From assembly GCA_044868105.1 (NCBI GenBank), contig JBIOWC010000561.1, forward strand, positions 1 through 47,038: a DNA stretch of 47,038 nucleotides, in the 5' to 3' direction. Position numbers and translations under genes: made by a program. This DNA is from Blastocatellia bacterium (GTDB lineage: Bacteria; Acidobacteriota; Blastocatellia; UBA7656). How positions within the stretch are numbered: the first letter of the stretch is position 1; each line of letters starts with the position of its first letter. The notes beneath the pieces are model-generated. The model was not told where the DNA came from and made no database searches. It saw only the letters and a list, made by a program, of their open reading frames with translations. Positions 1 through 47,038 of the stretch are shown here, piece after piece.

Positions 1-10
1 GGTTTTGGAA

Positions 11-868
11 ATGAATAGAATGAAAACCATGATTCTTTTGGCGGTGCTTACCGGACTGTTTTTATTTGTCGGGCGGGCGCTCGGCGGGCCCGTCGGGTTA
101 GGCATCGCCATCGTTTTGGCGGGGATGATGAATTTCGCGGCGTACTGGTTTTCCGACAGGATGGTCTTGCGAATGTATCGCGCGCAAGAGGTCACCGCGA
201 CGCAAGCGCCGGAACTTTTCAACATCGTGCGCGCCCTTGCCACGCGCGCGCAACTCCCTATGCCGAAGGTCTATATTATTCCCGAAGAAGCGCCCAACGC
301 TTTTGCTACGGGACGCAATCCGCAACACGCGGCGGTTGCCGTCACGATAGGACTGACGCGCCTGCTCAGTCGTGAAGAGTTGGCCGGGGTGATGGCTCAC
401 GAACTCGGTCATGTAAAAAACCGCGATACCCTGGTGATGACGGTTTCGGCAGCCATCGGCGGCGCCCTCGGTCTCTTAGCCGATATGGCGCTTTGGGGGG
501 CGATATTCGGCGGGAGTTCCGATGATGAAGAAGATGGCAGCCCGGTTGGCGGATTACTCGGCATCATTCTCGCGCCGATTGCCGCGACCTTGATTCAAAT
601 GGCGATTTCACGCTCACGGGAATTTATCGCTGACGAAACCGGCGCGCAGCTTACCGGCAATCCGTTGGCACTGGCTTCGGCGCTTCGCAAAATTGAAGGG
701 TGGAGCCATCGAACGCCAATGCAGGCCGGCACACCGGCAACCGCGCATCTCTTTATCATCAACCCGTTTTCGGGTAGCGGGGTTGCCCGGCTTTTCAGCA
801 CCCATCCGGCGACCGGCGCGCGCATTGAACGCTTGGAGAGCCTGGCGCAGGCAAAAATTGCTGCGTAA
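11..868 (+). CDS. htpX: Zinc metalloprotease HtpX (peptidase M48)
   Basis: N-terminal TM pair, PNAFATGRNP, HELGH zinc motif, ISRSREFIAD, LFSTHP. ATG at 11 preferred over TTG at 5; the upstream context is cut by the window edge. Confidence 0.95.
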   Translation: MNRMKTMILLAVLTGLFLFVGRALGGPVGLGIAIVLAGMMNFAAYWFSDRMVLRMYRAQEVTATQAPELFNIVRALATRAQLPMPKVYIIPEEAPNAFATGRNPQHAAVAVTIGLTRLLSREELAGVMAHELGHVKNRDTLVMTVSAAIGGALGLLADMALWGAIFGGSSDDEEDGSPVGGLLGIILAPIAATLIQMAISRSREFIADETGAQLTGNPLALASALRKIEGWSHRTPMQAGTPATAHLFIINPFSGSGVARLFSTHPATGARIERLESLAQAKIAA

Positions 869-917
869 GCAGAATGGTTAACCGATTAACAAATTAAACT
901 GACAGGAGAGTGAAGAC

Positions 918-1211
918 ATGAATTGTCCATCTTGCAATATGAATTTGACGATGTCTGAAAGAAACGGGGTCGAAATAGATTTTTGTCCGCAGTGCCGAGG
1001 CGTTTGGTTGGACCGCGGCGAGCTCGACAAAATTATTGAACGCGCCGCCGCCCTGGAAACCCTGAGTGGTGGCGCCCAGTCTAATGAACCCAACTACGCT
1101 CGCCCGAAGCGAAAATATGACGCAGGCGATTATCGCCAACGTGATGACGACGATTACGAATATAAAAAGCCTAAGCGCAAATCCTTCTTAGGAGATTTGT
1201 TCGATTTTTAG
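918..1211 (+). CDS. zf-TFIIB-type zinc-ribbon protein
   Basis: CPSC...EIDFCPQCRGVWLDRGELDKII and C-terminal KRKSFLGDLFDF; SD AGGAG upstream. Confidence 0.9.
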   Translation: MNCPSCNMNLTMSERNGVEIDFCPQCRGVWLDRGELDKIIERAAALETLSGGAQSNEPNYARPKRKYDAGDYRQRDDDDYEYKKPKRKSFLGDLFDF

Positions 1212-1327
1212 TTCCCGACGCTGAGACAGAAATTGCACACACAACGAACGCAACATCCAATTAATCAATAACCCGTTCGCGTCAGGAACGCCGTCTTAAG
1301 AACGGTTTCGTTAGGAATGTAATCATT

Positions 1328-2398
1328 ATGAACGTCAATCTTTTTCCGTTATCCGAATATTGGTGGTTTTACCTGGCCTTTACCGGCTTTGTCGCTCTGC
1401 TGCTGGCTTTGGATTTAGGCGTATTTCATCGCCAGGCGCATGCGGTTTCTTTCAAAGAAGCCTTAACCTGGAGCGTCATCTGGATTGCTATGGCTTTGGG
1501 GTTCAACTTCCTGTTGTACCAATATGCGCTCTGGAAGTTTCCGCAAGATGCGCGCCTGGTGAATCTTCCGGGATTTGACCCATCGGCTGCCGCCTCGCAA
1601 GTGTCGCTCGAATTTTTGACCGGCTATGTCATCGAGAAATCGCTTTCCGTAGATAATATTTTTGTCTTTGTGGTGATTTTCACTTACTTCGCCGTGCCGG
1701 CAATTTATCAACATCGGGTCCTGTTTTACGGCATCATCGGGGCCTTCATTTTCCGGGCGATTTTCATTTCGATGGGCTCGGTGTTGATGCAATATCATTG
1801 GGTCATCTGGGTATTTGGTGCATTTTTGATACTCACGGGCGCCAAGATGATGTTCGCATCGGAAAAAGAGATTGAGCCGGAAAAGAATCTTTTAATTCGC
1901 CTCTTTAAACGCTTCATGCCGGTGACCGACCAAATGCACGGCAAGCGTTTCTTCGTACGGCTGGATAAAGTCTGGCACGCCACGCCGCTCTTTATTGCGC
2001 TGCTGTTTTTAGAACTCACGGATGTAATTTTTGCAGTTGATTCGGTGCCGGCAATTTTCGCAGTGACCAAAGAGCCGATGATTGTCTTCACCTCAAATAT
2101 CTTTGCCATACTCGGTCTAAGAGCCATGTACTTTATGCTGGCCGGAGCCGTCGATAAATTCCATCTGCTCAAATACGGGCTTGCCGTGGTGTTGATATTC
2201 GTCGGGCTGAAGATGGTCTGGTTGAATGATTGGTACGAGGGCAAATTCCCGATTACTTTGTCGCTAGGAATTATCAGCGGCGTGATTTTCGCGTCGGTAC
2301 TTTTGTCGCTCTGGTTACCGAAAAAAGCGGCGACCAAAATCCCGCCGGCGAAGATCAAAGAGGGCAAAGGCAAGTTGGCCTCCGGCAAAGGTCTATAA
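1328..2398 (+). CDS. TerC/Alx family metal-homeostasis membrane protein
   Basis: EKSLSVDNIFVF, QHRVLFYGIIGA, DVIFAVDSVPAI and FTSNIFAILGLR motifs; multiple TM segments. Confidence 0.93.
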   Translation: MNVNLFPLSEYWWFYLAFTGFVALLLALDLGVFHRQAHAVSFKEALTWSVIWIAMALGFNFLLYQYALWKFPQDARLVNLPGFDPSAAASQVSLEFLTGYVIEKSLSVDNIFVFVVIFTYFAVPAIYQHRVLFYGIIGAFIFRAIFISMGSVLMQYHWVIWVFGAFLILTGAKMMFASEKEIEPEKNLLIRLFKRFMPVTDQMHGKRFFVRLDKVWHATPLFIALLFLELTDVIFAVDSVPAIFAVTKEPMIVFTSNIFAILGLRAMYFMLAGAVDKFHLLKYGLAVVLIFVGLKMVWLNDWYEGKFPITLSLGIISGVIFASVLLSLWLPKKAATKIPPAKIKEGKGKLASGKGL

Positions 2399-2402
2399 AA
2401 AT

Positions 2403-2497
2403 TCTGCGCCCTTTGCGTACTTCTCGGCAGCTTCCGCGGTTTCATCTGTCTTTCAAACATAAACCGTAGAGTTCAAAGTCTTCGCAAAGGGCGCAGA
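2403..2497. repeat. Intergenic inverted-repeat element between convergent genes
   Basis: TCTGCGCCCTTTGCG (2403-2417) and CGCAAAGGGCGCAGA (2483-2497) form a perfect 15-bp inverted repeat. Confidence 0.8.
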
Positions 2498-2526
2498 TCA
2501 TCCATCCGCATTGAACCCCTCAACCG

Positions 2527-5500
2527 CTACTTCAATCGCATGGACGGGTCGCCAAACAGTATCCAGGTGCGTCTAACATCCACATCGCCGGTTGAAGCTT
2601 GGGCTTTCGTCGTGAGTTCGCCGAGCGTCAAATTGGCGTTCTCCGGGTTGAACATCAAGCTGAATAATTGGCGATTCATTGCCGTTTGATCGCCCGGACC
2701 CGTCATCCCTGAAGAAGCCCATACGGCAATCGCGCCGCCCGGTTCGGCTTTGAGCAACGCTTCCGCCAACGGTTCCAAAGCCGCATCAGCGAAATAACCA
2801 TTCAAGCAATTCATCATCACAAAAAATGGTAGCCGACCTTGATTGGTCAAACTGCGGGCTTCGGTTGAAGTCAACAAATTATCTGCCCAAATATCAACCG
2901 AAGCATGACCCGAATAATTAATTAACTTCTGCCCGCGATTGATGGCCTCTATCAGGGCGCGCTTGGCCGCCACCGTGCCCACCTTGCCGCGGTCTATGCG
3001 CTCAACCGTTGAACCGTCTTTAATCAACGCCTGCAGTTGACTGCTTGCGGCTTCAAAGTTGAACCCGTTGAGCACATCGCTTACCAGGAGCACGCTGGTT
3101 GATTTCGGCGTTCGTTCGTAAGCAACAATCCTCGCAACCAAACGCGACGCTTCATCGGCGCCGCGCGCCGGCAGACGCCCGATGGCGAGACCGGCCGCCG
3201 GACTTAAGGCAGTTGATTCGGTGAACCACTCGTCGCTCACGGTTTCCATGGTTGCGGTATCGAGTATTCGAGTCGGCACAAAATCATAATCGCCTCTGCC
3301 GAGATAATTTTTCGGGTCAATACTGGCGTCGCCCAACATCACGACGTAGCGCGGCACTTTTTGCCAGTTCGACTGCGCATAGGCGAAGAAGCTTTTCACG
3401 GCTTGCGGATTCTTGTGACCGAAGCTGAATTCATCGAAGAGGTCTTCGATATCAACAATGACCGTTTGCAAGCCTTGATTTTGTCTGTAGGACTGCAACT
3501 CGCGAGCCGCCGCAAGCAGACTGCTGTGCGTGACGATGAGCAAATCGGCGGCATTACCGGGGGTTCGCCAGCTTGAGGGTTGATTGGCAACCACGCGCGC
3601 CGGTCGTTTCATCTGTGTTGTCGTCACCGCTAAAAATGTTCTGGCGGAATCAAACGGCGAAACCGCGGTTACGGCAAATCCGCCTTTTTGTTGCGAGATG
3701 GTCGCAACAATTTCCTGAACTTCGTTCGGATTGGTCACATCGAATACCTTGATGGCATTGGTGGTGAAGCCCTCAATCGAGACTCGCTGCTTGCCTGTGA
3801 CATTAACTACCAGCGCATCCTGGTCCGCCTGATAAGTGTGCCAATAAGCAAGGCGAATCGCATCAACCAGGCTGATGTCGCTCTCGGCGCCGAGCGCTGT
3901 AAGGGTGATTTGATTTGCGCCCTCTTTGAGTCGCGTTTGCGGCACAAAGAATTTCGCTGAACCTTGCGTTTGCCCGTCGAATTGAACGTCGCCAACCGCC
4001 AGGCCATTGACGGTTACGCTGACCCGATGCGCGCCTCGGGTCACGCCTTGCAAAATCACTTCGACAGCCGCCTGACCGCTTGCCGTCGCGTCCAGATGTT
4101 GCAAGGTCATCGCCTGTTCAACCGGCGCGCGGCTTACCACCGCGCCAAAGAAATTTTCTTTATCGCCATTCCTCAGCGCTGAGAAATAGATGGTGCGGTC
4201 CTGGCGCACCACCGTGTGCAGGAAACTGTTGGGCGTCGGTAACCCGGCGTTGCCTTTCACGGTTTGAATACGCTTACCCGGTTGGGTTCCGGCAATCAGC
4301 CAGTAGGCGCGGCTGTCGGTTGCGGCGCTGTCTATCCCGATGCCGTAAAACTCTATGGTTGACGACGCATCAAGTTTTACGTCGCTCTTGCCGGTTATAT
4401 TCATCGGCACTTCTTGGCCGTCAACAACGAGTTGCAGCAGGCGCGGGTTGACCGCTGGGTCAAGCCCTGCGGCTATTAAATCGGCGTATGAAACGCGGTG
4501 AAGGCCCGCTTGTCTGACATACAACTTCACGGCGGCGCGACCTGCAAGGTCTGCGGGTGAGGCAACTGTCGCATTATCTGCACCAGCCGTTTCGGCGTTT
4601 TCATAAGTGGCTTTCGGTTCGACAGCCAGCGTCGGACTTTCTTGCGCCGCGTCCCTTCCCATCAGCGACAAAAGTTGCGCCTGTTTTTCTCTGAGGCCGG
4701 CGGTTTTCTTATCTTTTGCCTGAGTAATTTGAATCGGTCCGTGCCAGGTGCTCCGGCCGCTTAAATCAATCTCTTCAAGCCAGTATCGGGCGCTCGGATT
4801 TGCCTGAGCATCCCACCAAGCGTAAGAGCGCCCGGCCGTCAGCGCCCTACTTTCGCCGGCCACAAGCGCCGAACCGGCGACGATTTGTGGCGTGAGGCGG
4901 GCGCGCTGACCGGCTTCTTCGCGGTAAACCTGAAAGCCGAGGTTGTCAACTTCTTCGCCGGTTTGCCACTGCAACAAAACTTCATTGCCATAATTCATCG
5001 CCTCAAATTTTGCGAGCCTTGAGGCCGTCGGCGATTGCACGAAGAAGTAAGCCACGGCGGCGTCATGGTCTGAAATGCGTTCGGGTCGGTTGGCGTCCGT
5101 GCGATAGACTTCAGGGAAATCGCCGTTGACCCGCGCATAAGCAAAACGACTGAAGAAATCCATCAAGGGTTGATTTACCAGTTCGTGGTCGAGCGCCTGG
5201 GCGTTGCCGTCAAAGCTGTAGGAGTATTTTTGCGAGGGAATTGGCGAGAGGTCAATCAAGTCAACCAAATTGGGATTGACTAGATCAACGCCGTCGCCCG
5301 GCACCACCGTTTCATTGTCAGGAACCGGCGTTCCTTTGATGACGCCAATCGAATCGCCTAACCCATCGTTAAACTGAAAAGCATTGTAATCGCCGATGGA
5401 GATAATTCTCTCCAGCGGGTCTGCTACCTGGCGCGCCTGAATCAGATTGGCGAGGTATTCAGCCTGGGCTTGACGTTTGGCGCGAATGCGTCGGCCGACC

Positions 5501-7965
5501 GTGCCGGTGCCATCCGGCGTGTCATCATCAACATTGTTGAGTGAGCGCAAGTGATTGACGATGACGGTAACCGGGAAAGGCGTTGGAGCGCCTGAGACCG
5601 TAGCGCGCAAAACCAGTGGCGGTCTGTCGTTCAAGGTTTCCGACGCGCCATTGTTCGGATTGACGTAGGTTGTTGTTTTGCCGAACTGGGTCACGTCAAT
5701 AACCGTCACCCGTGGAGATTTCACGAGGAAGCCGACGTCAATCAACCCAACGTCATTGCCTTCGACAAGAAAAGCTTGATAGTTCGGGTTGGGCTGCGCT
5801 GCGGCAACCGCATCATTGTTGATTTTCGTAGCCAGCGCCTGCAGGGTTTTCAAGTCCTCCATCTCTTCGACGCCGAGGATGTCAGGGGTGCCGAGGACAT
5901 TGCGAATCGCCAAGCTGGCTTTATTCAAACGATTATTGAAAGCCGTCGTGGTTAAAACTGTATCGCCACCCGGATCATCCATATTGTCATAGAAGCGTTC
6001 AAGGTTGAAGGCGCCGACGGTGAATTCGTTGCTTTGAGGAACCGGCACGGGTACAAAGGTTGTAATGCCGGAGACGGAGGGCACAGTCGCGGCTTCCGGG
6101 TAGAGCGTGTAATTCGGGAAGCCTCCCGGATCAAGCACGCCGACCAGATTGGTCACCACCGCCCCGGTCGTCACATCAATCGGGGAAGTCCCCGGTTGCC
6201 CGTCACTGTCCACGCGGAGGTGTTCGGGGTTCGCATCAAAGCGCGGCACCGGGGGAATGGTCACGGTGCTTCCCGTCGGTAGCCCGTTCGGCGCTTCGAT
6301 GCCGGGTTCTCTGAAGGGTCGCGCAACCCCTGTGACAACGCCCCAGAATAGGCCGCTACTCGTAGAGGTTGCGGCGCTCTCTGTCTTAAATCCGTCGGTC
6401 GGCGCAACCACGGTCAGCGAATTTACGCGCACGCGCATGTGTTCGTATTTTTCCAACTGTTCAAGCGGACCCGCTGGATCGGTGTCGGCTGCGGTGATGA
6501 GGCTGGCGGTCGGTACCGGATTGCCGGTTGAGAGCAGGTTGACAGTTGGCGACGCCAGTTCGGTGGAGGTTGCCGAATTGATATTTGCCGATGTGCTGCG
6601 AAATTCAGCAACCGTGCCGGTCACCGACACCAGGTTGCCGATAGCTGCCGCTGCCGGGGGGGCGCTCGAAGTAAAGACTAATAAACCTTCCGAAGTGTTC
6701 GGGTCCGCATCAACGCCGGCATCCGGGGTTTGTATATAAAACCCGTTGCTTCTCAGCCCCGTGACAATGCCCGAAGTGGTTACCGACGCGCCAACCAGAG
6801 GTGAGGCGGAACCGTTGCCTTGAATGTCATGGATTTGGGTGATGGAAATATCATCATTCGTGATGGTGCCAACTCCCTGCCCGTCACTGACACTGGCGCC
6901 TGTGACATTGGTGACATTCACCAAAAAGGTTTCGTTGGGTTCGGATGTCATATCGCCGTTGACTAACACGGTGACCGTTTTTGACATTTGCCCTTCGGGA
7001 ATCGAGTCATTGAGATTGAGGATTTGCTGATAATCATTATTGGCAAGCGTCGCCGAACCGTCGGCCGTGTTAACGGTGTAAGAAACGCCGCCCATCGGAG
7101 CCGCCGCATTCAAGCTCACGATAAAGGTGAAATTCGTCGTCCCGCTGTTACCTTCGGCTTGCGTCACATCGTTGATTGAGAGGCTCAACGGAGCAATACC
7201 GGCCGTGATGTTGAGGTCGTCAATACCGACCCACTCGTCATTTCCGGCAGCGTTTGCGGTAATGATACGCACTTGAACTTCAGGTTGATTATTGGCCGCC
7301 GCCGGTAAGGTTGCGCTCACCGGTGTGACCAGCGTCGCAAGACTGGGGCCGGTGGTCGCATCGGCAACAAAGCCGGCGGGAACATTGGTGAAGTTCCCCG
7401 ACGTCCCGACTCTGAATTGCAAAGCCACCGGTTGTATGGCGTTATCCGCTGTGCCATCGATATCCCGGAGGTTATAAGCGACATTGATGTTGCTCTGCCC
7501 TGTGGTATTCAGATGCATCAGCAGGTAAGGCGCATCGGCGGTTCCCGAACCTTGAAGCGCAACGGTGGGGTTGGCAATGCCATCAAACTCGGCGACCCCG
7601 CCATTGGTAATACTGGTGTTCGATTGATTGGCAATGACATCGAGATCATTGGCTACGGCGCTCACGCCCAGCAAAGTTTGTGGGTCAACACCGGTCGAAG
7701 TCGTGATGTCTTGACCGAGAAAACCTTCGATACCGGGTACACCCGACCAGTTATCATTGGCGGTAATCAAGGTGGTCGTCGTCCAATTTTGCGTGAAGGG
7801 TAAAGTCTGTGGCGAGGTGTCGCCTTGAACCGCAAGCGGCAGCAGGATACCGCTCAGGGATAATAAGGCGATGAGAAGGGCGACAAGAAAATTTCTCGTC
7901 GGTTTATGAATCCTGCTGGTGAATTGAATAATTTTATGAATGCCGAATAGCGATTGCTTTTTCAT
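2527..7965 (-). CDS. Large secreted multidomain protein: beta-sandwich + Calx-beta + OB-fold + ExeM/NucH-like EEP nuclease + Ig-like linker + C25 (gingipain-like) peptidase
   Basis: Signal region; Calx-beta (LSINDVTQAEGNSG...EPNETF...GTITNDD); IHDIQG...SPL OB-fold; EEP motifs FNLERF, GVEEME, NHLRS, GDYN, SDHD; C25 motifs IGRLP, NYSGH, MNCLNG, LFGDP. Confidence 0.88.
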   Translation of the reverse strand: MKKQSLFGIHKIIQFTSRIHKPTRNFLVALLIALLSLSGILLPLAVQGDTSPQTLPFTQNWTTTTLITANDNWSGVPGIEGFLGQDITTSTGVDPQTLLGVSAVANDLDVIANQSNTSITNGGVAEFDGIANPTVALQGSGTADAPYLLMHLNTTGQSNINVAYNLRDIDGTADNAIQPVALQFRVGTSGNFTNVPAGFVADATTGPSLATLVTPVSATLPAAANNQPEVQVRIITANAAGNDEWVGIDDLNITAGIAPLSLSINDVTQAEGNSGTTNFTFIVSLNAAAPMGGVSYTVNTADGSATLANNDYQQILNLNDSIPEGQMSKTVTVLVNGDMTSEPNETFLVNVTNVTGASVSDGQGVGTITNDDISITQIHDIQGNGSASPLVGASVTTSGIVTGLRSNGFYIQTPDAGVDADPNTSEGLLVFTSSAPPAAAAIGNLVSVTGTVAEFRSTSANINSATSTELASPTVNLLSTGNPVPTASLITAADTDPAGPLEQLEKYEHMRVRVNSLTVVAPTDGFKTESAATSTSSGLFWGVVTGVARPFREPGIEAPNGLPTGSTVTIPPVPRFDANPEHLRVDSDGQPGTSPIDVTTGAVVTNLVGVLDPGGFPNYTLYPEAATVPSVSGITTFVPVPVPQSNEFTVGAFNLERFYDNMDDPGGDTVLTTTAFNNRLNKASLAIRNVLGTPDILGVEEMEDLKTLQALATKINNDAVAAAQPNPNYQAFLVEGNDVGLIDVGFLVKSPRVTVIDVTQFGKTTTYVNPNNGASETLNDRPPLVLRATVSGAPTPFPVTVIVNHLRSLNNVDDDTPDGTGTVGRRIRAKRQAQAEYLANLIQARQVADPLERIISIGDYNAFQFNDGLGDSIGVIKGTPVPDNETVVPGDGVDLVNPNLVDLIDLSPIPSQKYSYSFDGNAQALDHELVNQPLMDFFSRFAYARVNGDFPEVYRTDANRPERISDHDAAVAYFFVQSPTASRLAKFEAMNYGNEVLLQWQTGEEVDNLGFQVYREEAGQRARLTPQIVAGSALVAGESRALTAGRSYAWWDAQANPSARYWLEEIDLSGRSTWHGPIQITQAKDKKTAGLREKQAQLLSLMGRDAAQESPTLAVEPKATYENAETAGADNATVASPADLAGRAAVKLYVRQAGLHRVSYADLIAAGLDPAVNPRLLQLVVDGQEVPMNITGKSDVKLDASSTIEFYGIGIDSAATDSRAYWLIAGTQPGKRIQTVKGNAGLPTPNSFLHTVVRQDRTIYFSALRNGDKENFFGAVVSRAPVEQAMTLQHLDATASGQAAVEVILQGVTRGAHRVSVTVNGLAVGDVQFDGQTQGSAKFFVPQTRLKEGANQITLTALGAESDISLVDAIRLAYWHTYQADQDALVVNVTGKQRVSIEGFTTNAIKVFDVTNPNEVQEIVATISQQKGGFAVTAVSPFDSARTFLAVTTTQMKRPARVVANQPSSWRTPGNAADLLIVTHSSLLAAARELQSYRQNQGLQTVIVDIEDLFDEFSFGHKNPQAVKSFFAYAQSNWQKVPRYVVMLGDASIDPKNYLGRGDYDFVPTRILDTATMETVSDEWFTESTALSPAAGLAIGRLPARGADEASRLVARIVAYERTPKSTSVLLVSDVLNGFNFEAASSQLQALIKDGSTVERIDRGKVGTVAAKRALIEAINRGQKLINYSGHASVDIWADNLLTSTEARSLTNQGRLPFFVMMNCLNGYFADAALEPLAEALLKAEPGGAIAVWASSGMTGPGDQTAMNRQLFSLMFNPENANLTLGELTTKAQASTGDVDVRRTWILFGDPSMRLK

Positions 7966-8040
7966 GACTAAGCCTCTATTCCTGATTTAACCCCCAATGA
8001 ATTTAGACCTGCAAAATCAGCTTACGGTTTATGCGGGGGC

Positions 8041-8104
8041 AAGCATAAGCCTTGTCAAGCATAAGCTTTTTTAAGCATAAGCCTTCTTAAGTATAAAGCC
8101 TTTC
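8041..8104. repeat. 16-bp tandem repeat, 4 copies plus a degenerate fifth (to 8120)
   Basis: AAGCATAAGCCTTGTC / AAGCATAAGCTTTTTT / AAGCATAAGCCTTCTT / AAGTATAAAGCCTTTC in the divergent intergenic region. Confidence 0.85.
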
Positions 8105-8353
8105 AAACCTGAGCCTGTGATTGAAATGATGTTTCAGAGAATGTGAGTGGGATGAAACCTAACCGCTCAAACGAAGCCGAATTGTAGCCTACGCCTCAAC
8201 CCCCGGCAAGCAGGTTAGGAATTGTTTAGAGAGTTTTAAGTTGCCGTTTGTCCGGGGCTTTCGCAGAGCTTATCCATACTTTCACTCCGCCTCATATTTC
8301 CTGTAAAATCGCCTTTGCGCAATTCACTTCATTTCACCTCAAAGGAGTCATCC

Positions 8354-10567
8354 ATGCGACGTTTAGCTACGCTACTATGCATAATCTTCTGCCTCACGGG
8401 GCTCGCTTCGGCGACGCTGGCGCAAAATAAACTCATCACGCTTGATGATATATTCGACCCGGTTAAGCGCGTCAATTTTAGCGGCAATCCGCCAACTGCG
8501 ATGCGTTGGCTCAATGACGGCGTTCATTATTTACAAGCCAAATCCGACCCGGAAACGCGCTCCTGGCAACTCCTGAAAATCAATGCTCAGAGCGGAAATG
8601 CCACGCCCTTTTATGACGCGGCAAAAATGGAAAAGGCTTTTGCGGCGTTAGCCGGTATGAGCCAGAGCGATGCCAAAGAATTGGCTCATCAGCAGAATTA
8701 CTTAATGAACGAGCAGGAAACTGCCGCGCTCATTAACACGGCGAATGATCTGTTTTATTATGAATTCGGCAGCGACAAAGCCCTGCGGCTGACCAACACA
8801 CCCGAACCTGAAGAAGGCGAAGAGTTCAGCCCCGACGGGCGCATGGTGAGTTTTGCGCGCAGCAATAACCTTTATCTGGTTGATATTCAGAGTCAAAAAG
8901 AACGGGCGCTGACGAACGACGGCAGCGGCAAAGTTTTCAATGGGCGATTGAACTGGGTTTATCAGGAAGAGTTGTACGGACGCGGCAATTTCAAAGGCTA
9001 CTGGTGGAGCCCCGATTCGACGCGTCTGGTTTACTTGCAACTCAATGACGCGCCGGTCGCCGAATTTACCATTGTTGACCATATTCCACATTTTCAAAAC
9101 ATCGAAAACACGCCCTATCCGAAAGCCGGAGACCCCAATCCACTTGCCAAACTCGGAGTCGTTGAGGCGGCCGGCGGTGCGACCCGTTGGGTAGATATTT
9201 TCAAATATGCCAGCGCCGAGCCGCTGATTGCCCGCGTCGCCTGGACGCCCGACGGCAAAAAAATCGTTTATGAAATTATGAATCGCGAGCAAACGTGGAT
9301 GGATTTAAATTATGCCGACCCCGTAAGCGGCCTCACGACAACTGCGGTTCACGAAACCACCAAGGCCTGGGTAGAAGGCGATGAATTGCCATTGCCAAGA
9401 TGGTTGAAAGATGGAAGCTTTCTGACGACCAGCGAAAGAAACGGCTGGAAACATATCTATCATTACAAGCCTGACGGCACCTTGATTCGTCAGGTGACGG
9501 ACGGCAAATGGGAGGCGCGCGTGCTGCATGGCGTTGACGAGGCGGGTTTCGTCTATTTCACGGGCACCAAAGACAGCCACCTTGCGCCGCAAGTTTATCG
9601 CATCAAGTTGGATGGCTCGGGATTAACCAGGCTCACGCCAAGCGACGGCACGCACACCGCGAATTTCAATCCGCAGATGACGATGTTTATTGATCATTGG
9701 AGCGACCTCAACACCCCCAATCAAGTTCGCTTATTTAAGGCGGATGGCAAAGTTGCCCGCGTCATTGATGAAAATAGAGTCGAGGTGTTGAAACAGTACA
9801 AGCTGAGTAAGCCGGAACTTTTGCAAGTCAAGACCCGCGACGGTTTTGTGATGGAAGCGATGATGATTAAGCCGCCGGATTTCGACGCGTCGAAAAAGTA
9901 TCCGGTGATGAGTTTCACTTACAGCGGGCCGCACGCGCCGCAGGTGCGCAACGCCTGGCAGGGCGCGACCATGATCTGGTATCAGTTGCTTGCCGAAAAA
10001 GGCTATATCATCTGGGTCTGCGACAATCGCACGGCCAGCGGCAAAGGCGCGGAATCCACCTGGCCAGTCTTCCATAATTTCGGCGAACTTGAACTGCGCG
10101 ATTTGGAAGATGGGTTGAATTACTTAAAAACGCTGGCTTATGTTGACGCGTCGCGCATCGGGCTTTCGGGGTGGAGTTTCGGCGGCTTTATGACATCCTA
10201 TGCCCTGACCCACAGCAAGAGTTTCAAGATTGGCATTGCCGGTGGCAGCGTCACTGACTGGCGTCTGTACGATACGATTTACACGGAGCGTTACATGGGC
10301 ACGCCGCAAAACAACCCCGAAGGATATAAGAAGAGTTCGGTGCTTGCGGCGGCCAAAGATTTAAGCGGCAAGTTGCTTTTGGTTCACGGCATGATTGATG
10401 ACAACGTGCATATGCAAAACACCATTCAGTTTGCTTATGAACTACAGAAAGCCGGGCGTCCCTTTCAACTCATGCTCTATCCGAAATCGCGTCATGGCGT
10501 CGTTGACCCGTATCTGGTCAAACATATGCGTTCGATGATGACCGATTTCATTTTGCAGAATCTATAA
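8354..10567 (+). CDS. Dipeptidyl peptidase IV-like S9B peptidase, secreted
   Basis: SD AAGGAG before ATG 8354; signal peptide; WVYQEE, YPKAG, GWSFGG nucleophile, DDNVH, SRHG triad residues. Confidence 0.95.
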   Translation: MRRLATLLCIIFCLTGLASATLAQNKLITLDDIFDPVKRVNFSGNPPTAMRWLNDGVHYLQAKSDPETRSWQLLKINAQSGNATPFYDAAKMEKAFAALAGMSQSDAKELAHQQNYLMNEQETAALINTANDLFYYEFGSDKALRLTNTPEPEEGEEFSPDGRMVSFARSNNLYLVDIQSQKERALTNDGSGKVFNGRLNWVYQEELYGRGNFKGYWWSPDSTRLVYLQLNDAPVAEFTIVDHIPHFQNIENTPYPKAGDPNPLAKLGVVEAAGGATRWVDIFKYASAEPLIARVAWTPDGKKIVYEIMNREQTWMDLNYADPVSGLTTTAVHETTKAWVEGDELPLPRWLKDGSFLTTSERNGWKHIYHYKPDGTLIRQVTDGKWEARVLHGVDEAGFVYFTGTKDSHLAPQVYRIKLDGSGLTRLTPSDGTHTANFNPQMTMFIDHWSDLNTPNQVRLFKADGKVARVIDENRVEVLKQYKLSKPELLQVKTRDGFVMEAMMIKPPDFDASKKYPVMSFTYSGPHAPQVRNAWQGATMIWYQLLAEKGYIIWVCDNRTASGKGAESTWPVFHNFGELELRDLEDGLNYLKTLAYVDASRIGLSGWSFGGFMTSYALTHSKSFKIGIAGGSVTDWRLYDTIYTERYMGTPQNNPEGYKKSSVLAAAKDLSGKLLLVHGMIDDNVHMQNTIQFAYELQKAGRPFQLMLYPKSRHGVVDPYLVKHMRSMMTDFILQNL

Positions 10568-10573
10568 AGAAAG

Positions 10574-10657
10574 GCTGAACGCTGAACTGAAAACGCAGGA
10601 TATATATGTCTGATACCGATTTATCTTTAGCATTCTTTCTTTAGTTCAGCGTTCAGC
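10574..10657. repeat. Heptamer-based inverted repeat, possibly a terminator
   Basis: GCTGAACGCTGAACT (10574-10588) and AGTTCAGCGTTCAGC (10643-10657), a perfect 15-bp inverted repeat. Confidence 0.8.
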
Positions 10658-10666
10658 GTTCTCCTT

Positions 10667-11101
10667 ATGAAGCCTGATCACCTCTTCGTTTACGGAACCT
10701 TGCTGCCGGGGTTGGTGCCGGATGAGATAAAAAATGTTGTCGAGCAACTGACCCTGGTCGGCGCCGGCTGGGCTCGCGGTCGGCTATACGATTTAGGCGC
10801 CTATCCCGGAGCGGTGCTTGATGAAGCTTCCCACACGAAAATTATCGGGAAGGTCTTCAGCTTACCTGCTGATGATGAGCGGTTGAGTGCGAGCCTGCTT
10901 GAAAGACTTGATGCTTATGAAGGGTATACGCCGGAGGATGAAACGCAAAATTTATTTATTAGAAAGCTCGCCCGCATTACCTTCCTTAACGGCGCCCATG
11001 TTGAATGCTGGATCTATGTTTATAATGGCAATCCGCAGGCTGCCGAGCTTATTCCGGATGGCAATTACGCAAAAAGAAAGCCCCCAGATGAATCCGCATA
11101 A
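10667..11101 (+). CDS. Gamma-glutamylcyclotransferase (AIG2-like) family protein
   Basis: LFVYGTL, GRLYDLGAYPG, LDAYEG and WIYVYN motifs. Confidence 0.92.
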   Translation: MKPDHLFVYGTLLPGLVPDEIKNVVEQLTLVGAGWARGRLYDLGAYPGAVLDEASHTKIIGKVFSLPADDERLSASLLERLDAYEGYTPEDETQNLFIRKLARITFLNGAHVECWIYVYNGNPQAAELIPDGNYAKRKPPDESA

Positions 11102-11248
11102 ACGGACCCTGCCGTAACAAATTTTTAGTTGGCAAAAAGTTTCAAGACTGCTGTATAAATAAACGTTGGCTCTGAACTTTTGCCACTCATCCAGCGTAGG
11201 GTGGTGTGAGTTTTCACTTATCAAATCAATTTTCAGGAGATTATTAAA

Positions 11249-11959
11249 ATGCAGCTAAGAAGAATCATGGCTTTTGCGGTCGTTGTATTGCTGATAGGCG
11301 CATCAGCGGCAATGGCGCAAGACAAATTTACGGGCAAATACAAGGGCGTGGCAAAGAGCGATGCAATGGGCGACCTCCCCATAGAAGTTAACCTTAAGAA
11401 CACCGGTGGCAAACTCTCAGGCTCAATTGACACAGCGCAAGGTTCAGCAACCATCACCGGCGGAATGATCAAAGACGATGGCTCCTTCACCATGACATTT
11501 GATGCAGGCGGAACCGAAGGCAAAGTTGAAGGCACCATTAAAGACGGTGTGGTCAGCGGCAAATGGGATTTGGGCGGCGTTGGTGGCGCGCTCAGCGCCA
11601 AGATGGATGGCGCTGCCGGAAGCGCTCCTTCGACCCCCGCAGCCACCCCAGCACCGGCCGCCGGTGGCGCAGTCGCCATGAGTGGCGATTGGGCAGGTGA
11701 AGCCGACGTGATGGGTCAAGCAATGCCCTTTACCCTCAAACTCACACAAGAAGGCAGCACCCTCAAAGGCACCAGTGAATCCGAGCAAGGCAGCGTCGCC
11801 ATCAGCAACGGCAAAGTTGAAGGCAACAAAATTTCCTTCACCATTGACAGTCCGCAAGGCGCCATCGTTTTAACCGGCGTGGTCGTCGGCGGCGAAATTA
11901 AAGGTGAATATGATTTCGCGGGTCAGATGAAAGGCGCTTGGAAAGCCAAAAAGAAATAG
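11249..11959 (+). CDS. Secreted protein with two homologous small beta-domains joined by a Pro/Ala linker
   Basis: Signal peptide ending AMA-Q; repeated G(K/D)(Y/W)xG...L..G.....G pattern; SD CAGGAG. Confidence 0.8.
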   Translation: MQLRRIMAFAVVVLLIGASAAMAQDKFTGKYKGVAKSDAMGDLPIEVNLKNTGGKLSGSIDTAQGSATITGGMIKDDGSFTMTFDAGGTEGKVEGTIKDGVVSGKWDLGGVGGALSAKMDGAAGSAPSTPAATPAPAAGGAVAMSGDWAGEADVMGQAMPFTLKLTQEGSTLKGTSESEQGSVAISNGKVEGNKISFTIDSPQGAIVLTGVVVGGEIKGEYDFAGQMKGAWKAKKK

Positions 11960-11977
11960 CTTCTTTGATTATTAAGC

Positions 11978-12007
11978 TTGGAGTACCGCTCGTAAACGGT
12001 ACTCCAA
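11978..12007. terminator. Palindromic hairpin (REP-like or terminator)
   Basis: TTGGAGTACCG-CTCGTAAA-CGGTACTCCAA just after the stop codon; related to 38199-38230. Confidence 0.7.
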
Positions 12008-12231
12008 CCCTTTCTCTTTACCATCAGGGATAAACCTGAACGACACCAACCCTCATTTGCCGAGCCCCACGGCAGCACTGCCAAATTTTGCGTCACCCGG
12101 CTTTCGACGCGCGCCTTTAGTCAAGAACTTCAAATTACGACTCAAAACCATCACGGCTTTCGCTTTCAGAGCAACAGTATGACGAGCCGCCCGACTGTTT
12201 GTTGGTCAAGCTATTTTGAGTGTCAATCGCC

Positions 12232-13326
12232 TTAGAAGCGGCGTGAGTACCCAACCAGAAGAACGTAGTCGGCAAACGCGGCATCGCCATGCCGATTATC
12301 CCGAATATCGGGTACGCTGCGGGTGCGGTTGCGGCGCAACGCCACCGGCACACTGAACGACCACTGGTCTTTCCCCTGCGAATAGATAAATCCAGGCTCT
12401 AGGGAGATGGCGTAACCGGGTCGTCTAAAGCCATCGCTCTTGCCAATCAAATCGGTTGATGGCACGCCTTCGCCTCTGATGCTCAGGCTCCAGGCGAAAC
12501 GATTAACTTTCGGGAATGGCATAACCGCGCCGGCGCGATAGAGGTATTGATCGGCCACCGACATCACCGCTTCCGACGGGCGGCGACCGGTGAGCACGCC
12601 ATTGGTGTTTCGCGGATTGATGAGATAGACCCCGGAAGCATAGAGCCGTGTGCGCTTGATGGCCTTGTAGGCCTGAAAATCCACCACCATGCCATAGCCC
12701 CCGTCGCCGGGTTGAATGGATTGGTCAACGTTGCGGGTTACCGGACCCTGCGGCGTGTTGACGGTATCGACAACGCCAGCATTGCCGGTCGGCAATTTTA
12801 CGCCAACCCCAATCGAGATATTTTGTCGGGATTCACTGGGCGGACGCAGCAACCACATGCGGCCAACGATGCTTATATCGCCAATGCCTTTCGCCTGGGT
12901 TTCTTGCTCCGGCGTGCGTTCATTGAACCGTCTGGCAAACAGCATGGGGACGCTCACCGAGAGGTTGAATCGGGGCGTGAACTCGTAGGTCGCAGCCACA
13001 TCGAGAACGTGAATGTAGTTGTTGACTTCGGTGCCCTGCTCTTCTCGTTCGTGCTGTTCTTCGGTGCCGACGAAATGGCGATGGGAGTGTTGATAACGAT
13101 AACCTACGGCGAGTTGCCAGCGGCGTGGACTGAACCAGGATTCGCCTGTTGAAGAACCGGCGGGAATGGTGTCACTAACGGTTTGCGGGCCAATCACGGG
13201 CACGCTTTGTCGTGCCGCCACTCAGCCCTGCGCCCAGGCATTATTGCCAGAGAAAGCGAGCCACACAAAGCTGGCCAAGCTGATGAAGAGAAACTGTCTG
13301 ATTTGACGCAAAGATAAGCTAATCAC
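12232..13326 (-). CDS. Putative selenoprotein: outer-membrane beta-barrel/transporter-like protein with Sec at codon 35 (364 aa)
   Basis: SD TAAGGAGGT (13332-13340), GTG start at 13326, 34 sense codons forming a signal peptide (MISLSLRQIRQFLFISLASFVWLAFSGNNAWAQG), in-frame TGA at 13222-13224, then VAARQSV... The body has GIGDISI, GVGVKLPTG and SIQPGDG motifs and ends in YSRRF (terminal Phe of OM barrels). Confidence 0.8.
13190..13224 (-). promoter_or_regulatory. Candidate bacterial SECIS hairpin immediately 3' of the UGA
   Basis: Minus strand reads UGA GUGGC GGCACG-ACAAAG-CGUGCC C GUGAUU: a 6-bp perfect upper stem (13199-13216) with an extendable G-U-rich lower stem. Confidence 0.5.
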
Positions 13327-13539
13327 TTTTTACCTCCTTACTCGTCTAAAAATATTGAGAACTAGTCCGCTTAATAAGCCTTACAACCAGATGCTTGAAT
13401 CGGTAAGGAAATGAGAAATCTGAAAAGTCGGAACCCTAAACAATGGAGAGCAGCATAGTCCAAAGTTCTGATTCTGTTATTAAACTATAGTTGGGGTTTG
13501 CACTATAACTTTTAATATAGAGGATGTCTGAAAAGTGAA

Positions 13540-13698
13540 AGCCCCGAAGGGGCGCGGGTTCAATAGCCCTGTGCCACGCGCCGGGTAGAGGCGACCCTCG
13601 ATGCCGCAGCCCTGCAAGGGCGCCATAGTCAGGTTTATTACGCCCTTGCAGGGCTGGTTTACAGGCGGCACGGGATACTGGGGCGAGGCCCCAGGCTA
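13540..13698. repeat. REP-like composite palindromic element
   Basis: GCCCCGAAGGGGC hairpin; AGCCCTGCAAGGGCG (13608-13622) and its inverse CGCCCTTGCAGGGCT (13641-13655); CTGGGGCGAGGCCCCAG hairpin. Confidence 0.7.
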
Positions 13699-13906
13699 TC
13701 GAATGGCGTCCGGCAGTTCAGACCCCCTCTAGTCCGAAGCCGAGGAAGTTGGATGGGGCTGGAGCTCGGTTGGTAGCGAGGGAAGGTTGAGTTGATAGGA
13801 TAGGGGCAACCCGACTGCAAGAAAGTTTATCGCCTGCTGCACGAAGCACCTTTAACCTGCGGCTAGACACGCAGGCTCTAAAAATGGACGGATGATCAGG
13901 GCAAAA

Positions 13907-15499
13907 TTACTTTTCAGTCAAGTACACCCGATAATCAATCTCCTGGAAAATGGTGTCGCGTGATTCGACCTCACGAAGCCAGGCTTCATCTATCTCATTT
14001 TTCTGAATCATCTCATAAAGCTTATTGAAGCGATGAATATGGTCGCGGAAGCGTTTGATGGCATATTGCACGGAGGTTGCGGTGGTAATAATAAAAGCCC
14101 AATCGGAAGATTCGGCCAGCAAGAGTTCGCGCGCCGCCTGGTTCAAAGCGCGTTGCAGCAATCCGTCGCTCTGCGGATAGGCCTGGGCGAGTTCGACCAT
14201 GCGGTCTTCGGCAACATGCTGATGCATATACATCCAATCGGTTTCATGGTTAATCCAGACGCGATAGTAACCTTCTGCGCCCCAGGACGAAGGGCTGAGG
14301 TCTTGGTGTTGATTGTCGGTGTACTCCTGCAAATAATCCAACGGCGTGGCGAGTTTCACATCCGACTGGTCGTAATGAATTTTGCGAATCAGGTAATTTA
14401 AAAACTGCGGGCCTTCAAACCACCAGTGCCCGAAGAGTTCCGCATCATACGGCGAAACGACCATCGGTTTGCGCCCCATCCACGAGCGCAGGCTGCGAAC
14501 CTGCGCCTGACGGTGAAACATAAAATGCCCGGCGTGTTGCGCGGCTTTTCCCGTCGCCCACGAGGGCACGTAAGGTTCTTTGCCTCCCAACTCAACTTTG
14601 CCGGTGACGCGATGGTATTTAATGCCTAAATTGCGGCGCACCCCGTCTTCGTGCAAATAAGGTTTGACGTATTCATAATCGCCATCAAATCCCAGATCGC
14701 GATAAAACTCGCGGTAATCGGGGTCGCCCGGATAACCAATCTCGGCGCTCCACACCTGTTCGCTGGTTTGCACATCGCGGGCAAAAGCGGCAACTCCGGC
14801 GGGTGTCATGACCGGCGCATAAATGCCGCGTCGCGGTTGCGGCGAACCAAACAAAATAGCGTGCGAATCAACGAAGAAATAACGAATGCCGGCTTCAGCG
14901 AGCAGGCTGTCAACGCCCGGCGCAAAAGCGCATTCGGGAAGCCAGATGCCAAGCGGTGCCCGTCCGAAATGTTTTTCGTAGTTGCGCTTGGCAACTTGAA
15001 TCTGGGCGCGGCGCACTTCCGTGCGCGTCATAAGCGGTAAAAAACCGTGCGTTGCGCCGCACGTCATGATGTCAATAGCACCTTGATCTTGCAGAGCGCG
15101 AAAACCGTTTAATAAATTGCGCTGGTATTTGCCCTCGAACAGATCGCGCGACGCGGTGAAGTGATTTAAATACATCTCGGCGGTTTCATGCATCGCCGGA
15201 TGATTTTTGGTGCGGACAATCTCTTGTTCACAAAGCTCAACCAGTTTGTTGACGTGCCGCAGGTAACGCTCCTGCAGATGCGGGTCGGCAAGCATTTCGC
15301 AAAGCGGCGGCGTCAGCCCGATGGTGACGCGCAGCGGAATCTCATCGGCGACGATATTTTCAAAAACATAAAGCAACGGCAAGTAGGTTTCGCTGATCGC
15401 CTCAAAGAGCCATTCCTCTTCGAGAAATTCAGGATATTCCGGGTGGCGCACAAACGGCAGATGGGCATGCAAAACAATGGCGAGCAGTCCTTGTTCCAT
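13907..15499 (-). CDS. GH57 family 1,4-alpha-glucan branching enzyme (DUF1957 domain)
   Basis: LHAHLPFVRHP, TCGATHGFLPL, GIWLPEC, PYDAELFGHWWFEG and LLAESSDWAF motifs. Confidence 0.95.
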   Translation of the reverse strand: MEQGLLAIVLHAHLPFVRHPEYPEFLEEEWLFEAISETYLPLLYVFENIVADEIPLRVTIGLTPPLCEMLADPHLQERYLRHVNKLVELCEQEIVRTKNHPAMHETAEMYLNHFTASRDLFEGKYQRNLLNGFRALQDQGAIDIMTCGATHGFLPLMTRTEVRRAQIQVAKRNYEKHFGRAPLGIWLPECAFAPGVDSLLAEAGIRYFFVDSHAILFGSPQPRRGIYAPVMTPAGVAAFARDVQTSEQVWSAEIGYPGDPDYREFYRDLGFDGDYEYVKPYLHEDGVRRNLGIKYHRVTGKVELGGKEPYVPSWATGKAAQHAGHFMFHRQAQVRSLRSWMGRKPMVVSPYDAELFGHWWFEGPQFLNYLIRKIHYDQSDVKLATPLDYLQEYTDNQHQDLSPSSWGAEGYYRVWINHETDWMYMHQHVAEDRMVELAQAYPQSDGLLQRALNQAARELLLAESSDWAFIITTATSVQYAIKRFRDHIHRFNKLYEMIQKNEIDEAWLREVESRDTIFQEIDYRVYLTEK

Positions 15500-15658
15500 A
15501 GCCTAGATGCTAGAGGTTCATCATTAGGGCGAGCAAGGTTAAAATGAAAACGAAGGTTTTTTTTGAAGCCCAACTTTTCTAAGGCCGCGTGAATGCGGGC
15601 CCTTTGGCCGACAGGGTGAAATCCGCGTACGCTGAGCGCTTGGTCAGCATTTCGGGTC

Positions 15659-16228
15659 TCAGTTCCTCGGCTCTTTTTTGGGTTTATCGGGATTGGGCAG
15701 TGATTCCAAATTTTGTTCGAGCAGATCGATGCGTCTGTTCAAATCCTCCAGCCTGGCGTTTTCCGTATTGAACTGCGCGGTTAAAGCGATTTCACGTTCA
15801 CGCATCCTTTGTTCGTGCTGTTTGAAACGTTCTGCCTGATCTTTTACTCTTTTAAGCTCGTCTGGATTTGCAAAGCCGCTTTCGACCTTTTTCTCAATCT
15901 CCTCTATCATCTCCGCGAGGCGTGGCGCTTCCGCTTTCATATCACTCAGTTGATTGCGCAGACCCTCGAGGTCGCGGTTGATGCGGCTGACTAAATCCTG
16001 CTGGGCGCGCAGCCGCTCGACCATGATTTGGGCGCGAAAAGCCGCCGTGCCGTTGCGCTCCATTGCCTGCCTGAGTTGCCGCACTTCATCAATTAAAACT
16101 TCAATCAGCTTTTGCTCGCCCGCGGCTTCGGATTTCTTCTCGATCTGGGCCTGAGCAGAAGCGCTTACCCAAAAGAGGGTGACCAGAAAAAAAACGCCAA
16201 TCTCCAATTTTCTATATTGTGACGCCAT
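15659..16228 (-). CDS. Secreted coiled-coil hypothetical protein
   Basis: Signal peptide (ASA-QA), long heptad-like Glu/Arg/Leu-rich body; SD AAGGAG. Confidence 0.75.
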   Translation of the reverse strand: MASQYRKLEIGVFFLVTLFWVSASAQAQIEKKSEAAGEQKLIEVLIDEVRQLRQAMERNGTAAFRAQIMVERLRAQQDLVSRINRDLEGLRNQLSDMKAEAPRLAEMIEEIEKKVESGFANPDELKRVKDQAERFKQHEQRMREREIALTAQFNTENARLEDLNRRIDLLEQNLESLPNPDKPKKEPRN

Positions 16229-16308
16229 TTTCTACTCCTTTCTTGAAGCTAAAAGTTTCAAGCAGGATAGCACAATCGCGAAAGAAAGACGTTCTCTCAG
16301 GTCTACCT

Positions 16309-17451
16309 TCAACCGAGCGATTCGGTTAACACGCGCCTCCAGTTGCCGCCCATGATCTTCTCTATCTCAGAGGCTTTGAAGCCATTTTTTTCCAACGCCG
16401 CATACAGGGTGAACATGCGGTTGATGTTATTGAGTTCGGAAATAACCACATGGCGAGGTTCTTTAGCAAATCCCAACACCCCTTGTTGGGCAACCGAACG
16501 CCACCACTCCAGATAGTCTTTAATGCCTTCGGCGTTGTTGTTATTGAGTTTCGCGAGATGCGGTTCGCCGCGCAGCGGGAAATCATTGGCAATCGCCGCC
16601 GCTTCAAGGCCGCCAATTTTAATGACGTGACGCAGTTGTTTAATTACCGCATCAATGGTCGGCGTTAAGTCATCGGTCAACCAGAAACTCATCATAAAAA
16701 TTCCGATGGCGCCGCCTGAACGGGCGACCCGGGTGATCACCTCATCGGCGGCGCAACGCGCATTGTTGACAATCGCCCGGCAGGCGCCGTGCGAAACCAT
16801 CACCGGCTTTTTACTGACGCGCAATACATCGAGCGCCGTCGGGTCGCCAACATGCGCCAAATCCGGAATGATGCCTAACTGATTCATTCGTTCAACGGCG
16901 GCAAACCCGAGTTTGGTCAGCCCCGTCCAGTTCTTTTCAATGCAACCGCCGCCGAAGGGGTTATTGTTATGATGGGTAATCTGCAAAACCCTGAGCCCCA
17001 GGTCGTAAAACAGCTCGATGCGCGAAAGGTCTTCGCCGAGCGGCTCACAACCTTGAAACTGCAAAAAGACCGCGGTCTTTCCCTGTCGAAAGGCTTCTTT
17101 GATCTGACTGCCTTTGGTGGCCAGAAAAGCGCTCTTTTTGCTTTCTAAACTTTGCCGCGCCTGGCGAATGGAATTCGAGCAAGCTTCAAAGGTGCGCCAG
17201 TAACGAATGCTGCCGTCTGCGGTTTTCAGTTGCGTGGCTTGCGAGACATCGGCAATGACTGCCGTGAGGCCCGAGGCGCGGAAATCTTCATCCGTGGTTT
17301 CGGGAACCGAAAGGCACAAACCATCAACAAAGGGAAAATCGGGTCTGTGGCGTTTGTGAGTGGTCGCCAGCCCCACGGGCGCCAGCGCCGCAAGGCTTGC
17401 CGTTTGGAGAAAGGCTCGGCGGGTGAGCCCGGACAAATCTTCTTTTCGCAT
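16309..17451 (-). CDS. Membrane dipeptidase (M19) family protein, Tat-exported
   Basis: TRRAFL twin-arginine motif; GLRVLQITH, DLAH, SHGAC and IMGGNW motifs. Confidence 0.88.
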   Translation of the reverse strand: MRKEDLSGLTRRAFLQTASLAALAPVGLATTHKRHRPDFPFVDGLCLSVPETTDEDFRASGLTAVIADVSQATQLKTADGSIRYWRTFEACSNSIRQARQSLESKKSAFLATKGSQIKEAFRQGKTAVFLQFQGCEPLGEDLSRIELFYDLGLRVLQITHHNNNPFGGGCIEKNWTGLTKLGFAAVERMNQLGIIPDLAHVGDPTALDVLRVSKKPVMVSHGACRAIVNNARCAADEVITRVARSGGAIGIFMMSFWLTDDLTPTIDAVIKQLRHVIKIGGLEAAAIANDFPLRGEPHLAKLNNNNAEGIKDYLEWWRSVAQQGVLGFAKEPRHVVISELNNINRMFTLYAALEKNGFKASEIEKIMGGNWRRVLTESLG

Positions 17452-17508
17452 GCTTCCTCTTCTTTGGGTTTCAGGGACGTTGCGACATATTACACGGTTA
17501 TCAATTGC

Positions 17509-17537
17509 TAGACAAAAGCCTCTGCAAATCTTATCTT
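17509..17537 (+). promoter_or_regulatory. Possible sigma70-type promoter for the ECF sigma gene
   Basis: TAGACA-N17-TATCTT ending 26 bp before ATG 17564. Confidence 0.4.
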
Positions 17538-17563
17538 GTAGCGAACCCTTAAAGGCGAGACGA

Positions 17564-18139
17564 ATGATAGAACAAAGCGATGCGGAATTGGTGCAGGCTT
17601 GCAGAAAGGGCGATGAATTCGCCTGGGAAAAATTGATTTCGCGTTACCAGCGATTAATCTACAGCATCCCGCGTCGGGCGGGTCTTGATGAAGATACGGC
17701 AACCGAAATTTTTCAAAATGTGTTCGCCAGTTTGGTTGAACAACTCGACCGTATCGAACAACCCGACCGCTTGCAGGCCTGGCTGGTGACGACCACGAAA
17801 CGCGAAACCTGGCGACTGATCTTCAAACAAAAAAATTTGCCTACCGAAAGTTTGCACAGCGAGACGGACGATGGCCAAGCCCTTGACCTACCCGACAGCG
17901 CGCCACTTGCCGATGATGTGTTGCTCAGACTCGAAGCCCAGAATCAGGTTCGCCAGGCCGTCGAAGCCTTGGATGAGCGCTGTAATCGCTTATTAAAGAT
18001 GTTGTTTTACACGGCTGAACCTCCGGCCTACGCAGAGATTACGACCGCGCTCGGCCTTCCATCAGGCAGCATCGGACCGACGCGGGCGCGTTGTTTGCAA
18101 AAATTATTGACCATTCTGCAAACTCAAGGATTTGCTTAA
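17564..18139 (+). CDS. ECF RNA polymerase sigma factor (type found beside CHAT proteases)
   Basis: SDAELVQAC..GDEFAW, region 2 (EIFQNVF...AWLVTT), region 4 ending GSIGPTRARCLQKL. Confidence 0.92.
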   Translation: MIEQSDAELVQACRKGDEFAWEKLISRYQRLIYSIPRRAGLDEDTATEIFQNVFASLVEQLDRIEQPDRLQAWLVTTTKRETWRLIFKQKNLPTESLHSETDDGQALDLPDSAPLADDVLLRLEAQNQVRQAVEALDERCNRLLKMLFYTAEPPAYAEITTALGLPSGSIGPTRARCLQKLLTILQTQGFA

Positions 18140-18154
18140 AAAACTTTTCGAGGA

Positions 18155-18184
18155 GGTATTTTTCACCCGCCCGGCGGCACTGTC
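18155..18184 (+). promoter_or_regulatory. Candidate ECF promoter 1 (anti-sigma/CHAT transcript)
   Basis: GGTATTTTTCACCCGCCCGGCGGCACTGTC: GTAT-N18-CACT; the same motif and spacing occur at 23297-23326(-) and 23457-23485(+). Confidence 0.6.
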
Positions 18185-18219
18185 AGATGGGCAAGAAGTT
18201 TTTAAGGAAGAGGTTAAAT

Positions 18220-18813
18220 ATGAACATCAAAGCGCATATCGAGTTTGCCAAGCTGGCTGATCTCGTCGAAAACCGCCTGTCGGCCGAGGAAAGTTCGCCC
18301 CTTAACACGCACCTCGCCGCTTGCAGTCAATGTTCGGATACTTACGCGAAGCTTGCCAAAACCGTCTCCTTAATGCGCGCCAATGAACTGGAAGAGGCGC
18401 CGCCATGGGCAATCGCGCGGGTCACCAGCTTGTTTAAGCCCCGCGCCAAACAAGCGGTTTCTTTATTCGAACGCATCACGGCTTTACTGAAATTCGATAG
18501 TCAACAACTGATGCCCGCCTACGGGGTGCGCTCGGCGGCGGCGACTGAACGGCAGATGCTCTTTGCAGCGGGCGAACGGGAATTGCAATTGCAACTCGCC
18601 CGCGCCAACGATGAATGGATTGTCTCAGGGCAAATCCTTGGCGACTGTGAGGGTGGCGAGATTGAAATCAAAAATTCGAGTCTATCCAAACAGACCGCGC
18701 TTAATCAGTTGTGCGAATTTACCTTGCCACAGGTTCCCGCAGGCACTTACAGCTTGACTCTCCGCCTGAATCACATTGAAATAGAAGTTCCTAATTTAGA
18801 TTTAGGGGCTTAG
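18220..18813 (+). CDS. Soluble zinc-finger (HxxxCxxC) anti-sigma-like protein with C-terminal Ig-like beta domain
   Basis: HLAACSQC zf-HC2 motif, no TM segment, FDS...GVRS linker, beta-rich C-terminus (EFTLPQVPAGTYSL); SD GAGG. Confidence 0.85.
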   Translation: MNIKAHIEFAKLADLVENRLSAEESSPLNTHLAACSQCSDTYAKLAKTVSLMRANELEEAPPWAIARVTSLFKPRAKQAVSLFERITALLKFDSQQLMPAYGVRSAAATERQMLFAAGERELQLQLARANDEWIVSGQILGDCEGGEIEIKNSSLSKQTALNQLCEFTLPQVPAGTYSLTLRLNHIEIEVPNLDLGA

Positions 18814-18815
18814 GT

Positions 18816-21650
18816 ATGACAGCCGACGAGTTAGCCGCGGCGCTGGTGGCGGCTAACCAGACGACGCGAGTTGAACTGCTCGCCAAGCATCCATCATTAC
18901 TCAATCAAGACCTCGCCTTCGCGCTCAAATCCTTATTTTATGAAACCCGGGTGAGCGACCCCGTACGGGCGCGCCACATTTCCGAGGCCCTCAACGCGCT
19001 GAGCGAATTTACACAAAATCCTCACCTCTCGGCCCTCGCCTGTTGGATAGCCGGAATCGTCGCACTCGAAATCGAAGGGCACATCGAACAGGCACTCACC
19101 CAGCTCGACCAGGCGGCCTCACGTTTTCTGGACTTACAGCAACCGCTTGAGGCGGCGTCAACCTGCGTCAGTAAACTGCGCGCTTTAGCCATGCTGGGTC
19201 GTTACGATGAGGCGCTTGAGTGTGGGCTGCAGGCGCGCGATATTTTAGTCGCGCAGGGCGACAAGGTGGCGGCGGGGAAAATTGAACATAATCTCGGCAA
19301 CATCTATTTTCGCCGCGACCGTTACCGGGAAGCCGAACGGTTTTATCGCGCCGCGCGCGCCCGTTTCGCCGCAGCCGATGACCCGAATCAATTGGTGTTG
19401 ATTGATACCTCGCTGGCCATGACGCTGATTAATCAACATCGTTTTCGTGAAGCCGAAGCGCTTTGTGAGCAGGCGCTCCGGCGCGCCGAAACCACCGGAC
19501 AGGTGATTGCGCAAGCCGCGATTGAATGCGATTTGGGCTGTCTGGCGCTCCTGCAAGGGCATTATAATCGCGCCCTTGATTTGCTGGAAAAATCGCGCCG
19601 GCGTTATGCCCAGCTCGGCCTGACGCACGAATCGGCGATTGCCGATTTGGAACTGGCAAACGCTTATCTTGAACTCAACCTGGCTCCCGAAGCCGCCGCG
19701 CTTTACCACAAAACCATTCCACTTTTTGCCGAACTCGGCATGCAAGCTGAACAAGCGCACGCCCTGGCCGCAAAGGCGCGCGCCCATCTTTTGCTCGGGC
19801 AACTCAAAGAAGCAACGGCAAATCTTTTAGAGGCCCGCAAGCTTTACCGTTTAGAAGGCAATGCGGTTGGCGAAGCGATGATCAATTTTGCCGAAGCGCA
19901 GATTGATTTTGCGCGCGGCGATTTTGTGGCTTGCGAAGCAACGGCGCGCCAGGCTGAAATGCCGCTGATGAAGGTCGGCGCCTGGGAGCGCGCCTTTATG
20001 GCGCGTTGGCTTAGTGGTGAAGCCTTGCGGGCGCAAGCTCGTGACGCCGAAGCCCGCCCGATTTTCGACGCCCTGCTGAGCGACCCGAAAATTCAAGCCT
20101 TACCGCAAATCGCTCAACGCTGTTACACCTCGTTAGGTTTTCTCGACGAAAAACATCATCAATTGCCAGAGGCCGAAGCCGCCTTCAAACGCGCCGTCGA
20201 ACTCGTCGAAGATTTGCGCGCCTTGTTGCCAAGCGACGAATTTCGCACAGCCTTTGTTTCCGACAAACTGACGCCTTACACCAAACTCGTTGCCCTTTGT
20301 CTTCAAGATGAAAGCCGCCTTGCCGAAGCCTTGAGCTATGTCGAGCGGTCGCGGTCGCGCTCGCTTGCCGATATGTTGAGCGGCGCCGTACAACTGAAAA
20401 CCCGACCGCGCGATGCTTTTGAAGGGCGTATGCTCGCTCAGCTTGAAACCTCGCGCGAAGAATTGAATTGGCTTTATCGTCAGCTTAATCGCCCGCCGGA
20501 AGCGGCCGCCGACGAGCACGCAAAAACCCTCGCCGCGCTCTATGAGACAATTCACCAGCGCGAAAATCAACTGCTCGAAATCCTGCGGCAACTGCAACAA
20601 CGCGGCGGCGCGAGTTTGATGCGCGTCGAACCGTTTGAGCTTGCCAACCTGCAAAGCCAATTGGACGCGCAGACCGCGATTATCGAATATTTCAGCATTG
20701 ATGATGAATTGATTGCCTTTCTTATCACGAATCGCGAGATTCACCTGAGGCGCGCGTTAGGCAGTGAGCGCGCCATCTCAGCGATGATTGATGGCCTGCG
20801 ATTTCAAATCGGTTCACTGCGTTATGGCGCCGCGCGTATACAAACCCATTTACCGCAGCTGGCGGCGCGCGCCCGCCATTATCTGGCACAGCTTTACGAC
20901 GCCTTGCTGAAACCCTTTGCCGAAAAATTGTCGGCGCAAAGATTAGTCGTGGTGCCGCATCGGGCTCTACATTATGTGCCGTTTCACGCGCTTTATGATG
21001 GCGCGCGTTATGTGATTGAAGGACACGAAGTCTGTTACGCGCCAAGCGCCGAGGTGCTCAGCCATTGTTTGAATGCGCCGGCGCGAAAGTTTCAAAAAGC
21101 TTTATTGCTGGGTGTTGCCGATGAACAGGCGCCGCAAGTTCTTGATGAAGCGCTCGCCCTTAAACCGCTTTTTCCTGAAGCGCAAGTTTTTCTGAATGAG
21201 GCGGCAACCCTCGATGCGCTGCACACGCACGCCGCCGATGCGGAGGTTTTGCATTTAGCCTGTCACGGGCAATTTCGTTCGGATAATCCCCTGTTTTCCA
21301 GTTTGAAATTAAGCGATGGCTGGCTGACGGCGCGCGACGCTTACCATTTAAATTTGCAATGTGGGCTGGTGACCTTGAGCGCCTGTGAAACGGGGATCAA
21401 TGCCATTGCGCCGGGCGATGAATTGATTGGCCTGGCGCGCGGATTTTTTTCCGCCGGCGCGCCGAGTCTCTTGCTGACCCTGTGGACCGTTGATGACGCA
21501 GCGACTGCCGAACTGATGAAAATTTTCTATCAACATTTGCTTGCTGGTCACCTGCCCGCCTCGGCTTTGCGTCAGGCGCAGTGCGAAATGTTAAAGCGTG
21601 AGCCGCATCCTTTCTTCTGGTCACCTTTTGTTTTACTCGGTCGCTGGTAG
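18816..21650 (+). CDS. TPR-CHAT domain caspase-like protease
   Basis: TPR array, then CHAT motifs VVPHRALHYVPF, LHLACHG (catalytic His), TLSACETG (catalytic Cys), LWTVDD, HPFFWSPF. Confidence 0.95.
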   Translation: MTADELAAALVAANQTTRVELLAKHPSLLNQDLAFALKSLFYETRVSDPVRARHISEALNALSEFTQNPHLSALACWIAGIVALEIEGHIEQALTQLDQAASRFLDLQQPLEAASTCVSKLRALAMLGRYDEALECGLQARDILVAQGDKVAAGKIEHNLGNIYFRRDRYREAERFYRAARARFAAADDPNQLVLIDTSLAMTLINQHRFREAEALCEQALRRAETTGQVIAQAAIECDLGCLALLQGHYNRALDLLEKSRRRYAQLGLTHESAIADLELANAYLELNLAPEAAALYHKTIPLFAELGMQAEQAHALAAKARAHLLLGQLKEATANLLEARKLYRLEGNAVGEAMINFAEAQIDFARGDFVACEATARQAEMPLMKVGAWERAFMARWLSGEALRAQARDAEARPIFDALLSDPKIQALPQIAQRCYTSLGFLDEKHHQLPEAEAAFKRAVELVEDLRALLPSDEFRTAFVSDKLTPYTKLVALCLQDESRLAEALSYVERSRSRSLADMLSGAVQLKTRPRDAFEGRMLAQLETSREELNWLYRQLNRPPEAAADEHAKTLAALYETIHQRENQLLEILRQLQQRGGASLMRVEPFELANLQSQLDAQTAIIEYFSIDDELIAFLITNREIHLRRALGSERAISAMIDGLRFQIGSLRYGAARIQTHLPQLAARARHYLAQLYDALLKPFAEKLSAQRLVVVPHRALHYVPFHALYDGARYVIEGHEVCYAPSAEVLSHCLNAPARKFQKALLLGVADEQAPQVLDEALALKPLFPEAQVFLNEAATLDALHTHAADAEVLHLACHGQFRSDNPLFSSLKLSDGWLTARDAYHLNLQCGLVTLSACETGINAIAPGDELIGLARGFFSAGAPSLLLTLWTVDDAATAELMKIFYQHLLAGHLPASALRQAQCEMLKREPHPFFWSPFVLLGRW

Positions 21651-21658
21651 AAGTGAAA

Positions 21659-21751
21659 AAAAGTCAGTAGCAAGGGTCGCCATCTGAGAGCCAGTGATTC
21701 AGCTTCTCTACAAGCGATTCAGCTTCTCTATCGGCGAGGCTACTGACTTTT
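21659..21751. repeat. Inverted repeat enclosing a direct repeat, between convergent genes
   Basis: AAAAGTCAGTAGC (21659-21671) and GCTACTGACTTTT (21739-21751); internal GATTCAGCTTCTCTA twice (21696 and 21716). Confidence 0.8.
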
Positions 21752-21774
21752 CCTGGAGACCTTTTCGTTGACGC

Positions 21775-23220
21775 TTATTTCTTCGTGAAGACCGCCTGTA
21801 CGGAGGAATCTCGATTGATGGTGAGGCTGCAAGTTGGGGCGCTGCCGGAACAAGCGCCTGTCCAGTTGACAAAGCGAAACCCCGTTTCAGGCGTCGCCGA
21901 TAGGGTTACGGTTGCGCCTTGAGCAAATTTGGCGGAGCAAGTGCGGCCGCAGTTAATGCCGGGTTCGGCGCTTACCACCGTGCCCTTGCCACTCTGACTG
22001 ACCGATAAGGTGTAGGCCGGAACGAAACTCGCTCCAACGTTGGTCTGTCCGTTCACCGATACCGTGCAGGTCAAATTATTGCCGCTGCAAGCGCCCGTCC
22101 AGCCCGCGAACGCCGCTTTGTCGGGGCTGGCGGTGAGCGTAACCTGCGAACCCGCTTCATAGGTCGCCGCGCATTTGTTCCCGCAACTGATGAGTTTGTC
22201 CAGTGAATCAATGCTGCCGTTTCCGGTTTTCGCGACGATTACGGCATTGACTTCAACATTGGCCGCCGCCATCTGCGCGCCAATCATATCGCCCAACTCT
22301 CCGGGTTGTGGTGCCGCGCAGGTGCCATCGCCACCGCAGATTACTTGATGGGTGATGGGGTCATAGGCGCCGGTATATTGATAAGTCTCATAACGACGAA
22401 TGACAGAACGCGTCGTCGGGTCTAAGCTGCCTTGATTGCGTTTACGCCGCTGGTTGCCGCCGCTCGGCGGTGATTGCTGCAAAATATCCCAGGAGACTTC
22501 CAGGTGCGAAGCGTCTTGCGGAACAATGGGGTTATCACTCATCAATTCATCAAGCGTGACCTGACGATTCAGTTGAGTTTTGAATATCTTCACCCATTGC
22601 GCGTCGCCATAGGTTTCAGGAGTTTCAGGCGGTTCAGGCGCTTCGATTTCAGCTTCAAGAACCGGCGGTTCACCGGCTTGCGCGGGCGGCGTAATGATAT
22701 AGGTCGGCGCCGGAATCGCCACCGGCGGATTGGCTGAAATTAAATTGCCCGGCGCTTGCGGGTCTTCAATGAGCCAATGATAAGTCGTGCGCGTGGGGTT
22801 AGCGCTTAGCGTTACGCCAAAATGTTCGCAACCGCTCGTGGCGTAGCTGGCCCCGTTCCATTGATAGCAGGTCCCGGCAAAAGACGTGCCCGGCGCGTGC
22901 GGCGTGGTGGTTTGTGAAAAGCGTTGCGTGGCGGCGTCATAGCTGCTTGTCCAACGAACCTTCACCCCGGTTGCCGTTTGCAGGACGGTTGGCTGTCCGT
23001 AGCGCAGAACGCTGAACATATAATAGACATCGTTGAGCTGTAATCCTTCAAGCTCGATTTCAAAACCGTGAGCTTCATGCTCAGTATTATTCACCGCATC
23101 AAAATTTGATAACGAACCATAAAAATTGGCGGTTTGTGCCTGAGCGGAACGAATTGCCACTCCTAATAATAAAGCGAAAAGCAAAGCAAAGTGCACTGAC
23201 CATTTTTTCATATTTAACAC
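21775..23220 (-). CDS. Secreted protein with an unknown N-terminal domain and two C-terminal InlB B-repeat-like (Ig-like) domains
   Basis: Signal peptide AQA-Q; two repeats of G.G.V.S....I.CG..C.A....G..VTL.A.P....F..WTGACSG....C. Confidence 0.85.
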   Translation of the reverse strand: MLNMKKWSVHFALLFALLLGVAIRSAQAQTANFYGSLSNFDAVNNTEHEAHGFEIELEGLQLNDVYYMFSVLRYGQPTVLQTATGVKVRWTSSYDAATQRFSQTTTPHAPGTSFAGTCYQWNGASYATSGCEHFGVTLSANPTRTTYHWLIEDPQAPGNLISANPPVAIPAPTYIITPPAQAGEPPVLEAEIEAPEPPETPETYGDAQWVKIFKTQLNRQVTLDELMSDNPIVPQDASHLEVSWDILQQSPPSGGNQRRKRNQGSLDPTTRSVIRRYETYQYTGAYDPITHQVICGGDGTCAAPQPGELGDMIGAQMAAANVEVNAVIVAKTGNGSIDSLDKLISCGNKCAATYEAGSQVTLTASPDKAAFAGWTGACSGNNLTCTVSVNGQTNVGASFVPAYTLSVSQSGKGTVVSAEPGINCGRTCSAKFAQGATVTLSATPETGFRFVNWTGACSGSAPTCSLTINRDSSVQAVFTKK

Positions 23221-23296
23221 GAATATCCTTTCTAAATTGATTAGCGAATATCCGCATTCAGCAGGCGAGGCGCTAAAAACAGTTTCGCTTCGCCCG

Positions 23297-23326
23297 GACA
23301 GTGTCAGGCGCCAGCCTTGAAATACA
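23297..23326 (-). promoter_or_regulatory. Candidate ECF promoter 2 (secreted InlB-repeat gene)
   Basis: Minus strand TGTATTTCAAGGCTGGCGCCTGACACTGTC: GTAT-N18-CACT. Confidence 0.6.
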
Positions 23327-23456
23327 TGATTGAAAAAATATGTACCACGACTATCCTGGAGACCTCTTCAATCAGTCCATACCCCTTGGGTGAATTCCAA
23401 AAAATACCGCTGTTACTGCTGAATTTTTTTCTCACGAAAATATATTTTGGCGGTCA

Positions 23457-23485
23457 GGTATTTTTTTTACTATTCAAGACACTTT
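23457..23485 (+). promoter_or_regulatory. Candidate ECF promoter 3 (S8 peptidase gene)
   Basis: GGTATTTTTTTTACTATTCAAGACACTTT: GTAT-N18-CACT. Confidence 0.6.
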
Positions 23486-23541
23486 ATAGAAAGCAGTAGT
23501 TTCTATATTTAACGTTGAACAATTATTTCTGTGAGGACCCA

Positions 23542-24810
23542 ATGCGTAGAAGCGTAATTTTTATTTTACTTTTTTCTCTCACCGCTCTTTTTTTGTGTGC
23601 CTTACCCGATTTCAAACCGACTAAAGTTAAAGCGTCACAAAGCGGCCGAGCGGTGCCTACGGAAGTTGTTGTCAAGCTCAACCGAGCCGAAGATTTGACC
23701 GGCGTCGCACTCGATTATGACCTCGACCCGACACCCCTGGCGCAATTTGGTGCGCGTCCCATCTACCTTTTGAAAATCCTTGGCGGAGAATCGCCAAACG
23801 ATAGAGTTGATGCGCTGATGGCTGACCCGCAAGTGCGCGTCGCTTATGCGGAAGTCAATTTGGTCGCCGAACCGCCGGAGGATTCAGGACGGGTGTTGTG
23901 GTCGGCGGGTGAGGGTTCAACCCAATATTATGGACAGTGGGCGCCGCTAAAAATCCGCTTGCCGGAAGCCCACACCGTAACCCGTGGTGCAGGCAGTACG
24001 ATTGCCGTGCTCGACACCGGCGTGGATTTCACGCATCCGCAACTCGCCGGACATTTAGTTCCGGGATACGATTTTATTGATAACGATAATGACCCAAGCG
24101 AAGTCGGCGTCTATGGAGAAGATCGCGGCTTCGGACATGGAACGCACGTTGCCGGACTCGCGGCGCTGGTGGCGCCAGAGGCGAAGATCTTACCCGTGAG
24201 AGTATTAAATGAACATGGCGAGGGCAGTTTGTGGACGCTGGCCGAAGGCTTGATATACGCCGTTGACCCGGATAACAATCCGGCGACTAATGATGGAGCA
24301 GACATCATCAACTTAAGTCTCACCACCATCGAACGCAGTAGATTGATTAAGGACATTCTGCGAGCCGTCACCTGTCAAGACGCGGCATCGCCGGATGCCT
24401 TTCCCTGCATCCGGCCGGGCGTGGTGATTATCGCTTCGGCAGGCAATAACGGCAGTTCCGACCTCGAATACCCGGCTGCCGAACCGGTCAGCGGCTTGCT
24501 TGCGGTTGGCGCCAGCACGGAATTCGACACCTTAGCCACGTTTTCAAACTTTGGCTCCTGGGTAGAGATTGCGGCGCCTGGTGAATATGTACTGAGCACC
24601 GTGCCGGGCGGGGGATTTGGAACCTGGAGCGGAACCTCGATGGCGGCGCCGCTGGTGGCGGGCGAAGCAGCTTTGGTGCGCTCGGTCTTATCGAGATCCG
24701 ACCCCTCGAGAATTATTCAGCGCATCACCTCCAACAGCGCGAGAATTTCAGGACCCATCCGCTCGCGCATCGATACAGCTTACGCAGTTGGGCTTAGTCG
24801 CCCGCGCTAA
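23542..24810 (+). CDS. S8 subtilisin-family serine peptidase with signal peptide and propeptide
   Basis: AVLDTG, HGTHVAG, SAGN and GTSMAAP triad/oxyanion motifs; SD GAGG before ATG 23542. Confidence 0.95.
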   Translation: MRRSVIFILLFSLTALFLCALPDFKPTKVKASQSGRAVPTEVVVKLNRAEDLTGVALDYDLDPTPLAQFGARPIYLLKILGGESPNDRVDALMADPQVRVAYAEVNLVAEPPEDSGRVLWSAGEGSTQYYGQWAPLKIRLPEAHTVTRGAGSTIAVLDTGVDFTHPQLAGHLVPGYDFIDNDNDPSEVGVYGEDRGFGHGTHVAGLAALVAPEAKILPVRVLNEHGEGSLWTLAEGLIYAVDPDNNPATNDGADIINLSLTTIERSRLIKDILRAVTCQDAASPDAFPCIRPGVVIIASAGNNGSSDLEYPAAEPVSGLLAVGASTEFDTLATFSNFGSWVEIAAPGEYVLSTVPGGGFGTWSGTSMAAPLVAGEAALVRSVLSRSDPSRIIQRITSNSARISGPIRSRIDTAYAVGLSRPR

Positions 24811-25334
24811 AAGGGTTGGGCGTTAAAAACCTCTCGGGTGATGGAAAAATAAATGGTGTCGAGGCCATCGGAAATTCCGCGTTTTAGATAGGCCATGCCG
24901 AGTTTTTCCATCACTCGAAACGAGGCCCGATTCGGCGCGTCCGCAGAGGCTTGAATACGGTCGAACTGGAGATGCGTAAACCCGTATTCCATAACTGCAC
25001 GCGCCGCTTCAATAACTAGCCCTTTCCCCCAATGGATTTCTGAAACCGCGTAAATCAATTCAAGTTCGGGTGGGTCGTGAAAGAACCAATAGCCGCAAAA
25101 CCCGATAAGCGCTGGGTCACCGATAAACCGCAGGGCCCATAAGCCGTAGCCCTGAGTGGCAAAAAGGTCATCACTGGTTTGCAGAAAAGCGGCGCTCTGC
25201 TCGCGCGACAAAATTTGATCATCGAAGAGGTATTTGCGGACGCCTGCCGTGATGCAGAGTTCGTGAAAAGCATCTCTGTCCTGCGCCGTAAGCGGCCGCA
25301 GGTTCAATCTGGTTGTAGCAATATCAAAAGACAC
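24807..25334 (-). CDS. GNAT (RimJ/RimL-like) N-acetyltransferase
   Basis: TTRLNLRPL, LIGFCG, HWGKGL and NRASFRVMEKLGM motifs. Confidence 0.9.
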   Translation of the reverse strand: MSFDIATTRLNLRPLTAQDRDAFHELCITAGVRKYLFDDQILSREQSAAFLQTSDDLFATQGYGLWALRFIGDPALIGFCGYWFFHDPPELELIYAVSEIHWGKGLVIEAARAVMEYGFTHLQFDRIQASADAPNRASFRVMEKLGMAYLKRGISDGLDTIYFSITREVFNAQPF

Positions 25335-25475
25335 AGGAATTGAAATTTAAGCACGGATAAAATTTTTGCAGCAGTTGTGGCTTGCCAGCGAACTTGATCG
25401 TCCACCTCTACAGAGGTTTCTTGCCAGGACCGCAAAGACCGTTTTAACGCCTATCAAATTATGATGGAATCGGTT

Positions 25476-26528
25476 TTACAAATCCTTTAACAATTGCCGC
25501 AAGGTGGAGCCGTAACTGAGTTCTGGTTTTTGATATTTCGCCTCCGAACTGAGGCGCGGCAATTTCGGAAAGTGAAGTTCGCTGGTCGGGAGTTGCATCA
25601 TGTCCGAAGCGCCAACGAAAAAGCGCGGCGTCAGATGCACGGGATGAGCCGGTTCGGTAACCCATTCGCGCTCATCTTCTATCGCTTCGCGCAACAGTTC
25701 AGGTAAATAATGCATCATGCCGACTGAGGCAATCTCGCTGCCGCCCTGGGTCATCAACTGCATCAACAATTCTCTGACCGCTTCAGGAAACTCGGTAATC
25801 ATATCCGGCGTGAGTTTGCCGCCCGCAAGCACGAACAAAATGGCTTCACGAATGGTGTGAGAAAGTTTATCCAGGGTCTCCGACAGAATATCTTCGCTGA
25901 CTTCAGCGCCGGGCATTGCCGCAACTGTAATGTCTAAAGCTTGCTCGGCGCCGAATCCCGATTTTTCCAACACCTCGATAAATTCAAAGGGTTCCAGTTT
26001 GTATTCCGCTTCATCGGCGGTCACCGGCGAAATGGTGCCGCGTGGCGTTTGAATGGTGTTTGAGGCGATTAATGAAATATAGCCGTGCAGCGGCGAACGC
26101 ACACCGATTTCAAATTGATATTCGCGGTCAGGAAAAACCATCATCCAATAGCGTCCGCGCCGGTCAACATTGAAAAACGCTTCATGTCCGCCCCGTGTGT
26201 CGTGTAACTTCAAAACCGTTTTGAAGGTCGCAACCTCTTCAGGAGCAAATAGTTTTTTGAGCGAATCGAGGTTCTCTTCGCGCACTTCCCAATAAATGAA
26301 GACGCGAAACGGGTCTTGAATCATGGCGCGGATGATGTCGGCGCCATAGGTTTCCGGAATCGGCAATCCCAAATCTATGTAAGGCTCGGCATCCACCGAA
26401 GGTTTGGCGTTTATTTCTGACCTTGCCAATTCGGTTTCCGGCAAAGCAGGTGCAATTAAGCTTTGCGGTTCAGACGGTTGAAATAGTGGGCTGGTTTTAA
26501 AGGGTGACGATGGTCTCAGTACAAACAA
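25476..26528 (-). CDS. DUF4912-domain protein
   Basis: IPETYGADIIRAMIQDPFRVFIYWEV...EIG...IASNTIQTPR matches the DUF4912 pattern; SD GAGGAG before TTG. Confidence 0.78.
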   Translation of the reverse strand: MFVLRPSSPFKTSPLFQPSEPQSLIAPALPETELARSEINAKPSVDAEPYIDLGLPIPETYGADIIRAMIQDPFRVFIYWEVREENLDSLKKLFAPEEVATFKTVLKLHDTRGGHEAFFNVDRRGRYWMMVFPDREYQFEIGVRSPLHGYISLIASNTIQTPRGTISPVTADEAEYKLEPFEFIEVLEKSGFGAEQALDITVAAMPGAEVSEDILSETLDKLSHTIREAILFVLAGGKLTPDMITEFPEAVRELLMQLMTQGGSEIASVGMMHYLPELLREAIEDEREWVTEPAHPVHLTPRFFVGASDMMQLPTSELHFPKLPRLSSEAKYQKPELSYGSTLRQLLKDL

Positions 26529-26620
26529 TTTTAGATCTCCTCAAGTGAATCAAATTGCCGGGTAAAATAGTCTGCTAGTTTGTCGGTTGCGACGGCGGGT
26601 GTCAAGCTTTCGATTTTCCG

Positions 26621-26891
26621 GGTAGTGGGTCAATATGAAAGAGGTTGGCATTCGGTTGGCGCTAAAAAAGTAAAGCCCCGCCCAACGACCAGTAAACAGT
26701 GATCTCTGGACAAGTAAAAATTTATCTTCTGATTAGACGGAAAAAGCGGATAAAGCGCCATCGGCTGGGGCGGATAAATCGCCATCCGTCTTTTCCGCCC
26801 CATCAGAAGTTAACCTTGTCGCTGACGACAGACCGCCGTTCTTTAACCGATAAATAATTTCATCCCCCTATTTTCACACTGACCCATTCCC
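26621..26891. mobile_element. MITE-like non-autonomous element, copy A (271 bp)
   Basis: Ends GGTAGTGGGTCAATATGAAA and TTTCACACTGACCCATTCCC; flanked by ATTTTCCG at 26613-26620 and 26892-26899; closely similar to 39746-39994. Confidence 0.88.
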
Positions 26892-26899
26892 ATTTTCCG

Positions 26900-27259
26900 G
26901 GTAGTGAGTTCGTTTGCCCCTCAGAGGGGTGACGCCGAAATTTGGCGCGATTATTTCTTCTGGTGCTAACCTTGCGCGCCGCGTGAGCGCGTGAGAGCAT
27001 AGCCCCATGAAAAGCCCAGAGCCGACCTTGGTAGATTCCGAGCTTGCGAGGCGCGCCGCGAAACTGTGGCCCAACAGGGCACACGAGTCCAACAGCGTGC
27101 TCGGCCTACTTTGCCGGCTTGGTCTGCACCGCTGGCGAAGGTTGAACCTTACAACGCTGATGCCGGATAAGGATATTCTCCATTGTTTCTGGTGTTCAAA
27201 GGTCAAGATTGATGGAGTCGTTTACGACACGTAATCTTCAAGCCGGCCGTCCCACTACC
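26900..27259. mobile_element. Second element with related ends, stacked in tandem and carrying a passenger ORF
   Basis: Starts GGTAGTGAG directly after the 8-bp duplication and ends CCCACTACC, followed by a degenerate target copy CATTTCTG. Confidence 0.65.
27007..27234 (+). CDS. Small Cys/His putative zinc-binding protein (LCRLGLHRW...HCFWC; DUF1660-like pattern)
   Basis: 75 aa with a C-x4-H-x18-C-x2-C arrangement; lies entirely within element 26900-27259; no clear SD. Confidence 0.6.
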   Translation: MKSPEPTLVDSELARRAAKLWPNRAHESNSVLGLLCRLGLHRWRRLNLTTLMPDKDILHCFWCSKVKIDGVVYDT

Positions 27260-27467
27260 CATTTCTGAGTTCAACATAGTTGTAAAGCAGAGCATTTCAA
27301 AGCATAATAGAAGGGCGATACGCCGAGAGGGTTCAAAAAAAGACTCAGCCTACTGGGAAAGGTGATTCAGCCCTGCTTCTATCGCTAACTCAAAAAACAC
27401 TCAATAATAATTGCGGGGGAAACTTGAATTATCCGCTTTAACTTTTTGCGGGAGGGAAAATAAAAAA

Positions 27468-27764
27468 ATGGAAAAGAATCCACAAACACAAAATACCATC
27501 CAAGACAATTTCCTAAACCATATTCGAAAAGACCGAATTCCGGTCACCATTTACCTGATGAGTGGGGTCAAGTTATCAGGTAAAGTCCGAAGCTTTGACA
27601 AGTATTCGTTAATTTTAGAAGCCGGAGCACAAGAGCAGCTGATCTTCAAACACGCCATTTCAACTGTCTGCATCACACGCATGGGCGGCGGCGGACGAGA
27701 TTCCTATTACAGCCGTGATCGCGACCATTCCGACAGTTCGGAACATTCATCGGCGGCGGAGTAA
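27468..27764 (+). CDS. hfq: RNA chaperone Hfq
   Basis: IQDNFLN..RK...[20 protein letters not shown]...[11 protein letters not shown]. Confidence 0.97.
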
Positions 27765-27804
27765 TCTTTCCAAGTCGTTAGCCACCGGTTGATGTCCTCG
27801 GCTA

Positions 27805-28470
27805 ATGACCCAAGAGTTAATGACCAGAGGATTTTTCATTACACTGGAAGGCATAGACGGCTGCGGCAAAAGTACGCAACTGGAGATGCTTGCAGAAGCT
27901 TTGCGCGCGCGCGGTTTGGCGGTTGTCACGACGCATCAACCGGGCGGCACAGCAATTGGTCAGAATATCCGCGCGTTGATGATTCAAGAGCATAATCGGC
28001 TGGCGCCGCTTGCCGAACTGCTGTTGCTGATGGCCGACCGCGCGCAACACGTCGCCCAATTTATCAAACCCAACCTTGAAGCCGGCCGGCTGGTCATTTC
28101 AGACCGTTACACGGATTCGAGCGCCGCTTTTCAAGGCTACGGGCGCGGCGTGGATTTATCCATCGTGGATGAATTAAACCGGCTGGCAACCGAAGGTCTT
28201 GCGCCCGATTTAACCCTGCTTTTTGATTTGGATTTAGAGATTGCCCGCAGGCGATTGGATAAAAGAGGGGCCGGCGAAACCTCGAGTCAGCCGGCCATGA
28301 AGGGTTTCGACGATGAAGAGCAGGATTTTCATCGTCGCGTCCGAGACGGCTATTTGCAACTCGCCAGCCAGCACGCCTCGCGTTTCCGCATCATTGCAGC
28401 GGGCGGCAGCGTCGAAGCGACGCATCGCGAAGTCCTCAATCTTGTTCTATCCTGCCTTGAAAAGACTTAA
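27805..28470 (+). CDS. tmk: Thymidylate kinase
   Basis: FITLEGIDGCGKSTQ, ADRAQH, SDRYTDSS.AFQG and PDLTLLFD motifs. Confidence 0.96.
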   Translation: MTQELMTRGFFITLEGIDGCGKSTQLEMLAEALRARGLAVVTTHQPGGTAIGQNIRALMIQEHNRLAPLAELLLLMADRAQHVAQFIKPNLEAGRLVISDRYTDSSAAFQGYGRGVDLSIVDELNRLATEGLAPDLTLLFDLDLEIARRRLDKRGAGETSSQPAMKGFDDEEQDFHRRVRDGYLQLASQHASRFRIIAAGGSVEATHREVLNLVLSCLEKT

Positions 28471-28496
28471 AAGATTTTTCCGTATCTCTTTATCAG

Positions 28497-28600
28497 CTTT
28501 GCGAGCTTGGCGGTTCTTGGCGTCTTGGCGAGAAACCGATCTGGTATCTACGAAAGATTCGTTTCACGCAAAGGCGCAAAGTTTCGCAAAGATCGCCAAG
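28497..28600. repeat. Imperfect inverted element of tandem CTT(T/G)GCG / CGC(A/C)AAG units
   Basis: Four CTT(T/G)GCG units on the left and four CGC(A/C)AAG units on the right, between convergent tmk and NtrX-like genes. Confidence 0.75.
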
Positions 28601-28625
28601 GCGTCTCGCCATTTAATGTTTGAAC

Positions 28626-29993
28626 TCAGCTTTGATTGCCCGATGCTTTGCCGTTAATGCCGAGCGCTTTCATGCGGCGATAAAGGTGTGAACGATCATA
28701 GCCCATGGCTTCGGCGGTGCGGGTGATATTGCTGTCGTTTTCGGCGAGTTTTCGCAAGATATATTTGCGCTCAAAGGCATCGCGCCCTTCTTTGAAGGAA
28801 TTGAAATCAAAGCGCGTCGGCAGCGCGTCGTCGCTGGAATCGAGCGCCGGCAAATCGCTGGCGTTGATTTCCGGCTTTGAGGTCATAATCACCACACGCT
28901 CGATAATATTTCTCAATTCGCGCACATTGCCGAGCCAGGGGTGCGAGGCCAGCGTATCGAGCGCATCTTGCGCAAAGACTTTCGGCGGGCGGTTGTAGTT
29001 TGCAGAAAATTTCTGATTGAAATGGGCGACCAGGAGCGGAATGTCTTCGATGCGTTCTCTGAGCGGCGGCACCTCAAAGGGAATAACATTCAGGCGGTAG
29101 AATAGATCGGGACGAAAGGTGCCGCGTTCAATCTCTTCGTTCAACTGTTTATTGGTGGCGGCAATGATTCGCACATCAACCTTGATCGGGGTGTTTGAAC
29201 CGACCGCTTCAAAGCGTTGTTGTTCGAGCACGCGCAGAACTTTGGCCTGTACTTTCAAGCTCATATCGCCGACTTCATCTAAAAAGAGCGTGCCGCCGTC
29301 GGCTTGTTCAAACTTCCCGCGCTTGGCCTGGGTCGCGCCTGTGAAGGCGCCTTTGGTGTGTCCGAAAAGTTCCGATTCAATCAACTCTTCAGGTATTGCC
29401 GCGCAGTTGAGTTCAACAAACGGTTGCGCTGCGCGATGCGATTCGCGGTGCAGCGCGTGGGCCACCAATTCTTTGCCGGTTCCCGATTCGCCGTAAATCA
29501 GTATGCGTCCATTGGTCGGCGCCGCCAGGGCGATTTGCTGACGCAAGGCGCGCATCGGCACGCTATCGCCCACCATCGCATATTCGTCACTCAGTTGTTT
29601 GCGCAATCTTTGATTATCGGCTTCCAGTTGTCGCTGTCTGACGGCATTGCTGACCGCTAAAACCGTGTGTTCGATCTTCAAAGGTTTTTCGATGAAATCT
29701 ATAGCGCCGAGCCGGGTGGCGCGAACCGCCGTTTCAATATTGCCGTGTCCGCTAATCATAATCACAGCGGTTTCCGGGTAGGCGGCTTTCAGGCGTATCA
29801 GTGTCTCCATTCCATCAATCCCCGGAAGCCAGATGTCCAATAGCACACAACTGAACACTCGACGTTCAAACGCCGCCAGGCAGGCTTCGCCCGAAGCGGC
29901 CGTTTCAACGGCAAAGCCTTCGTCTTCAAGCACCGCTGCAAGCGTGCTGCGAATTCCGGCTTCGTCATCAACGATTAGAACTGAATTGGGCAT
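28626..29993 (-). CDS. Sigma-54-dependent response regulator, NtrX/NtrC family
   Basis: REC (IVDDE, LDIWLP, ISGHG), AAA+ (GESGTGKE, ESELFGH, GAFTGA, DLFYRL, GNVREL) and Fis-type HTH. Confidence 0.93.
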   Translation of the reverse strand: MPNSVLIVDDEAGIRSTLAAVLEDEGFAVETAASGEACLAAFERRVFSCVLLDIWLPGIDGMETLIRLKAAYPETAVIMISGHGNIETAVRATRLGAIDFIEKPLKIEHTVLAVSNAVRQRQLEADNQRLRKQLSDEYAMVGDSVPMRALRQQIALAAPTNGRILIYGESGTGKELVAHALHRESHRAAQPFVELNCAAIPEELIESELFGHTKGAFTGATQAKRGKFEQADGGTLFLDEVGDMSLKVQAKVLRVLEQQRFEAVGSNTPIKVDVRIIAATNKQLNEEIERGTFRPDLFYRLNVIPFEVPPLRERIEDIPLLVAHFNQKFSANYNRPPKVFAQDALDTLASHPWLGNVRELRNIIERVVIMTSKPEINASDLPALDSSDDALPTRFDFNSFKEGRDAFERKYILRKLAENDSNITRTAEAMGYDRSHLYRRMKALGINGKASGNQS

Positions 29994-30001
29994 AAGTTAG
30001 A

Positions 30002-30075
30002 AACGATGAACGATGAAGTATGAACGATGAACAGAAGACTTTCAATTCATCGCTCATCGTTCATCCTTCATCGTT
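30002..30075. repeat. Heptamer (ACGATGA) tandem inverted repeat
   Basis: ACGATGAACGATGAA...TTCATCGCTCATCGTTCATC; overlaps the stop codon of the upstream minus-strand gene. Confidence 0.75.
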
Positions 30076-31383
30076 ACTTCTTTGGGGTGGTAAACCGAGA
30101 ATGATGTTTTCCATCGGGTCAAGTTGCAAGCGCAACATGCCGCCGGCATCAGAGAATGATTCGCGATTTTGTCTGCGACGGCGCAGGAAAACGAAGGTGC
30201 CGACCAGCAAGCCGCCGGTCATCATAATCAATCCCGCCAGCCCGACCAGACTGAAACTCGACAAAATGACCTGCGCGACTTTCTGTTCCTGAAAGGGATC
30301 GCGCGTCGGAATCGCCGGGTTTTGCAACCACTTCACCACATACGGATACTCGATGGAACTCACTAACTGTTCGGCATATTCGCGGTCTTCAAAATTGCTT
30401 GCGCCGACCAGGAAATTGCCGATGCGTTTGACGATGAGGCGGCTCTGTTCGGCTTCGGAAAGCGACGCCAGATAAGCTGTCGCCTGGCCTTCGGCTTCCG
30501 TAGCAAATTGCGGCGTGTGGTATTCAACAATCACCAGCTTGAACGGTTTGGATACCGTTAGCCTTGAGGCCGGCCGATGTTTTGTTGCGCCTTTGCCTGG
30601 TTCGCCTTCGGCCCGATTTGCAACAGCATCAGGTTTTTGATATTCAGCTATCGTCGCTTCGGCATCGCCATTGAAAGAAAAAATATCGCGCCCGCGCTCA
30701 AAATAGGCATTCAGGGATTCGGCTCCTAAAAAATAGCGCTCGCTGCGCTCCACATAATTTTTCGGTAAACTGTGCAGCAAGGTCGGCAACTCAATCGGCT
30801 TATCAGGCGACGAAATATTATTAGCAATCTCTGCGGCAATGGATTCTTGTATCCCCGCTGCTTTATCAACCTCATTCGCATTTCTCACGCGCACCAGATA
30901 GCGGTCTTTCCAGAAAATGAATTTCTCACGATTCCAAACGCTTGCCACTCCGACTTGGTGTTTTTGGTGGCTCGTTAAATTATTTCCCGCTTGGAAGGTA
31001 AAGTTATTTCCCGCTTGAAAGGTGAAGAGTCCAAAAGCCGCATCAGGCGTATCCATTTGAAAAATATCCGCCTGTATACTGCCAAGATAAAGACGCGAGG
31101 CCGCAGAGACAAGGCGATATTCTTGATAAATCCGTGTCTCATCGCCGGTCAGCTCATGCAAATTGTCCGCCTGATATTCTTTGGTTTCACTGGTCGCTTT
31201 TCCGCCTGCGAGCTTATCCGGCAGCAAATCCTTGAGCGGTTTCATGGAACTATTTTTCGACGGTTCAATAGTGATAATCTGCGGCGCAGACTTTTCGGGG
31301 TTCTCCTGCGCCATACCGATACAAGGCATGGTGAGCAATAGGCTAATTAGTAGAGTTATTAGAAATTCTATTCGGCGCTTCAT
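30061..31383 (-). CDS. Exported protein with C-terminal TM anchor (DUF6599-like, tentative)
   Basis: Signal peptide; IYQEY...ADIFQMDTPDAAFGLFT...FWKDRYLVRV; C-terminal TM followed by RRRR and FSDAGGMLRL. Confidence 0.7.
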   Translation of the reverse strand: MKRRIEFLITLLISLLLTMPCIGMAQENPEKSAPQIITIEPSKNSSMKPLKDLLPDKLAGGKATSETKEYQADNLHELTGDETRIYQEYRLVSAASRLYLGSIQADIFQMDTPDAAFGLFTFQAGNNFTFQAGNNLTSHQKHQVGVASVWNREKFIFWKDRYLVRVRNANEVDKAAGIQESIAAEIANNISSPDKPIELPTLLHSLPKNYVERSERYFLGAESLNAYFERGRDIFSFNGDAEATIAEYQKPDAVANRAEGEPGKGATKHRPASRLTVSKPFKLVIVEYHTPQFATEAEGQATAYLASLSEAEQSRLIVKRIGNFLVGASNFEDREYAEQLVSSIEYPYVVKWLQNPAIPTRDPFQEQKVAQVILSSFSLVGLAGLIMMTGGLLVGTFVFLRRRRQNRESFSDAGGMLRLQLDPMENIILGLPPQRSNDEG

Positions 31384-31538
31384 CCGATAAACCTCTTTAA
31401 TGGTTTTTGGTTTTCAGTTACCAGCCTTTAAAATCGGCTTTACTAAACGGTTATTCCTCATCTGTCGAGCGGCAATCGAAAAACTGAAAACTGTTCTTAT
31501 TAGACACCTAAAAAGCCCATTCGGTTCCAACCGGGCTG

Positions 31539-32186
31539 TCATTTCACGCGGCGCAGTTCCGTGAGTATCACATTCGCATACTGTTCGGGGTTATGAATTT
31601 CATTGAGAACAATCTTTCCGGTTTCCGACGCGCTGTCTATTTCGATATTGCCCAGTTTCATCAAGCGTTGCCACATGGAAGCGGTGACCGTGACATCCTG
31701 AATTTTCGTCAGCGGAATGTTACGCACCGTTTTGGCTAAGATACCATAACGCATTTCGAGTTTGTGATTAGTGAGCACATAGACTTCGCGCCGCCTGAGA
31801 AAATGTTTGTAAAGCGGAATCGCGTAAATGGCGAGCGCCAGTCCCAGGATAACGAAAAACGCTACCCAGTTATTAATCTCGTTGGGAAAGGCGCTTTTGA
31901 GCCAGCCCAGCAAGGCCGCAACGATAATGACCAACCCGGTCGCCAGGCCGTACCAGACCAGCACGAAAATCAGCGTTGGCCTGAGGGTAAAGATTTGGTG
32001 TTCGTCGGCTATCGGACCAAGGGGCGACGCCGAGGGGTTCAAATTGGCTACATAATTCGCCGTGCCTTGAACCGATTGCGGAGAAGCCGCTTGACCGGCC
32101 GAGACGGCTGCGCCGCAACTGTTACAGAAGCGGCTTCCGGGATTGAGTTTCGCGCCACACTGATTGCAGAACATAGATTTATTCAC
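31539..32186 (-). CDS. Zinc-ribbon + two TM + bacterial PH domain (YdbS-like) protein
   Basis: CNQCG...FCNSCG; YVLTN...GIL...IPL.KIQDV...WQRL..LGNIEI.SA. Confidence 0.88.
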   Translation of the reverse strand: MNKSMFCNQCGAKLNPGSRFCNSCGAAVSAGQAASPQSVQGTANYVANLNPSASPLGPIADEHQIFTLRPTLIFVLVWYGLATGLVIIVAALLGWLKSAFPNEINNWVAFFVILGLALAIYAIPLYKHFLRRREVYVLTNHKLEMRYGILAKTVRNIPLTKIQDVTVTASMWQRLMKLGNIEIDSASETGKIVLNEIHNPEQYANVILTELRRVK

Positions 32187-32375
32187 AGACCTTAAAGTGG
32201 AATTTTATTTTCACAGCCACCGAGGATTCTAGCACATGGCGATTTACGGCGGCGAAGCCGGAAAAGCTATCCGGTATTTTGATTATTTTTTCGCGCAAAC
32301 CCGGCGGGCATCTTATAATTGAATTGCAACTTCTCAAGATTTGAGCGTATGAGATTTCATCAAAGAGGTGATGAA

Positions 32376-33401
32376 ATGAGTGAAGAGAAGACCGAGTTTG
32401 AAGAACACCCCCTGGCGGACGATTTAGACGTCACCTGGCTTACCAAGATTGACCGCGAACGCGCCTCACGTTGGTTGAAGCTTGCCGGGCTGTTTGCCGC
32501 CGGCGCGGCTGGGTCGCTGACCCTGCTGGTTGGCGCTGCCAGCTTTCCGCTTTCGGGTCTGCTCATCCGCCCGAAGATGAAACGGGTCGCGCAACTCAAA
32601 AGCCATCGGTTGCAATCCTTCATAAAAAATGCGGGCGTTGAATACGAAGAGGTGGCGATTCCCTCTTTTGATGGAACGCGATTGCACGGGTGGTGGTTTG
32701 AAACCGCAAAGACCGCCGCAACGGTTATCGTCATTCACGGCGTAAGAAAAAATCGCACGGATGTTTTGCGCGCCGCTCTGGCTTTGCGTCACGCCGGTTT
32801 CAACGCCCTGGTCTTTGACGGGCGCGGTCACGGGCACAGCGAAGGCTACTATGTGACCTACGGGTTTAATGAACGCCGCGATGTTGAATCGGTGATTGAC
32901 TGGTTGGTGGCTCAAAAACAGATTGATAAAGATCGCATAGGCCTGGTCGGCGAATCCATGGGCGCGGCGATTGCCATTCAGGTTGCCGCCCATAATGAAT
33001 GGATTCGTTGCGTGTGGGCCGATAGCCCGTTTGCTTCCCTCAGGCGCATTTCACACGAGTTTATTCAAAGCGCCACGCGGTTACCGAACGTCGTGTTAAA
33101 TCCCTTGATGTGGACGGCAAGACATATGGCAAATTATCGCGGCAATTTTGAGATTCAGGCGATCGAGCCGGTGGCGCTCGCCGGGAAAATTAAATGTCCG
33201 GTCTATTTAATTCACGGCACCAGCGACCAGTTGATTGCCGTGACGCATTCCCGAGAAATTTACGATGCGCTCACCGCTCAGAAAGAGTTATGGGTGGTCG
33301 AAGGCGTGCGCCATGCAAAAGCGGCGCGCCACGCCAAGCGCGAATATCGTGAACGCTTGATTCGATTTTTTAACGACAACCTCGCAAAACCCGAAGCCTG
33401 A
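32376..33401 (+). CDS. Alpha/beta hydrolase with N-terminal membrane anchor
   Basis: DGTRLHGW, IHG, DGRGHG.S, GESMG nucleophile, IHGTSD and His near the C-terminus; SD GAGGTG. Confidence 0.9.
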   Translation: MSEEKTEFEEHPLADDLDVTWLTKIDRERASRWLKLAGLFAAGAAGSLTLLVGAASFPLSGLLIRPKMKRVAQLKSHRLQSFIKNAGVEYEEVAIPSFDGTRLHGWWFETAKTAATVIVIHGVRKNRTDVLRAALALRHAGFNALVFDGRGHGHSEGYYVTYGFNERRDVESVIDWLVAQKQIDKDRIGLVGESMGAAIAIQVAAHNEWIRCVWADSPFASLRRISHEFIQSATRLPNVVLNPLMWTARHMANYRGNFEIQAIEPVALAGKIKCPVYLIHGTSDQLIAVTHSREIYDALTAQKELWVVEGVRHAKAARHAKREYRERLIRFFNDNLAKPEA

Positions 33402-33448
33402 TGGCGGATATTTTGCGCCCCTGACATGCGGCCTTTTCAATTGAAGCG

Positions 33449-33478
33449 TTGACTTTTTTGCAAAGCTTTTGGTAATTT
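33449..33478 (+). promoter_or_regulatory. sigma70-type promoter of the tRNA
   Basis: TTGACT-N18-TAATTT with a TGn extended -10, 27 bp before the tRNA 5' end. Confidence 0.55.
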
Positions 33479-33505
33479 ATCGGTTCCTTCACGATGAAGG
33501 ATTTT

Positions 33506-33819
33506 TCCTGAGTAGCTCAATGGTAGAGCATCCGGCTGTAAATGGTTGCAGCTTCCACAGGTGACTGTGGTTGAAAAACTGGGTGAATTCAAGGAACCCT
33601 TCTCTAACGCAAGTTAGAATGGCAACCTTGAGCGAAGCCTGCTGAAGGGTGTTGAAGTAAGCAGGAACGTGCAGAGACTAGGAGTTGAGGAACCCATCCA
33701 ATAAAACTCCCGCGAGCGCCCGGCAACTTTGAAAAAGTTGATGAGATAGTCCGCACCTTTGCGAAAGCATAGGGTAAAGCGTAACCGGAGGGTTGTAGGT
33801 TCGAGCCCTACCTCAGGAG
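33506..33819 (+). tRNA. trnN: tRNA-Asn(GTT), intron-split: exon 1 33506-33539, exon 2 33782-33819
   Basis: The joined 72-nt sequence TCCTGAG TAGCTCAATGGTAGAGCA TCCGG CTGT|TAA CCGGA GGGTT GTAGG TTCGAGC CCTAC CTCAGGA G folds as a cloverleaf. U1-A72/C2-G71/C3-G70 and G73 fit Asn. CCA is not encoded. Confidence 0.93.
33540..33781 (+). ncRNA. Group I self-splicing intron (242 nt, no homing endonuclease ORF)
   Basis: Exon ends in U and intron ends in G. P1 GCUGU/GCAGC has a U-G pair at the splice site. P10 pairs GGUUG with exon 2 UAACC. Core P (GAATTCAAGGAA), Q (AACCTTGAGC), R (GCAGAGACTA) and S (GAGATAGTCC) elements are present. Confidence 0.92.
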
Positions 33820-33822
33820 TTC

Positions 33823-33864
33823 AAAACAGAAGCGGCAGTCAGAAATGGCTGCCGCTTCTGTTTT
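33823..33864 (+). terminator. Intrinsic terminator after the tRNA
   Basis: AAAACAGAAGCGGCAGTCA-GAAA-TGGCTGCCGCTTCTGTTTT. Confidence 0.85.
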
Positions 33865-33917
33865 CCGGCAAACTTGATTTGCCTACTTCTCTGTCCTTCA
33901 TGCATCATAAGCCGCAT

Positions 33918-34358
33918 ATGAAAAGTGACTTCAAATTCCATCACCCCTACCGGGTAATTTTTGCTGATACCGATTTGCAGGGCATCGTTTTTAATGGCAA
34001 CTACATGACCTATTACGACATTGCCTGGACGGAATATTTCCGCGCTCTGGGACTCAATTATCAAAATCTTTTGGCCAAGACCGGCGTGGATACGGTGCTG
34101 GCAAAAACCACAATTGAATTCAAAGCCCCGGCACGCTTTGACGAGATGCTGGAAATCTACACCCGCATCTCGAAAATCGGCACCAAGAGTCTGACCTTCG
34201 ATTTTGAAATTTACCGCGACGGCGAAGACCAACTCATCAACCTGGCGACCTCCGTTTATGTTTGCGTAGACCCCAAGACGCTCGCCTCAGTCGCGGTTCC
34301 CGATGTCTTGCGTCAACTGATTAGCGACTATGAAGGCCGAGCGTTCAATAACCGCTAA
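33918..34358 (+). CDS. Acyl-CoA thioesterase (YbgC/4HBT hot-dog family)
   Basis: RVIFADTDLQGIVFNGNY and FKAPARFD motifs. The ORF-track extension to 33759 overlaps the tRNA and is spurious. Confidence 0.9.
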   Translation: MKSDFKFHHPYRVIFADTDLQGIVFNGNYMTYYDIAWTEYFRALGLNYQNLLAKTGVDTVLAKTTIEFKAPARFDEMLEIYTRISKIGTKSLTFDFEIYRDGEDQLINLATSVYVCVDPKTLASVAVPDVLRQLISDYEGRAFNNR

Positions 34359-35989
34359 TTTTTCGGGCGCATCTTTTCAATTCGCGCCGCCATTTCATCA
34401 ATCAGTTGGCGTTCCGTCAGTCCAAGCCAGCAATGCCCCTTCCCTGCCCCGTAAAAGATTCGCGCTTCAACTGACGGGCTGGCTTTGGCCAAAAAGTCAT
34501 CGAGCATATGCACCGCATTGTTCAAAAAATAGTTATCCGCTTCGCCAACCCAGATGTTAATTTTCCCTTTCAGTTTTGGCGCCAGCGTCGCCCAGTTTTT
34601 CTCAAGCGTCATTCGCAAATCGTATTTCTTCCAATGTTCAATCACACTGGCATCAAGTTCGCCGGTCTTTGCGTTCCATAACGGACGCGGGCGACCATCG
34701 GCGCTGCGCGGTCCATAGGTCGCATTCCAGGCGCCCCACTGCTCGCCCGACATGGTCCAACTGTCGCCCGCCCCCATCACATTTTCCATCTGGCATTCGT
34801 GACGAATCGTATAGCGGGTTTCGCCGTTGACGTCGCGGTTGCTGGGTCGCTCAAAGCCATATTGATTGAGATAAGCGTTTTTATCGCGATAGATGTTAAT
34901 CAGTTGAAAGCCGCGAAAATCTACGCCATCCGGGCAATACGACCAGGTGCCATTGAAAAAATCGGGATAAAAAACCTGCAGAGCCAAAGACACCCAACCG
35001 CCTGTCGAGCCGCCGTCAACGACGCGCGCAAAGGGTTCACCGAGGCCGCGAAATTTTTGTTCGATGTAGGGAATCAGTTCCTGCGTGACGGCATCCCCGT
35101 ACGGACCGTTGTTTGCGGAATTGACTTGGTAGCAGTCTCCGTAAGGTCCGTCGCCGTCCAGTTGAAGCAGAATCATCTTGGGTGTTGCGTCATCATTCCA
35201 AGCCTGATAAAACCCTGAGCCCTGCGACATCAGGCGTTGAACCGTCGTAAAACGCGACCCGTAACCGCCAACGTGAACCCGCAAGGGATATTTGCGCGAT
35301 GGGTCTTTGTCAAAATCCTTGGGCAAGATGACCCCGGCGCGCAGGTAAATCGGTCGCCCGTGAAACTTACTCAGCAACTCGGATTTCACTTTTACAAATT
35401 TGACCGATTCCGTATCGGTCGGCAGTTGTTCATCGGGAATTTTCTTGGTTAGTTCTACTTTGATTACGTCGCCTTTGGTCGGGTCAAGCGTGGCGCGTTG
35501 CACGGCGCTGTAAAGATTATTCGGCGCGTTCAGGGATTTTAAATCCGGGTTGTAATCAAAGAGCGCTTGAATGAAATAGTCTCCGGCGGGAAGTTGGGAT
35601 AGGTTTTCAATCGGGAAAGCCACACAGGAATTATCAATGACCCCGGTTTTACCGGTTGAAAACTCATTCACATCGCGCGCAAAAACCGGCGCGGCATCCA
35701 TCCCGGTTCGCCCAATCAGCATTCGCGGTTCGGGTTGAGGCCCTTTACCGAGCACGATAAATAGTCTGCCGTTTTGAGGTTTTTCCAAAAGCCCTGCGGC
35801 CAGGGTGATTTCAAATCTGAGGGAGTTGGCGTTGGCATCTTCGGTGACCGCCGCATCTGCAAACGTGGGGGGTTCCGGCTCGGCTACCCGATGGACTTTT
35901 GCCTGTATCGGTTTATCGAATCTGGTAAACGAGAGCAGGAAAAAACCTGTCAACAGCCCTAGGCCTATTACGAACAGAAATTTACGCAT
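34355..35989 (-). CDS. Secreted esterase-family alpha/beta hydrolase (enterochelin esterase-like)
   Basis: Signal/anchor; S.LLS.FHGRP, VNSANNGPYGDA..ELIPYIE, GGSTGGW nucleophile, GEADNY and GHCW. Confidence 0.85.
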   Translation of the reverse strand: MRKFLFVIGLGLLTGFFLLSFTRFDKPIQAKVHRVAEPEPPTFADAAVTEDANANSLRFEITLAAGLLEKPQNGRLFIVLGKGPQPEPRMLIGRTGMDAAPVFARDVNEFSTGKTGVIDNSCVAFPIENLSQLPAGDYFIQALFDYNPDLKSLNAPNNLYSAVQRATLDPTKGDVIKVELTKKIPDEQLPTDTESVKFVKVKSELLSKFHGRPIYLRAGVILPKDFDKDPSRKYPLRVHVGGYGSRFTTVQRLMSQGSGFYQAWNDDATPKMILLQLDGDGPYGDCYQVNSANNGPYGDAVTQELIPYIEQKFRGLGEPFARVVDGGSTGGWVSLALQVFYPDFFNGTWSYCPDGVDFRGFQLINIYRDKNAYLNQYGFERPSNRDVNGETRYTIRHECQMENVMGAGDSWTMSGEQWGAWNATYGPRSADGRPRPLWNAKTGELDASVIEHWKKYDLRMTLEKNWATLAPKLKGKINIWVGEADNYFLNNAVHMLDDFLAKASPSVEARIFYGAGKGHCWLGLTERQLIDEMAARIEKMRPKN

Positions 35990-36218
35990 GCGAATATTTA
36001 CTCCGAGTTGAGTTTGACCAAAGGCGCAGCATAACTTGTTTTAAGGGCGCGCTCAAGCTATAACAGAAATGCGAGACAGACTAGCCAATGCATCAGTCAA
36101 TATGCTATTTTCTCACACTTTGAACGGCGCAATCTTTCGTTACACATACCGTTTTGCATATTGAGTAGCGCAGGTCCGCAAGCCTTGCGCCACATTTTTA
36201 ACAGGAGAATTTTTTTAA

Positions 36219-37709
<1,491 letters not shown>

Positions 37710-37781
37710 AGCAGAGGTCAGATGTCAGTAATGCCTAAAAATATAACTGACATCTACTACCCTGACCTCTAGGAGAATGAA

Positions 37782-38189
37782 ATGATAAGGCTTGAAGTTG
37801 TCACGCCAGAGCGTAAAGTTTTCGATGAAGATGTAGATAGCGTCGAGGTGCCAGGACTGGACGGCGAACTCGGCATTTTGCCGGGACATACGGAACTGAT
37901 TTCGATGCTCAAACCGGCCGGCTTGCTCACTTATCACAAAGGCGACCAAAAAGGGCAAATGGTTATCAGCGGCGGTTATGTTGAAGTCGGCCCGAAACTC
38001 GTCACCGTGCTCGCCGATTCCGCCTCAACACCCGAAGAGATTGATTTAACTCAAGTCCTTGCTGAACGCGAACGCGCCGAAAAACTTCTGCAACAGGCGA
38101 TGAACGATTCTTCGCAATTCAATCTCGATGAAGCAATGGCGAAACTTGAACGCGCCAATTTGCAAAAACAACTCGCGGAATCGAAATAA
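37782..38189 (+). CDS. atpC: F1 ATP synthase epsilon subunit
   Basis: LEVVTPER, GELGILPGH and SGGYVEV motifs; follows atpD; SD AGGAG. Confidence 0.97.
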   Translation: MIRLEVVTPERKVFDEDVDSVEVPGLDGELGILPGHTELISMLKPAGLLTYHKGDQKGQMVISGGYVEVGPKLVTVLADSASTPEEIDLTQVLAERERAEKLLQQAMNDSSQFNLDEAMAKLERANLQKQLAESK

Positions 38190-38198
38190 CTTCTGACG

Positions 38199-38230
38199 TT
38201 TAGAGTACCGCCTTCGGGCGGTACTCTAAA
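38199..38230. terminator. Palindromic hairpin (REP-like or terminator) after atpC
   Basis: TTTAGAGTACCGCC-TTCG-GGCGGTACTCTAAA, a perfect 14-bp stem with UUCG loop. Confidence 0.8.
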
Positions 38231-38319
38231 CCCTCACCTTCCGTCTCCCGCACGTTGCCTCCCCCTTCACTGAAGTACCGACCTGCGGCACCCGCCCGCT
38301 CGTTCATTCAATCATCTTT

Positions 38320-39351
38320 TTACTCGATTCTTTCCGCTGAAACGTCTGTGCGCAGGCAAGCGACCTGATGGTCTCTGGAAATTTCAACCAGTTGCGGTTT
38401 TGTCTCTTTGCATTCCTCGGTGGCAATCGGGCAGCGCGTGTGAAAGCGGCAACCGGCGGGCGGATTGATGGGCGTCGGCACATCGCCGGTTAATTTTTCG
38501 CGCCGCCCATTGGCATGGGGTTTCGGAATCGGAATCGCCGCCAGCAGCGCCTGGGTGTAGGGATGCAGTGGGCGCGAAAAAATTTCTTCGGTGTCGGCCG
38601 CTTCGACAATTTCGCCGAGATACATCACCGCCACGCGGTCTGATATATGTTTAACGACCGCCAGGTCGTGAGCGATGAACAGGTAGGTGAGATTGAATTT
38701 TTGTTGCAGTTCGCGTAGCAGGTTCAAAATCTGTGCTTGAATAGAAACATCGAGTGCTGACACCGCTTCATCGCAAACCATAAATTTCGGATTGAGCGCC
38801 AGCGCCCGCGCGATGCCGATGCGTTGACGCTGCCCGCCAGAAAATTCATGCGGATAACGATTGGCGTATTCGGGTCGGAGTCCGACGAGTCGCAAAAGTT
38901 CCGCAACCTGCTCGCGCGCCTGCTGTTTCCTGGTTGAGGGCGCTTTTGTTGCCACGGTTTCGCCGGTTAAATTCGCTGCAATGTCGTGAACCAATAAGGG
39001 CTCTTCAAGCATTGCGCCAACGGTCATTCGGGGATTCAAAGACCCATAAGGGTCTTGAAAAATAATTTGCATGTCGCGCCTGAGCTTGCGCATCTCGGCG
39101 GCACGCAACTGAAAAACCTCCTGCCCATCAAAAACCACGCGCCCGGCAGTCGGTTCGACAAGTCGCAAAATCGCGCGCCCGGCGGTTGTCTTACCGCAAC
39201 CCGATTCGCCCACCAGGCCCAGCGTTTTGCCGCGCTCAATGGAAAATGAGATGCCATCAACAGCGCGCACTGTGCCGACCGTTTTCGGGATAACCCCTTG
39301 GCGAATCGGATAATGTTTAACGAGGTTTTCGACAACCAGCAGGTTATTCAT
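38320..39351 (-). CDS. Oligopeptide/dipeptide ABC transporter ATP-binding protein (OppF/DppF type)
   Basis: [30 protein letters not shown] and GCRFHTRCP motifs. The start could instead be 39384. Confidence 0.93.
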
Positions 39352-39489
39352 CTTCGTTAGCTCAAGTTCCTGCGTTGTAATCATTCGCTGAATCTCGGGT
39401 CTGTATGGAGACATTCAAAAGGCGGGTCAACTTTGAGTTGAACGAGCCATTCAAAGTTATCTTCATAGGCTTTTTACTAACCCGCCACC

Positions 39490-39660
39490 GTGCGATCTAT
39501 TTCGCCAGGCACCCGCCGCAAAACCGAGATGTTCTGTGTGAGATTGGCTTCTTCAACAGCGGTGTCGCGCCAGACCACATTCATCAGGTCATCTTTATCG
39601 AGCAGTTGGCCGCGGTTTTCGACGAGCGCCAGCAAGGTTTCAGCTGAGGGCTTTGCCTGT
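39490..39660 (-). pseudogene. Remnant of an OmpR/CadC-type winged-helix DNA-binding domain
   Basis: ETLLALVENRGQLLDKDDLMNVVWRDTAVEEANLTQNISVLRR is recognisable, but the N-terminus and C-terminal wing/sensor parts are missing and the ORF-track start lies inside a MITE. Confidence 0.75.
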
Positions 39661-39745
39661 GCTCGTCGCCCATCATCCTCAATGTTTCGATGCGCGTTGG
39701 CGGATGGCAAGTCTATCACAGCCCATCGAAGCGAACAAAAAGCTG

Positions 39746-39994
39746 AGTAGTGGGTCAGGATGAAAGAGGTTGGCCAGCGGTTGGCGCTAAACAAGTAAAG
39801 TCCCGCCCAACTACAAGTAAAAATTTATCTTCTGATTAGACGGAACAGGCGGATAAAGCGCCATCGGCTGGGGCGGATAAATCGCCATCCGCCTTTTCCG
39901 CCCCATCAGAAGATGACCTTGTCCCTGACGACAGACCGCCGTTCTTTTAACGATAAATATTTTCATCCCCCTATTTTCAATCTGACCCATTACC
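39746..39994. mobile_element. MITE-like non-autonomous element, copy B (249 bp)
   Basis: Ends AGTAGTGGGTCAGGATGAAA and TTTCAATCTGACCCATTACC; flanked by AAAAGCTG at 39738-39745 and 39995-40002; same orientation as copy A but 22 bp shorter. Confidence 0.9.
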
Positions 39995-40383
39995 AAAAGC
40001 TGGAGGGGTTATGCAGAGGCGACGGCGAGCGGAAATTCATCATTGAACCGCAAGAAGTCGTGAGACTGCGCAAGAGCTTTCCCTTGCCTAGCTGGCCGCA
40101 GCCTTTGCAATTGCCAGCTCATCAAACTACCTTGGGGGCGCGCGATGCCCCCGTTTGCGCATCGCAACGCGGGCTTCCGGGTTACTCCAACAAGAACCAT
40201 CAAGACCTATACTCCAGCAGTCGGCCTGCACGGCGCCTCGCGCCATCAGCAAAAGTTTTCACGCCAAGTGTCAGGGAAATATTGCGCCAGCTATTCGGGC
40301 AGGGCGTGGAAACGCTGGATTTTACAAGCTATTTTCTTATATTTACGCTGGCATCATAGTTGCTCTTGGTTATCATGTTCGGG

Positions 40384-41358
40384 ATGACTAAGAGAACGGC
40401 AACGATTATTTATAACCCTATGTCCGGGCGTAAGGGTAAGCGAACCGAAAGCGCACAAGAGATGGTGCGCTTGCTCGAAGCGCGCGGCATTACGGCGGAA
40501 GCCTGCGCCACGACTGCGCCAAATGATGCGACCCGGCTGGCGCGCGAAGCCATCGCTAATGGCTCAAACATTATCGTCAGCTACGGCGGCGATGGCACCT
40601 TAAATGAGGTGATTCAACCCATGGTCGGTAAAGAGGCGGTGCTCGCCGTCTGGGCTGGCGGCACGGCAAATGTCGTGGCGAAAGATTTGCAACTCCCTAA
40701 AGAGCCCCGGCAACTGGCCGATGTCATTGCCGCAGGAAAGACCAAACGGATTGCCCTGGGATGTGCGACGCACAATCTGGAGTCTAATGACGAACACCAG
40801 CCATCCGTGGGTTTACCTGAGAAGCAAAACGCTTCGATTCCATCAAGCGCCGGACTTCAGACGGCGCAAAGGTATTTCTTGATGTTTGCAGGCATCGGGC
40901 TTGACGCTTCGATTTCGCAGGGCGTGAATGCCAAGCTCAAACGCCAGACCGGCGAATTTGCTTTCTGGATTTCGGGAATCAAGCACTTTTTCACCTGGGA
41001 TGCGCCGGTCTTTGAAGTTGAAGTTGACCGGCAAAAATATGAGAGCGCTTTCACCCTGATTGGCAATGGCAAACGCTATGGCGGCGGTATCAAGATGACG
41101 AAGAATGCACGGCTTGAAGAGCCTGAATTTGAACTCTTCATGTTGCCGCGTCACAAACGCAATATCTCTTATTTAACCGATTTGCTTAAAGGGTTCTTAG
41201 GTAAACCCGAAAAATCGAGCGCAACGATTGTTCGTAGCAGTCGCATCAAAATCAATTCAATCAAAGAGATTTGGGTTGAGTTGGATGGCGAACTGGCGGG
41301 CACCTTACCGATGACCTTTGAAGCCGTGCCCGATGCGCTGTCGGTGATTGTGCCTTGA
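40384..41358 (+). CDS. Diacylglycerol/lipid kinase family protein (YegS/DgkB-like)
   Basis: IYNPMSG, GGDGTLNEV, GTANVVA, AGIGLDA and ELDGE motifs. Confidence 0.93.
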   Translation: MTKRTATIIYNPMSGRKGKRTESAQEMVRLLEARGITAEACATTAPNDATRLAREAIANGSNIIVSYGGDGTLNEVIQPMVGKEAVLAVWAGGTANVVAKDLQLPKEPRQLADVIAAGKTKRIALGCATHNLESNDEHQPSVGLPEKQNASIPSSAGLQTAQRYFLMFAGIGLDASISQGVNAKLKRQTGEFAFWISGIKHFFTWDAPVFEVEVDRQKYESAFTLIGNGKRYGGGIKMTKNARLEEPEFELFMLPRHKRNISYLTDLLKGFLGKPEKSSATIVRSSRIKINSIKEIWVELDGELAGTLPMTFEAVPDALSVIVP

Positions 41359-41447
41359 GAGATTTTATTTAGTGAAGATTCACAGGTAAAAATGAGTCAG
41401 AAATAACTCCATGAAAAAACAGATTCTAAGGTAACAGGAGATTTTTT

Positions 41448-42698
41448 ATGCGTTCATTGTTCATTTTATTTTTAGCGTTTGCCGTTCTGGCTTCAAGCGT
41501 CGTGGCGTCATTGGCCTTGCAAACCACCGTTCAGGCGAGCGCCGCCCCGGCTATCGCCCCCCCGGCGCCAGGCGTCGAAGAGTTCAACCGGTTGCGCCAG
41601 GAAGGCAATGATGCGGTTTATAACATGGATTATAAATTCGCTCAGGAACGCTTTCAGCAAATGGTCAAACTGACGCCCGACCATCCGGCCGGGTACATTT
41701 ACCTGGCCAACAATATGTGGCTTGAATGGTTGAATGCCAGCCGGCGGTTGAGCACATCGCTCTATTCGGGCGGCTCGTTTTACAACCAGGACGCCGAAGA
41801 AGATAAGTTCGATGCCAAGCGCGATAAAGAGTTTCAGGACTTAATCAGGAAAGCGCTTGAAGTAGCAAAAGCGCGTTTGCAAGCCAACCCCAAAGATGTC
41901 GAAGCCCTCTACTATCAAGGCGCGGCGCAAGGCTTGCGCGCCGTTTATACGGTGACCGTCAAACGCAGCTTTCGCAAAGCCATCGGCGATGCCAACGGCT
42001 CTGTGAAGATTCAAAAACAGGTTGTCAAACTCGATCCCAATTACACGGATGCTTATTTGAGCATCGGCACCTATGAATACACAGTTGATAATCTGCCGTT
42101 TTTATGGCGCACGCTGGCGCGCGTCGTCGGCATCCGTGGCTCAAAGAAAAAAGGTATTGAGTACCTGGAAGCCGTCACGCAAAAGGGCAAATACACCGCC
42201 GACGATGCTCGCGTCGTTCTCATCGGCATTTACAGCCGCGAAAAACAACCGGAAAAATCGCTGGAAATCATTAGCTATTTGTCGAAAAAATATCCGCGCA
42301 ATTATCTCTTTGGCATCGAACGCGCCACCATGCTCTATCAGCGCAACCGCAAAGATGAAGGCGCGCAAACGTTTGCTGAGTTGTTAAAAGATGAGCGCAT
42401 CATCCCGGTGGCGACGGATTTGATTCATTATCAGTGGGCCGAATCGCTAATGAAAACGGCGGATACGGCAGCCGCAGTTGAGCATTACAAAGAAGTCATC
42501 AAGTGGACAAAATCCGAAAAATCTCTGGTCTCACAGGCGCATCTGCGTATGGGTCAGGCACTGGATCTGCTTGGCAAACGCAACGAAGCGCTTGCCGAAT
42601 ACCAGACCGTGTTAAAGCGGGAAAATATTTACGATTCGCACAAACAGGCGAAAGAGTACCTCAGTAAACCTTATGCAGGTGAGACGGCAAAGACCTAG
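41448..42698 (+). CDS. Exported tetratricopeptide-repeat protein
   Basis: Signal peptide and TPR-like helical repeats (KLDPNYTDAYLSIG, AHLRMGQALDLLG); SD CAGGAG. Confidence 0.85.
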   Translation: MRSLFILFLAFAVLASSVVASLALQTTVQASAAPAIAPPAPGVEEFNRLRQEGNDAVYNMDYKFAQERFQQMVKLTPDHPAGYIYLANNMWLEWLNASRRLSTSLYSGGSFYNQDAEEDKFDAKRDKEFQDLIRKALEVAKARLQANPKDVEALYYQGAAQGLRAVYTVTVKRSFRKAIGDANGSVKIQKQVVKLDPNYTDAYLSIGTYEYTVDNLPFLWRTLARVVGIRGSKKKGIEYLEAVTQKGKYTADDARVVLIGIYSREKQPEKSLEIISYLSKKYPRNYLFGIERATMLYQRNRKDEGAQTFAELLKDERIIPVATDLIHYQWAESLMKTADTAAAVEHYKEVIKWTKSEKSLVSQAHLRMGQALDLLGKRNEALAEYQTVLKRENIYDSHKQAKEYLSKPYAGETAKT

Positions 42699-42936
42699 AG
42701 TCAATAGCCACAAAAGCGCCAATTGATTCTCTTAGAAACAGCAGACGCCATCTGACCTATAGCGAATTTCAAATCGCGGCGACCGCCTTTTTACTGGGAG
42801 CGCGGACTTGGGGTTACCCGCTCCCAGTGCTAACCCATCCAGACCTTACAGTCGCACCTATCCGTCAATCGCCGGTGACCGGCTTTTTCTCTCCTTGTGC
42901 TTTTTGTGCCTTTTAGCGGCAATTTCAACCCGCCGG

Positions 42937-45900
42937 TTAAGGTCGGGTGAAGCGGATTTCATTAGACAACGAGCCATCGGCATTTTTAACTTGCAGGGTC
43001 ACCGTCTGCCCGCGCTCGATTAACTTCCCGGCTTTCTTACCGAACAATTGCCCGGTCGGGTTCTGCTCGTCGTTGCCGGTCTTTTTGTGGACCTCGCCAT
43101 TGATCAGTATTTTCGCCCCGACATCAAAACCGCTGCCGAAGACCAGCAGGTGCTTGCCTTGAATCTCGGCTCTGTTGAGCGCCGGACCAGCAGCTTTGAT
43201 CTTAGCCACAAAAACATCCGCAGTGCCGCCGCCATAGCTCGCTTGCAACGGCGCGGCTGTCGGGAAATTCGATGAATCGGTCACGCCCATCAGATAAGCA
43301 TTCCCTGAGGCATCCACCGCAAGGCCAAAGCCTGAATCGATGCCGCTGCCGCCCAGATAGGTCGAGTAGTCTAATGCTGAACCCGCGGCGTTCAACTTCG
43401 CCACGAAGCCATCGAATGAACCACCGCCGAAGGCGGGTTGCAAGGGGGCAACGGTCGGAAAGTTCGTTGAGCCGGTAAATCCCGTGACATAGGCGCTGCC
43501 CGCAGCGTCCACGGCAATGGCTGTGCCGCCCTCAATACGGCTGCCGCCCAGGTATGTCGAATAGATGAGCGTCGTACCCGATGGATTGATCTTCGCGACG
43601 AATGCATCGCCGCCGCCGCCGGCATTCTGTTGCAGAGCTTTTGCCGTCGGGAAGTTTATCGAATCGGTGTCGCCCGTCACATAGGCATTGCCCGCCGGGT
43701 CAACGGCGATACGCAAGGCTCTATCTTCGCCGCTGCCGCCGAGGTAACTCGCATAAAGCAGTTGGTGATTATCGGGATTTAAGCGGGCGACAAAGCCATC
43801 GAATAAGCCGCCGCCATGAGCGCTTTGCACAGCGTTCACGGTTTGGAAATTATGCGAAGTGGTCACCCCCGTTACATAAACATTGCCCGCTACGTCTATC
43901 GCCAGACTGGTCGCCGCATCGCTGCCGGTAGCGCCGAGGTAGGTGGAAAAGAGCAACTGATCGCCGGCGGCGTTCAGTCGGGCAACGAAAGCATCGCTCG
44001 CCCCACCCGCATTCGCTTGCACGGCATTCTGCGTCGGAAAATTGCTAGAGGTGGCAATACCTGACAGATAAACCTTGCCCGTCGCATCAACGGCAATGCT
44101 GGTCCCGGCATCGTTGGCGCTGCCGCCCACATGCGTGGCATACAGCAAACTGCCCGTCGCATTCAACTTCATCACAAAAGCATTGAAGGCGCCGCGTTTC
44201 AATGCCTGCATCGCATTTTTTACGGGAAAGTTCATTGAACCTGTATAGCCCGTCACATAGGCATTGCCCGCCGGGTCAACGGCGATGCTGCTGGCATTGT
44301 CTTGTCCATTGCCGCCGAAGTAGGTGGCGTATACGAGAGCCGTGCCCGTCGCATTCAGTTTGGCAACAAAAGCGTCTTGCTGCCCGCCGCCCTGCGTCGG
44401 CTGGGCGGCATTCGCCGTTGGGAAGTCGATTGAATTCGTGAACCCGGCAAGATAAGCGTTGCCGGAGGCATCGACGGTTATGCTGTTGCCTTCATCGTCG
44501 CCACTGCCGCCCAGATAAGTCGAATAAACCAGCGCCGGGTCAATAATGAGCGGACGCGAGGCGTCGTAGGCGCCAACCTCAAAACCGACAACATCAGTCT
44601 GGCGTTCGGAGTCTGAAGGCCGCCGTCTGGAGCGCGTTTGGCGATTTGTCGCTGACGCGGTGTGGCGCTCGCCAAGCGGACGATAATGACAGGCAACCGC
44701 CTTTCGCACCCCGTTGATTTCCTGGTAAGCAACGGGTTTATGTTGACGTACGCTGCCGTTTGCCGTTTTCATTACCAGGTCGCCGTTGCCGTCCAGTTCG
44801 ATTTGCCGCGCCCCCGAAAAGGCTAGAGCAATGCTCTTGTAATCGGCTCCCGGAGCCAGTTTGAAGTCGTATTCAAGTCCGCCTCCGTTGCCGTAATAAA
44901 TTAAATCCACGCCCTCGTAGACCGCCGCGCATCTGACCTTGGCGTAATTGGCTACGCCGGTGCGCCACCTCATTGGGTCGTTGCCAATGAAGTAATTGCT
45001 TTTGCTTTCGAGTTCTTCCATACCCTCGATTGCCGCCCCGGTATTGGCGCCCACAATCTCCATTCGCAAAAAATCAGGAACCGGCGCGACCACCTCGGCG
45101 GTCGGTAATTCATAAGTTTGTCTTGGACTTTTAGCCTTTTGCCTGGTGAGGGTGAGGGTTGCTGCGGTCGGTTCGAGCGCCAGCCTGTAGCCATAGCCGC
45201 GGGCGGTGAATTTCGCCTGTGCAGCGGCCTGCCCGGCGTTCGGCTCAAAAGCCAGTGGCAGTTTGGCGTAAGCCTCGCCCTCTGGTGACCGACTGTGGTG
45301 ATGGCTGCGCTTGGCTGATGTCAGGGGCCGGGCAAACGGTCGCGCCTTTGTCGCCGCCATTGGCGCAAGGTTTGATAAAGCAGCCGACAGGGTGGCGACC
45401 AGCACAAGCCTGGCGCCTTTGGCTAACCGTCTTCGCCGTTGGCCACCGAAGACGGCGAGGGGACAGAAGCCCAGCAATATGGCAAACCCTGTAGTGAATC
45501 TACGTGGCAAAAGATTTGTCGAAGATAATTGGTGTTTCGCGCCTTTAACAACTGTGACCTTGAACTCTTTCTGCACCTGGGTGTCGCGCAGATCGGTGCA
45601 GATGCGTTGAACGGATTGCTGCAGGTCATCGCTGCCTTTTGCGGCCACAGCATTCAGGAAGTTGTCGATCTCTTCGAGGTCGCCTGTGGTGAGCGTCACC
45701 GGCTCGCCTTTAACCATCGCTTCGACGGCAGGTTTATACCGCTGCATGATGTCGCTTGTCCGCAGCAGCAACATGGGGTTGAGCGTGAGAACCCGCACGG
45801 CTTCGTCGGCGACCTGATAATAGAGTTGCGTATAGTTGCGCCCGCGCTCACTCTGCGCCAACACGTTATCGCGGAAGGCGCGCGACGGCCCTATGCCACC

Positions 45901-46944
45901 ACAGGCCTGTGGGAAATAGTAGCAAACTAGAAGTGCCGGGCATTCTGTCGAGTCCTGATAAACCCACAAGAGTTGATTGCCTACGGTTATCGTACCGCTA
46001 CGCCAGGAAAAGCCGACGTTTCGACTTACTGTATATTGATAGGTTGTCTTGCCATTTACATCAGGAATACCAGGAACTTTAGTAGGTGTCGAAATCCACT
46101 CCGCATTTGAAACCGGAGTAGGAAGGTTACAGCCAATTGCCGCATTGATGTCAAACCGCTGCTCGTTTTCCTCACTTTCAACGCTCTGGTTAATTGTCGA
46201 AAGCGAATAGGCACAAGAGACGCCCTCTTGAATTACTGTAAAGGAGCGCGCATCACTAGGGAGGCCCTCGGCGGGTGTAATTTTGATGGAGTTGCTGCGC
46301 TGTACGCCGCTGGAATTTTCGCCTACCGAAAAATTGACCGTGCCGTTGCCAGTGCCGGCTTCCCCTGAGGTAAGGGTAATAAATGTGGACTGACCACCTC
46401 CAGGGATTACGCTCGCACGCCACTGACAATTGTTGGGGGTGTTTACCTGAAAACTGCCGCTTGCTTCCCCTGAAGAGAAGGTCAGCGAGGCCGGCTGCAA
46501 AGTAGGTTGACAGATTAATCCGGCTTGATTGATGAGGAAGTTTTGTCCGGCAATTGTCATTGAACCAGGGCGAGGTAAAGCCAGCGGATTGGCCGCAACT
46601 GAATATCTGACCGTGCCGCCCCCTGGAGCGCTGACAATGTCTGTGATGGTAATCCAGTCTTCATGACTTGTTGCTGTCCACGGGCAATTTGCCGATGCGG
46701 TGACCGCCACCGTGCCATTGCCACCTATCGCCTGAAAGTTTGCGGTTGTCGGATTGATGGTATAGGTGCAATCGAAAGCAAAACTCCGCGTAGCGATGTT
46801 GCCTTTCATAGGCGACCCATCATTGCTGAATAATGGCGCACCGCCTTGCGAAGCGACAACACTGGCTTTCATTGTGGCAACGCCTTGCAGCAGAGCGAAA
46901 AGCAGGAATCCACATAGCGTCAGACAAAATAATGACTTTTTCAT
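42937..46944 (-). CDS. Large surface protein: 3x BACON-like + CFI-box-like helical segment + internal hydrophobic pair + DUF7948-like + SBBP beta-propeller repeats
   Basis: C.WTA.S..DWITI BACON pattern; LPLAFEPNAGQ and SNYFIGNDP..W; seven YSTYLGG..D....IAVD..GNAYVTG.T.S.NFP-type repeats; SD AAGGAGAGG. Confidence 0.88.
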   Translation of the reverse strand: MKKSLFCLTLCGFLLFALLQGVATMKASVVASQGGAPLFSNDGSPMKGNIATRSFAFDCTYTINPTTANFQAIGGNGTVAVTASANCPWTATSHEDWITITDIVSAPGGGTVRYSVAANPLALPRPGSMTIAGQNFLINQAGLICQPTLQPASLTFSSGEASGSFQVNTPNNCQWRASVIPGGGQSTFITLTSGEAGTGNGTVNFSVGENSSGVQRSNSIKITPAEGLPSDARSFTVIQEGVSCAYSLSTINQSVESEENEQRFDINAAIGCNLPTPVSNAEWISTPTKVPGIPDVNGKTTYQYTVSRNVGFSWRSGTITVGNQLLWVYQDSTECPALLVCYYFPQACGGIGPSRAFRDNVLAQSERGRNYTQLYYQVADEAVRVLTLNPMLLLRTSDIMQRYKPAVEAMVKGEPVTLTTGDLEEIDNFLNAVAAKGSDDLQQSVQRICTDLRDTQVQKEFKVTVVKGAKHQLSSTNLLPRRFTTGFAILLGFCPLAVFGGQRRRRLAKGARLVLVATLSAALSNLAPMAATKARPFARPLTSAKRSHHHSRSPEGEAYAKLPLAFEPNAGQAAAQAKFTARGYGYRLALEPTAATLTLTRQKAKSPRQTYELPTAEVVAPVPDFLRMEIVGANTGAAIEGMEELESKSNYFIGNDPMRWRTGVANYAKVRCAAVYEGVDLIYYGNGGGLEYDFKLAPGADYKSIALAFSGARQIELDGNGDLVMKTANGSVRQHKPVAYQEINGVRKAVACHYRPLGERHTASATNRQTRSRRRPSDSERQTDVVGFEVGAYDASRPLIIDPALVYSTYLGGSGDDEGNSITVDASGNAYLAGFTNSIDFPTANAAQPTQGGGQQDAFVAKLNATGTALVYATYFGGNGQDNASSIAVDPAGNAYVTGYTGSMNFPVKNAMQALKRGAFNAFVMKLNATGSLLYATHVGGSANDAGTSIAVDATGKVYLSGIATSSNFPTQNAVQANAGGASDAFVARLNAAGDQLLFSTYLGATGSDAATSLAIDVAGNVYVTGVTTSHNFQTVNAVQSAHGGGLFDGFVARLNPDNHQLLYASYLGGSGEDRALRIAVDPAGNAYVTGDTDSINFPTAKALQQNAGGGGDAFVAKINPSGTTLIYSTYLGGSRIEGGTAIAVDAAGSAYVTGFTGSTNFPTVAPLQPAFGGGSFDGFVAKLNAAGSALDYSTYLGGSGIDSGFGLAVDASGNAYLMGVTDSSNFPTAAPLQASYGGGTADVFVAKIKAAGPALNRAEIQGKHLLVFGSGFDVGAKILINGEVHKKTGNDEQNPTGQLFGKKAGKLIERGQTVTLQVKNADGSLSNEIRFTRP

Positions 46945-47038
46945 GTAACAACCTCTCCTTTTCTGCTGAGGCCCTTTGAAAAAATAAATACCGTAATCGG
47001 TTGAGCGGCGGTCTGAGACCGCCGCCTCAACGCAGGCG

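Follow-up and report, generated by a model that had tools for sequence, protein, structure and literature searches.

The locus raises the question of whether the TGA that directly precedes an annotated open reading frame is a stop codon or is read as selenocysteine (Sec). In the window, the whole stretch of 47,038 nt analysed here, ORF 12232-13221 (-) is annotated as a protein of 329 amino acids with a GTG start and without a signal peptide, and the TGA lies immediately above it in the same frame. From sequence comparison, it is highly probable that the gene spans 12232-13326 (-) and encodes a secreted outer-membrane (OM) barrel of the FapF/COG4313 (PF13557-like) fold, with the TGA decoded as Sec.

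The read-through frame and the TGA column

The gene and its upstream region are laid out as follows.

12232..13326 (-): predicted selenoprotein, full coding sequence; 364 aa plus TAA stop (12234-12232), one open frame with TGA = U, U being residue 35
13332..13340 (-): Shine-Dalgarno TAAGGAGGT, five A's (5 nt) before the GTG; read from the sequence
13324..13326 (-): GTG start codon, with an in-frame TAA two codons above
13222..13224 (-): in-frame TGA, read as Sec; precursor residue 35, predicted mature residue 3 (Q-G-U); the only in-frame TGA
13502..13530 (-): promoter-like site upstream of the gene, 9/12 consensus matches; from a consensus scan only
13553-13541 (-): terminator-like hairpin of the upstream gene, upstream of the promoter-like site

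A preliminary description of this DNA had placed the annotated start at 13221, without a signal peptide and with a TGA directly upstream in frame. It had further seen in the 34 sense codons above the TGA a signal peptide ending in AWA and followed by QG, and had pointed to a GTG at 13326 with the Shine-Dalgarno sequence (13340-13332) 5 nt away. All these elements were found as stated, as were HSHRH (residues 80-84), KLPTG (177-181), QPGDG (205-209) and the C-terminal Phe. The layout goes beyond chance: signal peptide, QG, TGA or Cys codon and barrel recur in 88 of 88 loci (86 distinct), and residues 1-364 of the read-through product are covered by homologues. The promoter-like site is weak evidence, since the scan gave three such sites against 1.3 expected by chance.

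The TGA at 13224-13222 is very likely a Sec codon. In an alignment of the read-through product with full-length homologues the columns of Q33, G34 and C35 are invariant (49 of 49), and codon 35, whose counterpart the preliminary description had proposed to look up, thus aligns with an invariant Cys; the QGCVA mature N-terminus that it had ascribed to related proteins is real in these homologues. Across 88 loci the codon at the site is TGA in 38, TGC in 28 and TGT in 22. Among the 86 distinct related loci, 38 keep the TGA and 48 have TGC or TGT, but the related genomes are not independent and such counts overstate the statistical support. As to close relatives, exactly one TGA lies within the match in four of the eight genomes that gave a match. 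Known bacterial selenoproteins likewise have an in-frame UGA facing Cys in homologues, and TGA orthologues in Sec users.

It had also been predicted that standard pipelines truncate this gene, and the databases bear this out. TGA-form proteins begin there with the residue right after the site, and of the 120 nearest database clusters 53 begin no more than 12 residues past it, while 48 are full length with QGC. About half of the nearest database relatives are therefore cut short at the TGA and labelled hypothetical.

Two simpler accounts of the TGA have to be weighed against these data. The gene could be of the ordinary Cys type, its TGA having arisen by nonsense mutation, as the lesion of a pseudogene or through a mistake in sequencing or assembly. 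The assembly is indeed fragmented (934 contigs), and none of the contigs of four soil runs crosses 13120-13527, which leaves the TGA region without a second run; the sequencing runs listed for this stretch include no RNA run. Yet a TGA occupies the exact column in 38 loci from different assemblies and phyla with the frame intact on both sides, the hairpin downstream of it covaries and is specific to TGA forms, and TGA forms track the presence of SelA. The comparative data thus effectively refute an error or lesion, whose probability we regard as negligible. The other account takes the GTG at 13221 as the true start, so that the upstream 34 codons would be an untranslated leader and the product would have 329 aa and no signal peptide. 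In its favour, this GTG comes right after the TGA, and a GTG or ATG is found at the same place in many relatives. However, a protein with an OM beta-barrel fold and a C-terminal Phe has to be exported, the upstream frame is a conserved signal peptide with A-x-A-Q-G in 38 of 38 TGA loci, and the corresponding region is plainly protein in the Cys forms. Moreover, a strong Shine-Dalgarno sequence stands before the GTG at 13326 and none before 13221, and a start at the latter position is hardly credible.

Hairpins downstream of the TGA and the Sec machinery

Two hairpins follow the TGA and share an arm.

13199..13216 (-): hairpin A, that of the preliminary description; GGCACG 13216-13211, 6-nt loop, CGTGCC 13204-13199, perfect here
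13185..13205 (-): hairpin B, conserved and SECIS-like; 7-bp arms 13205-13199 and 13191-13185, loop CGUGAUU 13198-13192

The preliminary description had taken the GGCACG/CGTGCC hairpin, 5 nt after the TGA, as the SECIS. This hairpin exists as stated but is not conserved in the family: in the 38 Sec loci its pairing reaches only 65.4% of cells, a level that shuffles match, it has no G in the first two loop positions, and its loop lies only 11 nt after the UGA. We therefore rejected it as the family SECIS; it is lineage-specific, and its 3' arm also serves hairpin B.

The search for covariation proposed at the same time did reveal a conserved, covarying hairpin downstream of the TGA, at 13205-13185. 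Across the 38 Sec loci 91.7% of the cells of hairpin B are paired and four of its seven pairs show double (compensatory) changes; its covariation score was reached by none of 500 shuffles, controls slid along the alignment were at most 52.6% paired, and RNAalifold recovers the helix. The pairing is particular to the Sec forms, with a mean of 6.42 of 7 pairs in register against 2.72 of 7 in Cys loci, and at least six of the seven pairs kept in 37 of 38 Sec loci against 0 of 47 Cys loci. According to a Fig. 2 legend in the available text of a 2026 review (PMC13188914), a bacterial SECIS has a loop of 3-9 nt, a stem of 4-16 bp, a G in the first two loop positions, a distance of 16-37 nt from the UGA and an MFE of at most -7.5 kcal/mol. 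Hairpin B lies within these bounds, with a 7-nt loop, a 7-bp stem, a G followed by U at loop position 2, 23 nt from UGA to loop and an energy of -8.2 kcal/mol.

In this sequence, hairpin B carries one U.C mismatch among its seven pairs and hairpin A, at -10.4 kcal/mol, is more stable by 2.2 kcal/mol, so that either may form here. The local fold of 13150-13240 taken by itself is unremarkable (z = 0.61; 145 of 200 shuffles fold equally well or better). Since single-sequence folding is indecisive, the SECIS call rests on the alignment of the 38 TGA loci, which indicates that the functional SECIS is most likely hairpin B and not hairpin A.

Because hairpin B lies within codons, it also leaves a trace in the protein. 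Positions +9 to +12 read P-(V/G)-(I/L/V)-G in 37 of the 38 Sec forms and in none of the 48 Cys forms, and the Pro codon of the loop region has C as its synonymous third base in 38 of 38 loci. With Sec as mature residue 3, the SECIS falls within the codons of the N-terminal tail and thereby fixes PV(I/L)G, a peptide lost once Sec gives way to Cys. The family would thus offer a clean case of RNA structure constraining protein.

The genome encodes most of the machinery that such decoding calls for. SelA (479.8 bits), SelB (331.9 bits against a cut-off of 242.25) and one tRNA-SeC were identified, and SelD is represented only by an N-terminal fragment of 62 positions, with a TGA of its own, at the end of contig C509; of the four genes that were to be searched for, three were accordingly recovered and selD in part. 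Strong SelA matches occur in 35 of the 38 TGA-form genomes as opposed to 14 of the 48 Cys-form genomes, and the three TGA-form genomes in which no SelA match was found are metagenome-assembled and of unknown completeness. Known bacterial selenoproteins are decoded by SelB at a UGA that a bacterial SECIS hairpin follows (PMC13188914, available text); such a hairpin, together with selA, selB and selC, is seen here too. The points on which the Sec reading had been made to depend, namely the residue that homologues have at the site, the retention of the TGA in relatives and the presence of selABC, all came out in favour of Sec. On this reading, the ribosome would start at the GTG at 13326, and at the UGA (13224-13222) SelB with Sec-tRNA(Sec) would be recruited by hairpin B, which begins 16 nt downstream.

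Predicted mature N-terminus and barrel fold

The read-through product can be divided into the following parts.

13231..13326 (-): predicted signal peptide, residues 1-32; basic n-region, hydrophobic core, c-region ending in AWA
13120..13221 (-): N-terminal extension, residues 36-69; P-V-I-G and conserved GESW.SPRRW, presumed plug or tail
12235..13119 (-): beta-barrel domain, residues 70-364; KLPTG, QPGDG, C-terminal Phe
13075..13089 (-): His cluster H-S-H-R-H, residues 80-84, at the end of strand 1

The predicted cleavage site of signal peptidase I lies before Q33. Ala stands five residues before the Sec or Cys in 31 of the 38 Sec forms and 27 of the 48 Cys forms; three residues before it, 38 of 38 and 47 of 48, respectively, have A, G or S. 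Once the protein is exported and cut behind AWA, its mature chain would start with Gln-Gly-Sec. Alternatively, the protein could be a lipoprotein in which signal peptidase II cuts between G and C/U, the residue then being a lipid anchor and not a redox or ligand site. An invariant Cys preceded by the small, invariant G, some 35 residues into the precursor, would suit this. Q at -2 is allowed under the PROSITE lipobox rule, and lipidated OM barrels of the OprM type exist. However, the lipobox consensus [LVI][ASTVI][GAS]C directly follows the hydrophobic core, and inspection of the sequence found no such motif in that place: A, G or S stands at position -3 in place of L, V or I, position -2 is always Q, and a polar c-region of about seven residues with A-x-A, typical of signal peptidase I substrates, separates the core from QG. 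Besides, no rationale is known for spending costly Sec on a thioether anchor, and the redoxin and DUF3179 neighbours discussed below argue for a free thiol or selenol. Lipidation is therefore very unlikely, and we retain cleavage by signal peptidase I.

The suspicion that the protein is an OM barrel, for which structure prediction had been recommended, was corroborated. The AF2 model (mean pLDDT 74.5, pTM 0.74) is a barrel, whose best Foldseek match is FapF (E 1.7e-14, probability 1.00, TM-score by target 0.70); the COG4313 channel 4rl8 comes next (E 1.8e-9, probability 1.00, TM-score by target 0.69). A profile search of PDB sequences also gave FapF (E 3.4e-5). The match to PF13557 is marginal (E 1.2e-4, 22.7 bits against a cut-off of 22), and many homologues have a precomputed PF13557 match. 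Judging from the model, the closest folds are the plugged barrels FapF and COG4313. The N-terminal part is modelled poorly, with pLDDT below 50 at residues 26-40 and 47-56, rising to 85 at 61-70, and residues 26-56 have no confident position.

FapF, the functional-amyloid secretion channel of Pseudomonas (PDB 5o65, 5o67, 5o68), is thus the best match both in structure and in sequence profile. The available text of PMC5557850 describes it as a trimer and as a plugged barrel with PTG motifs, to which KLPTG corresponds in this protein. Sequence identity between the two is only 13-15%; FapF has a long N-terminal coiled coil, whereas only about 35 residues precede strand 1 here, and an N-terminal Cys or Sec is not known in FapF. 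No fap operon neighbours occur within the window, and the periplasmic N-terminal coiled coil is also absent. Pfam and Foldseek further link the protein to the COG4313/PF13557 channels Pput2725 (PDB 4rl8), SphA and TcpY, a family described in the available text of PMC4493636 as 12-stranded barrels with the lumen occluded by an N-terminal segment. The invariant motifs QGC/U, HSHRHFVG, DQSIQPGDG and HGDAAFAD set the present subfamily apart from these channels, and the gene has no aromatic or lipid catabolic neighbours.

Redox neighbours, possible function and family history

In 25 of 86 loci, a TlpA-like redoxin or a DUF3179 gene adjoins the barrel gene. Of the 88 loci, 22 have the redoxin (WATWC.PC motif, PF00578/PF08534) next to the barrel gene, in several gene arrangements, and five, spanning Acidobacteriota and Bacteroidota, have DUF3179 (PF11376) there; two of these five DUF3179 genes have a verified U-x-x-C TGA. 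DUF3179 is a listed selenoprotein family (PMC13188914, available text), and both it and the redoxins would be partners at most of the barrel, not homologues. Both point to thiol/selenol chemistry in the envelope. Neither neighbour occurs in this 47,038-nt window, where the gene is surrounded by a GH57 branching enzyme, peptidases, GGACT and a CHAT protein. Elsewhere in the genome there are 18 TlpA-like paralogues, the best of them 37% identical and none a clear orthologue, and two DUF3179 copies on other contigs, one with a TGA. The neighbour of this TGA-bearing copy looks, by eye from its translation, like a PilT-type ATPase. In Bacteroidota, the neighbours of the barrel gene include a PAP2/vanadium-haloperoxidase-like protein and two families without a Pfam match, with no clear link to the Cys.

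The TlpA-like and DUF3179 neighbours suggest a redox-active N-terminal tip. Since about half of the family, including this protein, lacks a second Cys, there is no conserved intramolecular redox pair. We tentatively propose, as one possibility, that a Sec-tipped plug or tail of about 35 residues, kept reduced by a partner, gates the channel or captures cargo. Sec would sit at the tip of this tail, which would plug a 12-strand-type channel or hang below it, and as the one reactive chalcogen would serve as a nucleophile or a soft ligand. Thiol-disulfide proteins of the periplasm (TlpA-like redoxin, DUF3179) may keep the Sec reduced or exchange with it, and the tip could thereby gate the channel or capture a passing substrate. 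A barrel whose mature N-terminus bears a lone Sec, near periplasmic thiol reductases in many genomes, would offer a handle on redox or capture chemistry of the envelope.

The preliminary description had suggested a different function, a metal- or thiol-capturing N-terminal plug near the His cluster; in its metal version, Sec and the invariant H80, H82 and H84 would form a metal site and the channel would capture or sense a soft metal or metalloid. The cluster H80, S81, H82, R83 and H84 is invariant in 50 of 50 aligned sequences, and its three His alternate on one face of the strand. Sec and Cys are good ligands of soft metals, and many predicted selenoproteins are metal-linked (PMC13188914, available text). 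Nevertheless, the model is not confident at residues 26-56 and no metal-handling genes are found among the conserved neighbours, which makes a metal site unlikely, if worth keeping in mind. It might also be that the single Cys or Sec forms an intermolecular bond, between protomers of a FapF-like trimer or with a partner, and is structural instead of catalytic. That about half of the family, this protein included, has no other Cys is consistent with such a bond, and so is the trimeric state of FapF (PMC5557850, available text). The adjacent reductases suggest, though, that the reduced form matters. Sec is rarely retained for purely structural bonds, and the chance of this explanation is slim.

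An extension of the reduced, Sec-tipped tail proposed above would be a family of covalent-capture or ligand-gated OM channels, in which the selenol or thiol of mature residue 3 binds cargo and hands it to a TlpA-like/DUF3179 relay, with Sec as the ancestral state and the family among the commonest selenoproteins of soil Acidobacteriota. We consider this improbable as a whole; if true, a redox relay would start in the outer membrane. The N-terminus would in that case extend into the barrel or beneath it, in a manner similar to the gating of FadL by its first residues, and the cargo could be a chalcogen, a soft metal or an electrophile.

With regard to its history, Sec is probably the older state, with repeated replacement of Sec by Cys, since all Sec forms, which fall into two deep branches and several phyla, share a SECIS at one place; the branches are those of a quick tree that omits a truncated locus and duplicates (L009, L010 and L030) as well as the first 20 residues past the site. 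The family is absent from the 119 selenoprotein families in Table 1 of the 2026 review (PMC13188914, available text), and an NCBIfam scan of the protein gave no model at E up to 1. Full-text searches gave no paper linking selenocysteine with PF13557, COG4313 or FapF-type barrels, although the supplementary family lists of BSepDB and deep-Sep could name the family. The word Acidobacteriota does not appear in the available text of that review or in the BSepDB main text.

Barrels of the GSU2204-family MtrB/PioB and TonB-dependent receptor types belong to the 22- to 26-strand classes. Predicted OM selenoproteins of both kinds are already listed in the available text of PMC13188914, namely the GSU2204-family MtrB/PioB barrel (NF041027) and the FCYXU-type TonB-dependent receptor (NF049945). 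They are, as here, OM beta-barrels with a predicted Sec, but of other folds and families and with the Sec not at the mature N-terminus, and neither model matches this protein. The preliminary description had cited ExtI as an example of an OM selenoprotein; the available text of PMC5877670 does not describe it as such, the selenoprotein of the ext gene cluster being the cytochrome ExtKL.

The gene most likely belongs to an overlooked family that is widespread in soil bacteria and cut short by gene callers at the TGA. The selenoproteome would thereby gain a FapF/COG4313-type OM channel, and this in a phylum that is abundant in soil and, as far as their available text goes, barely covered by selenoprotein surveys. 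A single annotation rule (signal peptide, QG, TGA and the conserved hairpin) would mend many gene models in Acidobacteriota and Planctomycetota.

Reading frame of the barrel gene and of its relatives

All the features that the preliminary description gave for the barrel gene (frame, TGA, signal peptide, motifs and inverted repeat) are present in the sequence. The first of the following is from the ORF list, the others from the sequence itself:

12232-13221, minus strand: ORF as listed, 329 aa, GTG start
13224-13222, minus strand: in-frame TGA directly above the listed ORF
13326-13324, minus strand: upstream GTG start, with 34 sense codons between it and the TGA
13340-13332, minus strand: TAAGGAGGT, five A's ahead of the GTG at 13326-13324
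13216-13199, minus strand: GGCACG/CGTGCC inverted repeat (hairpin A), starting 5 nt past the TGA
364-residue product: HSHRH (residues 80-84), KLPTG (177-181), QPGDG (205-209), C-terminal Phe

An in-frame TAA lies two codons upstream of the GTG at 13326-13324. Translation with TGA as U gives a product of 364 residues, whose N-terminus has a basic n-region, a hydrophobic core and a polar c-region ending in AWA, followed by Q-G-U. When this product was aligned with 49 full-length relatives, Q33, G34 and C35 were invariant columns, so the TGA pairs with an invariant Cys. In the protein database at least 6778 proteins matched at E <= 0.001 (8000 candidates scored), and two length classes are apparent among the best 120 clusters of these. 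QGC is present in 48 full-length clusters, and another 53 begin at most 12 residues past the site. In the short class the first residue is exactly the one after the site, with starts such as V, M or AARQSVPVIG. Thus, standard pipelines do truncate these genes, as had been anticipated, and among the matches listed the public name of the TGA forms is "hypothetical protein", given to truncated models.

Of 61 related genomes, the Blastocatellia source among them, eight have a match at E <= 1e-40; the match contains a single TGA in four of these and none in the other four. When one genome per species was scanned, at least 521 related stretches were obtained among at least 600 pattern matches, and the best 80 stretches were kept. 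With these included, 88 loci were read in frame (86 distinct, since L010 and L030 duplicate L005 and L009). All 88 encode a signal peptide and QG, and then TGA (38, Sec forms), TGC (28) or TGT (22; together the Cys forms). The homology check proposed for codon 35 therefore finds Cys throughout the full-length homologues and TGA in 38 loci. The barrel gene is very probably a genuine selenoprotein gene.

Counting from the Sec or Cys, position -5 of the signal peptide is mostly Ala in both forms, position -3 is A, G or S in 38/38 Sec and 47/48 Cys forms, and Q is invariant at -2. This A-x-A pattern corresponds to signal peptidase I cleavage before Gln, and the mature protein should thus begin Q-G-U. 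A lipobox at the site was rejected, the pattern being A-x-A with an invariant Q at -2.

The probable SECIS hairpin and the selenocysteine machinery

The mechanism of Sec decoding is textbook knowledge; the support for the barrel family as a selenoprotein family is good, and the family seems not to have been described before. It is absent from the 119 families in Table 1 of the May 2026 review PMC13188914, where the only outer-membrane entries are the GSU2204-type MtrB/PioB barrel and the FCYXU-type TonB-dependent receptor. The barrel protein has no match among the NCBIfam models, and nothing linking Sec to the barrel fold was found in the full texts searched. ExtI had been cited as an example of an outer-membrane selenoprotein, but PMC5877670, where it treats this gene cluster, implicates ExtI as a porin-like protein in selenite and tellurite reduction, and the selenoprotein of the cluster is ExtKL.

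The 72 nt around the TGA could be aligned across the 38 TGA loci with no gaps required, and a conserved hairpin (hairpin B) appears downstream of it:

13205-13199 with 13191-13185, minus strand: hairpin B helix, alignment columns 29-35 with 43-49

In this helix 91.7% of cells are paired and both sides have changed in four of the seven pairs, a covariation score reached by 0/500 shuffles. Sliding the partner columns lowers the pairing to 52.6% or less, and RNAalifold gives the same helix independently. Moreover, in this register the Sec loci keep a mean of 6.42 of the seven pairs (at least six in 37/38) and the Cys loci 2.72 (at least six in 0/47; L083 was too short and was skipped). The loop, CGUGAUU in the window, begins with an invariant C and G, the C being the synonymous third base of a Pro codon in 38/38 loci. 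Compared with the bSECIS constraints as given in the legend to Fig. 2 of PMC13188914, which include a loop of 3-9 nt, a stem of 4-16 bp and a spacing from the UGA of 16-37 nt, hairpin B agrees in all four, with a 7-nt loop, a 7-bp stem, a spacing of 23 nt and a G, with U after it, as the second loop base. The codons in the loop and 3' arm specify P-V-(I/L)-G, found at +9 to +12 in 37/38 Sec forms and 0/48 Cys forms; the uniformity of the Sec forms past the site is thus explained by the RNA element.

Hairpin A, which the preliminary description had put forward as the SECIS, does exist in the window, but it is not conserved: columns 18-23 and 30-35 pair in just 65.4% of cells, a level that shuffles also reach, and its loop starts 11 nt past the UGA with no G at its first two positions. 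It was therefore rejected as the family element. In the window sequence itself, hairpin A is the more stable (-10.4 kcal/mol vs -8.2 kcal/mol for hairpin B), and hairpin B has one U.C mismatch there and in the closest TGA relative. Hairpin B is likely to be the SECIS of the family, with less certainty for the mRNA of the window, where hairpin A is more stable.

The Blastocatellia genome has SelA (479.8 bits), SelB (331.9 bits vs a cut-off of 242.25) and one tRNA-SeC with anticodon TCA. The expected set of selA, selB, selC and selD is thus present except that selD is seen only as its N-terminal part, the first 62 profile positions with an in-frame TGA of their own, right where contig C509 ends (G000:C509:6664-6843, L099); the remainder was not found elsewhere in this genome. 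SelD is probably itself a selenoprotein here, split by the assembly. A strong SelA match occurs in 35/38 TGA-form genomes, the other three being metagenome-assembled and of unknown completeness, and in 14/48 Cys-form genomes. One SelA scan gave some match in 19/44 genomes, of which only 10 were full length, at E <= 1e-109; the nine weak, partial matches are taken to be other PLP enzymes.

Fold, gene neighbourhood and possible function

Pfam assigns PF13557 (Phenol_MetA_deg) just above the cut-off, and in a search of sequences with solved structures the family profile matches FapF (E 3.4e-5). An AlphaFold2 model from a 50-sequence alignment (mean pLDDT 74.5, pTM 0.74) has a confident barrel from residue 70 on, with pLDDT below 50 at residues 26-40 and 47-56. 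The top Foldseek match is FapF (E 1.7e-14, TM-score by target 0.70), followed by the COG4313 channel Pput2725 (4rl8; E 1.8e-9, TM-score 0.69). In both, an N-terminal segment plugs the barrel lumen, as described for FapF in PMC5557850 and for Pput2725 in PMC4493636. The barrel protein is no orthologue of FapF; it lacks a coiled coil, and no fap genes occur in the window, where its neighbours encode a GH57 branching enzyme, several peptidases, a GGACT protein and a CHAT protein.

The barrel protein of the window has no Cys at all. No other Cys lies within 29 residues of the site in 18/38 Sec and 22/48 Cys forms, nor anywhere in the chain in 13/38 and 21/48, respectively. As a second Cys is not conserved, the conserved feature is one lone chalcogen and not a redox pair. 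In the 3-kb flanks of the 88 loci, a TlpA-like redoxin (WATWC.PC motif, PF00578/PF08534) adjoins the barrel gene in 22 (11 Sec, 11 Cys), placed downstream, upstream, convergently or divergently. Adjacency that persists through such rearrangement speaks for a functional link. DUF3179 (PF11376), a predicted U-x-x-C/T selenoprotein in Table 1 of PMC13188914, adjoins the barrel gene in five loci of Acidobacteriota and Bacteroidota, and a TGA in its U-T-L-C motif was verified in two of these (L011 and L049). One or the other neighbour is next door in 25 of the 86 distinct loci; neither is in the window. On other contigs, the Blastocatellia genome has two DUF3179 genes, of which one contains a TGA, and 18 TlpA-like paralogues, two with a TGA, which are probably thioredoxin-fold selenoproteins of known kinds:

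G000:C754:3865-4725 (L106), L011:4071-5378 and L049:4663-5940: DUF3179 with in-frame TGA, U-T-L-C, split in two by ORF callers
G000:C639:6659-7009 and G000:C43:9009-9314: TlpA/redoxin-like paralogues, one in-frame TGA each

The channel would be a plugged one, its N-terminal tail tipped by a reactive Sec that periplasmic thiol-disulfide proteins might keep reduced or exchange with. Such a redox or capture function is put forward only tentatively. According to the preliminary description, Sec may instead form a metal site with H80, H82 and H84.

Distribution of Sec and Cys, and other features of the window

For a quick maximum-likelihood tree, 85 rows were used and the site was left out together with the stretch that the SECIS encodes; the tree needs at least five Sec/Cys changes, at least four of them forced by well-supported branches. 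Most classes of Acidobacteriota include Sec forms, as do Planctomycetota and one Deferrimicrobium bin; only Cys is seen in a clade of 32 Bacteroidota and Verrucomicrobiota rows, and both forms occur within the Blastocatellia source's own family. The tree is unrooted; given the same hairpin at the same place in all Sec forms, Sec is probably the older state, with repeated replacement by Cys.

The barrel genes of L011 (recorded as uncultured Heliomicrobium sp.) and L083 (uncultured Limnohabitans sp.) group with Pyrinomonadaceae and Algoriphagus, respectively, which would fit mis-binning of the contigs or gene transfer; a barrel of the outer membrane is also odd in a Bacillota bin such as that of L011. 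In Bacteroidota loci (L063, L064, L067, L076, L080, L082, L088, L089 and others) the Cys-form barrel lies within a conserved cluster, with a membrane-anchored protein of about 190 aa upstream, a protein of about 310 aa with no Pfam match, and a PAP2/vanadium-haloperoxidase-like lipoprotein of about 520 aa downstream.

The window also holds three features, the two proteins among them not being linked to the barrel finding:

33507-33813, plus strand: group I intron RF00028 (Rfam, 80.5 bits, 33530-33773) and its flanks
2527-7965, minus strand: 1812-aa protein with a C-terminal peptidase C25 (gingipain-like) domain
18816-21650, plus strand: 944-aa TPR-CHAT protein

ARAGORN reported no tRNA in the window; the intron flanks resemble a tRNA gene cut in two within its anticodon loop.

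Follow-up and report, generated by a model that had tools for sequence, protein, structure and literature searches.

Can a caspase-like protease of the TPR-CHAT type switch on an ECF sigma factor by cutting a soluble anti-sigma, outside of any CRISPR setting? The question is raised by a four-gene unit (ECF sigma, anti-sigma, TPR-CHAT and S8 subtilase) of a soil Blastocatellia bacterium (Acidobacteriota), which lies in a 47,038-nucleotide stretch of DNA analysed here as a whole and referred to below as the window. TPR-CHAT proteases are bacterial relatives of separase and caspases. To our knowledge, substrates have been assigned only to members that are either tied to CRISPR (Csx29) or unproven in this respect (DdvA).

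Gene organization and genomic context

The features of the locus, in window coordinates, are as follows.

17509..17537, + strand: promoter-like site (TAGACA, 17 nt, TATCTT; consensus scan, 9 of 12 matches)
17564..18139, + strand: ECF (group IV) sigma factor, 191 aa (Sigma70_r2, TIGR02937 sigma70-ECF)
18220..18813, + strand: putative soluble two-domain anti-sigma, 197 aa (H6/H31/C35/C38, profile and fold matches)
18816..21650, + strand: TPR-CHAT caspase-like protease, predicted cytoplasmic, 944 aa (Pfam CHAT and TPR, His817/Cys857)
21649..23454, no strand: lineage-specific insertion of ~1.8 kb bearing the InlB B-repeat gene (blastn against locus L033)
21775-23220, - strand: secreted InlB B-repeat protein gene (Pfam Flg_new_2, E=6e-19; hydrophobic N-terminus)
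23542..24810, + strand: exported S8 subtilase (pre-pro-enzyme), 422 aa (Peptidase_S8, Asp158/His199/Ser366)

The co-oriented sigma, soluble anti-sigma and TPR-CHAT genes described in an earlier note on this DNA were all found in place, including the spacing of 2 bp between the anti-sigma stop codon and the CHAT gene. The cassette is surrounded by ordinary chromosomal genes, assigned by Pfam to M19 dipeptidase, GNAT, glycogen branching enzyme and thymidylate kinase. The same note had reported neither cas genes nor an array in the window. Indeed, a Pfam scan of the 28 window ORFs of at least 150 aa revealed no cas genes; as to the array, Tandem Repeats Finder returned only three short repeats, which is weak evidence, this tool not being built for spaced CRISPR repeats. 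A whole-genome search with the Csx29 family gave seven matches, none of them above the cut-off.

Occurrence and co-divergence of the cassette

Two sets of loci were compared. The set built on the anti-sigma comprises 40 loci (the window, two paralogs from its own genome and a further 37 loci from 26 genomes of Acidobacteriota), with sigma present in 39, TPR-CHAT in 37 and S8 in 30; at least four of the ten loci without S8 stop at a contig edge. The sigma-seeded set, drawn from species-representative genomes, comprises 56 loci with at least 6.5 kb downstream, where anti-sigma was found in 52, CHAT in 53, S8 in 50 and all three partners in 48. One of the eight incomplete loci (L116) does have an anti-sigma, which was overlooked by the filter. 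These counts place the arrangement far beyond chance. The gene-neighbourhood survey suggested in the earlier note thus found sigma, anti-sigma and TPR-CHAT to be co-conserved as a stand-alone (CRISPR-independent) unit. As to abundance, at least 592 sigma loci were counted among species-representative genomes and at least 412 anti-sigma clusters at E<=1e-30, the range of the cassette extending over about six phyla as labelled by the depositors.

The genes are tightly packed. Between anti-sigma and CHAT the median gap is 11 bp, and 50 of 80 gaps do not exceed 30 bp, many of these being overlaps of 4 or 8 bp; between CHAT and S8 the median is 83.5 bp (n=66). Similarity to the window copies is rank-correlated among the four proteins across 80 loci (rho 0.74-0.87). 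The genome under study harbors two further cassette copies (three in total), and in the genome of one relative the difference between the orthologous cassette and its two paralogs extends jointly to all four proteins. Hence the cassette diverges as a unit. Overall, sigma/anti-sigma/TPR-CHAT/S8 is a genuine, widespread and CRISPR-independent cassette, a stand-alone variant of known regulatory logic.

The sigma factor and its upstream region

The sigma protein consists of sigma-2 and sigma-4 regions only and scores above the family cut-offs, as expected for an ECF (group IV) member: Pfam Sigma70_r2 matches with E=1.4e-7 (31.7 bits vs a cut-off of 24), and NCBIfam TIGR02937 (sigma70-ECF) with 72.6 bits (cut-off 42.9) over residues 20-183. 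Its start was set by alignment with 39 homologs, and the conserved motifs include RYQRLIYSIP and SIGPTRARCL.

Such promoter-like sites are no more numerous in the region than in shuffled sequences. A related motif of the form TAGACAA-N15-19-(C/T)TAT occurs at the same relative position in 10 related loci, the corresponding regular expression matching 12 of 114 sigma upstream regions. By its sequence this motif looks sigma-70-like and might be read by the housekeeping sigma or by the cassette sigma itself. In the window, neither the S8 nor the InlB gene is preceded by a copy of it, and a stricter version of the motif is absent from the genome. Spaced-dyad counting over the 114 sigma upstream regions gave no widely common ECF-type dyad (the best one being present in 9 of 114), and no ECF-type promoter common to the sigma and S8 upstream regions was found.

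The anti-sigma partner

The second gene starts with an ATG at 18220, preceded by the ribosome-binding site AAGGAAGAGG. Its product is composed of a ZAS-type domain (residues 1-72), a linker and a beta-sandwich (residues 84-195) with a loop carrying an invariant Arg104. The HxxxCxxC motif pointed out earlier is present as H31-x3-C35-x2-C38, together with H6, and the absence of a transmembrane segment holds both for the window protein (maximum Kyte-Doolittle 19-residue mean of 0.45) and for 40 homologs (maximum 1.42). At the level of Pfam, zf-HC2 matches the window protein below its gathering score (E=0.006) and 15 of 21 homologs at E<=0.1. The family profile matches RsiW (5wuq, E=5.7e-7) and the N-terminus of DdvA (8rlz, E=1.9e-4), with a weak sequence match to ChrR (E=0.31). 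An AlphaFold2 model (pLDDT 82.7) features four helices (9-16, 22-34, 36-54 and 62-71) followed by the beta-sandwich; its top fold match is ChrR-SigE (2q1z, E=3.7e-4), at low TM-scores (0.25). The protein therefore combines the H-x3-C-x2-C motif, the upstream His and the three-helix bundle with a fourth helix that define class I (ZAS-type) anti-sigmas. Collectively, the model and the profile matches support an anti-sigma fold, and homology together with gene adjacency suggests that this protein would bind its cognate sigma.

The C-terminal domain is weakly matched by CarboxypepD_reg in 2 of 21 members (best E=5.4e-5). It is in this domain, outside of the sigma-binding part, that the most conserved residues are found: R104 in 101 of 101 homologs, G137 and Q138 in 100 of 101 and F167 in 99 of 100. 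The window protein has a complete H/C-H-C-C site, as do about 71 of the 80 homologs aligned; the zinc ligands are absent from several members from Chloroflexota, Planctomycetota and Actinobacteria, and in one clade the anti-sigma domain is missing its first two helices, so sigma binding may not be universal in the family. A weak search for longer fused forms of the anti-sigma found none.

The two proteases and the inserted gene

The third gene encodes a TPR-containing CHAT (clan CD) protease, as follows from its domain score (Pfam CHAT, E=1.6e-67, 228.4 bits vs a cut-off of 24, in addition to TPR families), its dyad, its TPR solenoid and its fold. The His/Cys dyad reported earlier is indeed intact (His817 within LACHG and Cys857 within LSACETG) and invariant in 95 of 95 cassette homologs. 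An AlphaFold2 model (pLDDT 90.9) comprises helical repeats (residues 1-520) and an alpha/beta domain (residues 709-942), with separase, Csx29 (8eey_B, E=1.9e-16) and DdvA (8rot, E=2e-13) as the top fold matches. Neither a signal peptide nor a transmembrane segment is predicted for this protein.

The S8 protein is a subtilase by its Peptidase_S8 match (E=1.1e-40, 140.2 bits vs a cut-off of 21.8) and by the triad D158/H199/S366, conserved in 86/86, 86/86 and 85/85 cassette homologs, respectively. Its N-terminus is hydrophobic, as it is in nearly all homologs, and a fervidolysin-like prodomain was detected in 15 of the 22 scanned. The most likely start, judged from the ortholog in the same-genus locus L033, is the ATG at 23542 (422 aa) rather than at 23515. 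Being exported, this protease would be unable to act on cytoplasmic proteins.

S8 is the core fourth gene of the cassette, normally co-directional with CHAT and directly behind it. In the window the two are separated by the insertion, in which the InlB gene is divergent from S8. A blastn comparison with L033 showed both flanks of the ~1.8 kb stretch to be syntenic, L033 having only ~95 bp between them, and the InlB protein had no phmmer match beyond the window among the 40 loci and no further match in its own genome. Thus the InlB-repeat gene is a lineage-specific insertion and not a cassette member. Of the divergent InlB/S8 pair placed after CHAT in the earlier note, the divergence stands for the window, while the pair as a part of the module does not: S8 belongs to the core, and InlB was inserted.

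Predicted docking of the protease on the anti-sigma

A complex prediction of the kind proposed in the earlier note was run with CHAT residues 70-944 and anti-sigma residues 73-197, the part that follows the ZAS-type domain. The pair scored 0.70, 0.69 and 0.70, compared to 0.00 for the best control, these scores being a measure of model confidence. In the benchmark, 58 of 80 solved complexes attained this mark, compared to 2 of 110 mismatched pairs, a calibration that is only roughly valid here due to the custom alignments used. The runs concur in at least 50% of contacts, with a partner pLDDT of at least 76. On the CHAT side, the interface is formed by residues 660-688 (including the invariant F663), located on helices 651-697 beside the catalytic domain; on the anti-sigma side, it includes F92, Q112, G137, Q138 and E166, each of them an invariant position in the family alignment. 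The confident contacts do not include Arg104, nor does the model place any residue of the anti-sigma at His817/Cys857 with confidence. This model supports a direct CHAT/anti-sigma contact, in which the beta-sandwich docks on an invariant helix by the CHAT domain.

How the cassette may work

In the reading that we favor, and to which we assign about an even chance of being correct, a cytoplasmic CHAT protease frees the ECF sigma by cutting the soluble anti-sigma, and the secreted S8 is the exported product. The dedicated anti-sigma would keep the sigma inactive, its N-terminal zinc-type domain clamping the sigma and its C-terminal beta-sandwich docking on the conserved helix near the CHAT catalytic domain. 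A cytoplasmic cue, presumably read by the long TPR solenoid, would activate CHAT to cut the anti-sigma, the candidate sites being the flexible loop with the invariant Arg104 and the inter-domain linker. Degradation of the anti-sigma remnant would then release the sigma. S8, normally co-transcribed directly behind CHAT, would be the conserved exported product, possibly expressed in a sigma-dependent manner. Precedents have been described: Csx29 cleaves Csx30, thus lifting the inhibition of an ECF-like sigma (PMC10028731), and in DdvA an anti-sigma is fused to a TPR-CHAT (PMC11506125).

A more elaborate version, which we regard as very doubtful, treats the cassette as a self-contained caspase-type signalling circuit of many phyla and closes a feedback loop: the exported S8 would produce extracellular peptides, which the cell would import and the TPR solenoid would bind, whereupon CHAT would cut the Arg loop of the docked anti-sigma and set the sigma free. 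Such a loop would resemble the RRNPP-type TPR peptide receptors, but with proteolysis as the output. If true, this would be the first case of a free-standing CHAT protease in bacteria for which substrate, cue and transcriptional output are defined, and the craspase/Csx30 and DdvA arrangements could plausibly have evolved from such a cassette.

Several alternatives to proteolytic release have to be weighed. That unrelated genes came to be adjacent by chance has a vanishingly small probability: CHAT next to any given gene is not a rarity in a genome with 39 CHAT-domain matches, but the joint occurrence of four families in 48 of 56 testable loci under several phylum labels refutes this explanation, as do the overlapping stop and start codons within cassettes. 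A more serious alternative, albeit in our view an unlikely one, treats CHAT and S8 as cargo or targets of the sigma, the anti-sigma being controlled otherwise, e.g. by zinc-thiolate oxidation as in RsrA or ChrR. The full H/C-H-C-C site, retained in the window and in most aligned homologs, would fit such a control, and so would the location of both protease genes downstream in the same operon; moreover, Casas-Pastor et al. (PMC7826278) caution that a conserved ECF neighbour can be a target and not only a regulator. On the other hand, the beta-sandwich with its invariant residues and the CHAT gene are kept even where the zinc ligands or the N-terminal helices are gone, and the predicted docking involves invariant residues of both partners; both points speak against this alternative.

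The same docking could also serve non-proteolytic partner switching, with TPR-CHAT binding the beta-sandwich and altering the hold on the sigma without a cut, and with the protease aimed elsewhere. The position of the confident interface on helices 651-697, away from the active site, points in this direction; yet the strict conservation of the dyad, along with the invariant Arg that the bound partner carries in a flexible loop, suits a substrate better than a ligand, and the known TPR-CHAT systems work by cleavage, so we consider this quite improbable. A role in anti-phage defence or conflict, as a CRISPR-less relative of craspase whose sigma triggers defence or whose proteases kill the cell, appears highly improbable. 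It draws on the Csx29-like fold of CHAT, on a weak match of the CHAT domain to the Csx29 family (68.6 bits vs a cut-off of 300, too low for membership) and on the match of S8 to the generic 'subtilase' model of PADLOC (E=3.4e-23). However, PADLOC (PADLOC-DB 2.0) reported no defence-system match, with no families for sigma and anti-sigma and a generic TPR model alone for CHAT (E=3.5e-4), and the ordinary neighbour genes, the stable synteny with the same-genus relative and the three co-diverged copies per genome also argue against it.

Relation to known systems

Release of the sigma by CHAT cleavage, the reading preferred here, is closest to the scheme proposed for DdvS/DdvA of Myxococcus xanthus, whose authors suggest a signal-induced CHAT cleavage of the anti-sigma (PMC11506125; PDB 8rot, 8rlz). 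Common to both systems are an ECF sigma, an anti-sigma domain of the zinc type and a TPR-CHAT bearing a His/Cys dyad. As described there, DdvA is a single transmembrane protein with a periplasmic dimeric TPR-CHAT, whose action is followed by RseP cleavage. The cassette is not of this type: its anti-sigma and TPR-CHAT are separate genes with products both predicted to be cytoplasmic, the anti-sigma has a beta-sandwich of its own, the unit includes a secreted S8, and no CBASS/CRISPR island is nearby.

With the type III-E craspase (Cas7-11/Csx29, Csx30, Csx31 and CASP-sigma), the cassette shares a TPR-CHAT that, in the published system, cleaves an inhibitor of an ECF-like sigma (PMC10028731). Unlike craspase, it has no Cas7-11 (among the window ORFs), crRNA or Csx31, and its inhibitor is a ChrR/RsiW-type anti-sigma rather than Csx30. 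Nor can the activator be a Cas7-11-bound target RNA.

By gene context the cassette recalls ECF54, which, in the wording of a review (PMC8999054), is encoded with carboxypeptidase, subtilase and CHAT-domain proteins and may be controlled by proteolysis. The S8 and CHAT neighbours (48 of 56 loci) and the weak CarboxypepD_reg match (2 of 21 members) fit this wording. ECF54 was described from Actinobacteria and as lacking an anti-sigma, while in the cassette the 'carboxypeptidase-like' protein would itself be the anti-sigma; in the main text of Casas-Pastor 2021 (PMC7826278), the neighbour given for ECF54 is a 4Fe-4S protein and not CHAT. Among the sources covered by our literature search, with most subscription journals outside its range (work on DdvA and on type III CRISPR proteases, a SAVED-Lon preprint, the ECF reclassification and a review), there was no tested example of a stand-alone sigma/anti-sigma/CHAT/S8 unit.

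The anti-sigma itself is closest in fold to that of ChrR-SigE from Rhodobacter sphaeroides (PDB 2q1z, 2z2s), another soluble two-domain protein with an N-terminal zinc domain and a C-terminal beta-rich sensor domain. The latter is a cupin in ChrR and an Ig/transthyretin-like sandwich in the cassette protein, and ChrR, unlike the cassette anti-sigma, has no partner protease. The zinc ligands of ChrR presumably occupy exactly the positions of the H6/H31/C35/C38 type.

The cassette is a small and soluble system made of separate parts; with four genes, and with neither a membrane step nor an RNA guide, it allows a direct test of substrate, docking site and output. Cleavage of the anti-sigma by CHAT, if it occurs, would amount to a new and widespread way of activating ECF sigmas, and would account for an ECF gene context previously listed by comparative genomics as lacking an anti-sigma. 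The cassette could thereby govern regulated protease secretion in soil bacteria.

Gene content of the cassette

The analysis confirms the ECF sigma/anti-sigma/CHAT/S8 cassette as a genuine unit with strong conservation and a wide distribution, and its copy in the window is ordinary for the family save for the insertion of an InlB-repeat gene. The ORF listing and reading of the sequence gave a layout of four co-oriented plus-strand genes and one minus-strand gene:

Genes of the region
17564-18139, plus strand: ECF sigma factor, 191 aa (Pfam Sigma70_r2, E=1.4e-7; NCBIfam sigma70-ECF, 72.6 bits vs a cut-off of 42.9)
18220-18813, plus strand: anti-sigma factor, 197 aa (H31-x3-C35-x2-C38 plus His6)
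18816-21650, plus strand: TPR-CHAT protein, 944 aa (CHAT, E=1.6e-67, with several TPR families; His817, Cys857)
21775-23220, minus strand: InlB B-repeat protein with a hydrophobic N-terminus
23542-24810 (most likely), plus strand: S8 subtilase, 422 aa, with a hydrophobic N-terminus

The ORFs, Pfam searches and hydropathy bear out the earlier note in its description of a co-oriented sigma factor, soluble HxxxCxxC anti-sigma lacking a transmembrane segment and intact-dyad TPR-CHAT protein, the CHAT ATG lying 2 bp past the anti-sigma stop codon; the gene positions stood as well, except for the S8 start, which was moved to 23542. The anti-sigma matched Pfam zf-HC2 only with E=0.006, under the gathering score, and no hydrophobic segment was found in it (top 19-residue Kyte-Doolittle mean 0.45). 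The claimed absence of cas genes also held, as none were found among the 28 window ORFs of at least 150 aa scanned with Pfam and no match to the Csx29 family above its cut-off across the whole genome of this organism. Tandem Repeats Finder, a tool not made for spaced CRISPR repeats, reported three short repeats only in the window. The flanking genes are ordinary chromosomal ones (M19 dipeptidase, GNAT, DUF4912, glycogen branching enzyme and thymidylate kinase).

The window also encodes, on the minus strand, two giant proteins, one of 1812 aa (2527-7965) with a C-terminal peptidase C25 (gingipain-like) domain and one of 1335 aa (42937-46944) with BACON, DUF7948 and SBBP beta-propeller repeats. 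A long acidic linker separates regions 2 and 4 of the sigma factor (residues about 83-122, window 17811-17930), and its (A/S)PLA(D/E)(D/E) motif, unusual for ECF linkers, is conserved under several phylum labels.

The InlB-repeat and subtilase genes had been read as a divergent pair within the module. The subtilase is indeed a core cassette gene; the InlB-repeat gene is not a member. In the orthologous locus L033 of a same-genus relative the flanks are those of the window (M19 dipeptidase, sigma, anti-sigma, CHAT, S8, GNAT, DUF4912) without an InlB gene, and blastn places window positions 21649-23454 where L033 has about 95 bp. No relatives of the InlB-repeat protein were found in 40 cassette loci (see below) or elsewhere in its own genome. 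This synteny and the lack of relatives mark the divergent pair as an accident of a ~1.8-kb insertion between CHAT and S8. About 330 N-terminal residues of the InlB-repeat protein have no Pfam match. The left edge of the insertion, just past the CHAT stop codon (window 21651-21775), holds a 15-bp direct repeat (GATTCAGCTTCTCTA, in two copies) as well as an inverted repeat of 9 bp (GTCAGTAGC ... GCTACTGAC). Conservation with the same-genus relative extends over the ~90 bp directly upstream of the S8 start (window 23455-23541; L033:12518-12604); this stretch includes CAGGTATTTTTTT(T)AC and may represent the S8 gene's own control region.

Conservation of the cassette

A 21-member alignment of anti-sigma homologs (A1), scanned against 401 genomes of the phylum, gave matches at E≤1e-5 in 157 of them, most covering just the generic N-terminal zinc-finger part. 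The 37 places in 26 genomes with a match beyond this part, together with the window and two paralogs, formed a set of 40 loci of ~18 kb each, containing sigma in 39, TPR-CHAT in 37 (two cut by contig ends) and S8 in 30; a contig edge ends at least four of the 10 S8-less loci. Independently, a sigma alignment (A2) searched against one genome per species matched at least 599 stretches, at least 592 of which were confirmed. The best 80 were kept, bearing the depositor labels Acidobacteriota, Chloroflexota, Burkholderiales and other Pseudomonadota, Eisenbacteria, Planctomycetota, Armatimonadota and Actinobacteria. Among these best 80 of at least 592 loci, anti-sigma was found in 71, CHAT in 68 and S8 in 56; where 6.5 kb or more follow the sigma gene (56 loci), these numbers become 52, 53 and 50. 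Eight of the 56 are incomplete, among them L116, which does carry an anti-sigma gene that the filter missed. The neighbourhood survey proposed in the earlier note thus finds sigma, anti-sigma and CHAT co-conserved (37-39 of 40 loci, and 48 of 56 with anti-sigma, CHAT and S8 together).

The commonest gene order is sigma, anti-sigma, CHAT, S8, with the variants CHAT-S8-sigma-anti-sigma (L042, L045, L104, L142) and sigma-CHAT ... anti-sigma-S8 (L063, L064, L066). The median gap is 11 bp between anti-sigma and CHAT (30 bp or less in 50/80, with many 4- or 8-bp overlaps) and 83.5 bp between CHAT and S8 (n=66), figures that rest on longest-ORF starts, some negative values being artefacts; such short gaps point to a single operon. 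Across the 80 loci the similarities of the four proteins to the window copies are rank-correlated (rho 0.74-0.87), a statistic that relatedness inflates. As an internal control, in the same-genus genome the orthologous (L033) and paralogous (L037, L039) cassettes differ in all four proteins together.

The organism's own genome (8.9 Mb, 934 contigs) contains 39 CHAT-domain matches; tblastn and ORF maps revealed two further sigma/anti-sigma/CHAT triads, on contigs C63 and C506, both of which stop short of where S8 could appear. More than 20 of the 39 matches lie in open frames of 800-1230 aa, a large TPR-CHAT-like expansion, and the sigma/anti-sigma cassettes account for only three of them. In the C506 cassette (L002:4667-5911) a gene for a 414-aa secreted DUF5666 protein is inserted between sigma and anti-sigma; an equally large gap separates sigma (ending at 7574) from anti-sigma (starting at 9004) in L039. 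The sigma family has a different regulatory partner in three loci labelled Chloroflexota (L120, L134, L144): the gene after the sigma homolog encodes a longer anti-sigma-like protein, of 378-519 aa, and CHAT and S8 are missing from the vicinity. L134 carries two of these pairs in tandem.

Features of the anti-sigma, CHAT and S8 proteins

The AlphaFold2 model of the anti-sigma (pLDDT 82.7) begins with helices at 9-16, 22-34, 36-54 and 62-71; residues 72-83 form a linker of low confidence, and the beta-sandwich after it (84-195) contains a loop, 94-109, modelled with less confidence. Its top Foldseek match was the ChrR-SigE complex (2q1z, E=3.7e-4), the low TM-scores being due to a different domain arrangement. 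The family profile matched anti-sigma domains of RsiW (5.7e-7), DdvA (1.9e-4), RslA (0.049) and ChrR (0.31), and the C-terminal domain showed a weak CarboxypepD_reg match in 2/21 homologs. Conservation among 101 homologs peaks outside the sigma-binding part: Arg104 (101/101), Gly137 and Gln138 (100/101), Phe167 (99/100), Arg111 (97/101) and position 93 (Asp in 94/101, Glu in the remaining 7). The zinc ligands are present in about 71-72 of 80-84 aligned sequences and missing from part of the Chloroflexota, Planctomycetota and Actinobacteria sequences. A clade of Acidobacteriota (L044, L046, L052, L053, L055, L057, L058, L059) has a 160-175-aa anti-sigma without the first two helices; its zinc site is also gone, the beta-sandwich and full sigma-CHAT-S8 context are kept, and the space to the sigma gene is too small for a missing exon-like piece. 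No membrane-like segment was found among 40 homologs (maximum 1.42). The family comprises 412 clusters at E≤1e-30 and 3258 at E≤1e-10 (50%-identity representatives), all of about 200 aa, and no longer fused forms scored in what is a weak test.

In the CHAT-protein model (pLDDT 90.9), helical repeats form a long solenoid from residue 1 to about 520; two long helices and a small sheet come next, then helices 651-670 and 676-697 and, last, the CHAT alpha/beta domain (709-942). Top fold matches of the model are human separase, Csx29 and DdvA (12-16% identity). His817 and Cys857 are invariant in 95/95 full-length cassette homologs, and a signal peptide or membrane segment was found in none. The S8 triad is kept in 86/86, 86/86 and 85/85 homologs, nearly all with a hydrophobic N-terminus; among 22 scanned, 15 have a fervidolysin-like prodomain and some carry a C-terminal DUF4214 or DUF5666. 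By its domains, S8 has the usual architecture of an exported pre-pro-subtilase.

Predicted CHAT/anti-sigma contact and proposed mechanism

Modelling of the CHAT/anti-sigma complex, a check named in the earlier note, predicted a contact. With CHAT 70-944 and anti-sigma 73-197 as input, each with its own alignment, the scores were 0.70, 0.69 and 0.70 vs 0.00 for the best of three controls, against a mark reached by 58/80 solved complexes and 2/110 mismatched pairs (a rough calibration, as own alignments were used). At least 50% of contacts agree between runs, with partner pLDDT of at least 76. The confident interface spans CHAT 660-688 and anti-sigma 91-92, 94, 97, 110, 112, 114, 121-125, 136-138, 140-141, 164 and 166. 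CHAT Phe663 is the same in 30/30 aligned homologs, and A1 shows no variation at anti-sigma F92, Q112, G137, Q138 or E166, so the most conserved residues of both families meet in the model, which supports binding of the anti-sigma by CHAT.

A preference for basic residues is found in metacaspase-type enzymes as well as in separase. The Arg104 loop may be the cleavage site, a guess prompted by the invariance of this residue, the flexibility of the loop and the cutting of separase after Arg (PMC11506125); it is a guess because Arg104 is absent from the confident CHAT contacts.

We propose that the sigma factor would be held by the anti-sigma N-terminal domain, as in its homologs, while the beta-sandwich would dock on TPR-CHAT, as modelled. 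The dyad would be switched on when the TPR solenoid senses a cytoplasmic cue, an analogy drawn from Csx29, separase and the DdvA proposal; cutting of the anti-sigma and degradation of its remnant would then set the sigma to work. To this chain as a whole we give about even chances. The secreted S8 is the cassette's conserved exported product, which the sigma may drive. No ECF-type promoter shared by the sigma and S8 upstream regions was found, and the only conserved motif upstream of sigma (window 17509-17537) has a sigma-70-like look and occurs in 12/114 loci.

The most serious alternative, redox control of the anti-sigma with CHAT and S8 as mere cargo, is rather unlikely. Partner switching that involves no proteolysis is given a still smaller chance. 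A role as a defence system is more doubtful again, PADLOC having returned no system match, and a chance neighbourhood, set beside the co-conservation in both locus sets, is scarcely credible.

Comparison with known systems

The closest characterised system is DdvS/DdvA (PMC11506125). DdvA unites its parts in one transmembrane protein whose TPR-CHAT is periplasmic; the window cassette has, by prediction, separate soluble parts. In the authors' survey, DdvA-type fusions turned up in Myxococcota and one Comamonas only. Cleavage by TPR-CHAT can relieve inhibition of a sigma factor in the type III-E craspase (PMC10028731); in contrast, the window CHAT protein falls under the Csx29 family cut-off and the inhibitor is a canonical anti-sigma. 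The literature searched yielded no experimental work on a cassette of this kind that stands alone. According to a review (PMC8999054), ECF54 sigmas lack an anti-sigma, and their gene neighbours code for proteins with carboxypeptidase, subtilase and CHAT domains. The cassette's neighbours fit this wording, the sigma factor being compared by gene context, and the present data suggest that the "carboxypeptidase-like" neighbour is the missing anti-sigma; the main text of the 2021 ECF reclassification (PMC7826278) names a different ECF54 neighbour. Overall, the gene context has already been sketched by comparative genomics and the mechanism is a proposal; the cassette follows the logic in which a CHAT protease gates a sigma factor, in a soluble variant that stands alone and has its parts split.

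Follow-up and report, generated by a model that had tools for sequence, protein, structure and literature searches.

An ECF sigma factor of a Blastocatellia bacterium and its predicted promoters upstream of an anti-sigma/TPR-CHAT gene pair and of genes for exported proteins

The question raised by this locus is which protein, if any, reads three bipartite sequence motifs, GTATTT-N16-CACT(G/T)T, that recur with the same spacing around the gene of a sigma factor of the extracytoplasmic function (ECF) type. The window, i.e. the whole stretch of DNA analysed, comprises 47,038 nucleotides (positions 1 to 47,038 of the forward strand of contig JBIOWC010000561.1, assembly GCA_044868105.1). An earlier note, made from the letters of the window, had proposed that the motifs are the -35/-10 elements of the promoters of this sigma factor, linking the sigma gene to its inhibitor, a protease and two exported outputs. 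The features relevant to this proposal are as follows:

17509..17537, + strand: sigma-70-like promoter (predicted) of the sigma gene, TAGACA-N17-TATCTT, 9/12 consensus matches
17564..18139, + strand: ECF sigma factor gene, 191 aa, from Pfam, NCBIfam and profile comparison with solved structures
18156..18183, + strand: P1, predicted ECF-type promoter, GTATTT-N16-CACTGT, from pattern search, matrix and orthologous loci
18220..18813, + strand: soluble zinc-type (ZAS-like) anti-sigma gene, 197 aa, from HxxxCxxC, family profile and complex model
18816..21650, + strand: gene for a caspase-like TPR-CHAT protease, 944 aa, its start 2 nt past the anti-sigma stop
21660..21750, no strand assigned: long imperfect hairpin, candidate two-way terminator, where the TPR-CHAT and InlB-repeat genes converge
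21775..23211, - strand: gene for a predicted exported InlB-repeat protein (divergent InlB B-repeat domains), 478 aa, putative P2 output, Pfam Flg_new_2 5.9e-19
23298..23325, - strand: P2, predicted ECF-type promoter, GTATTT-N16-CACTGT, from position and the orthologous site in genome G020
23458..23485, + strand: P3, predicted ECF-type promoter, GTATTT-N16-CACTTT (weaker -10), from position and orthologous loci
23542..24810, + strand: gene for a predicted exported subtilisin-like (S8) protease, 422 aa, putative P3 output, Pfam Peptidase_S8 1e-40

On its profile matches the sigma factor can be assigned to the ECF (group 4) sigma-70 factors; it is recognised by Pfam Sigma70_r2 (1.4e-7) and NCBIfam TIGR02937 sigma70-ECF (72.6 bits, cut-off 42.9), and the best solved relative by family profile is SigW (5wuq_A, 7e-14), with SigH and RpoE also among the best. 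The gene that follows appears to encode its cognate anti-sigma factor. The product contains H31-x3-C-x2-C, has no hydrophobic segment (largest KD19 0.45) and, by family profile, matches RsiW (5wuq_C, 6.6e-6) and, more weakly, the DdvA N-terminus, ChrR and RslA; the Pfam zf-HC2 match is below threshold (0.004). A model of the complex of the two proteins scores 0.83, compared with 0.01 for the best of three controls, a mark reached by 58/80 solved complexes and 2/110 mismatched pairs (these counts are rough, our own alignment having been used), with contact agreement between runs of at least 98% and a partner pLDDT of at least 83. Solved look-alike complexes exist, so this pass may reflect likeness. 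The third protein combines a Pfam CHAT domain (1.6e-67), in which HLACHG (H813) and SACE (C855) are present, with TPR repeats, and has no signal-like N-terminus (largest KD19 1.41), whereas the InlB-repeat and S8 proteins both have one. The hairpin downstream of the TPR-CHAT gene (-40.9 kcal/mol, z = -1.46) is not significant, 15/200 shuffles folding equally well.

P1 starts 16 nt past the sigma stop codon (TAA, 18137-18139), its blocks being GTATTT at 18156-18161 and CACTGT at 18178-18183, and its end lies 36 nt short of the ATG (18220) of the anti-sigma gene. P2, on the reverse strand, has GTATTT at 23325-23320 and CACTGT at 23303-23298, with the InlB-repeat ATG (23211) 86 nt downstream; in P3 the blocks are at 23458-23463 (GTATTT) and 23480-23485 (CACTTT), with the S8 ATG (23542) 56 nt downstream. 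The identical spacing that had been claimed is exact, with 18 nt from GTAT to CACT, i.e. 16 between the hexamers, in each of the three gene-directed sites. All three motif strings quoted in the earlier note lie where they were placed, upstream of their genes, but the third was one base short, and the range of 35-80 bp given for the gene distances measures 36-86 nt.

In the window GTATTT-N16-CACT has three matches, compared with a mean of 0.05 in 100 dinucleotide-preserving shuffles, none of which held more than one (0/100 reach three). Because the pattern was fixed after the sites had been seen, independent tests weigh more. The whole 8.9-Mb assembly has seven matches to GTATTT-N16-CACT, of which three are in the 5.3-kb sigma locus, one is intergenic on another contig (C652:2079) and three are inside long ORFs; genome-wide, N16 is not enriched over other spacings (5-11 matches across N12-N21). 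The genome-wide scan that had been suggested gave a clear result for the full pattern, GTATTT-N16-C[AT]CT[GT]T, which occurs exactly four times in the 8.9 Mb, always intergenic and directed toward a gene, the sites being P1, P2, P3 and that on C652. AAC is typical in the -35 of ECF promoters, and its absence from GTATTT was counted against a promoter reading.

Comparison with orthologous loci provides one such independent test. The site between the sigma and anti-sigma genes is present in 7/7 loci and that upstream of the S8 gene likewise in 7/7, always with a spacer of 16 nt, the spacer sequences themselves being diverged or unrelated between the loci. The -10 blocks of the S8-upstream sites vary (CACTTA, CACTAT, CTCTAC, CACCTA, CTCTGT and CACTGT), and an S8 gene comes after the TPR-CHAT gene in the other six orthologous loci inspected. 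Only one orthologue of the InlB-repeat gene was found (in G020; 64% identity over 455 aa); it too has the motif upstream, in a locus that differs in position and orientation from that of the window. As had been anticipated, these comparisons would tie both divergent genes into the system. A search of five related genomes for the exact 12-base pattern gave 11 matches, compared with three for a reversed control; seven of the 11 are in the sigma locus and three more are intergenic, upstream of signal-peptide ORFs.

A scoring matrix trained on 11 sites, all from other genomes, was scanned over 17,768,232 genome positions and placed P1 at rank 1 (30.4 bits), the C652 site at rank 2, P2 at rank 4 (20.3 bits) and P3 at rank 9 (16.2 bits). 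Control matrices (reversed, wrong spacer and column-shuffled) gave 4-16 genome matches of at least 16 bits, with maxima of 17.6-25.1, compared with nine matches for the real matrix. P1 scores above every control matrix (largest 25.1), and only scores above about 25 bits are distinctive by score alone; those of P2 and P3 are within the control range and so are not exceptional, these two sites resting on position and orthology. Since the yield of the real matrix is within that of the controls, the matrix is unable to define a genome-wide regulon. The predicted regulon includes at least one member beyond the window, the exported protein encoded on C652, homologues of which have the motif in G001 (27.4 bits) and G020 (29.6 bits).

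The sigma gene itself is differently equipped. An ECF-type motif of at least 3 bits, sought on both strands in the 260 nt upstream of it, was found in 0/7 orthologous loci, and an element of the type GCT(G/A)GACA-N17/18-TAT(C/T/G)(T/C)T is kept there in 6/7. The claim that the sigma gene has TAGACA-17-TATCTT (here at 17509-17537) in place of the motif is thus upheld; the further claim that sigma is constitutive is borne out only as far as a housekeeping-like promoter. In the ECF family sigma genes usually, though not obligatorily, show positive autoregulation; with the motif upstream in none of the seven loci, this one shows no sign of it. No terminator-like site was found between the sigma gene and P1; transcription from the sigma promoter therefore probably also runs on into the anti-sigma gene, as it does in sigH-rshA of Corynebacterium glutamicum.

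Relatives are numerous, at least 563 having been detected among species-representative genomes. The motif follows the sigma stop codon in 30/31 loci of relatives and in 64/79 named relatives (antisense control 0/79), and is absent within 160 nt in the other 15/79; by phylum, it is present in 46/53 loci of Acidobacteriota, 14/21 of Chloroflexota, 4/4 of Betaproteobacteria and 0/1 of Actinobacteriota. Among 80 loci, anti-sigma homologues follow the sigma gene in 73 and TPR-CHAT homologues in 67. The best explanation is very probably that the motifs are promoter elements, with GTATTT as -35 and C[A/T]CTGT as -10, recognised by the ECF sigma factor whose gene occupies 17564-18139. Every part of the original proposal that sequence comparison can test (rarity, orthology, lack of the motif upstream of sigma) came out as predicted, and, judged from sequence alone, pattern, spacing and conservation fit a bipartite -35/-10 element with fixed spacing common to the genes of a regulon.

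Sigma factors and promoters also vary together. All 85 loci with a GTAT(T/C)T -35 have the region-4 helix S(I/V)GPT(R/K)xRCL, and all nine with GTCT(T/C)T have (S/G)ISP(L/M)R(A/S)RCL, although this covariation is a single evolutionary event (one change on the tree, one independent pair). There may be a recognition code in which the GPT helix reads GTATTT and the SP(L/M) helix reads GTCTTT. The second -10 position (A or T) has changed at least eight times on the tree; the region-2 loop was considered as its determinant and rejected, as the base does not track the loop.

The same genome contains two paralogous sigma modules (contigs C63 and C506), which have the -35 in common with the present module, and it is conceivable, though unlikely, that the sites are real ECF-type promoters for which a paralogous sigma is the main or an equal reader, the regulon being shared and not private. 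The same -35 (GGTATTTTTT) lies directly after the paralogues' own sigma genes and the region-4 helix is identical in both clades, but the -10 differs by clade, positions 5-6 being GT in 65/71 loci of this sigma type and in 2/23 of the paralogue clade, where position 5 is A in 17/23; this difference corresponds to one phylogenetic split and is weak as statistics. CACTGT sites adjoin the sigma gene in 7/8 members of this sigma's clade, which argues against a paralogous reader, whereas the S8-upstream sites of G016 (CTCTAC) and G020 (CTCTGT) have paralogue-like -10s, so that some cross-reading is possible.

It is highly improbable that the two blocks are instead a binding site for a transcription factor or other DNA-binding protein. 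Operators, too, can consist of two conserved blocks at a fixed spacing, and the transcription starts considered here are predicted ones; however, the blocks are not arranged as a palindrome or as a direct repeat, and the spacing of 16 nt, the gene-ward orientation and the distance of 36-86 nt to the start codons suit a -35/-10 pair. Moreover, the site accompanies the sigma gene across three phyla, its -35 variant occurs together with an altered DNA-reading helix of sigma, and the locus has no conserved regulator gene besides those for sigma and anti-sigma. Least credible of all is that only P1 (and the C652 site) is real and P2 and P3 are chance matches, since, even though control matrices reach such scores somewhere in the genome, two of only nine matches of at least 16 bits in 17.8 million positions would by simple arithmetic very rarely fall in one 330-bp divergent intergenic region next to the sigma locus, and both sites recur at orthologous genes, that of the InlB-repeat gene in another position and orientation.

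If the motifs are promoters of this ECF sigma factor, the sigma gene would be transcribed from its conserved housekeeping-like promoter, with no autoregulation, and P1 would add sigma-dependent transcription of the anti-sigma gene and of the translationally coupled gene for the cytoplasmic TPR-CHAT protease. P2 would drive expression of the exported InlB-repeat protein, P3 that of the exported subtilase and the fourth site, on C652, that of another exported protein. We infer that the reader of the sites is this sigma, and not a paralogue, and that transcription would start a few bases past the -10. P1 would then provide negative feedback via the anti-sigma factor, and the CHAT protease may free sigma by cutting that factor.

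Parts of this circuit have precedents. In C. glutamicum SigH-RshA, housekeeping promoters are described as transcribing the sigma and anti-sigma genes together, with a separate sigma-dependent promoter for the anti-sigma gene only, for which a role in quick shut-down of the response is proposed (PMC3489674). The likeness, seen here in predicted elements, is that a sigma-70-like promoter precedes the sigma gene, with the cognate one lying between this gene and that for anti-sigma. By contrast, sigma family and motif differ, the feedback operon here also holds the TPR-CHAT protease gene, and the outputs are predicted exported proteins, rather than the products of thiol/heat stress genes.

The DdvS-DdvA system of Myxococcus xanthus, in the account of PMC11506125, comprises an ECF sigma, a zinc-type anti-sigma domain that holds it and a TPR-CHAT caspase-like module with a His-Cys dyad; DdvS has several sigma-dependent promoters and a compact local regulon, a CBASS/CRISPR defence island. 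DdvA is described there as a single transmembrane protein, its ZAS domain N-terminal and its TPR-CHAT region periplasmic, DdvA-like fusions as confined to Myxococcota and one Comamonas, and release of sigma by the CHAT protease as still a hypothesis. The present locus has the same three components, the DdvA N-terminal domain being a weak profile match (8rlz_A, E 0.008). Unlike DdvA, anti-sigma (18220-18813) and TPR-CHAT (18816-21650) are separate proteins without hydrophobic segments, and, unlike the DdvS regulon, the outputs are predicted to be exported proteins. A DdvA-type anti-sigma factor was rejected on these grounds (two genes, KD19 maxima of 0.45 and 1.41, no signal-like N-terminus).

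In type III-E Craspase, Csx29 (TPR-CHAT), Csx30 and an ECF sigma are reported to be genetically linked (PMC10028731), and a cytoplasmic TPR-CHAT protease linked to an ECF sigma is likewise predicted here. Identity with Csx29 was rejected: the Csx29 model NF041237, although the CHAT protein matches no NCBIfam model better, scores 68.6 bits, far under its cut-off of 300, and the gene set conserved across the orthologous loci contains no CRISPR effector. The genetic context described for the ECF54 group contains proteins with carboxypeptidase, subtilase and CHAT domains, and regulation via proteolysis is proposed (PMC8999054). Compared with ECF54 by its description only, the present loci are similar in their conserved S8 subtilase and TPR-CHAT genes; CarboxypepD_reg gave weak, sub-threshold matches, only in paralogous anti-sigma-like proteins. 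ECF54 was, however, defined in Actinobacteria and its published descriptions give it no anti-sigma factor (PMC8999054; PMC7826278), whereas a ZAS-like anti-sigma factor is present here.

Taken together, the results allow a wider reading that we offer tentatively, as somewhat less than an even prospect: a large cross-phylum ECF family with its cognate promoter no more than about 20 nt past the sigma stop, in which sigma is never autoregulated, feedback acts on a cytoplasmic caspase-like TPR-CHAT protease and on a zinc anti-sigma factor that is soluble and is cut by this protease, in a split version of Craspase/DdvA logic that is independent of CRISPR, together with the possible recognition code and a motif missed hitherto. 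Target promoter prediction as presented by Casas-Pastor 2021 depends on ECF autoregulation, with non-self-regulated subgroups showing no motif (PMC7826278), so the motif of this family may be systematically missed; a family with its promoter after the sigma gene would count as motif-less, a blind spot.

The motif makes a four-gene module (sigma, soluble anti-sigma, TPR-CHAT protease and exported subtilase) testable, and P1, P2 and P3 are ready reporters with which to see if an ECF sigma is freed by a caspase-like protease in a setting without CRISPR. The common -35, the clade-specific -10s and the single co-change of helix and -35 are natural material for work on how specific and orthogonal ECF promoters are. 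In the organism itself, a soil acidobacterium that is Pyrinomonadaceae-like and uncultured, exported proteins are predicted to make up a small regulon.

The three motifs, which lie between the sigma and anti-sigma genes, upstream of the InlB-repeat gene and upstream of the S8 gene, were found on re-reading of the window sequence to be exactly where the earlier note had placed them, and its interpretation of them as the −35/−10 elements recognised by the ECF sigma factor of the window gains strong support from comparison of related loci. The genes concerned and the candidate promoters (P1, P2 and P3) are arranged as follows.

17564..18139, + strand: sigma gene
GTATTT 18156-18161, CACTGT 18178-18183, + strand: P1, starting 16 nt past the sigma stop and ending 36 nt short of the ATG at 18220
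18220..18813, + strand: anti-sigma gene
18816..21650, + strand: TPR-CHAT gene
21775..23211, − strand: InlB-repeat gene
GTATTT 23325-23320, CACTGT 23303-23298, − strand: P2, 86 nt upstream of the ATG at 23211
GTATTT 23458-23463, CACTTT 23480-23485, + strand: P3, 56 nt upstream of the ATG at 23542
23542..24810, + strand: S8 gene

Within the window, GTATTT-N16-CACT occurs three times, versus a shuffle mean of 0.05, with three matches being reached in 0/100 shuffles. In the 8.9-Mb assembly (934 contigs, of which the window is contig C561) the same short pattern gives seven matches, and other spacings (N12-N21) give 5-11, so there is no excess; three of the seven are in the sigma locus, three lie within long ORFs, and one (C652:2079) is intergenic, ~100 nt upstream of a gene with an exported product (650 aa or more). 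The full pattern of the earlier note, GTATTT-N16-C[AT]CT[GT]T, has four matches in the genome, i.e. P1, P2, P3 and the C652 site, and its reversed control has one. Within the window, the locus is flanked by genes for an M19 membrane dipeptidase (16309-17451, −), a GNAT acetyltransferase (24807-25334, −) and a DUF4912 protein (25476-26528, −); a matrix scan found the motif before none of these three.

A search of 61 related genomes with the sigma protein returned close homologues in G001 (84% identity), G009 (64%), G016 (62%), G017 (61%), G020 (61%), G051 (48%) and G055 (50%), together with a distinct, widespread paralogue class at 42-50% identity. The G055 locus, which has neither a TPR-CHAT-sized ORF nor a motif match, was left out of the orthologous set; in all six of the syntenic loci fetched the gene order is sigma, anti-sigma, TPR-CHAT, S8. 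All seven loci, the window included, have a site in the interval from the sigma stop to the anti-sigma start; it is exact in G001, G009, G016 and G020, with GTATCT in G017 and GTCTCT in G051. The S8-upstream site is likewise present in 7/7 loci, with weaker −10 elements (CACTTT, CACTTA, CACTAT, CTCTAC, CACCTA, CTCTGT and CACTGT), and this weakness across all seven suggests that the S8 output may have a higher activation threshold. The spacer is 16 nt at every anti-sigma and S8 site of the seven loci, and the spacer sequences are unrelated. In G017 (L041 ~2098-2160, oriented; also L005) tandem motifs follow the sigma stop, GTATTT-N16-CTCCGA at +1 and GTATCT-N16-CACTGT at +30.

Further sites in the orthologous loci precede an ATP-grasp gene (G009), a GT28-type glycosyltransferase gene (G016) and an InlB-repeat gene (G020). 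An InlB-repeat orthologue was found in one of five related genomes searched, that of G020 (64% identity to the window protein over 455 residues), and the InlB-repeat query had no match at E 1e-20 in G001, which belongs to the same genus. In G020 the gene (L042 3392-4870) is downstream of S8 and co-oriented with it; in the window it is inverted and lies between TPR-CHAT and S8. The motif is kept upstream of it in both, despite the differing place and orientation.

The earlier note had also held that the sigma gene lacks the motif and has TAGACA-17-TATCTT instead, and this too is borne out, with an ECF-type motif before the sigma gene in 0/7 loci versus a sigma-70-like element in 6/7. No ECF-type motif scoring at least 3 bits was found on either strand within 260 nt upstream of sigma in the seven loci, whereas GCT(G/A)GACA-N17-TAT(C/T/G)(T/C)T, 25-35 nt before the sigma start codon, is kept in six of them, with an N18 spacer in G016 and no match in G051; the window version, TAGACA-N17-TATCTT, is at 17509-17537. 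No terminator-like site was found between the sigma stop and P1, so read-through from the sigma gene into the anti-sigma gene is likely.

An independent weight matrix, built from 11 sites of G001, G009, G016, G017 and G020 only, was scanned over all 17,768,232 positions of the assembly. P1 ranks first (30.4 bits), the C652 site second (27.1 bits), P2 fourth (20.3 bits) and P3 ninth (16.2 bits). The real matrix gives nine matches of at least 16 bits, and control matrices (reversed, with wrong spacers of 13-19, and five with shuffled columns) give 4-16, with maxima of 17.6-25.1 bits. Because controls reach 25.1 bits, only P1 and the C652 site are exceptional by score, and the candidacy of P2 and P3 depends on position and orthology, not score. 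For the same reason a genome-wide regulon list drawn from the matrix is unusable below ~25 bits, where control matrices match equally often. The third-ranked match, C40:7196 (21.8 bits; GTAATT/GCTCTT), lies within a 385-codon frame on the opposite strand and is probably due to chance.

In the five relatives GTATTT-N16-CACTGT has 11 matches and its reversed control 3. Of the 11, seven fall within the sigma locus, three lie in intergenic DNA ahead of ORFs with signal peptides, and one is inside a 485-codon frame. This last, G001:C18:58031, is an exact 12-base match that is probably also fortuitous, the next ORF showing no relationship to the InlB-repeat protein (E 5.1). Homologues of the C652 protein follow two of the three intergenic matches, in G001 (70% identity; motif 27.4 bits) and G020 (63% across the 220 C-terminal residues; 29.6 bits); hence a target unlinked to the sigma locus has retained the motif in three genomes. 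A distant C652 homologue in G017 has no motif in the ~220 nt upstream of its ORF. No Pfam family was found for the C652 protein, and kinship with the InlB-repeat protein was considered and rejected (E 0.22).

The arrangement extends to the paralogues. In 30 of 31 relative loci, from both clades of the sigma tree (support 100/99), GT[AC]T[TC]T-N16-[CG][AT]C[TC] follows the sigma stop, at a distance of up to 30 nt in 28 and ~105 nt in 2. The −10 element is CACTGT in 7/8 members of the clade of the window sigma, a tally in which the G017 site at +30 was wrongly labelled, and CTCT or CTCC in 22/23 of the paralogue clade. The assembly itself has two paralogous modules.

Contig C63, L065: 3000-6260: sigma, motif, zf-HC2 anti-sigma, and a TPR protein truncated at the contig end
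Contig C506, L066: 3955-9671: sigma, motif, DUF5666 exported protein, anti-sigma-like protein, TPR-CHAT

Both have GGTATTTTTT-N-CTCTAC or CTCCAT directly past the sigma stop, with the same −35 as in the window, and a comparable site (C313:3007) lies ahead of a further DUF5666 protein.

When named public genomes were scanned with an alignment of the sigma, there were at least 563 relatives among 599 candidate stretches, of which the best 80 were taken: 53 from Acidobacteriota (Blastocatellia, Pyrinomonadaceae, Chloracidobacterium and Aridibacter), 21 from Chloroflexota, 5 from Betaproteobacteria and 1 from Rubrobacter, three of the loci being identical with those of G016, G017 and G020. Among these best 80, the motif occurs within 160 nt past the sigma stop in 64 of 79 assessable loci (Acidobacteriota 46/53, Chloroflexota 14/21, Betaproteobacteria 4/4, Actinobacteriota 0/1), versus 0/79 when these stretches are read on the antisense strand; downstream, in the 1.5-kb flank, 73/80 have an anti-sigma homologue and 67/80 the N-terminus of a TPR-CHAT protein. 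The best 80 include close sigma relatives (45-63% identity) from Chloroflexota, Burkholderiales and a Rubrobacter MAG, accompanied by anti-sigma and TPR-CHAT genes. These cross-phylum relatives suggest that the module as a whole either has spread horizontally or is very old, with MAG binning error a possible contributor.

Variation in the motif can be compared with that in the sigma protein in a pool of 111 loci, 94 of them with the motif and 3 duplicates, and on a tree of 108 rows. A −35 of GTAT(T/C)T is accompanied by the region-4 DNA-reading helix S(I/V)GPT(R/K)xRCL in 85/85 loci, and GTCT(T/C)T by (S/G)ISP(L/M)R(A/S)RCL in 9/9. The covariation is suggestive; the change is a single event on the tree (support 99), and this one independent pair puts it beyond statistical testing. 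The GTCT(T/C)T sub-clade, with SISP(L/M)R in the sigma helix in place of SIGPTR, includes G051 (L044), which has this form at both its anti-sigma and S8 promoters, and L129, L135, L145, L146, L149, L151 and L152. Among loci whose sigma carries proline as residue 67, 65/71 have GT as −10 positions 5-6, and the paralogue clade has GT there in 2/23 and A at position 5 in 17/23, so that these positions track loop type, but as one split on the tree. The idea that the region-2 loop (residues 64-69, IEQPDR versus LRDHEK) sets A or T at −10 position 2 was withdrawn, because proline loops go with CACTGT (40 loci) and CTCTGT (22 loci) alike, and because that position changed at least eight times on the tree.

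The gene calls are borne out by Pfam and NCBIfam. The sigma protein is an ECF sigma factor by NCBIfam (TIGR02937, 72.6 bits, cut-off 42.9). The anti-sigma protein (197 aa) has a sub-threshold Pfam match to zf-HC2 and an H31-x3-C-x2-C motif, and lacks a hydrophobic segment; a profile of nine homologues matches, among solved structures, RsiW (6.6e-6) and, more weakly, the DdvA N-terminus, ChrR and RslA. A complex model of sigma with anti-sigma residues 1-95 scored 0.83 versus 0.01 for the best of three controls, at a mark attained by 58/80 solved complexes and 2/110 mismatched pairs, with a custom alignment being used here; at least 98% of contacts agree between runs, and partner pLDDT is at least 83. 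Since look-alike complexes have been solved, this pass may perhaps reflect likeness only. The TPR-CHAT gene starts 2 nt after the anti-sigma gene, and its product (944 aa) has an intact His-Cys dyad (HLACHG, H813; SACE, C855) and an N-terminus that is not signal-like. Signal-like hydrophobic N-terminal segments are present in the InlB-repeat protein (478 aa, divergent InlB B-repeats, encoded on the opposite strand), the S8 subtilase (422 aa) and the C652 protein. The stretch between the TPR-CHAT and InlB-repeat genes, which converge, contains two copies of a 15-nt direct repeat, GATTCAGCTTCTCTA, with a period of 20 nt (21696-21730). They lie within a long imperfect hairpin (21660-21750) that was dismissed as not significant, its fold being no better than those of shuffles (z −1.46).

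It may be proposed that, at rest, the upstream sigma-70-like promoter would yield sigma and basal anti-sigma factor, sigma being kept inactive, and that a cytoplasmic signal, sensed via the TPR-CHAT protein, would lead to loss of the anti-sigma factor. Freed sigma would then fire P1, raising the amounts of the anti-sigma factor, as negative feedback, and of the protease; it would also fire P2, P3 and the C652 site, giving exported outputs. The same circuit logic is apparent in Corynebacterium glutamicum sigH-rshA, where, according to parts of PMC3489674, the operon is on housekeeping promoters and rshA alone has an additional SigH-dependent promoter. The protein set is like that of Myxococcus DdvS/DdvA, which differs, as far as portions of PMC11506125 describe it, in that one transmembrane protein carries a periplasmic TPR-CHAT region as well as the ZAS domain. 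There is also a resemblance to the Craspase Csx29/ECF sigma link (excerpts of PMC10028731), with the window TPR-CHAT protein falling far short of the Csx29 model (68.6 bits, cut-off 300). The module was set beside ECF54 via the description of that group in sections of a review (PMC8999054) only, by which the context of ECF54 includes carboxypeptidase, subtilase and CHAT proteins, an anti-sigma factor being absent.

No published description of the motif or the module was found within the literature searched, and the term 'CHAT' is absent from the main text of PMC7826278. In passages of that paper (Casas-Pastor 2021), ECF promoter prediction is described as resting on autoregulation, with subgroups that are not self-regulated being without a motif. 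Judged from sequence, the window system is probably an ECF sigma factor with a private promoter, a well-known kind. What is beyond the ordinary is that the candidate promoter comes after, not before, the sigma gene, and that, among the best 80 of at least 563 relatives, such a candidate post-sigma promoter is combined with a predicted soluble anti-sigma factor and a putative TPR-CHAT protease across three phyla.

Follow-up and report, generated by a model that had tools for sequence, protein, structure and literature searches.

An ORF-less group I intron within the anticodon of a tRNA-Asn(GUU) gene of a Blastocatellia bacterium and its relatives with HNH or LAGLIDADG genes

The split tRNA-Asn gene and the fold of its intron

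The window (the whole 47,038-base stretch of DNA that we analysed), from a soil acidobacterium of the class Blastocatellia, carries a tRNA-Asn(GTT) gene that is cut within its anticodon, between positions 35 and 36 (GU|U). The insert is 242 nt long and begins with AAAUGG at the 5' end and closes with AAGCG at the 3' end. The neighbours are ordinary, with an alpha/beta hydrolase gene upstream and a 4HBT thioesterase gene downstream. The gene, its parts and its flanking signals are as follows.

33449..33478, + strand: possible promoter (TTGACT, 18 nt, TG-n-TAATTT), read by eye
33506..33819, + strand: intron-containing tRNA-Asn(GTT) gene, called by ARAGORN with introns allowed; canonical cloverleaf once spliced
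33506..33539, + strand: exon 1, 34 nt, ending in GGCUGU (anticodon G34 U35)
33540..33781, + strand: group I intron, 242 nt, ORF-less, last base omega-G at 33781 (RF00028; covariation on 23 relatives)
33782..33819, + strand: exon 2, 38 nt, first bases UAACCGGA (U36), without encoded CCA
33823..33864, + strand: terminator-like 19-bp hairpin just 3' of the tRNA

Run with default settings, ARAGORN called no tRNA gene in the 47,038-base window, as had been foreseen for tRNA finders; with introns allowed, it called tRNA-Asn(gtt) i(36,242). Joining the exons in silico gave a canonical tRNA-Asn(GUU) fold, and the junction restored GUU and no other anticodon. The Rfam model RF00028 (Intron_gpI) matched 33530-33773 over model positions 1-253 of 253 with 80.5 bits (E 5.4e-19), relative to a gathering cut-off of 50 bits. 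No other Rfam family exceeded gathering anywhere in these 47,038 bases, and the window intron was the only RF00028 match in the 8.9-Mb genome. The setting is a tRNA-Asn(GUU) host cut after the fourth loop base; the -1 base is U and the omega base is G (G33781; the column, G276, is invariant in an alignment of 23 ORF-less genes).

The original prediction, made from the sequence of the window, was of an ORF-less group I intron at the 35/36 site of tRNA-Asn(GTT), and this core reading held on every test run. The coordinates of exons (33506-33539 and 33782-33819) and intron (33540-33781), the splice junctions and the 242-nt GT|T insert were exact, and the covariance-model match was present. P1 (GCUGU/GCAGC with a U.G pair) and the terminal G33781 had been assigned correctly. 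The ORFs that overlap the intron do not exceed 51 aa, so that a homing endonuclease gene is lacking, as had been stated.

The gene had also been credited with its own promoter and terminator, of which the terminator stood. The hairpin at 33823-33864 has a dG of -33.7 kcal/mol and a z-score of -8.24 (0/200 shuffles as good); a rule-based scan omitted it because of the scan's loop and T-run rules. The promoter did not stand in the same way, as a promoter consensus scan gave 0 sites. Between the possible promoter and the tRNA there is a weak hairpin followed by T5 at 33485-33501 (z -1.28).

The following helices come from a manual assignment that was verified with the Rfam alignment; intron base i corresponds to window base 33539+i.

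33535..33552, + strand: P1, exon GCUGU (33535-33539) with internal guide GCAGC (33548-33552); U33539.G33548 at the 5' splice site
33555..33570, + strand: P2 hairpin, 6 bp, GUGA (GNRA) loop
33579..33585, + strand: P3 5' strand, partner 33717-33723; both-side changes in 3/7 pairs
33589..33631, + strand: P4 (33589-33594 with 33626-33631) around P5 (33598-33608 with 33613-33622, GCAA loop)
33632..33670, + strand: P6 (2 bp) and P6a (33638-33643 with 33660-33665); both-side changes in 4/6 P6a pairs
33674..33680, + strand: P7 5' strand (G, bulged A, GACUA), partner 33747-33752, pseudoknot with P3
33681..33710, + strand: P7.1-like hairpin between P7 and P3', 30 nt; both-side changes in 4/6 stem pairs
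33717..33723, + strand: P3 3' strand (covariation count)
33724..33740, + strand: P8 hairpin (model, covariation count, MFE fold)
33747..33752, + strand: P7 3' strand, UAGUCC (covariation count)
33753..33781, + strand: P9.0 (33753-33754 with 33779-33780), P9 (33756-33773, GAAA loop) and omega-G 33781

The model of 90 pairs, tRNA stems included, was compared with an alignment of 23 ORF-less genes that includes one from Nitrospira. In these relatives 95.4% of cells were paired. Both-side changes were found in 37/90 pairs versus 16.2 +/- 2.4 in shuffles (0 of 500), and when partners were slid as a control, 4-11 pairs showed such changes. The compensatory changes lay in P3, P5, P6a, P7.1, P9.0 (2/2 pairs) and P9 (6/7 pairs). 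P1, P2 and P7 showed no variation in the 23 aligned genes. For P1 and P2 this invariance is in part built in, a P1/P2 pattern having been used to fetch the loci; the same holds for the U.G pair at the 5' splice site, which was present in 23/23 aligned genes in columns partly fixed by that pattern. All 6/6 P7 pairs were invariant across the 23 sequences and are therefore uninformative either way. By analogy with known group I introns, P7 is presumed to be the guanosine-binding helix.

P10, which had been listed among the elements present, is formed in the window by 4 Watson-Crick pairs and 1 wobble, with exon base +1 skipped, but only 2/5 of its pairs, both U-A, are constant across the 23 aligned relatives; P10 is weak across the tRNA-Asn intron family.

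Only 2/90 modelled pairs of the window copy are non-standard. An unconstrained minimum-free-energy (MFE) fold regained P2, P3, P4, P5, P6a, P7.1, P8 and P9; the MFE z-score of the intron alone was -1.48, which is not significant by itself. The copy in a genome of the same genus is 95% identical to that of the window. Of the 15 differences between the two, 11 are in unpaired columns, and three pairs are touched: a U-A has become G-C, a C-G has become U.G, and the third, at the tip of P8, is lost. As judged from the sequences, the changes follow the pattern expected when selection acts on a ribozyme, and not that of an insert in decay.

Distribution of the intron, empty sites and endonuclease genes

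Searching the class Blastocatellia with the intron DNA, we found matches at the same site in 46/401 genomes (that of the window included) and 26/88 genera, at one place in each genome. Per family, the counts were 13/52 (f1), 23/220 (f4), 8/87 (f5) and 1/9 (f9), and six other families gave 0/32. The matching loci were labelled Pyrinomonadaceae, Blastocatellia or Acidobacteriota.

Employing a pattern for the P4'-P6-P7 core that is independent of P1 and P2, we obtained at least 120 loci across phyla. The family occurs in at least 120 species genomes of about 17 phyla by label, chiefly Acidobacteriota and Nitrospirota, so the suggestion that the window copy might widen the host range is weak. Among the 120 matches listed, ARAGORN called tRNA-Asn(gtt) with an intron at 35/36 for 93; another 15, being short or at the end of a contig, received no call. 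Calls of Thr, Asp, Pro, Tyr or Ser at the other 12 were discounted as mis-split tRNA-Asn genes, since 12/12 read GGCTGT|...|TAACC. The labels of 80 listed loci comprised 29 Nitrospira and kin, 27 Acidobacteriota and 24 with other names, among them Binatia, Deltaproteobacteria, Planctomycetia, a PVC-group bacterium, Rokubacteria and Methylomirabilota, as well as Chloroflexota, Rhodothermales, Actinomycetota, Bipolaricaulota and Krumholzibacteriia. Heliobacteriaceae and Klebsiella are also found among these 80 labels and look wrong. The exon sequences vary by phylum, as expected of native tRNA-Asn genes. A strict core pattern gave 0 matches in viral contigs; the pattern is narrow and phage copies could escape it.

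A quick maximum-likelihood tree was built from ribozyme cores cut out by sequence anchors. There were 138 distinct cores, of which one row of at least 400 nt was dropped to give 137; duplicates and loci with a missing anchor were left out, and the rows of the window and of the genomes bearing our G handles were labelled Acidobacteriota by kinship. The tree showed three groups: an Acidobacteriota group of 63 rows (58 so labelled), a Nitrospirota group of 37 rows (35 so labelled) and a mixed third group of 29 rows. Phylum labels changed 28 times on the tree, with a minimum of 17 and a shuffled mean of 70.0 (0 of 200), which argues that the intron mostly stays within a phylum. The remaining changes would represent some transfers or mis-binned contigs.

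Among 41 related genomes, that of the window included, 8 have an intron at the tRNA-Asn 35/36 site, with lengths from 241 to 893 nt. At 18 loci of relatives the exons abut, i.e. the orthologous gene is intronless, and the exons of the window are identical or nearly so to these functional intronless orthologues. The upstream hydrolase gene is common to intron-bearing loci (L003, L004 and L009) and intronless ones (L015, L021 and L028); the two states therefore represent a presence/absence polymorphism at one orthologous locus.

The P1 loop, which is 8 nt long in the window copy, is the site of an endonuclease gene in some relatives. This ORF encodes HNH domains (PF13391, 2e-6, and PF01844), and its reading frame extends through P1' and P2 into P5. 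In L006 and L008, the 3' end of the HNH ORF alone remains. The HNH protein of the relatives matched no family in NCBIfam; its best match among solved structures, marginal with an E of 0.028, was the endonuclease domain of a group II intron maturase. A second type of endonuclease gene, encoding a 224-aa protein of the LAGLIDADG_2 family (PF03161, 5.3e-34), is found inside the P7.1-like hairpin of some relatives. Intron lengths in 49 complete genes fetched with the P1/P2 pattern were distributed as follows.

250-288 nt: 25 genes
304-422 nt: 5 genes
549-578 nt: 15 genes
683 nt: 1 gene
868-905 nt: 3 genes

The window copy, with its 8-nt P1 loop, is a stripped form. In the tree, the HNH-bearing L042 and L005 are among the copies nearest to it once the same-genus copy is set aside.

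The P7.1-like hairpin was present in 29/29 diverse members shown. Its stem covaries and encloses a conserved GAGGA ... CCRAUAA.

A second tRNA-Asn gene and the splicing of the intron

ARAGORN called 69 tRNA genes and one tmRNA over the whole genome. Splicing had been proposed to be essential if the split gene were the only tRNA-Asn gene, but an intronless tRNA-Asn(gtt) gene with encoded CCA, loosely similar to the spliced tRNA-Asn, is present on another contig (C438). It lies within a dense array of about 28 tRNA genes. With 73-93% identity, the array is seen again in the same-genus genome G001, where it lies on a large contig, and in G004, G006, G011, G003 and G005; it is thus native to these organisms. 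Array and intron-bearing tRNA-Asn gene have both been retained in the same-genus genome. A third call, Asn(att) on contig C591, was discounted for its mismatched stems. With an intronless array tRNA-Asn in the genome, selection on splicing could be relaxed here.

For the family at large, we looked for a second tRNA-Asn gene in five closed intron-bearing genomes of the class, using BLAST with two natural tRNA-Asn genes as queries and ARAGORN on all 18 other candidate places, a search that a very divergent gene would escape. Within this scope, a second gene was found in G292 only and in none of the other four. In 4/5 closed genomes, then, the split gene is seemingly the sole tRNA-Asn gene, which argues that the family splices in vivo.

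Contigs from four soil metatranscriptome runs, libraries in which DNA can also occur, were compared with positions 33400-33900. Contigs nearly identical to the intron were found in X2 (33574-33723, 1 difference) and X8 (33565-33744, 2 differences), and a contig of X1 (33567-33819, 3 differences) runs unspliced into exon 2. A joint of 33539 to 33782, with 242 positions skipped, was seen in three X1 contigs; these have 2-3 differences per exon and a different T-stem, and the exon-exon joint may have its origin in intronless relatives.

We consider the window copy to be a splicing-competent, ORF-less group I intron whose ancestor, a homing intron with an HNH gene, was specific for the anticodon loop of tRNA-Asn, and give this reading a probability of about 0.87. 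Its anatomy, the covariation of its helices, the distribution of the family and the variants of the nuclease gene were observed.

The chemistry and the splicing in the cell we infer to be as follows. The chromosomal tRNA-Asn(GUU) gene would be transcribed into a 314-nt precursor, in which the intron would fold into its P1-P9 core with the P3/P7 pseudoknot and the extra P7.1-like hairpin. A free guanosine held in P7 would attack after U35, at the U.G pair of P1. G33781 would then occupy the guanosine site and the freed exon 1 would attack after G33781, so that GU is joined to U and the anticodon GUU restored. The homing is likewise reconstructed: the mobile ancestor of the window's ORF-less copy would have homed into tRNA-Asn genes at their conserved GGCTGT^TAACC sequence by means of the HNH endonuclease encoded in the P1 loop, with a LAGLIDADG enzyme encoded in the P7.1-like hairpin presumably serving in some lineages.

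A conditional or protein-assisted splicing, acting as a valve on the supply of tRNA-Asn with the array copy as the constitutive source, would fit the coexistence of two tRNA-Asn genes, the persistence of ORF-less copies with strongly conserved structure, the invariant loop bases in the P7.1-like domain and the weakness of P10. We regard it as very unlikely: no ligand-binding or regulatory module could be seen in the intron and no other Rfam family matches there, and self-splicing is well established for small tRNA introns of this kind.

It is highly improbable that the intron is dead, i.e. that the ribozyme no longer splices, the gene is a tRNA pseudogene and the array tRNA-Asn supplies the cell. 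In favour of it are the second tRNA-Asn(gtt) and its encoded CCA on C438, in an array that is a true chromosomal feature of the genus, and the loss of the endonuclease gene from the window copy. However, all core helices are intact with no more than 2/90 non-standard pairs, the differences from the same-genus copy spare or compensate helices, the exons are those of functional intronless orthologues or nearly so, and the same-genus genome has retained the intron-bearing gene together with the array. An artefact, either a chance covariance-model match or a chimera in the fragmented assembly (934 contigs), is refuted by the E-value of 5.4e-19 and by the same architecture at the same site in more than 100 independent assemblies, closed chromosomes among them.

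The known working of such introns is unchanged by the present findings. Default tRNA finders skip the gene, and for genomes without a second copy tRNA-Asn would be reported missing and completeness scores lowered. The relatives form a natural series at one site in many phyla (empty site, HNH intron, decayed HNH gene, ORF-less intron and LAGLIDADG intron), which makes them suitable for work on the cyclic gain and loss of homing endonucleases and on inter-phylum transfer. With 242 nt and a conserved extra hairpin, the window intron is a compact candidate for structural work.

Likeness to known tRNA introns

Classical tRNA introns of subgroup IC3 typically have P2 without P2.1, no P5abc, GNRA loops at L2 and L9, and no extra helix between P7 and P3'. 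The architecture of the window intron fits as to P2 without P2.1, the lack of P5abc and the GNRA loops L2 and L9, but has the hairpin 33681-33710 between P7 and P3'. By these criteria it looks IC3-like with an added domain.

The classical settings are tRNA-Leu(UAA) of cyanobacteria and plastids, tRNA-fMet of cyanobacteria, tRNA-Ile(CAU) of Azoarcus and tRNA-Arg(CCU) of Agrobacterium. Like these introns, the Asn intron is a ribozyme of about 200-250 nt in the anticodon loop of a bacterial tRNA, with P1 formed from loop bases, and it shares their sporadic spread and occasional nuclease genes. It differs in its host tRNA and in its position between the second and third anticodon bases, and the Asn family has, in addition, a conserved P7.1-like hairpin that separates P7 from P3'. 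Its hosts are different too, being Acidobacteriota, Nitrospirota and other mostly uncultured phyla.

The Synechocystis tRNA-fMet intron (Bonocora and Shub 2001, cited in PMC3984707), likewise a group I intron of a tRNA anticodon loop, reportedly encodes an endonuclease of its own that is directed at the anticodon region of the intronless gene. The enzymes of the Asn family are HNH proteins encoded in the P1 loop or LAGLIDADG proteins encoded in the P7.1 loop, and they occur in relatives of the window copy only.

In the literature searched, including the available parts of PMC8450103, PMC5733544, PMC8172020, PMC11915505 and PMC13153191, we found no publication that deals with a group I intron of bacterial tRNA-Asn. 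The term 'Asn' occurs 0 times in the available text of two 2014 reviews (PMC3984707 and PMC4033280), one of which, in that text, places such introns in cyanobacteria and alpha- and beta-proteobacteria only. The tRNAscan-SE 2.0 paper mentions, in its available text, introns for fMet and Ile2 only, and the accessible part of a 2021 paper states that some tRNAs of circularised metagenome genomes have group I introns and leaves these tRNAs unnamed. A survey of 80,413 bacterial genomes (Williams 2020, doi 10.1101/2020.01.27.920355) extended the four classical settings, all IC3, to 21, of which 17 were new. According to the naming rule of that survey, the window intron would be 'Asn.4Ug'. The running text of the survey contains 'Asn' and '4Ug' 0 times, and its settings are given in Table 1 and Fig. 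3, which are images. Probably the tRNA-Asn 35/36 site has been catalogued already and the window copy is a further member in another host group; what may be new is the conservation of the P7.1-like domain and how widely the hosts range beyond Patescibacteria.

A further-reaching reading is that the Asn introns of Acidobacteriota, Nitrospirota and allied phyla constitute a distinct, undescribed IC3-like sub-lineage with an obligatory P7.1-like hairpin that makes a new tertiary contact, and that the ORF-less copies are residents kept by selection. We hold this to be doubtful as a whole. If it were so, the internal loop GAGGA...CCRAUAA may, for example, be the place where L9 docks with its invariant GAAA, and the ORF-less copies would be long-lived and selected because they are mostly in the sole tRNA-Asn gene.

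Within the class, other tRNA group I introns provide a further comparison (RF00028, 57/151 genomes, including the unpublished G139, which is weak and below the cut-off). The hosts of the four compared differ from tRNA-Asn: two are in tRNA(CAU) genes (L242 and L250), one is in a tRNA(CAU) gene of the fMet type (L245) and one is in tRNA-Lys(CUU) at 35/36 (L234), with splice sites read by eye. These four introns and the window intron are much alike in the J3/4-P4-P5-P6-J6/7-P7 core, AAUUC.GGGAAGCCU ... UGGUAAUCC.GAGC.AAGCC ... AGAGACUA, and also in the GAAA loop L9 and in J8/7 (GA.GAGAUAGUCC). They are unlike it beyond P7, which in all four reaches P3' within a few bases, without a P7.1-like hairpin.

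Group I introns in other RNA genes of the class

Among Blastocatellia (by record titles), a tRNA-Lys(CUU) gene at locus L234 (G058:C1:295107-295344) was read by eye as split by a group I intron at position 35/36 (CU|U), the same position as in the Asn intron; ARAGORN had wrongly labelled this tRNA Thr. Small group I introns were also found in tRNA(CAU) genes with the anticodon stem AATCCG (L242, L244, L247, L250 and L252) and in fMet-type tRNA(CAU) genes (L245, L248, L249 and L251). The tRNA(CAU) introns L242, L245 and L250 closely resembled the Asn intron in the core but lacked its P7.1-like hairpin, the extra covarying stem between P7 and P3'. At four further matches to the Rfam group I model RF00028 (L233, L236, L237 and L246), the flanking sequence resembled 23S rRNA; these are predicted group I introns of rRNA genes in the same class.

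HNH genes within and outside the introns

In two relatives, L005 and L007, the HNH frame in the P1 loop of the Asn intron (1291-1572 and 1150-1566, respectively) had no stop codon of its own and continued across P1', P2, P3 and P4, reaching the ribozyme's P5. The L005 frame looks frameshifted in its N-terminal part. The window's own genome, G000, also encodes a free-standing homologue of the HNH protein carried in the relatives' introns, with 33% identity to it (E 7.5e-8) and an open frame of 201 aa. This homologue lies directly 3' of a tRNA-Arg gene on the same strand (contig C908, locus L205):

4841-4916 (-), tRNA-Arg(tcg) gene
4419-4700 (-), free-standing HNH homologue

tRNA genes of G000 and a hairpin before tRNA-Asn

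An intronless tRNA-Asn(gtt) gene lies in a G000 array of about 28 tRNA genes packed into 3.5 kb (contig C438, locus L204):

284-778, VanZ-like gene flanking the array
1405-4946, tRNA array
4995-5609, HNH endonuclease gene flanking the array (PF01844, 4e-15)

This array was also present in the same-genus genome G001 (G001:C3:320392-324437) and in several other members of the family. ARAGORN also made four calls of unusual length in G000:

C536 5189-5289, Gly(tcc), 101 nt
C292 1466-1551, Phe(gaa), 86 nt
C722 20629-20710, Pro(cgg), 82 nt
C591 16662-16757, Asn(att), 96 nt

The stems of the Asn(att) call were mismatched, so it looks false as a tRNA gene.

In the window, one element lies between the promoter-like hexamers on its 5' side and tRNA-Asn base 1 directly 3' of it:

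33485-33501, 7-bp hairpin followed by TTTTT (z -1.28)

This hairpin may serve the hydrolase gene upstream as a weak terminator, or it may belong to the tRNA leader.

Taxon labels of intron-bearing contigs

The Asn intron also occurred on metagenome-bin contigs (L039/L104, L082, L133, L115 and L106) whose bins are titled Heliobacteriaceae, Clostridia, Klebsiella pneumoniae or Alphaproteobacteria. In the tree, most of these introns were placed within Acidobacteriota rows, the exception being that of L115, which adjoined a Myxococcota-labelled row. The bin labels look wrong, because two of these are the very contigs that belong to the class relatives G040 and G011.
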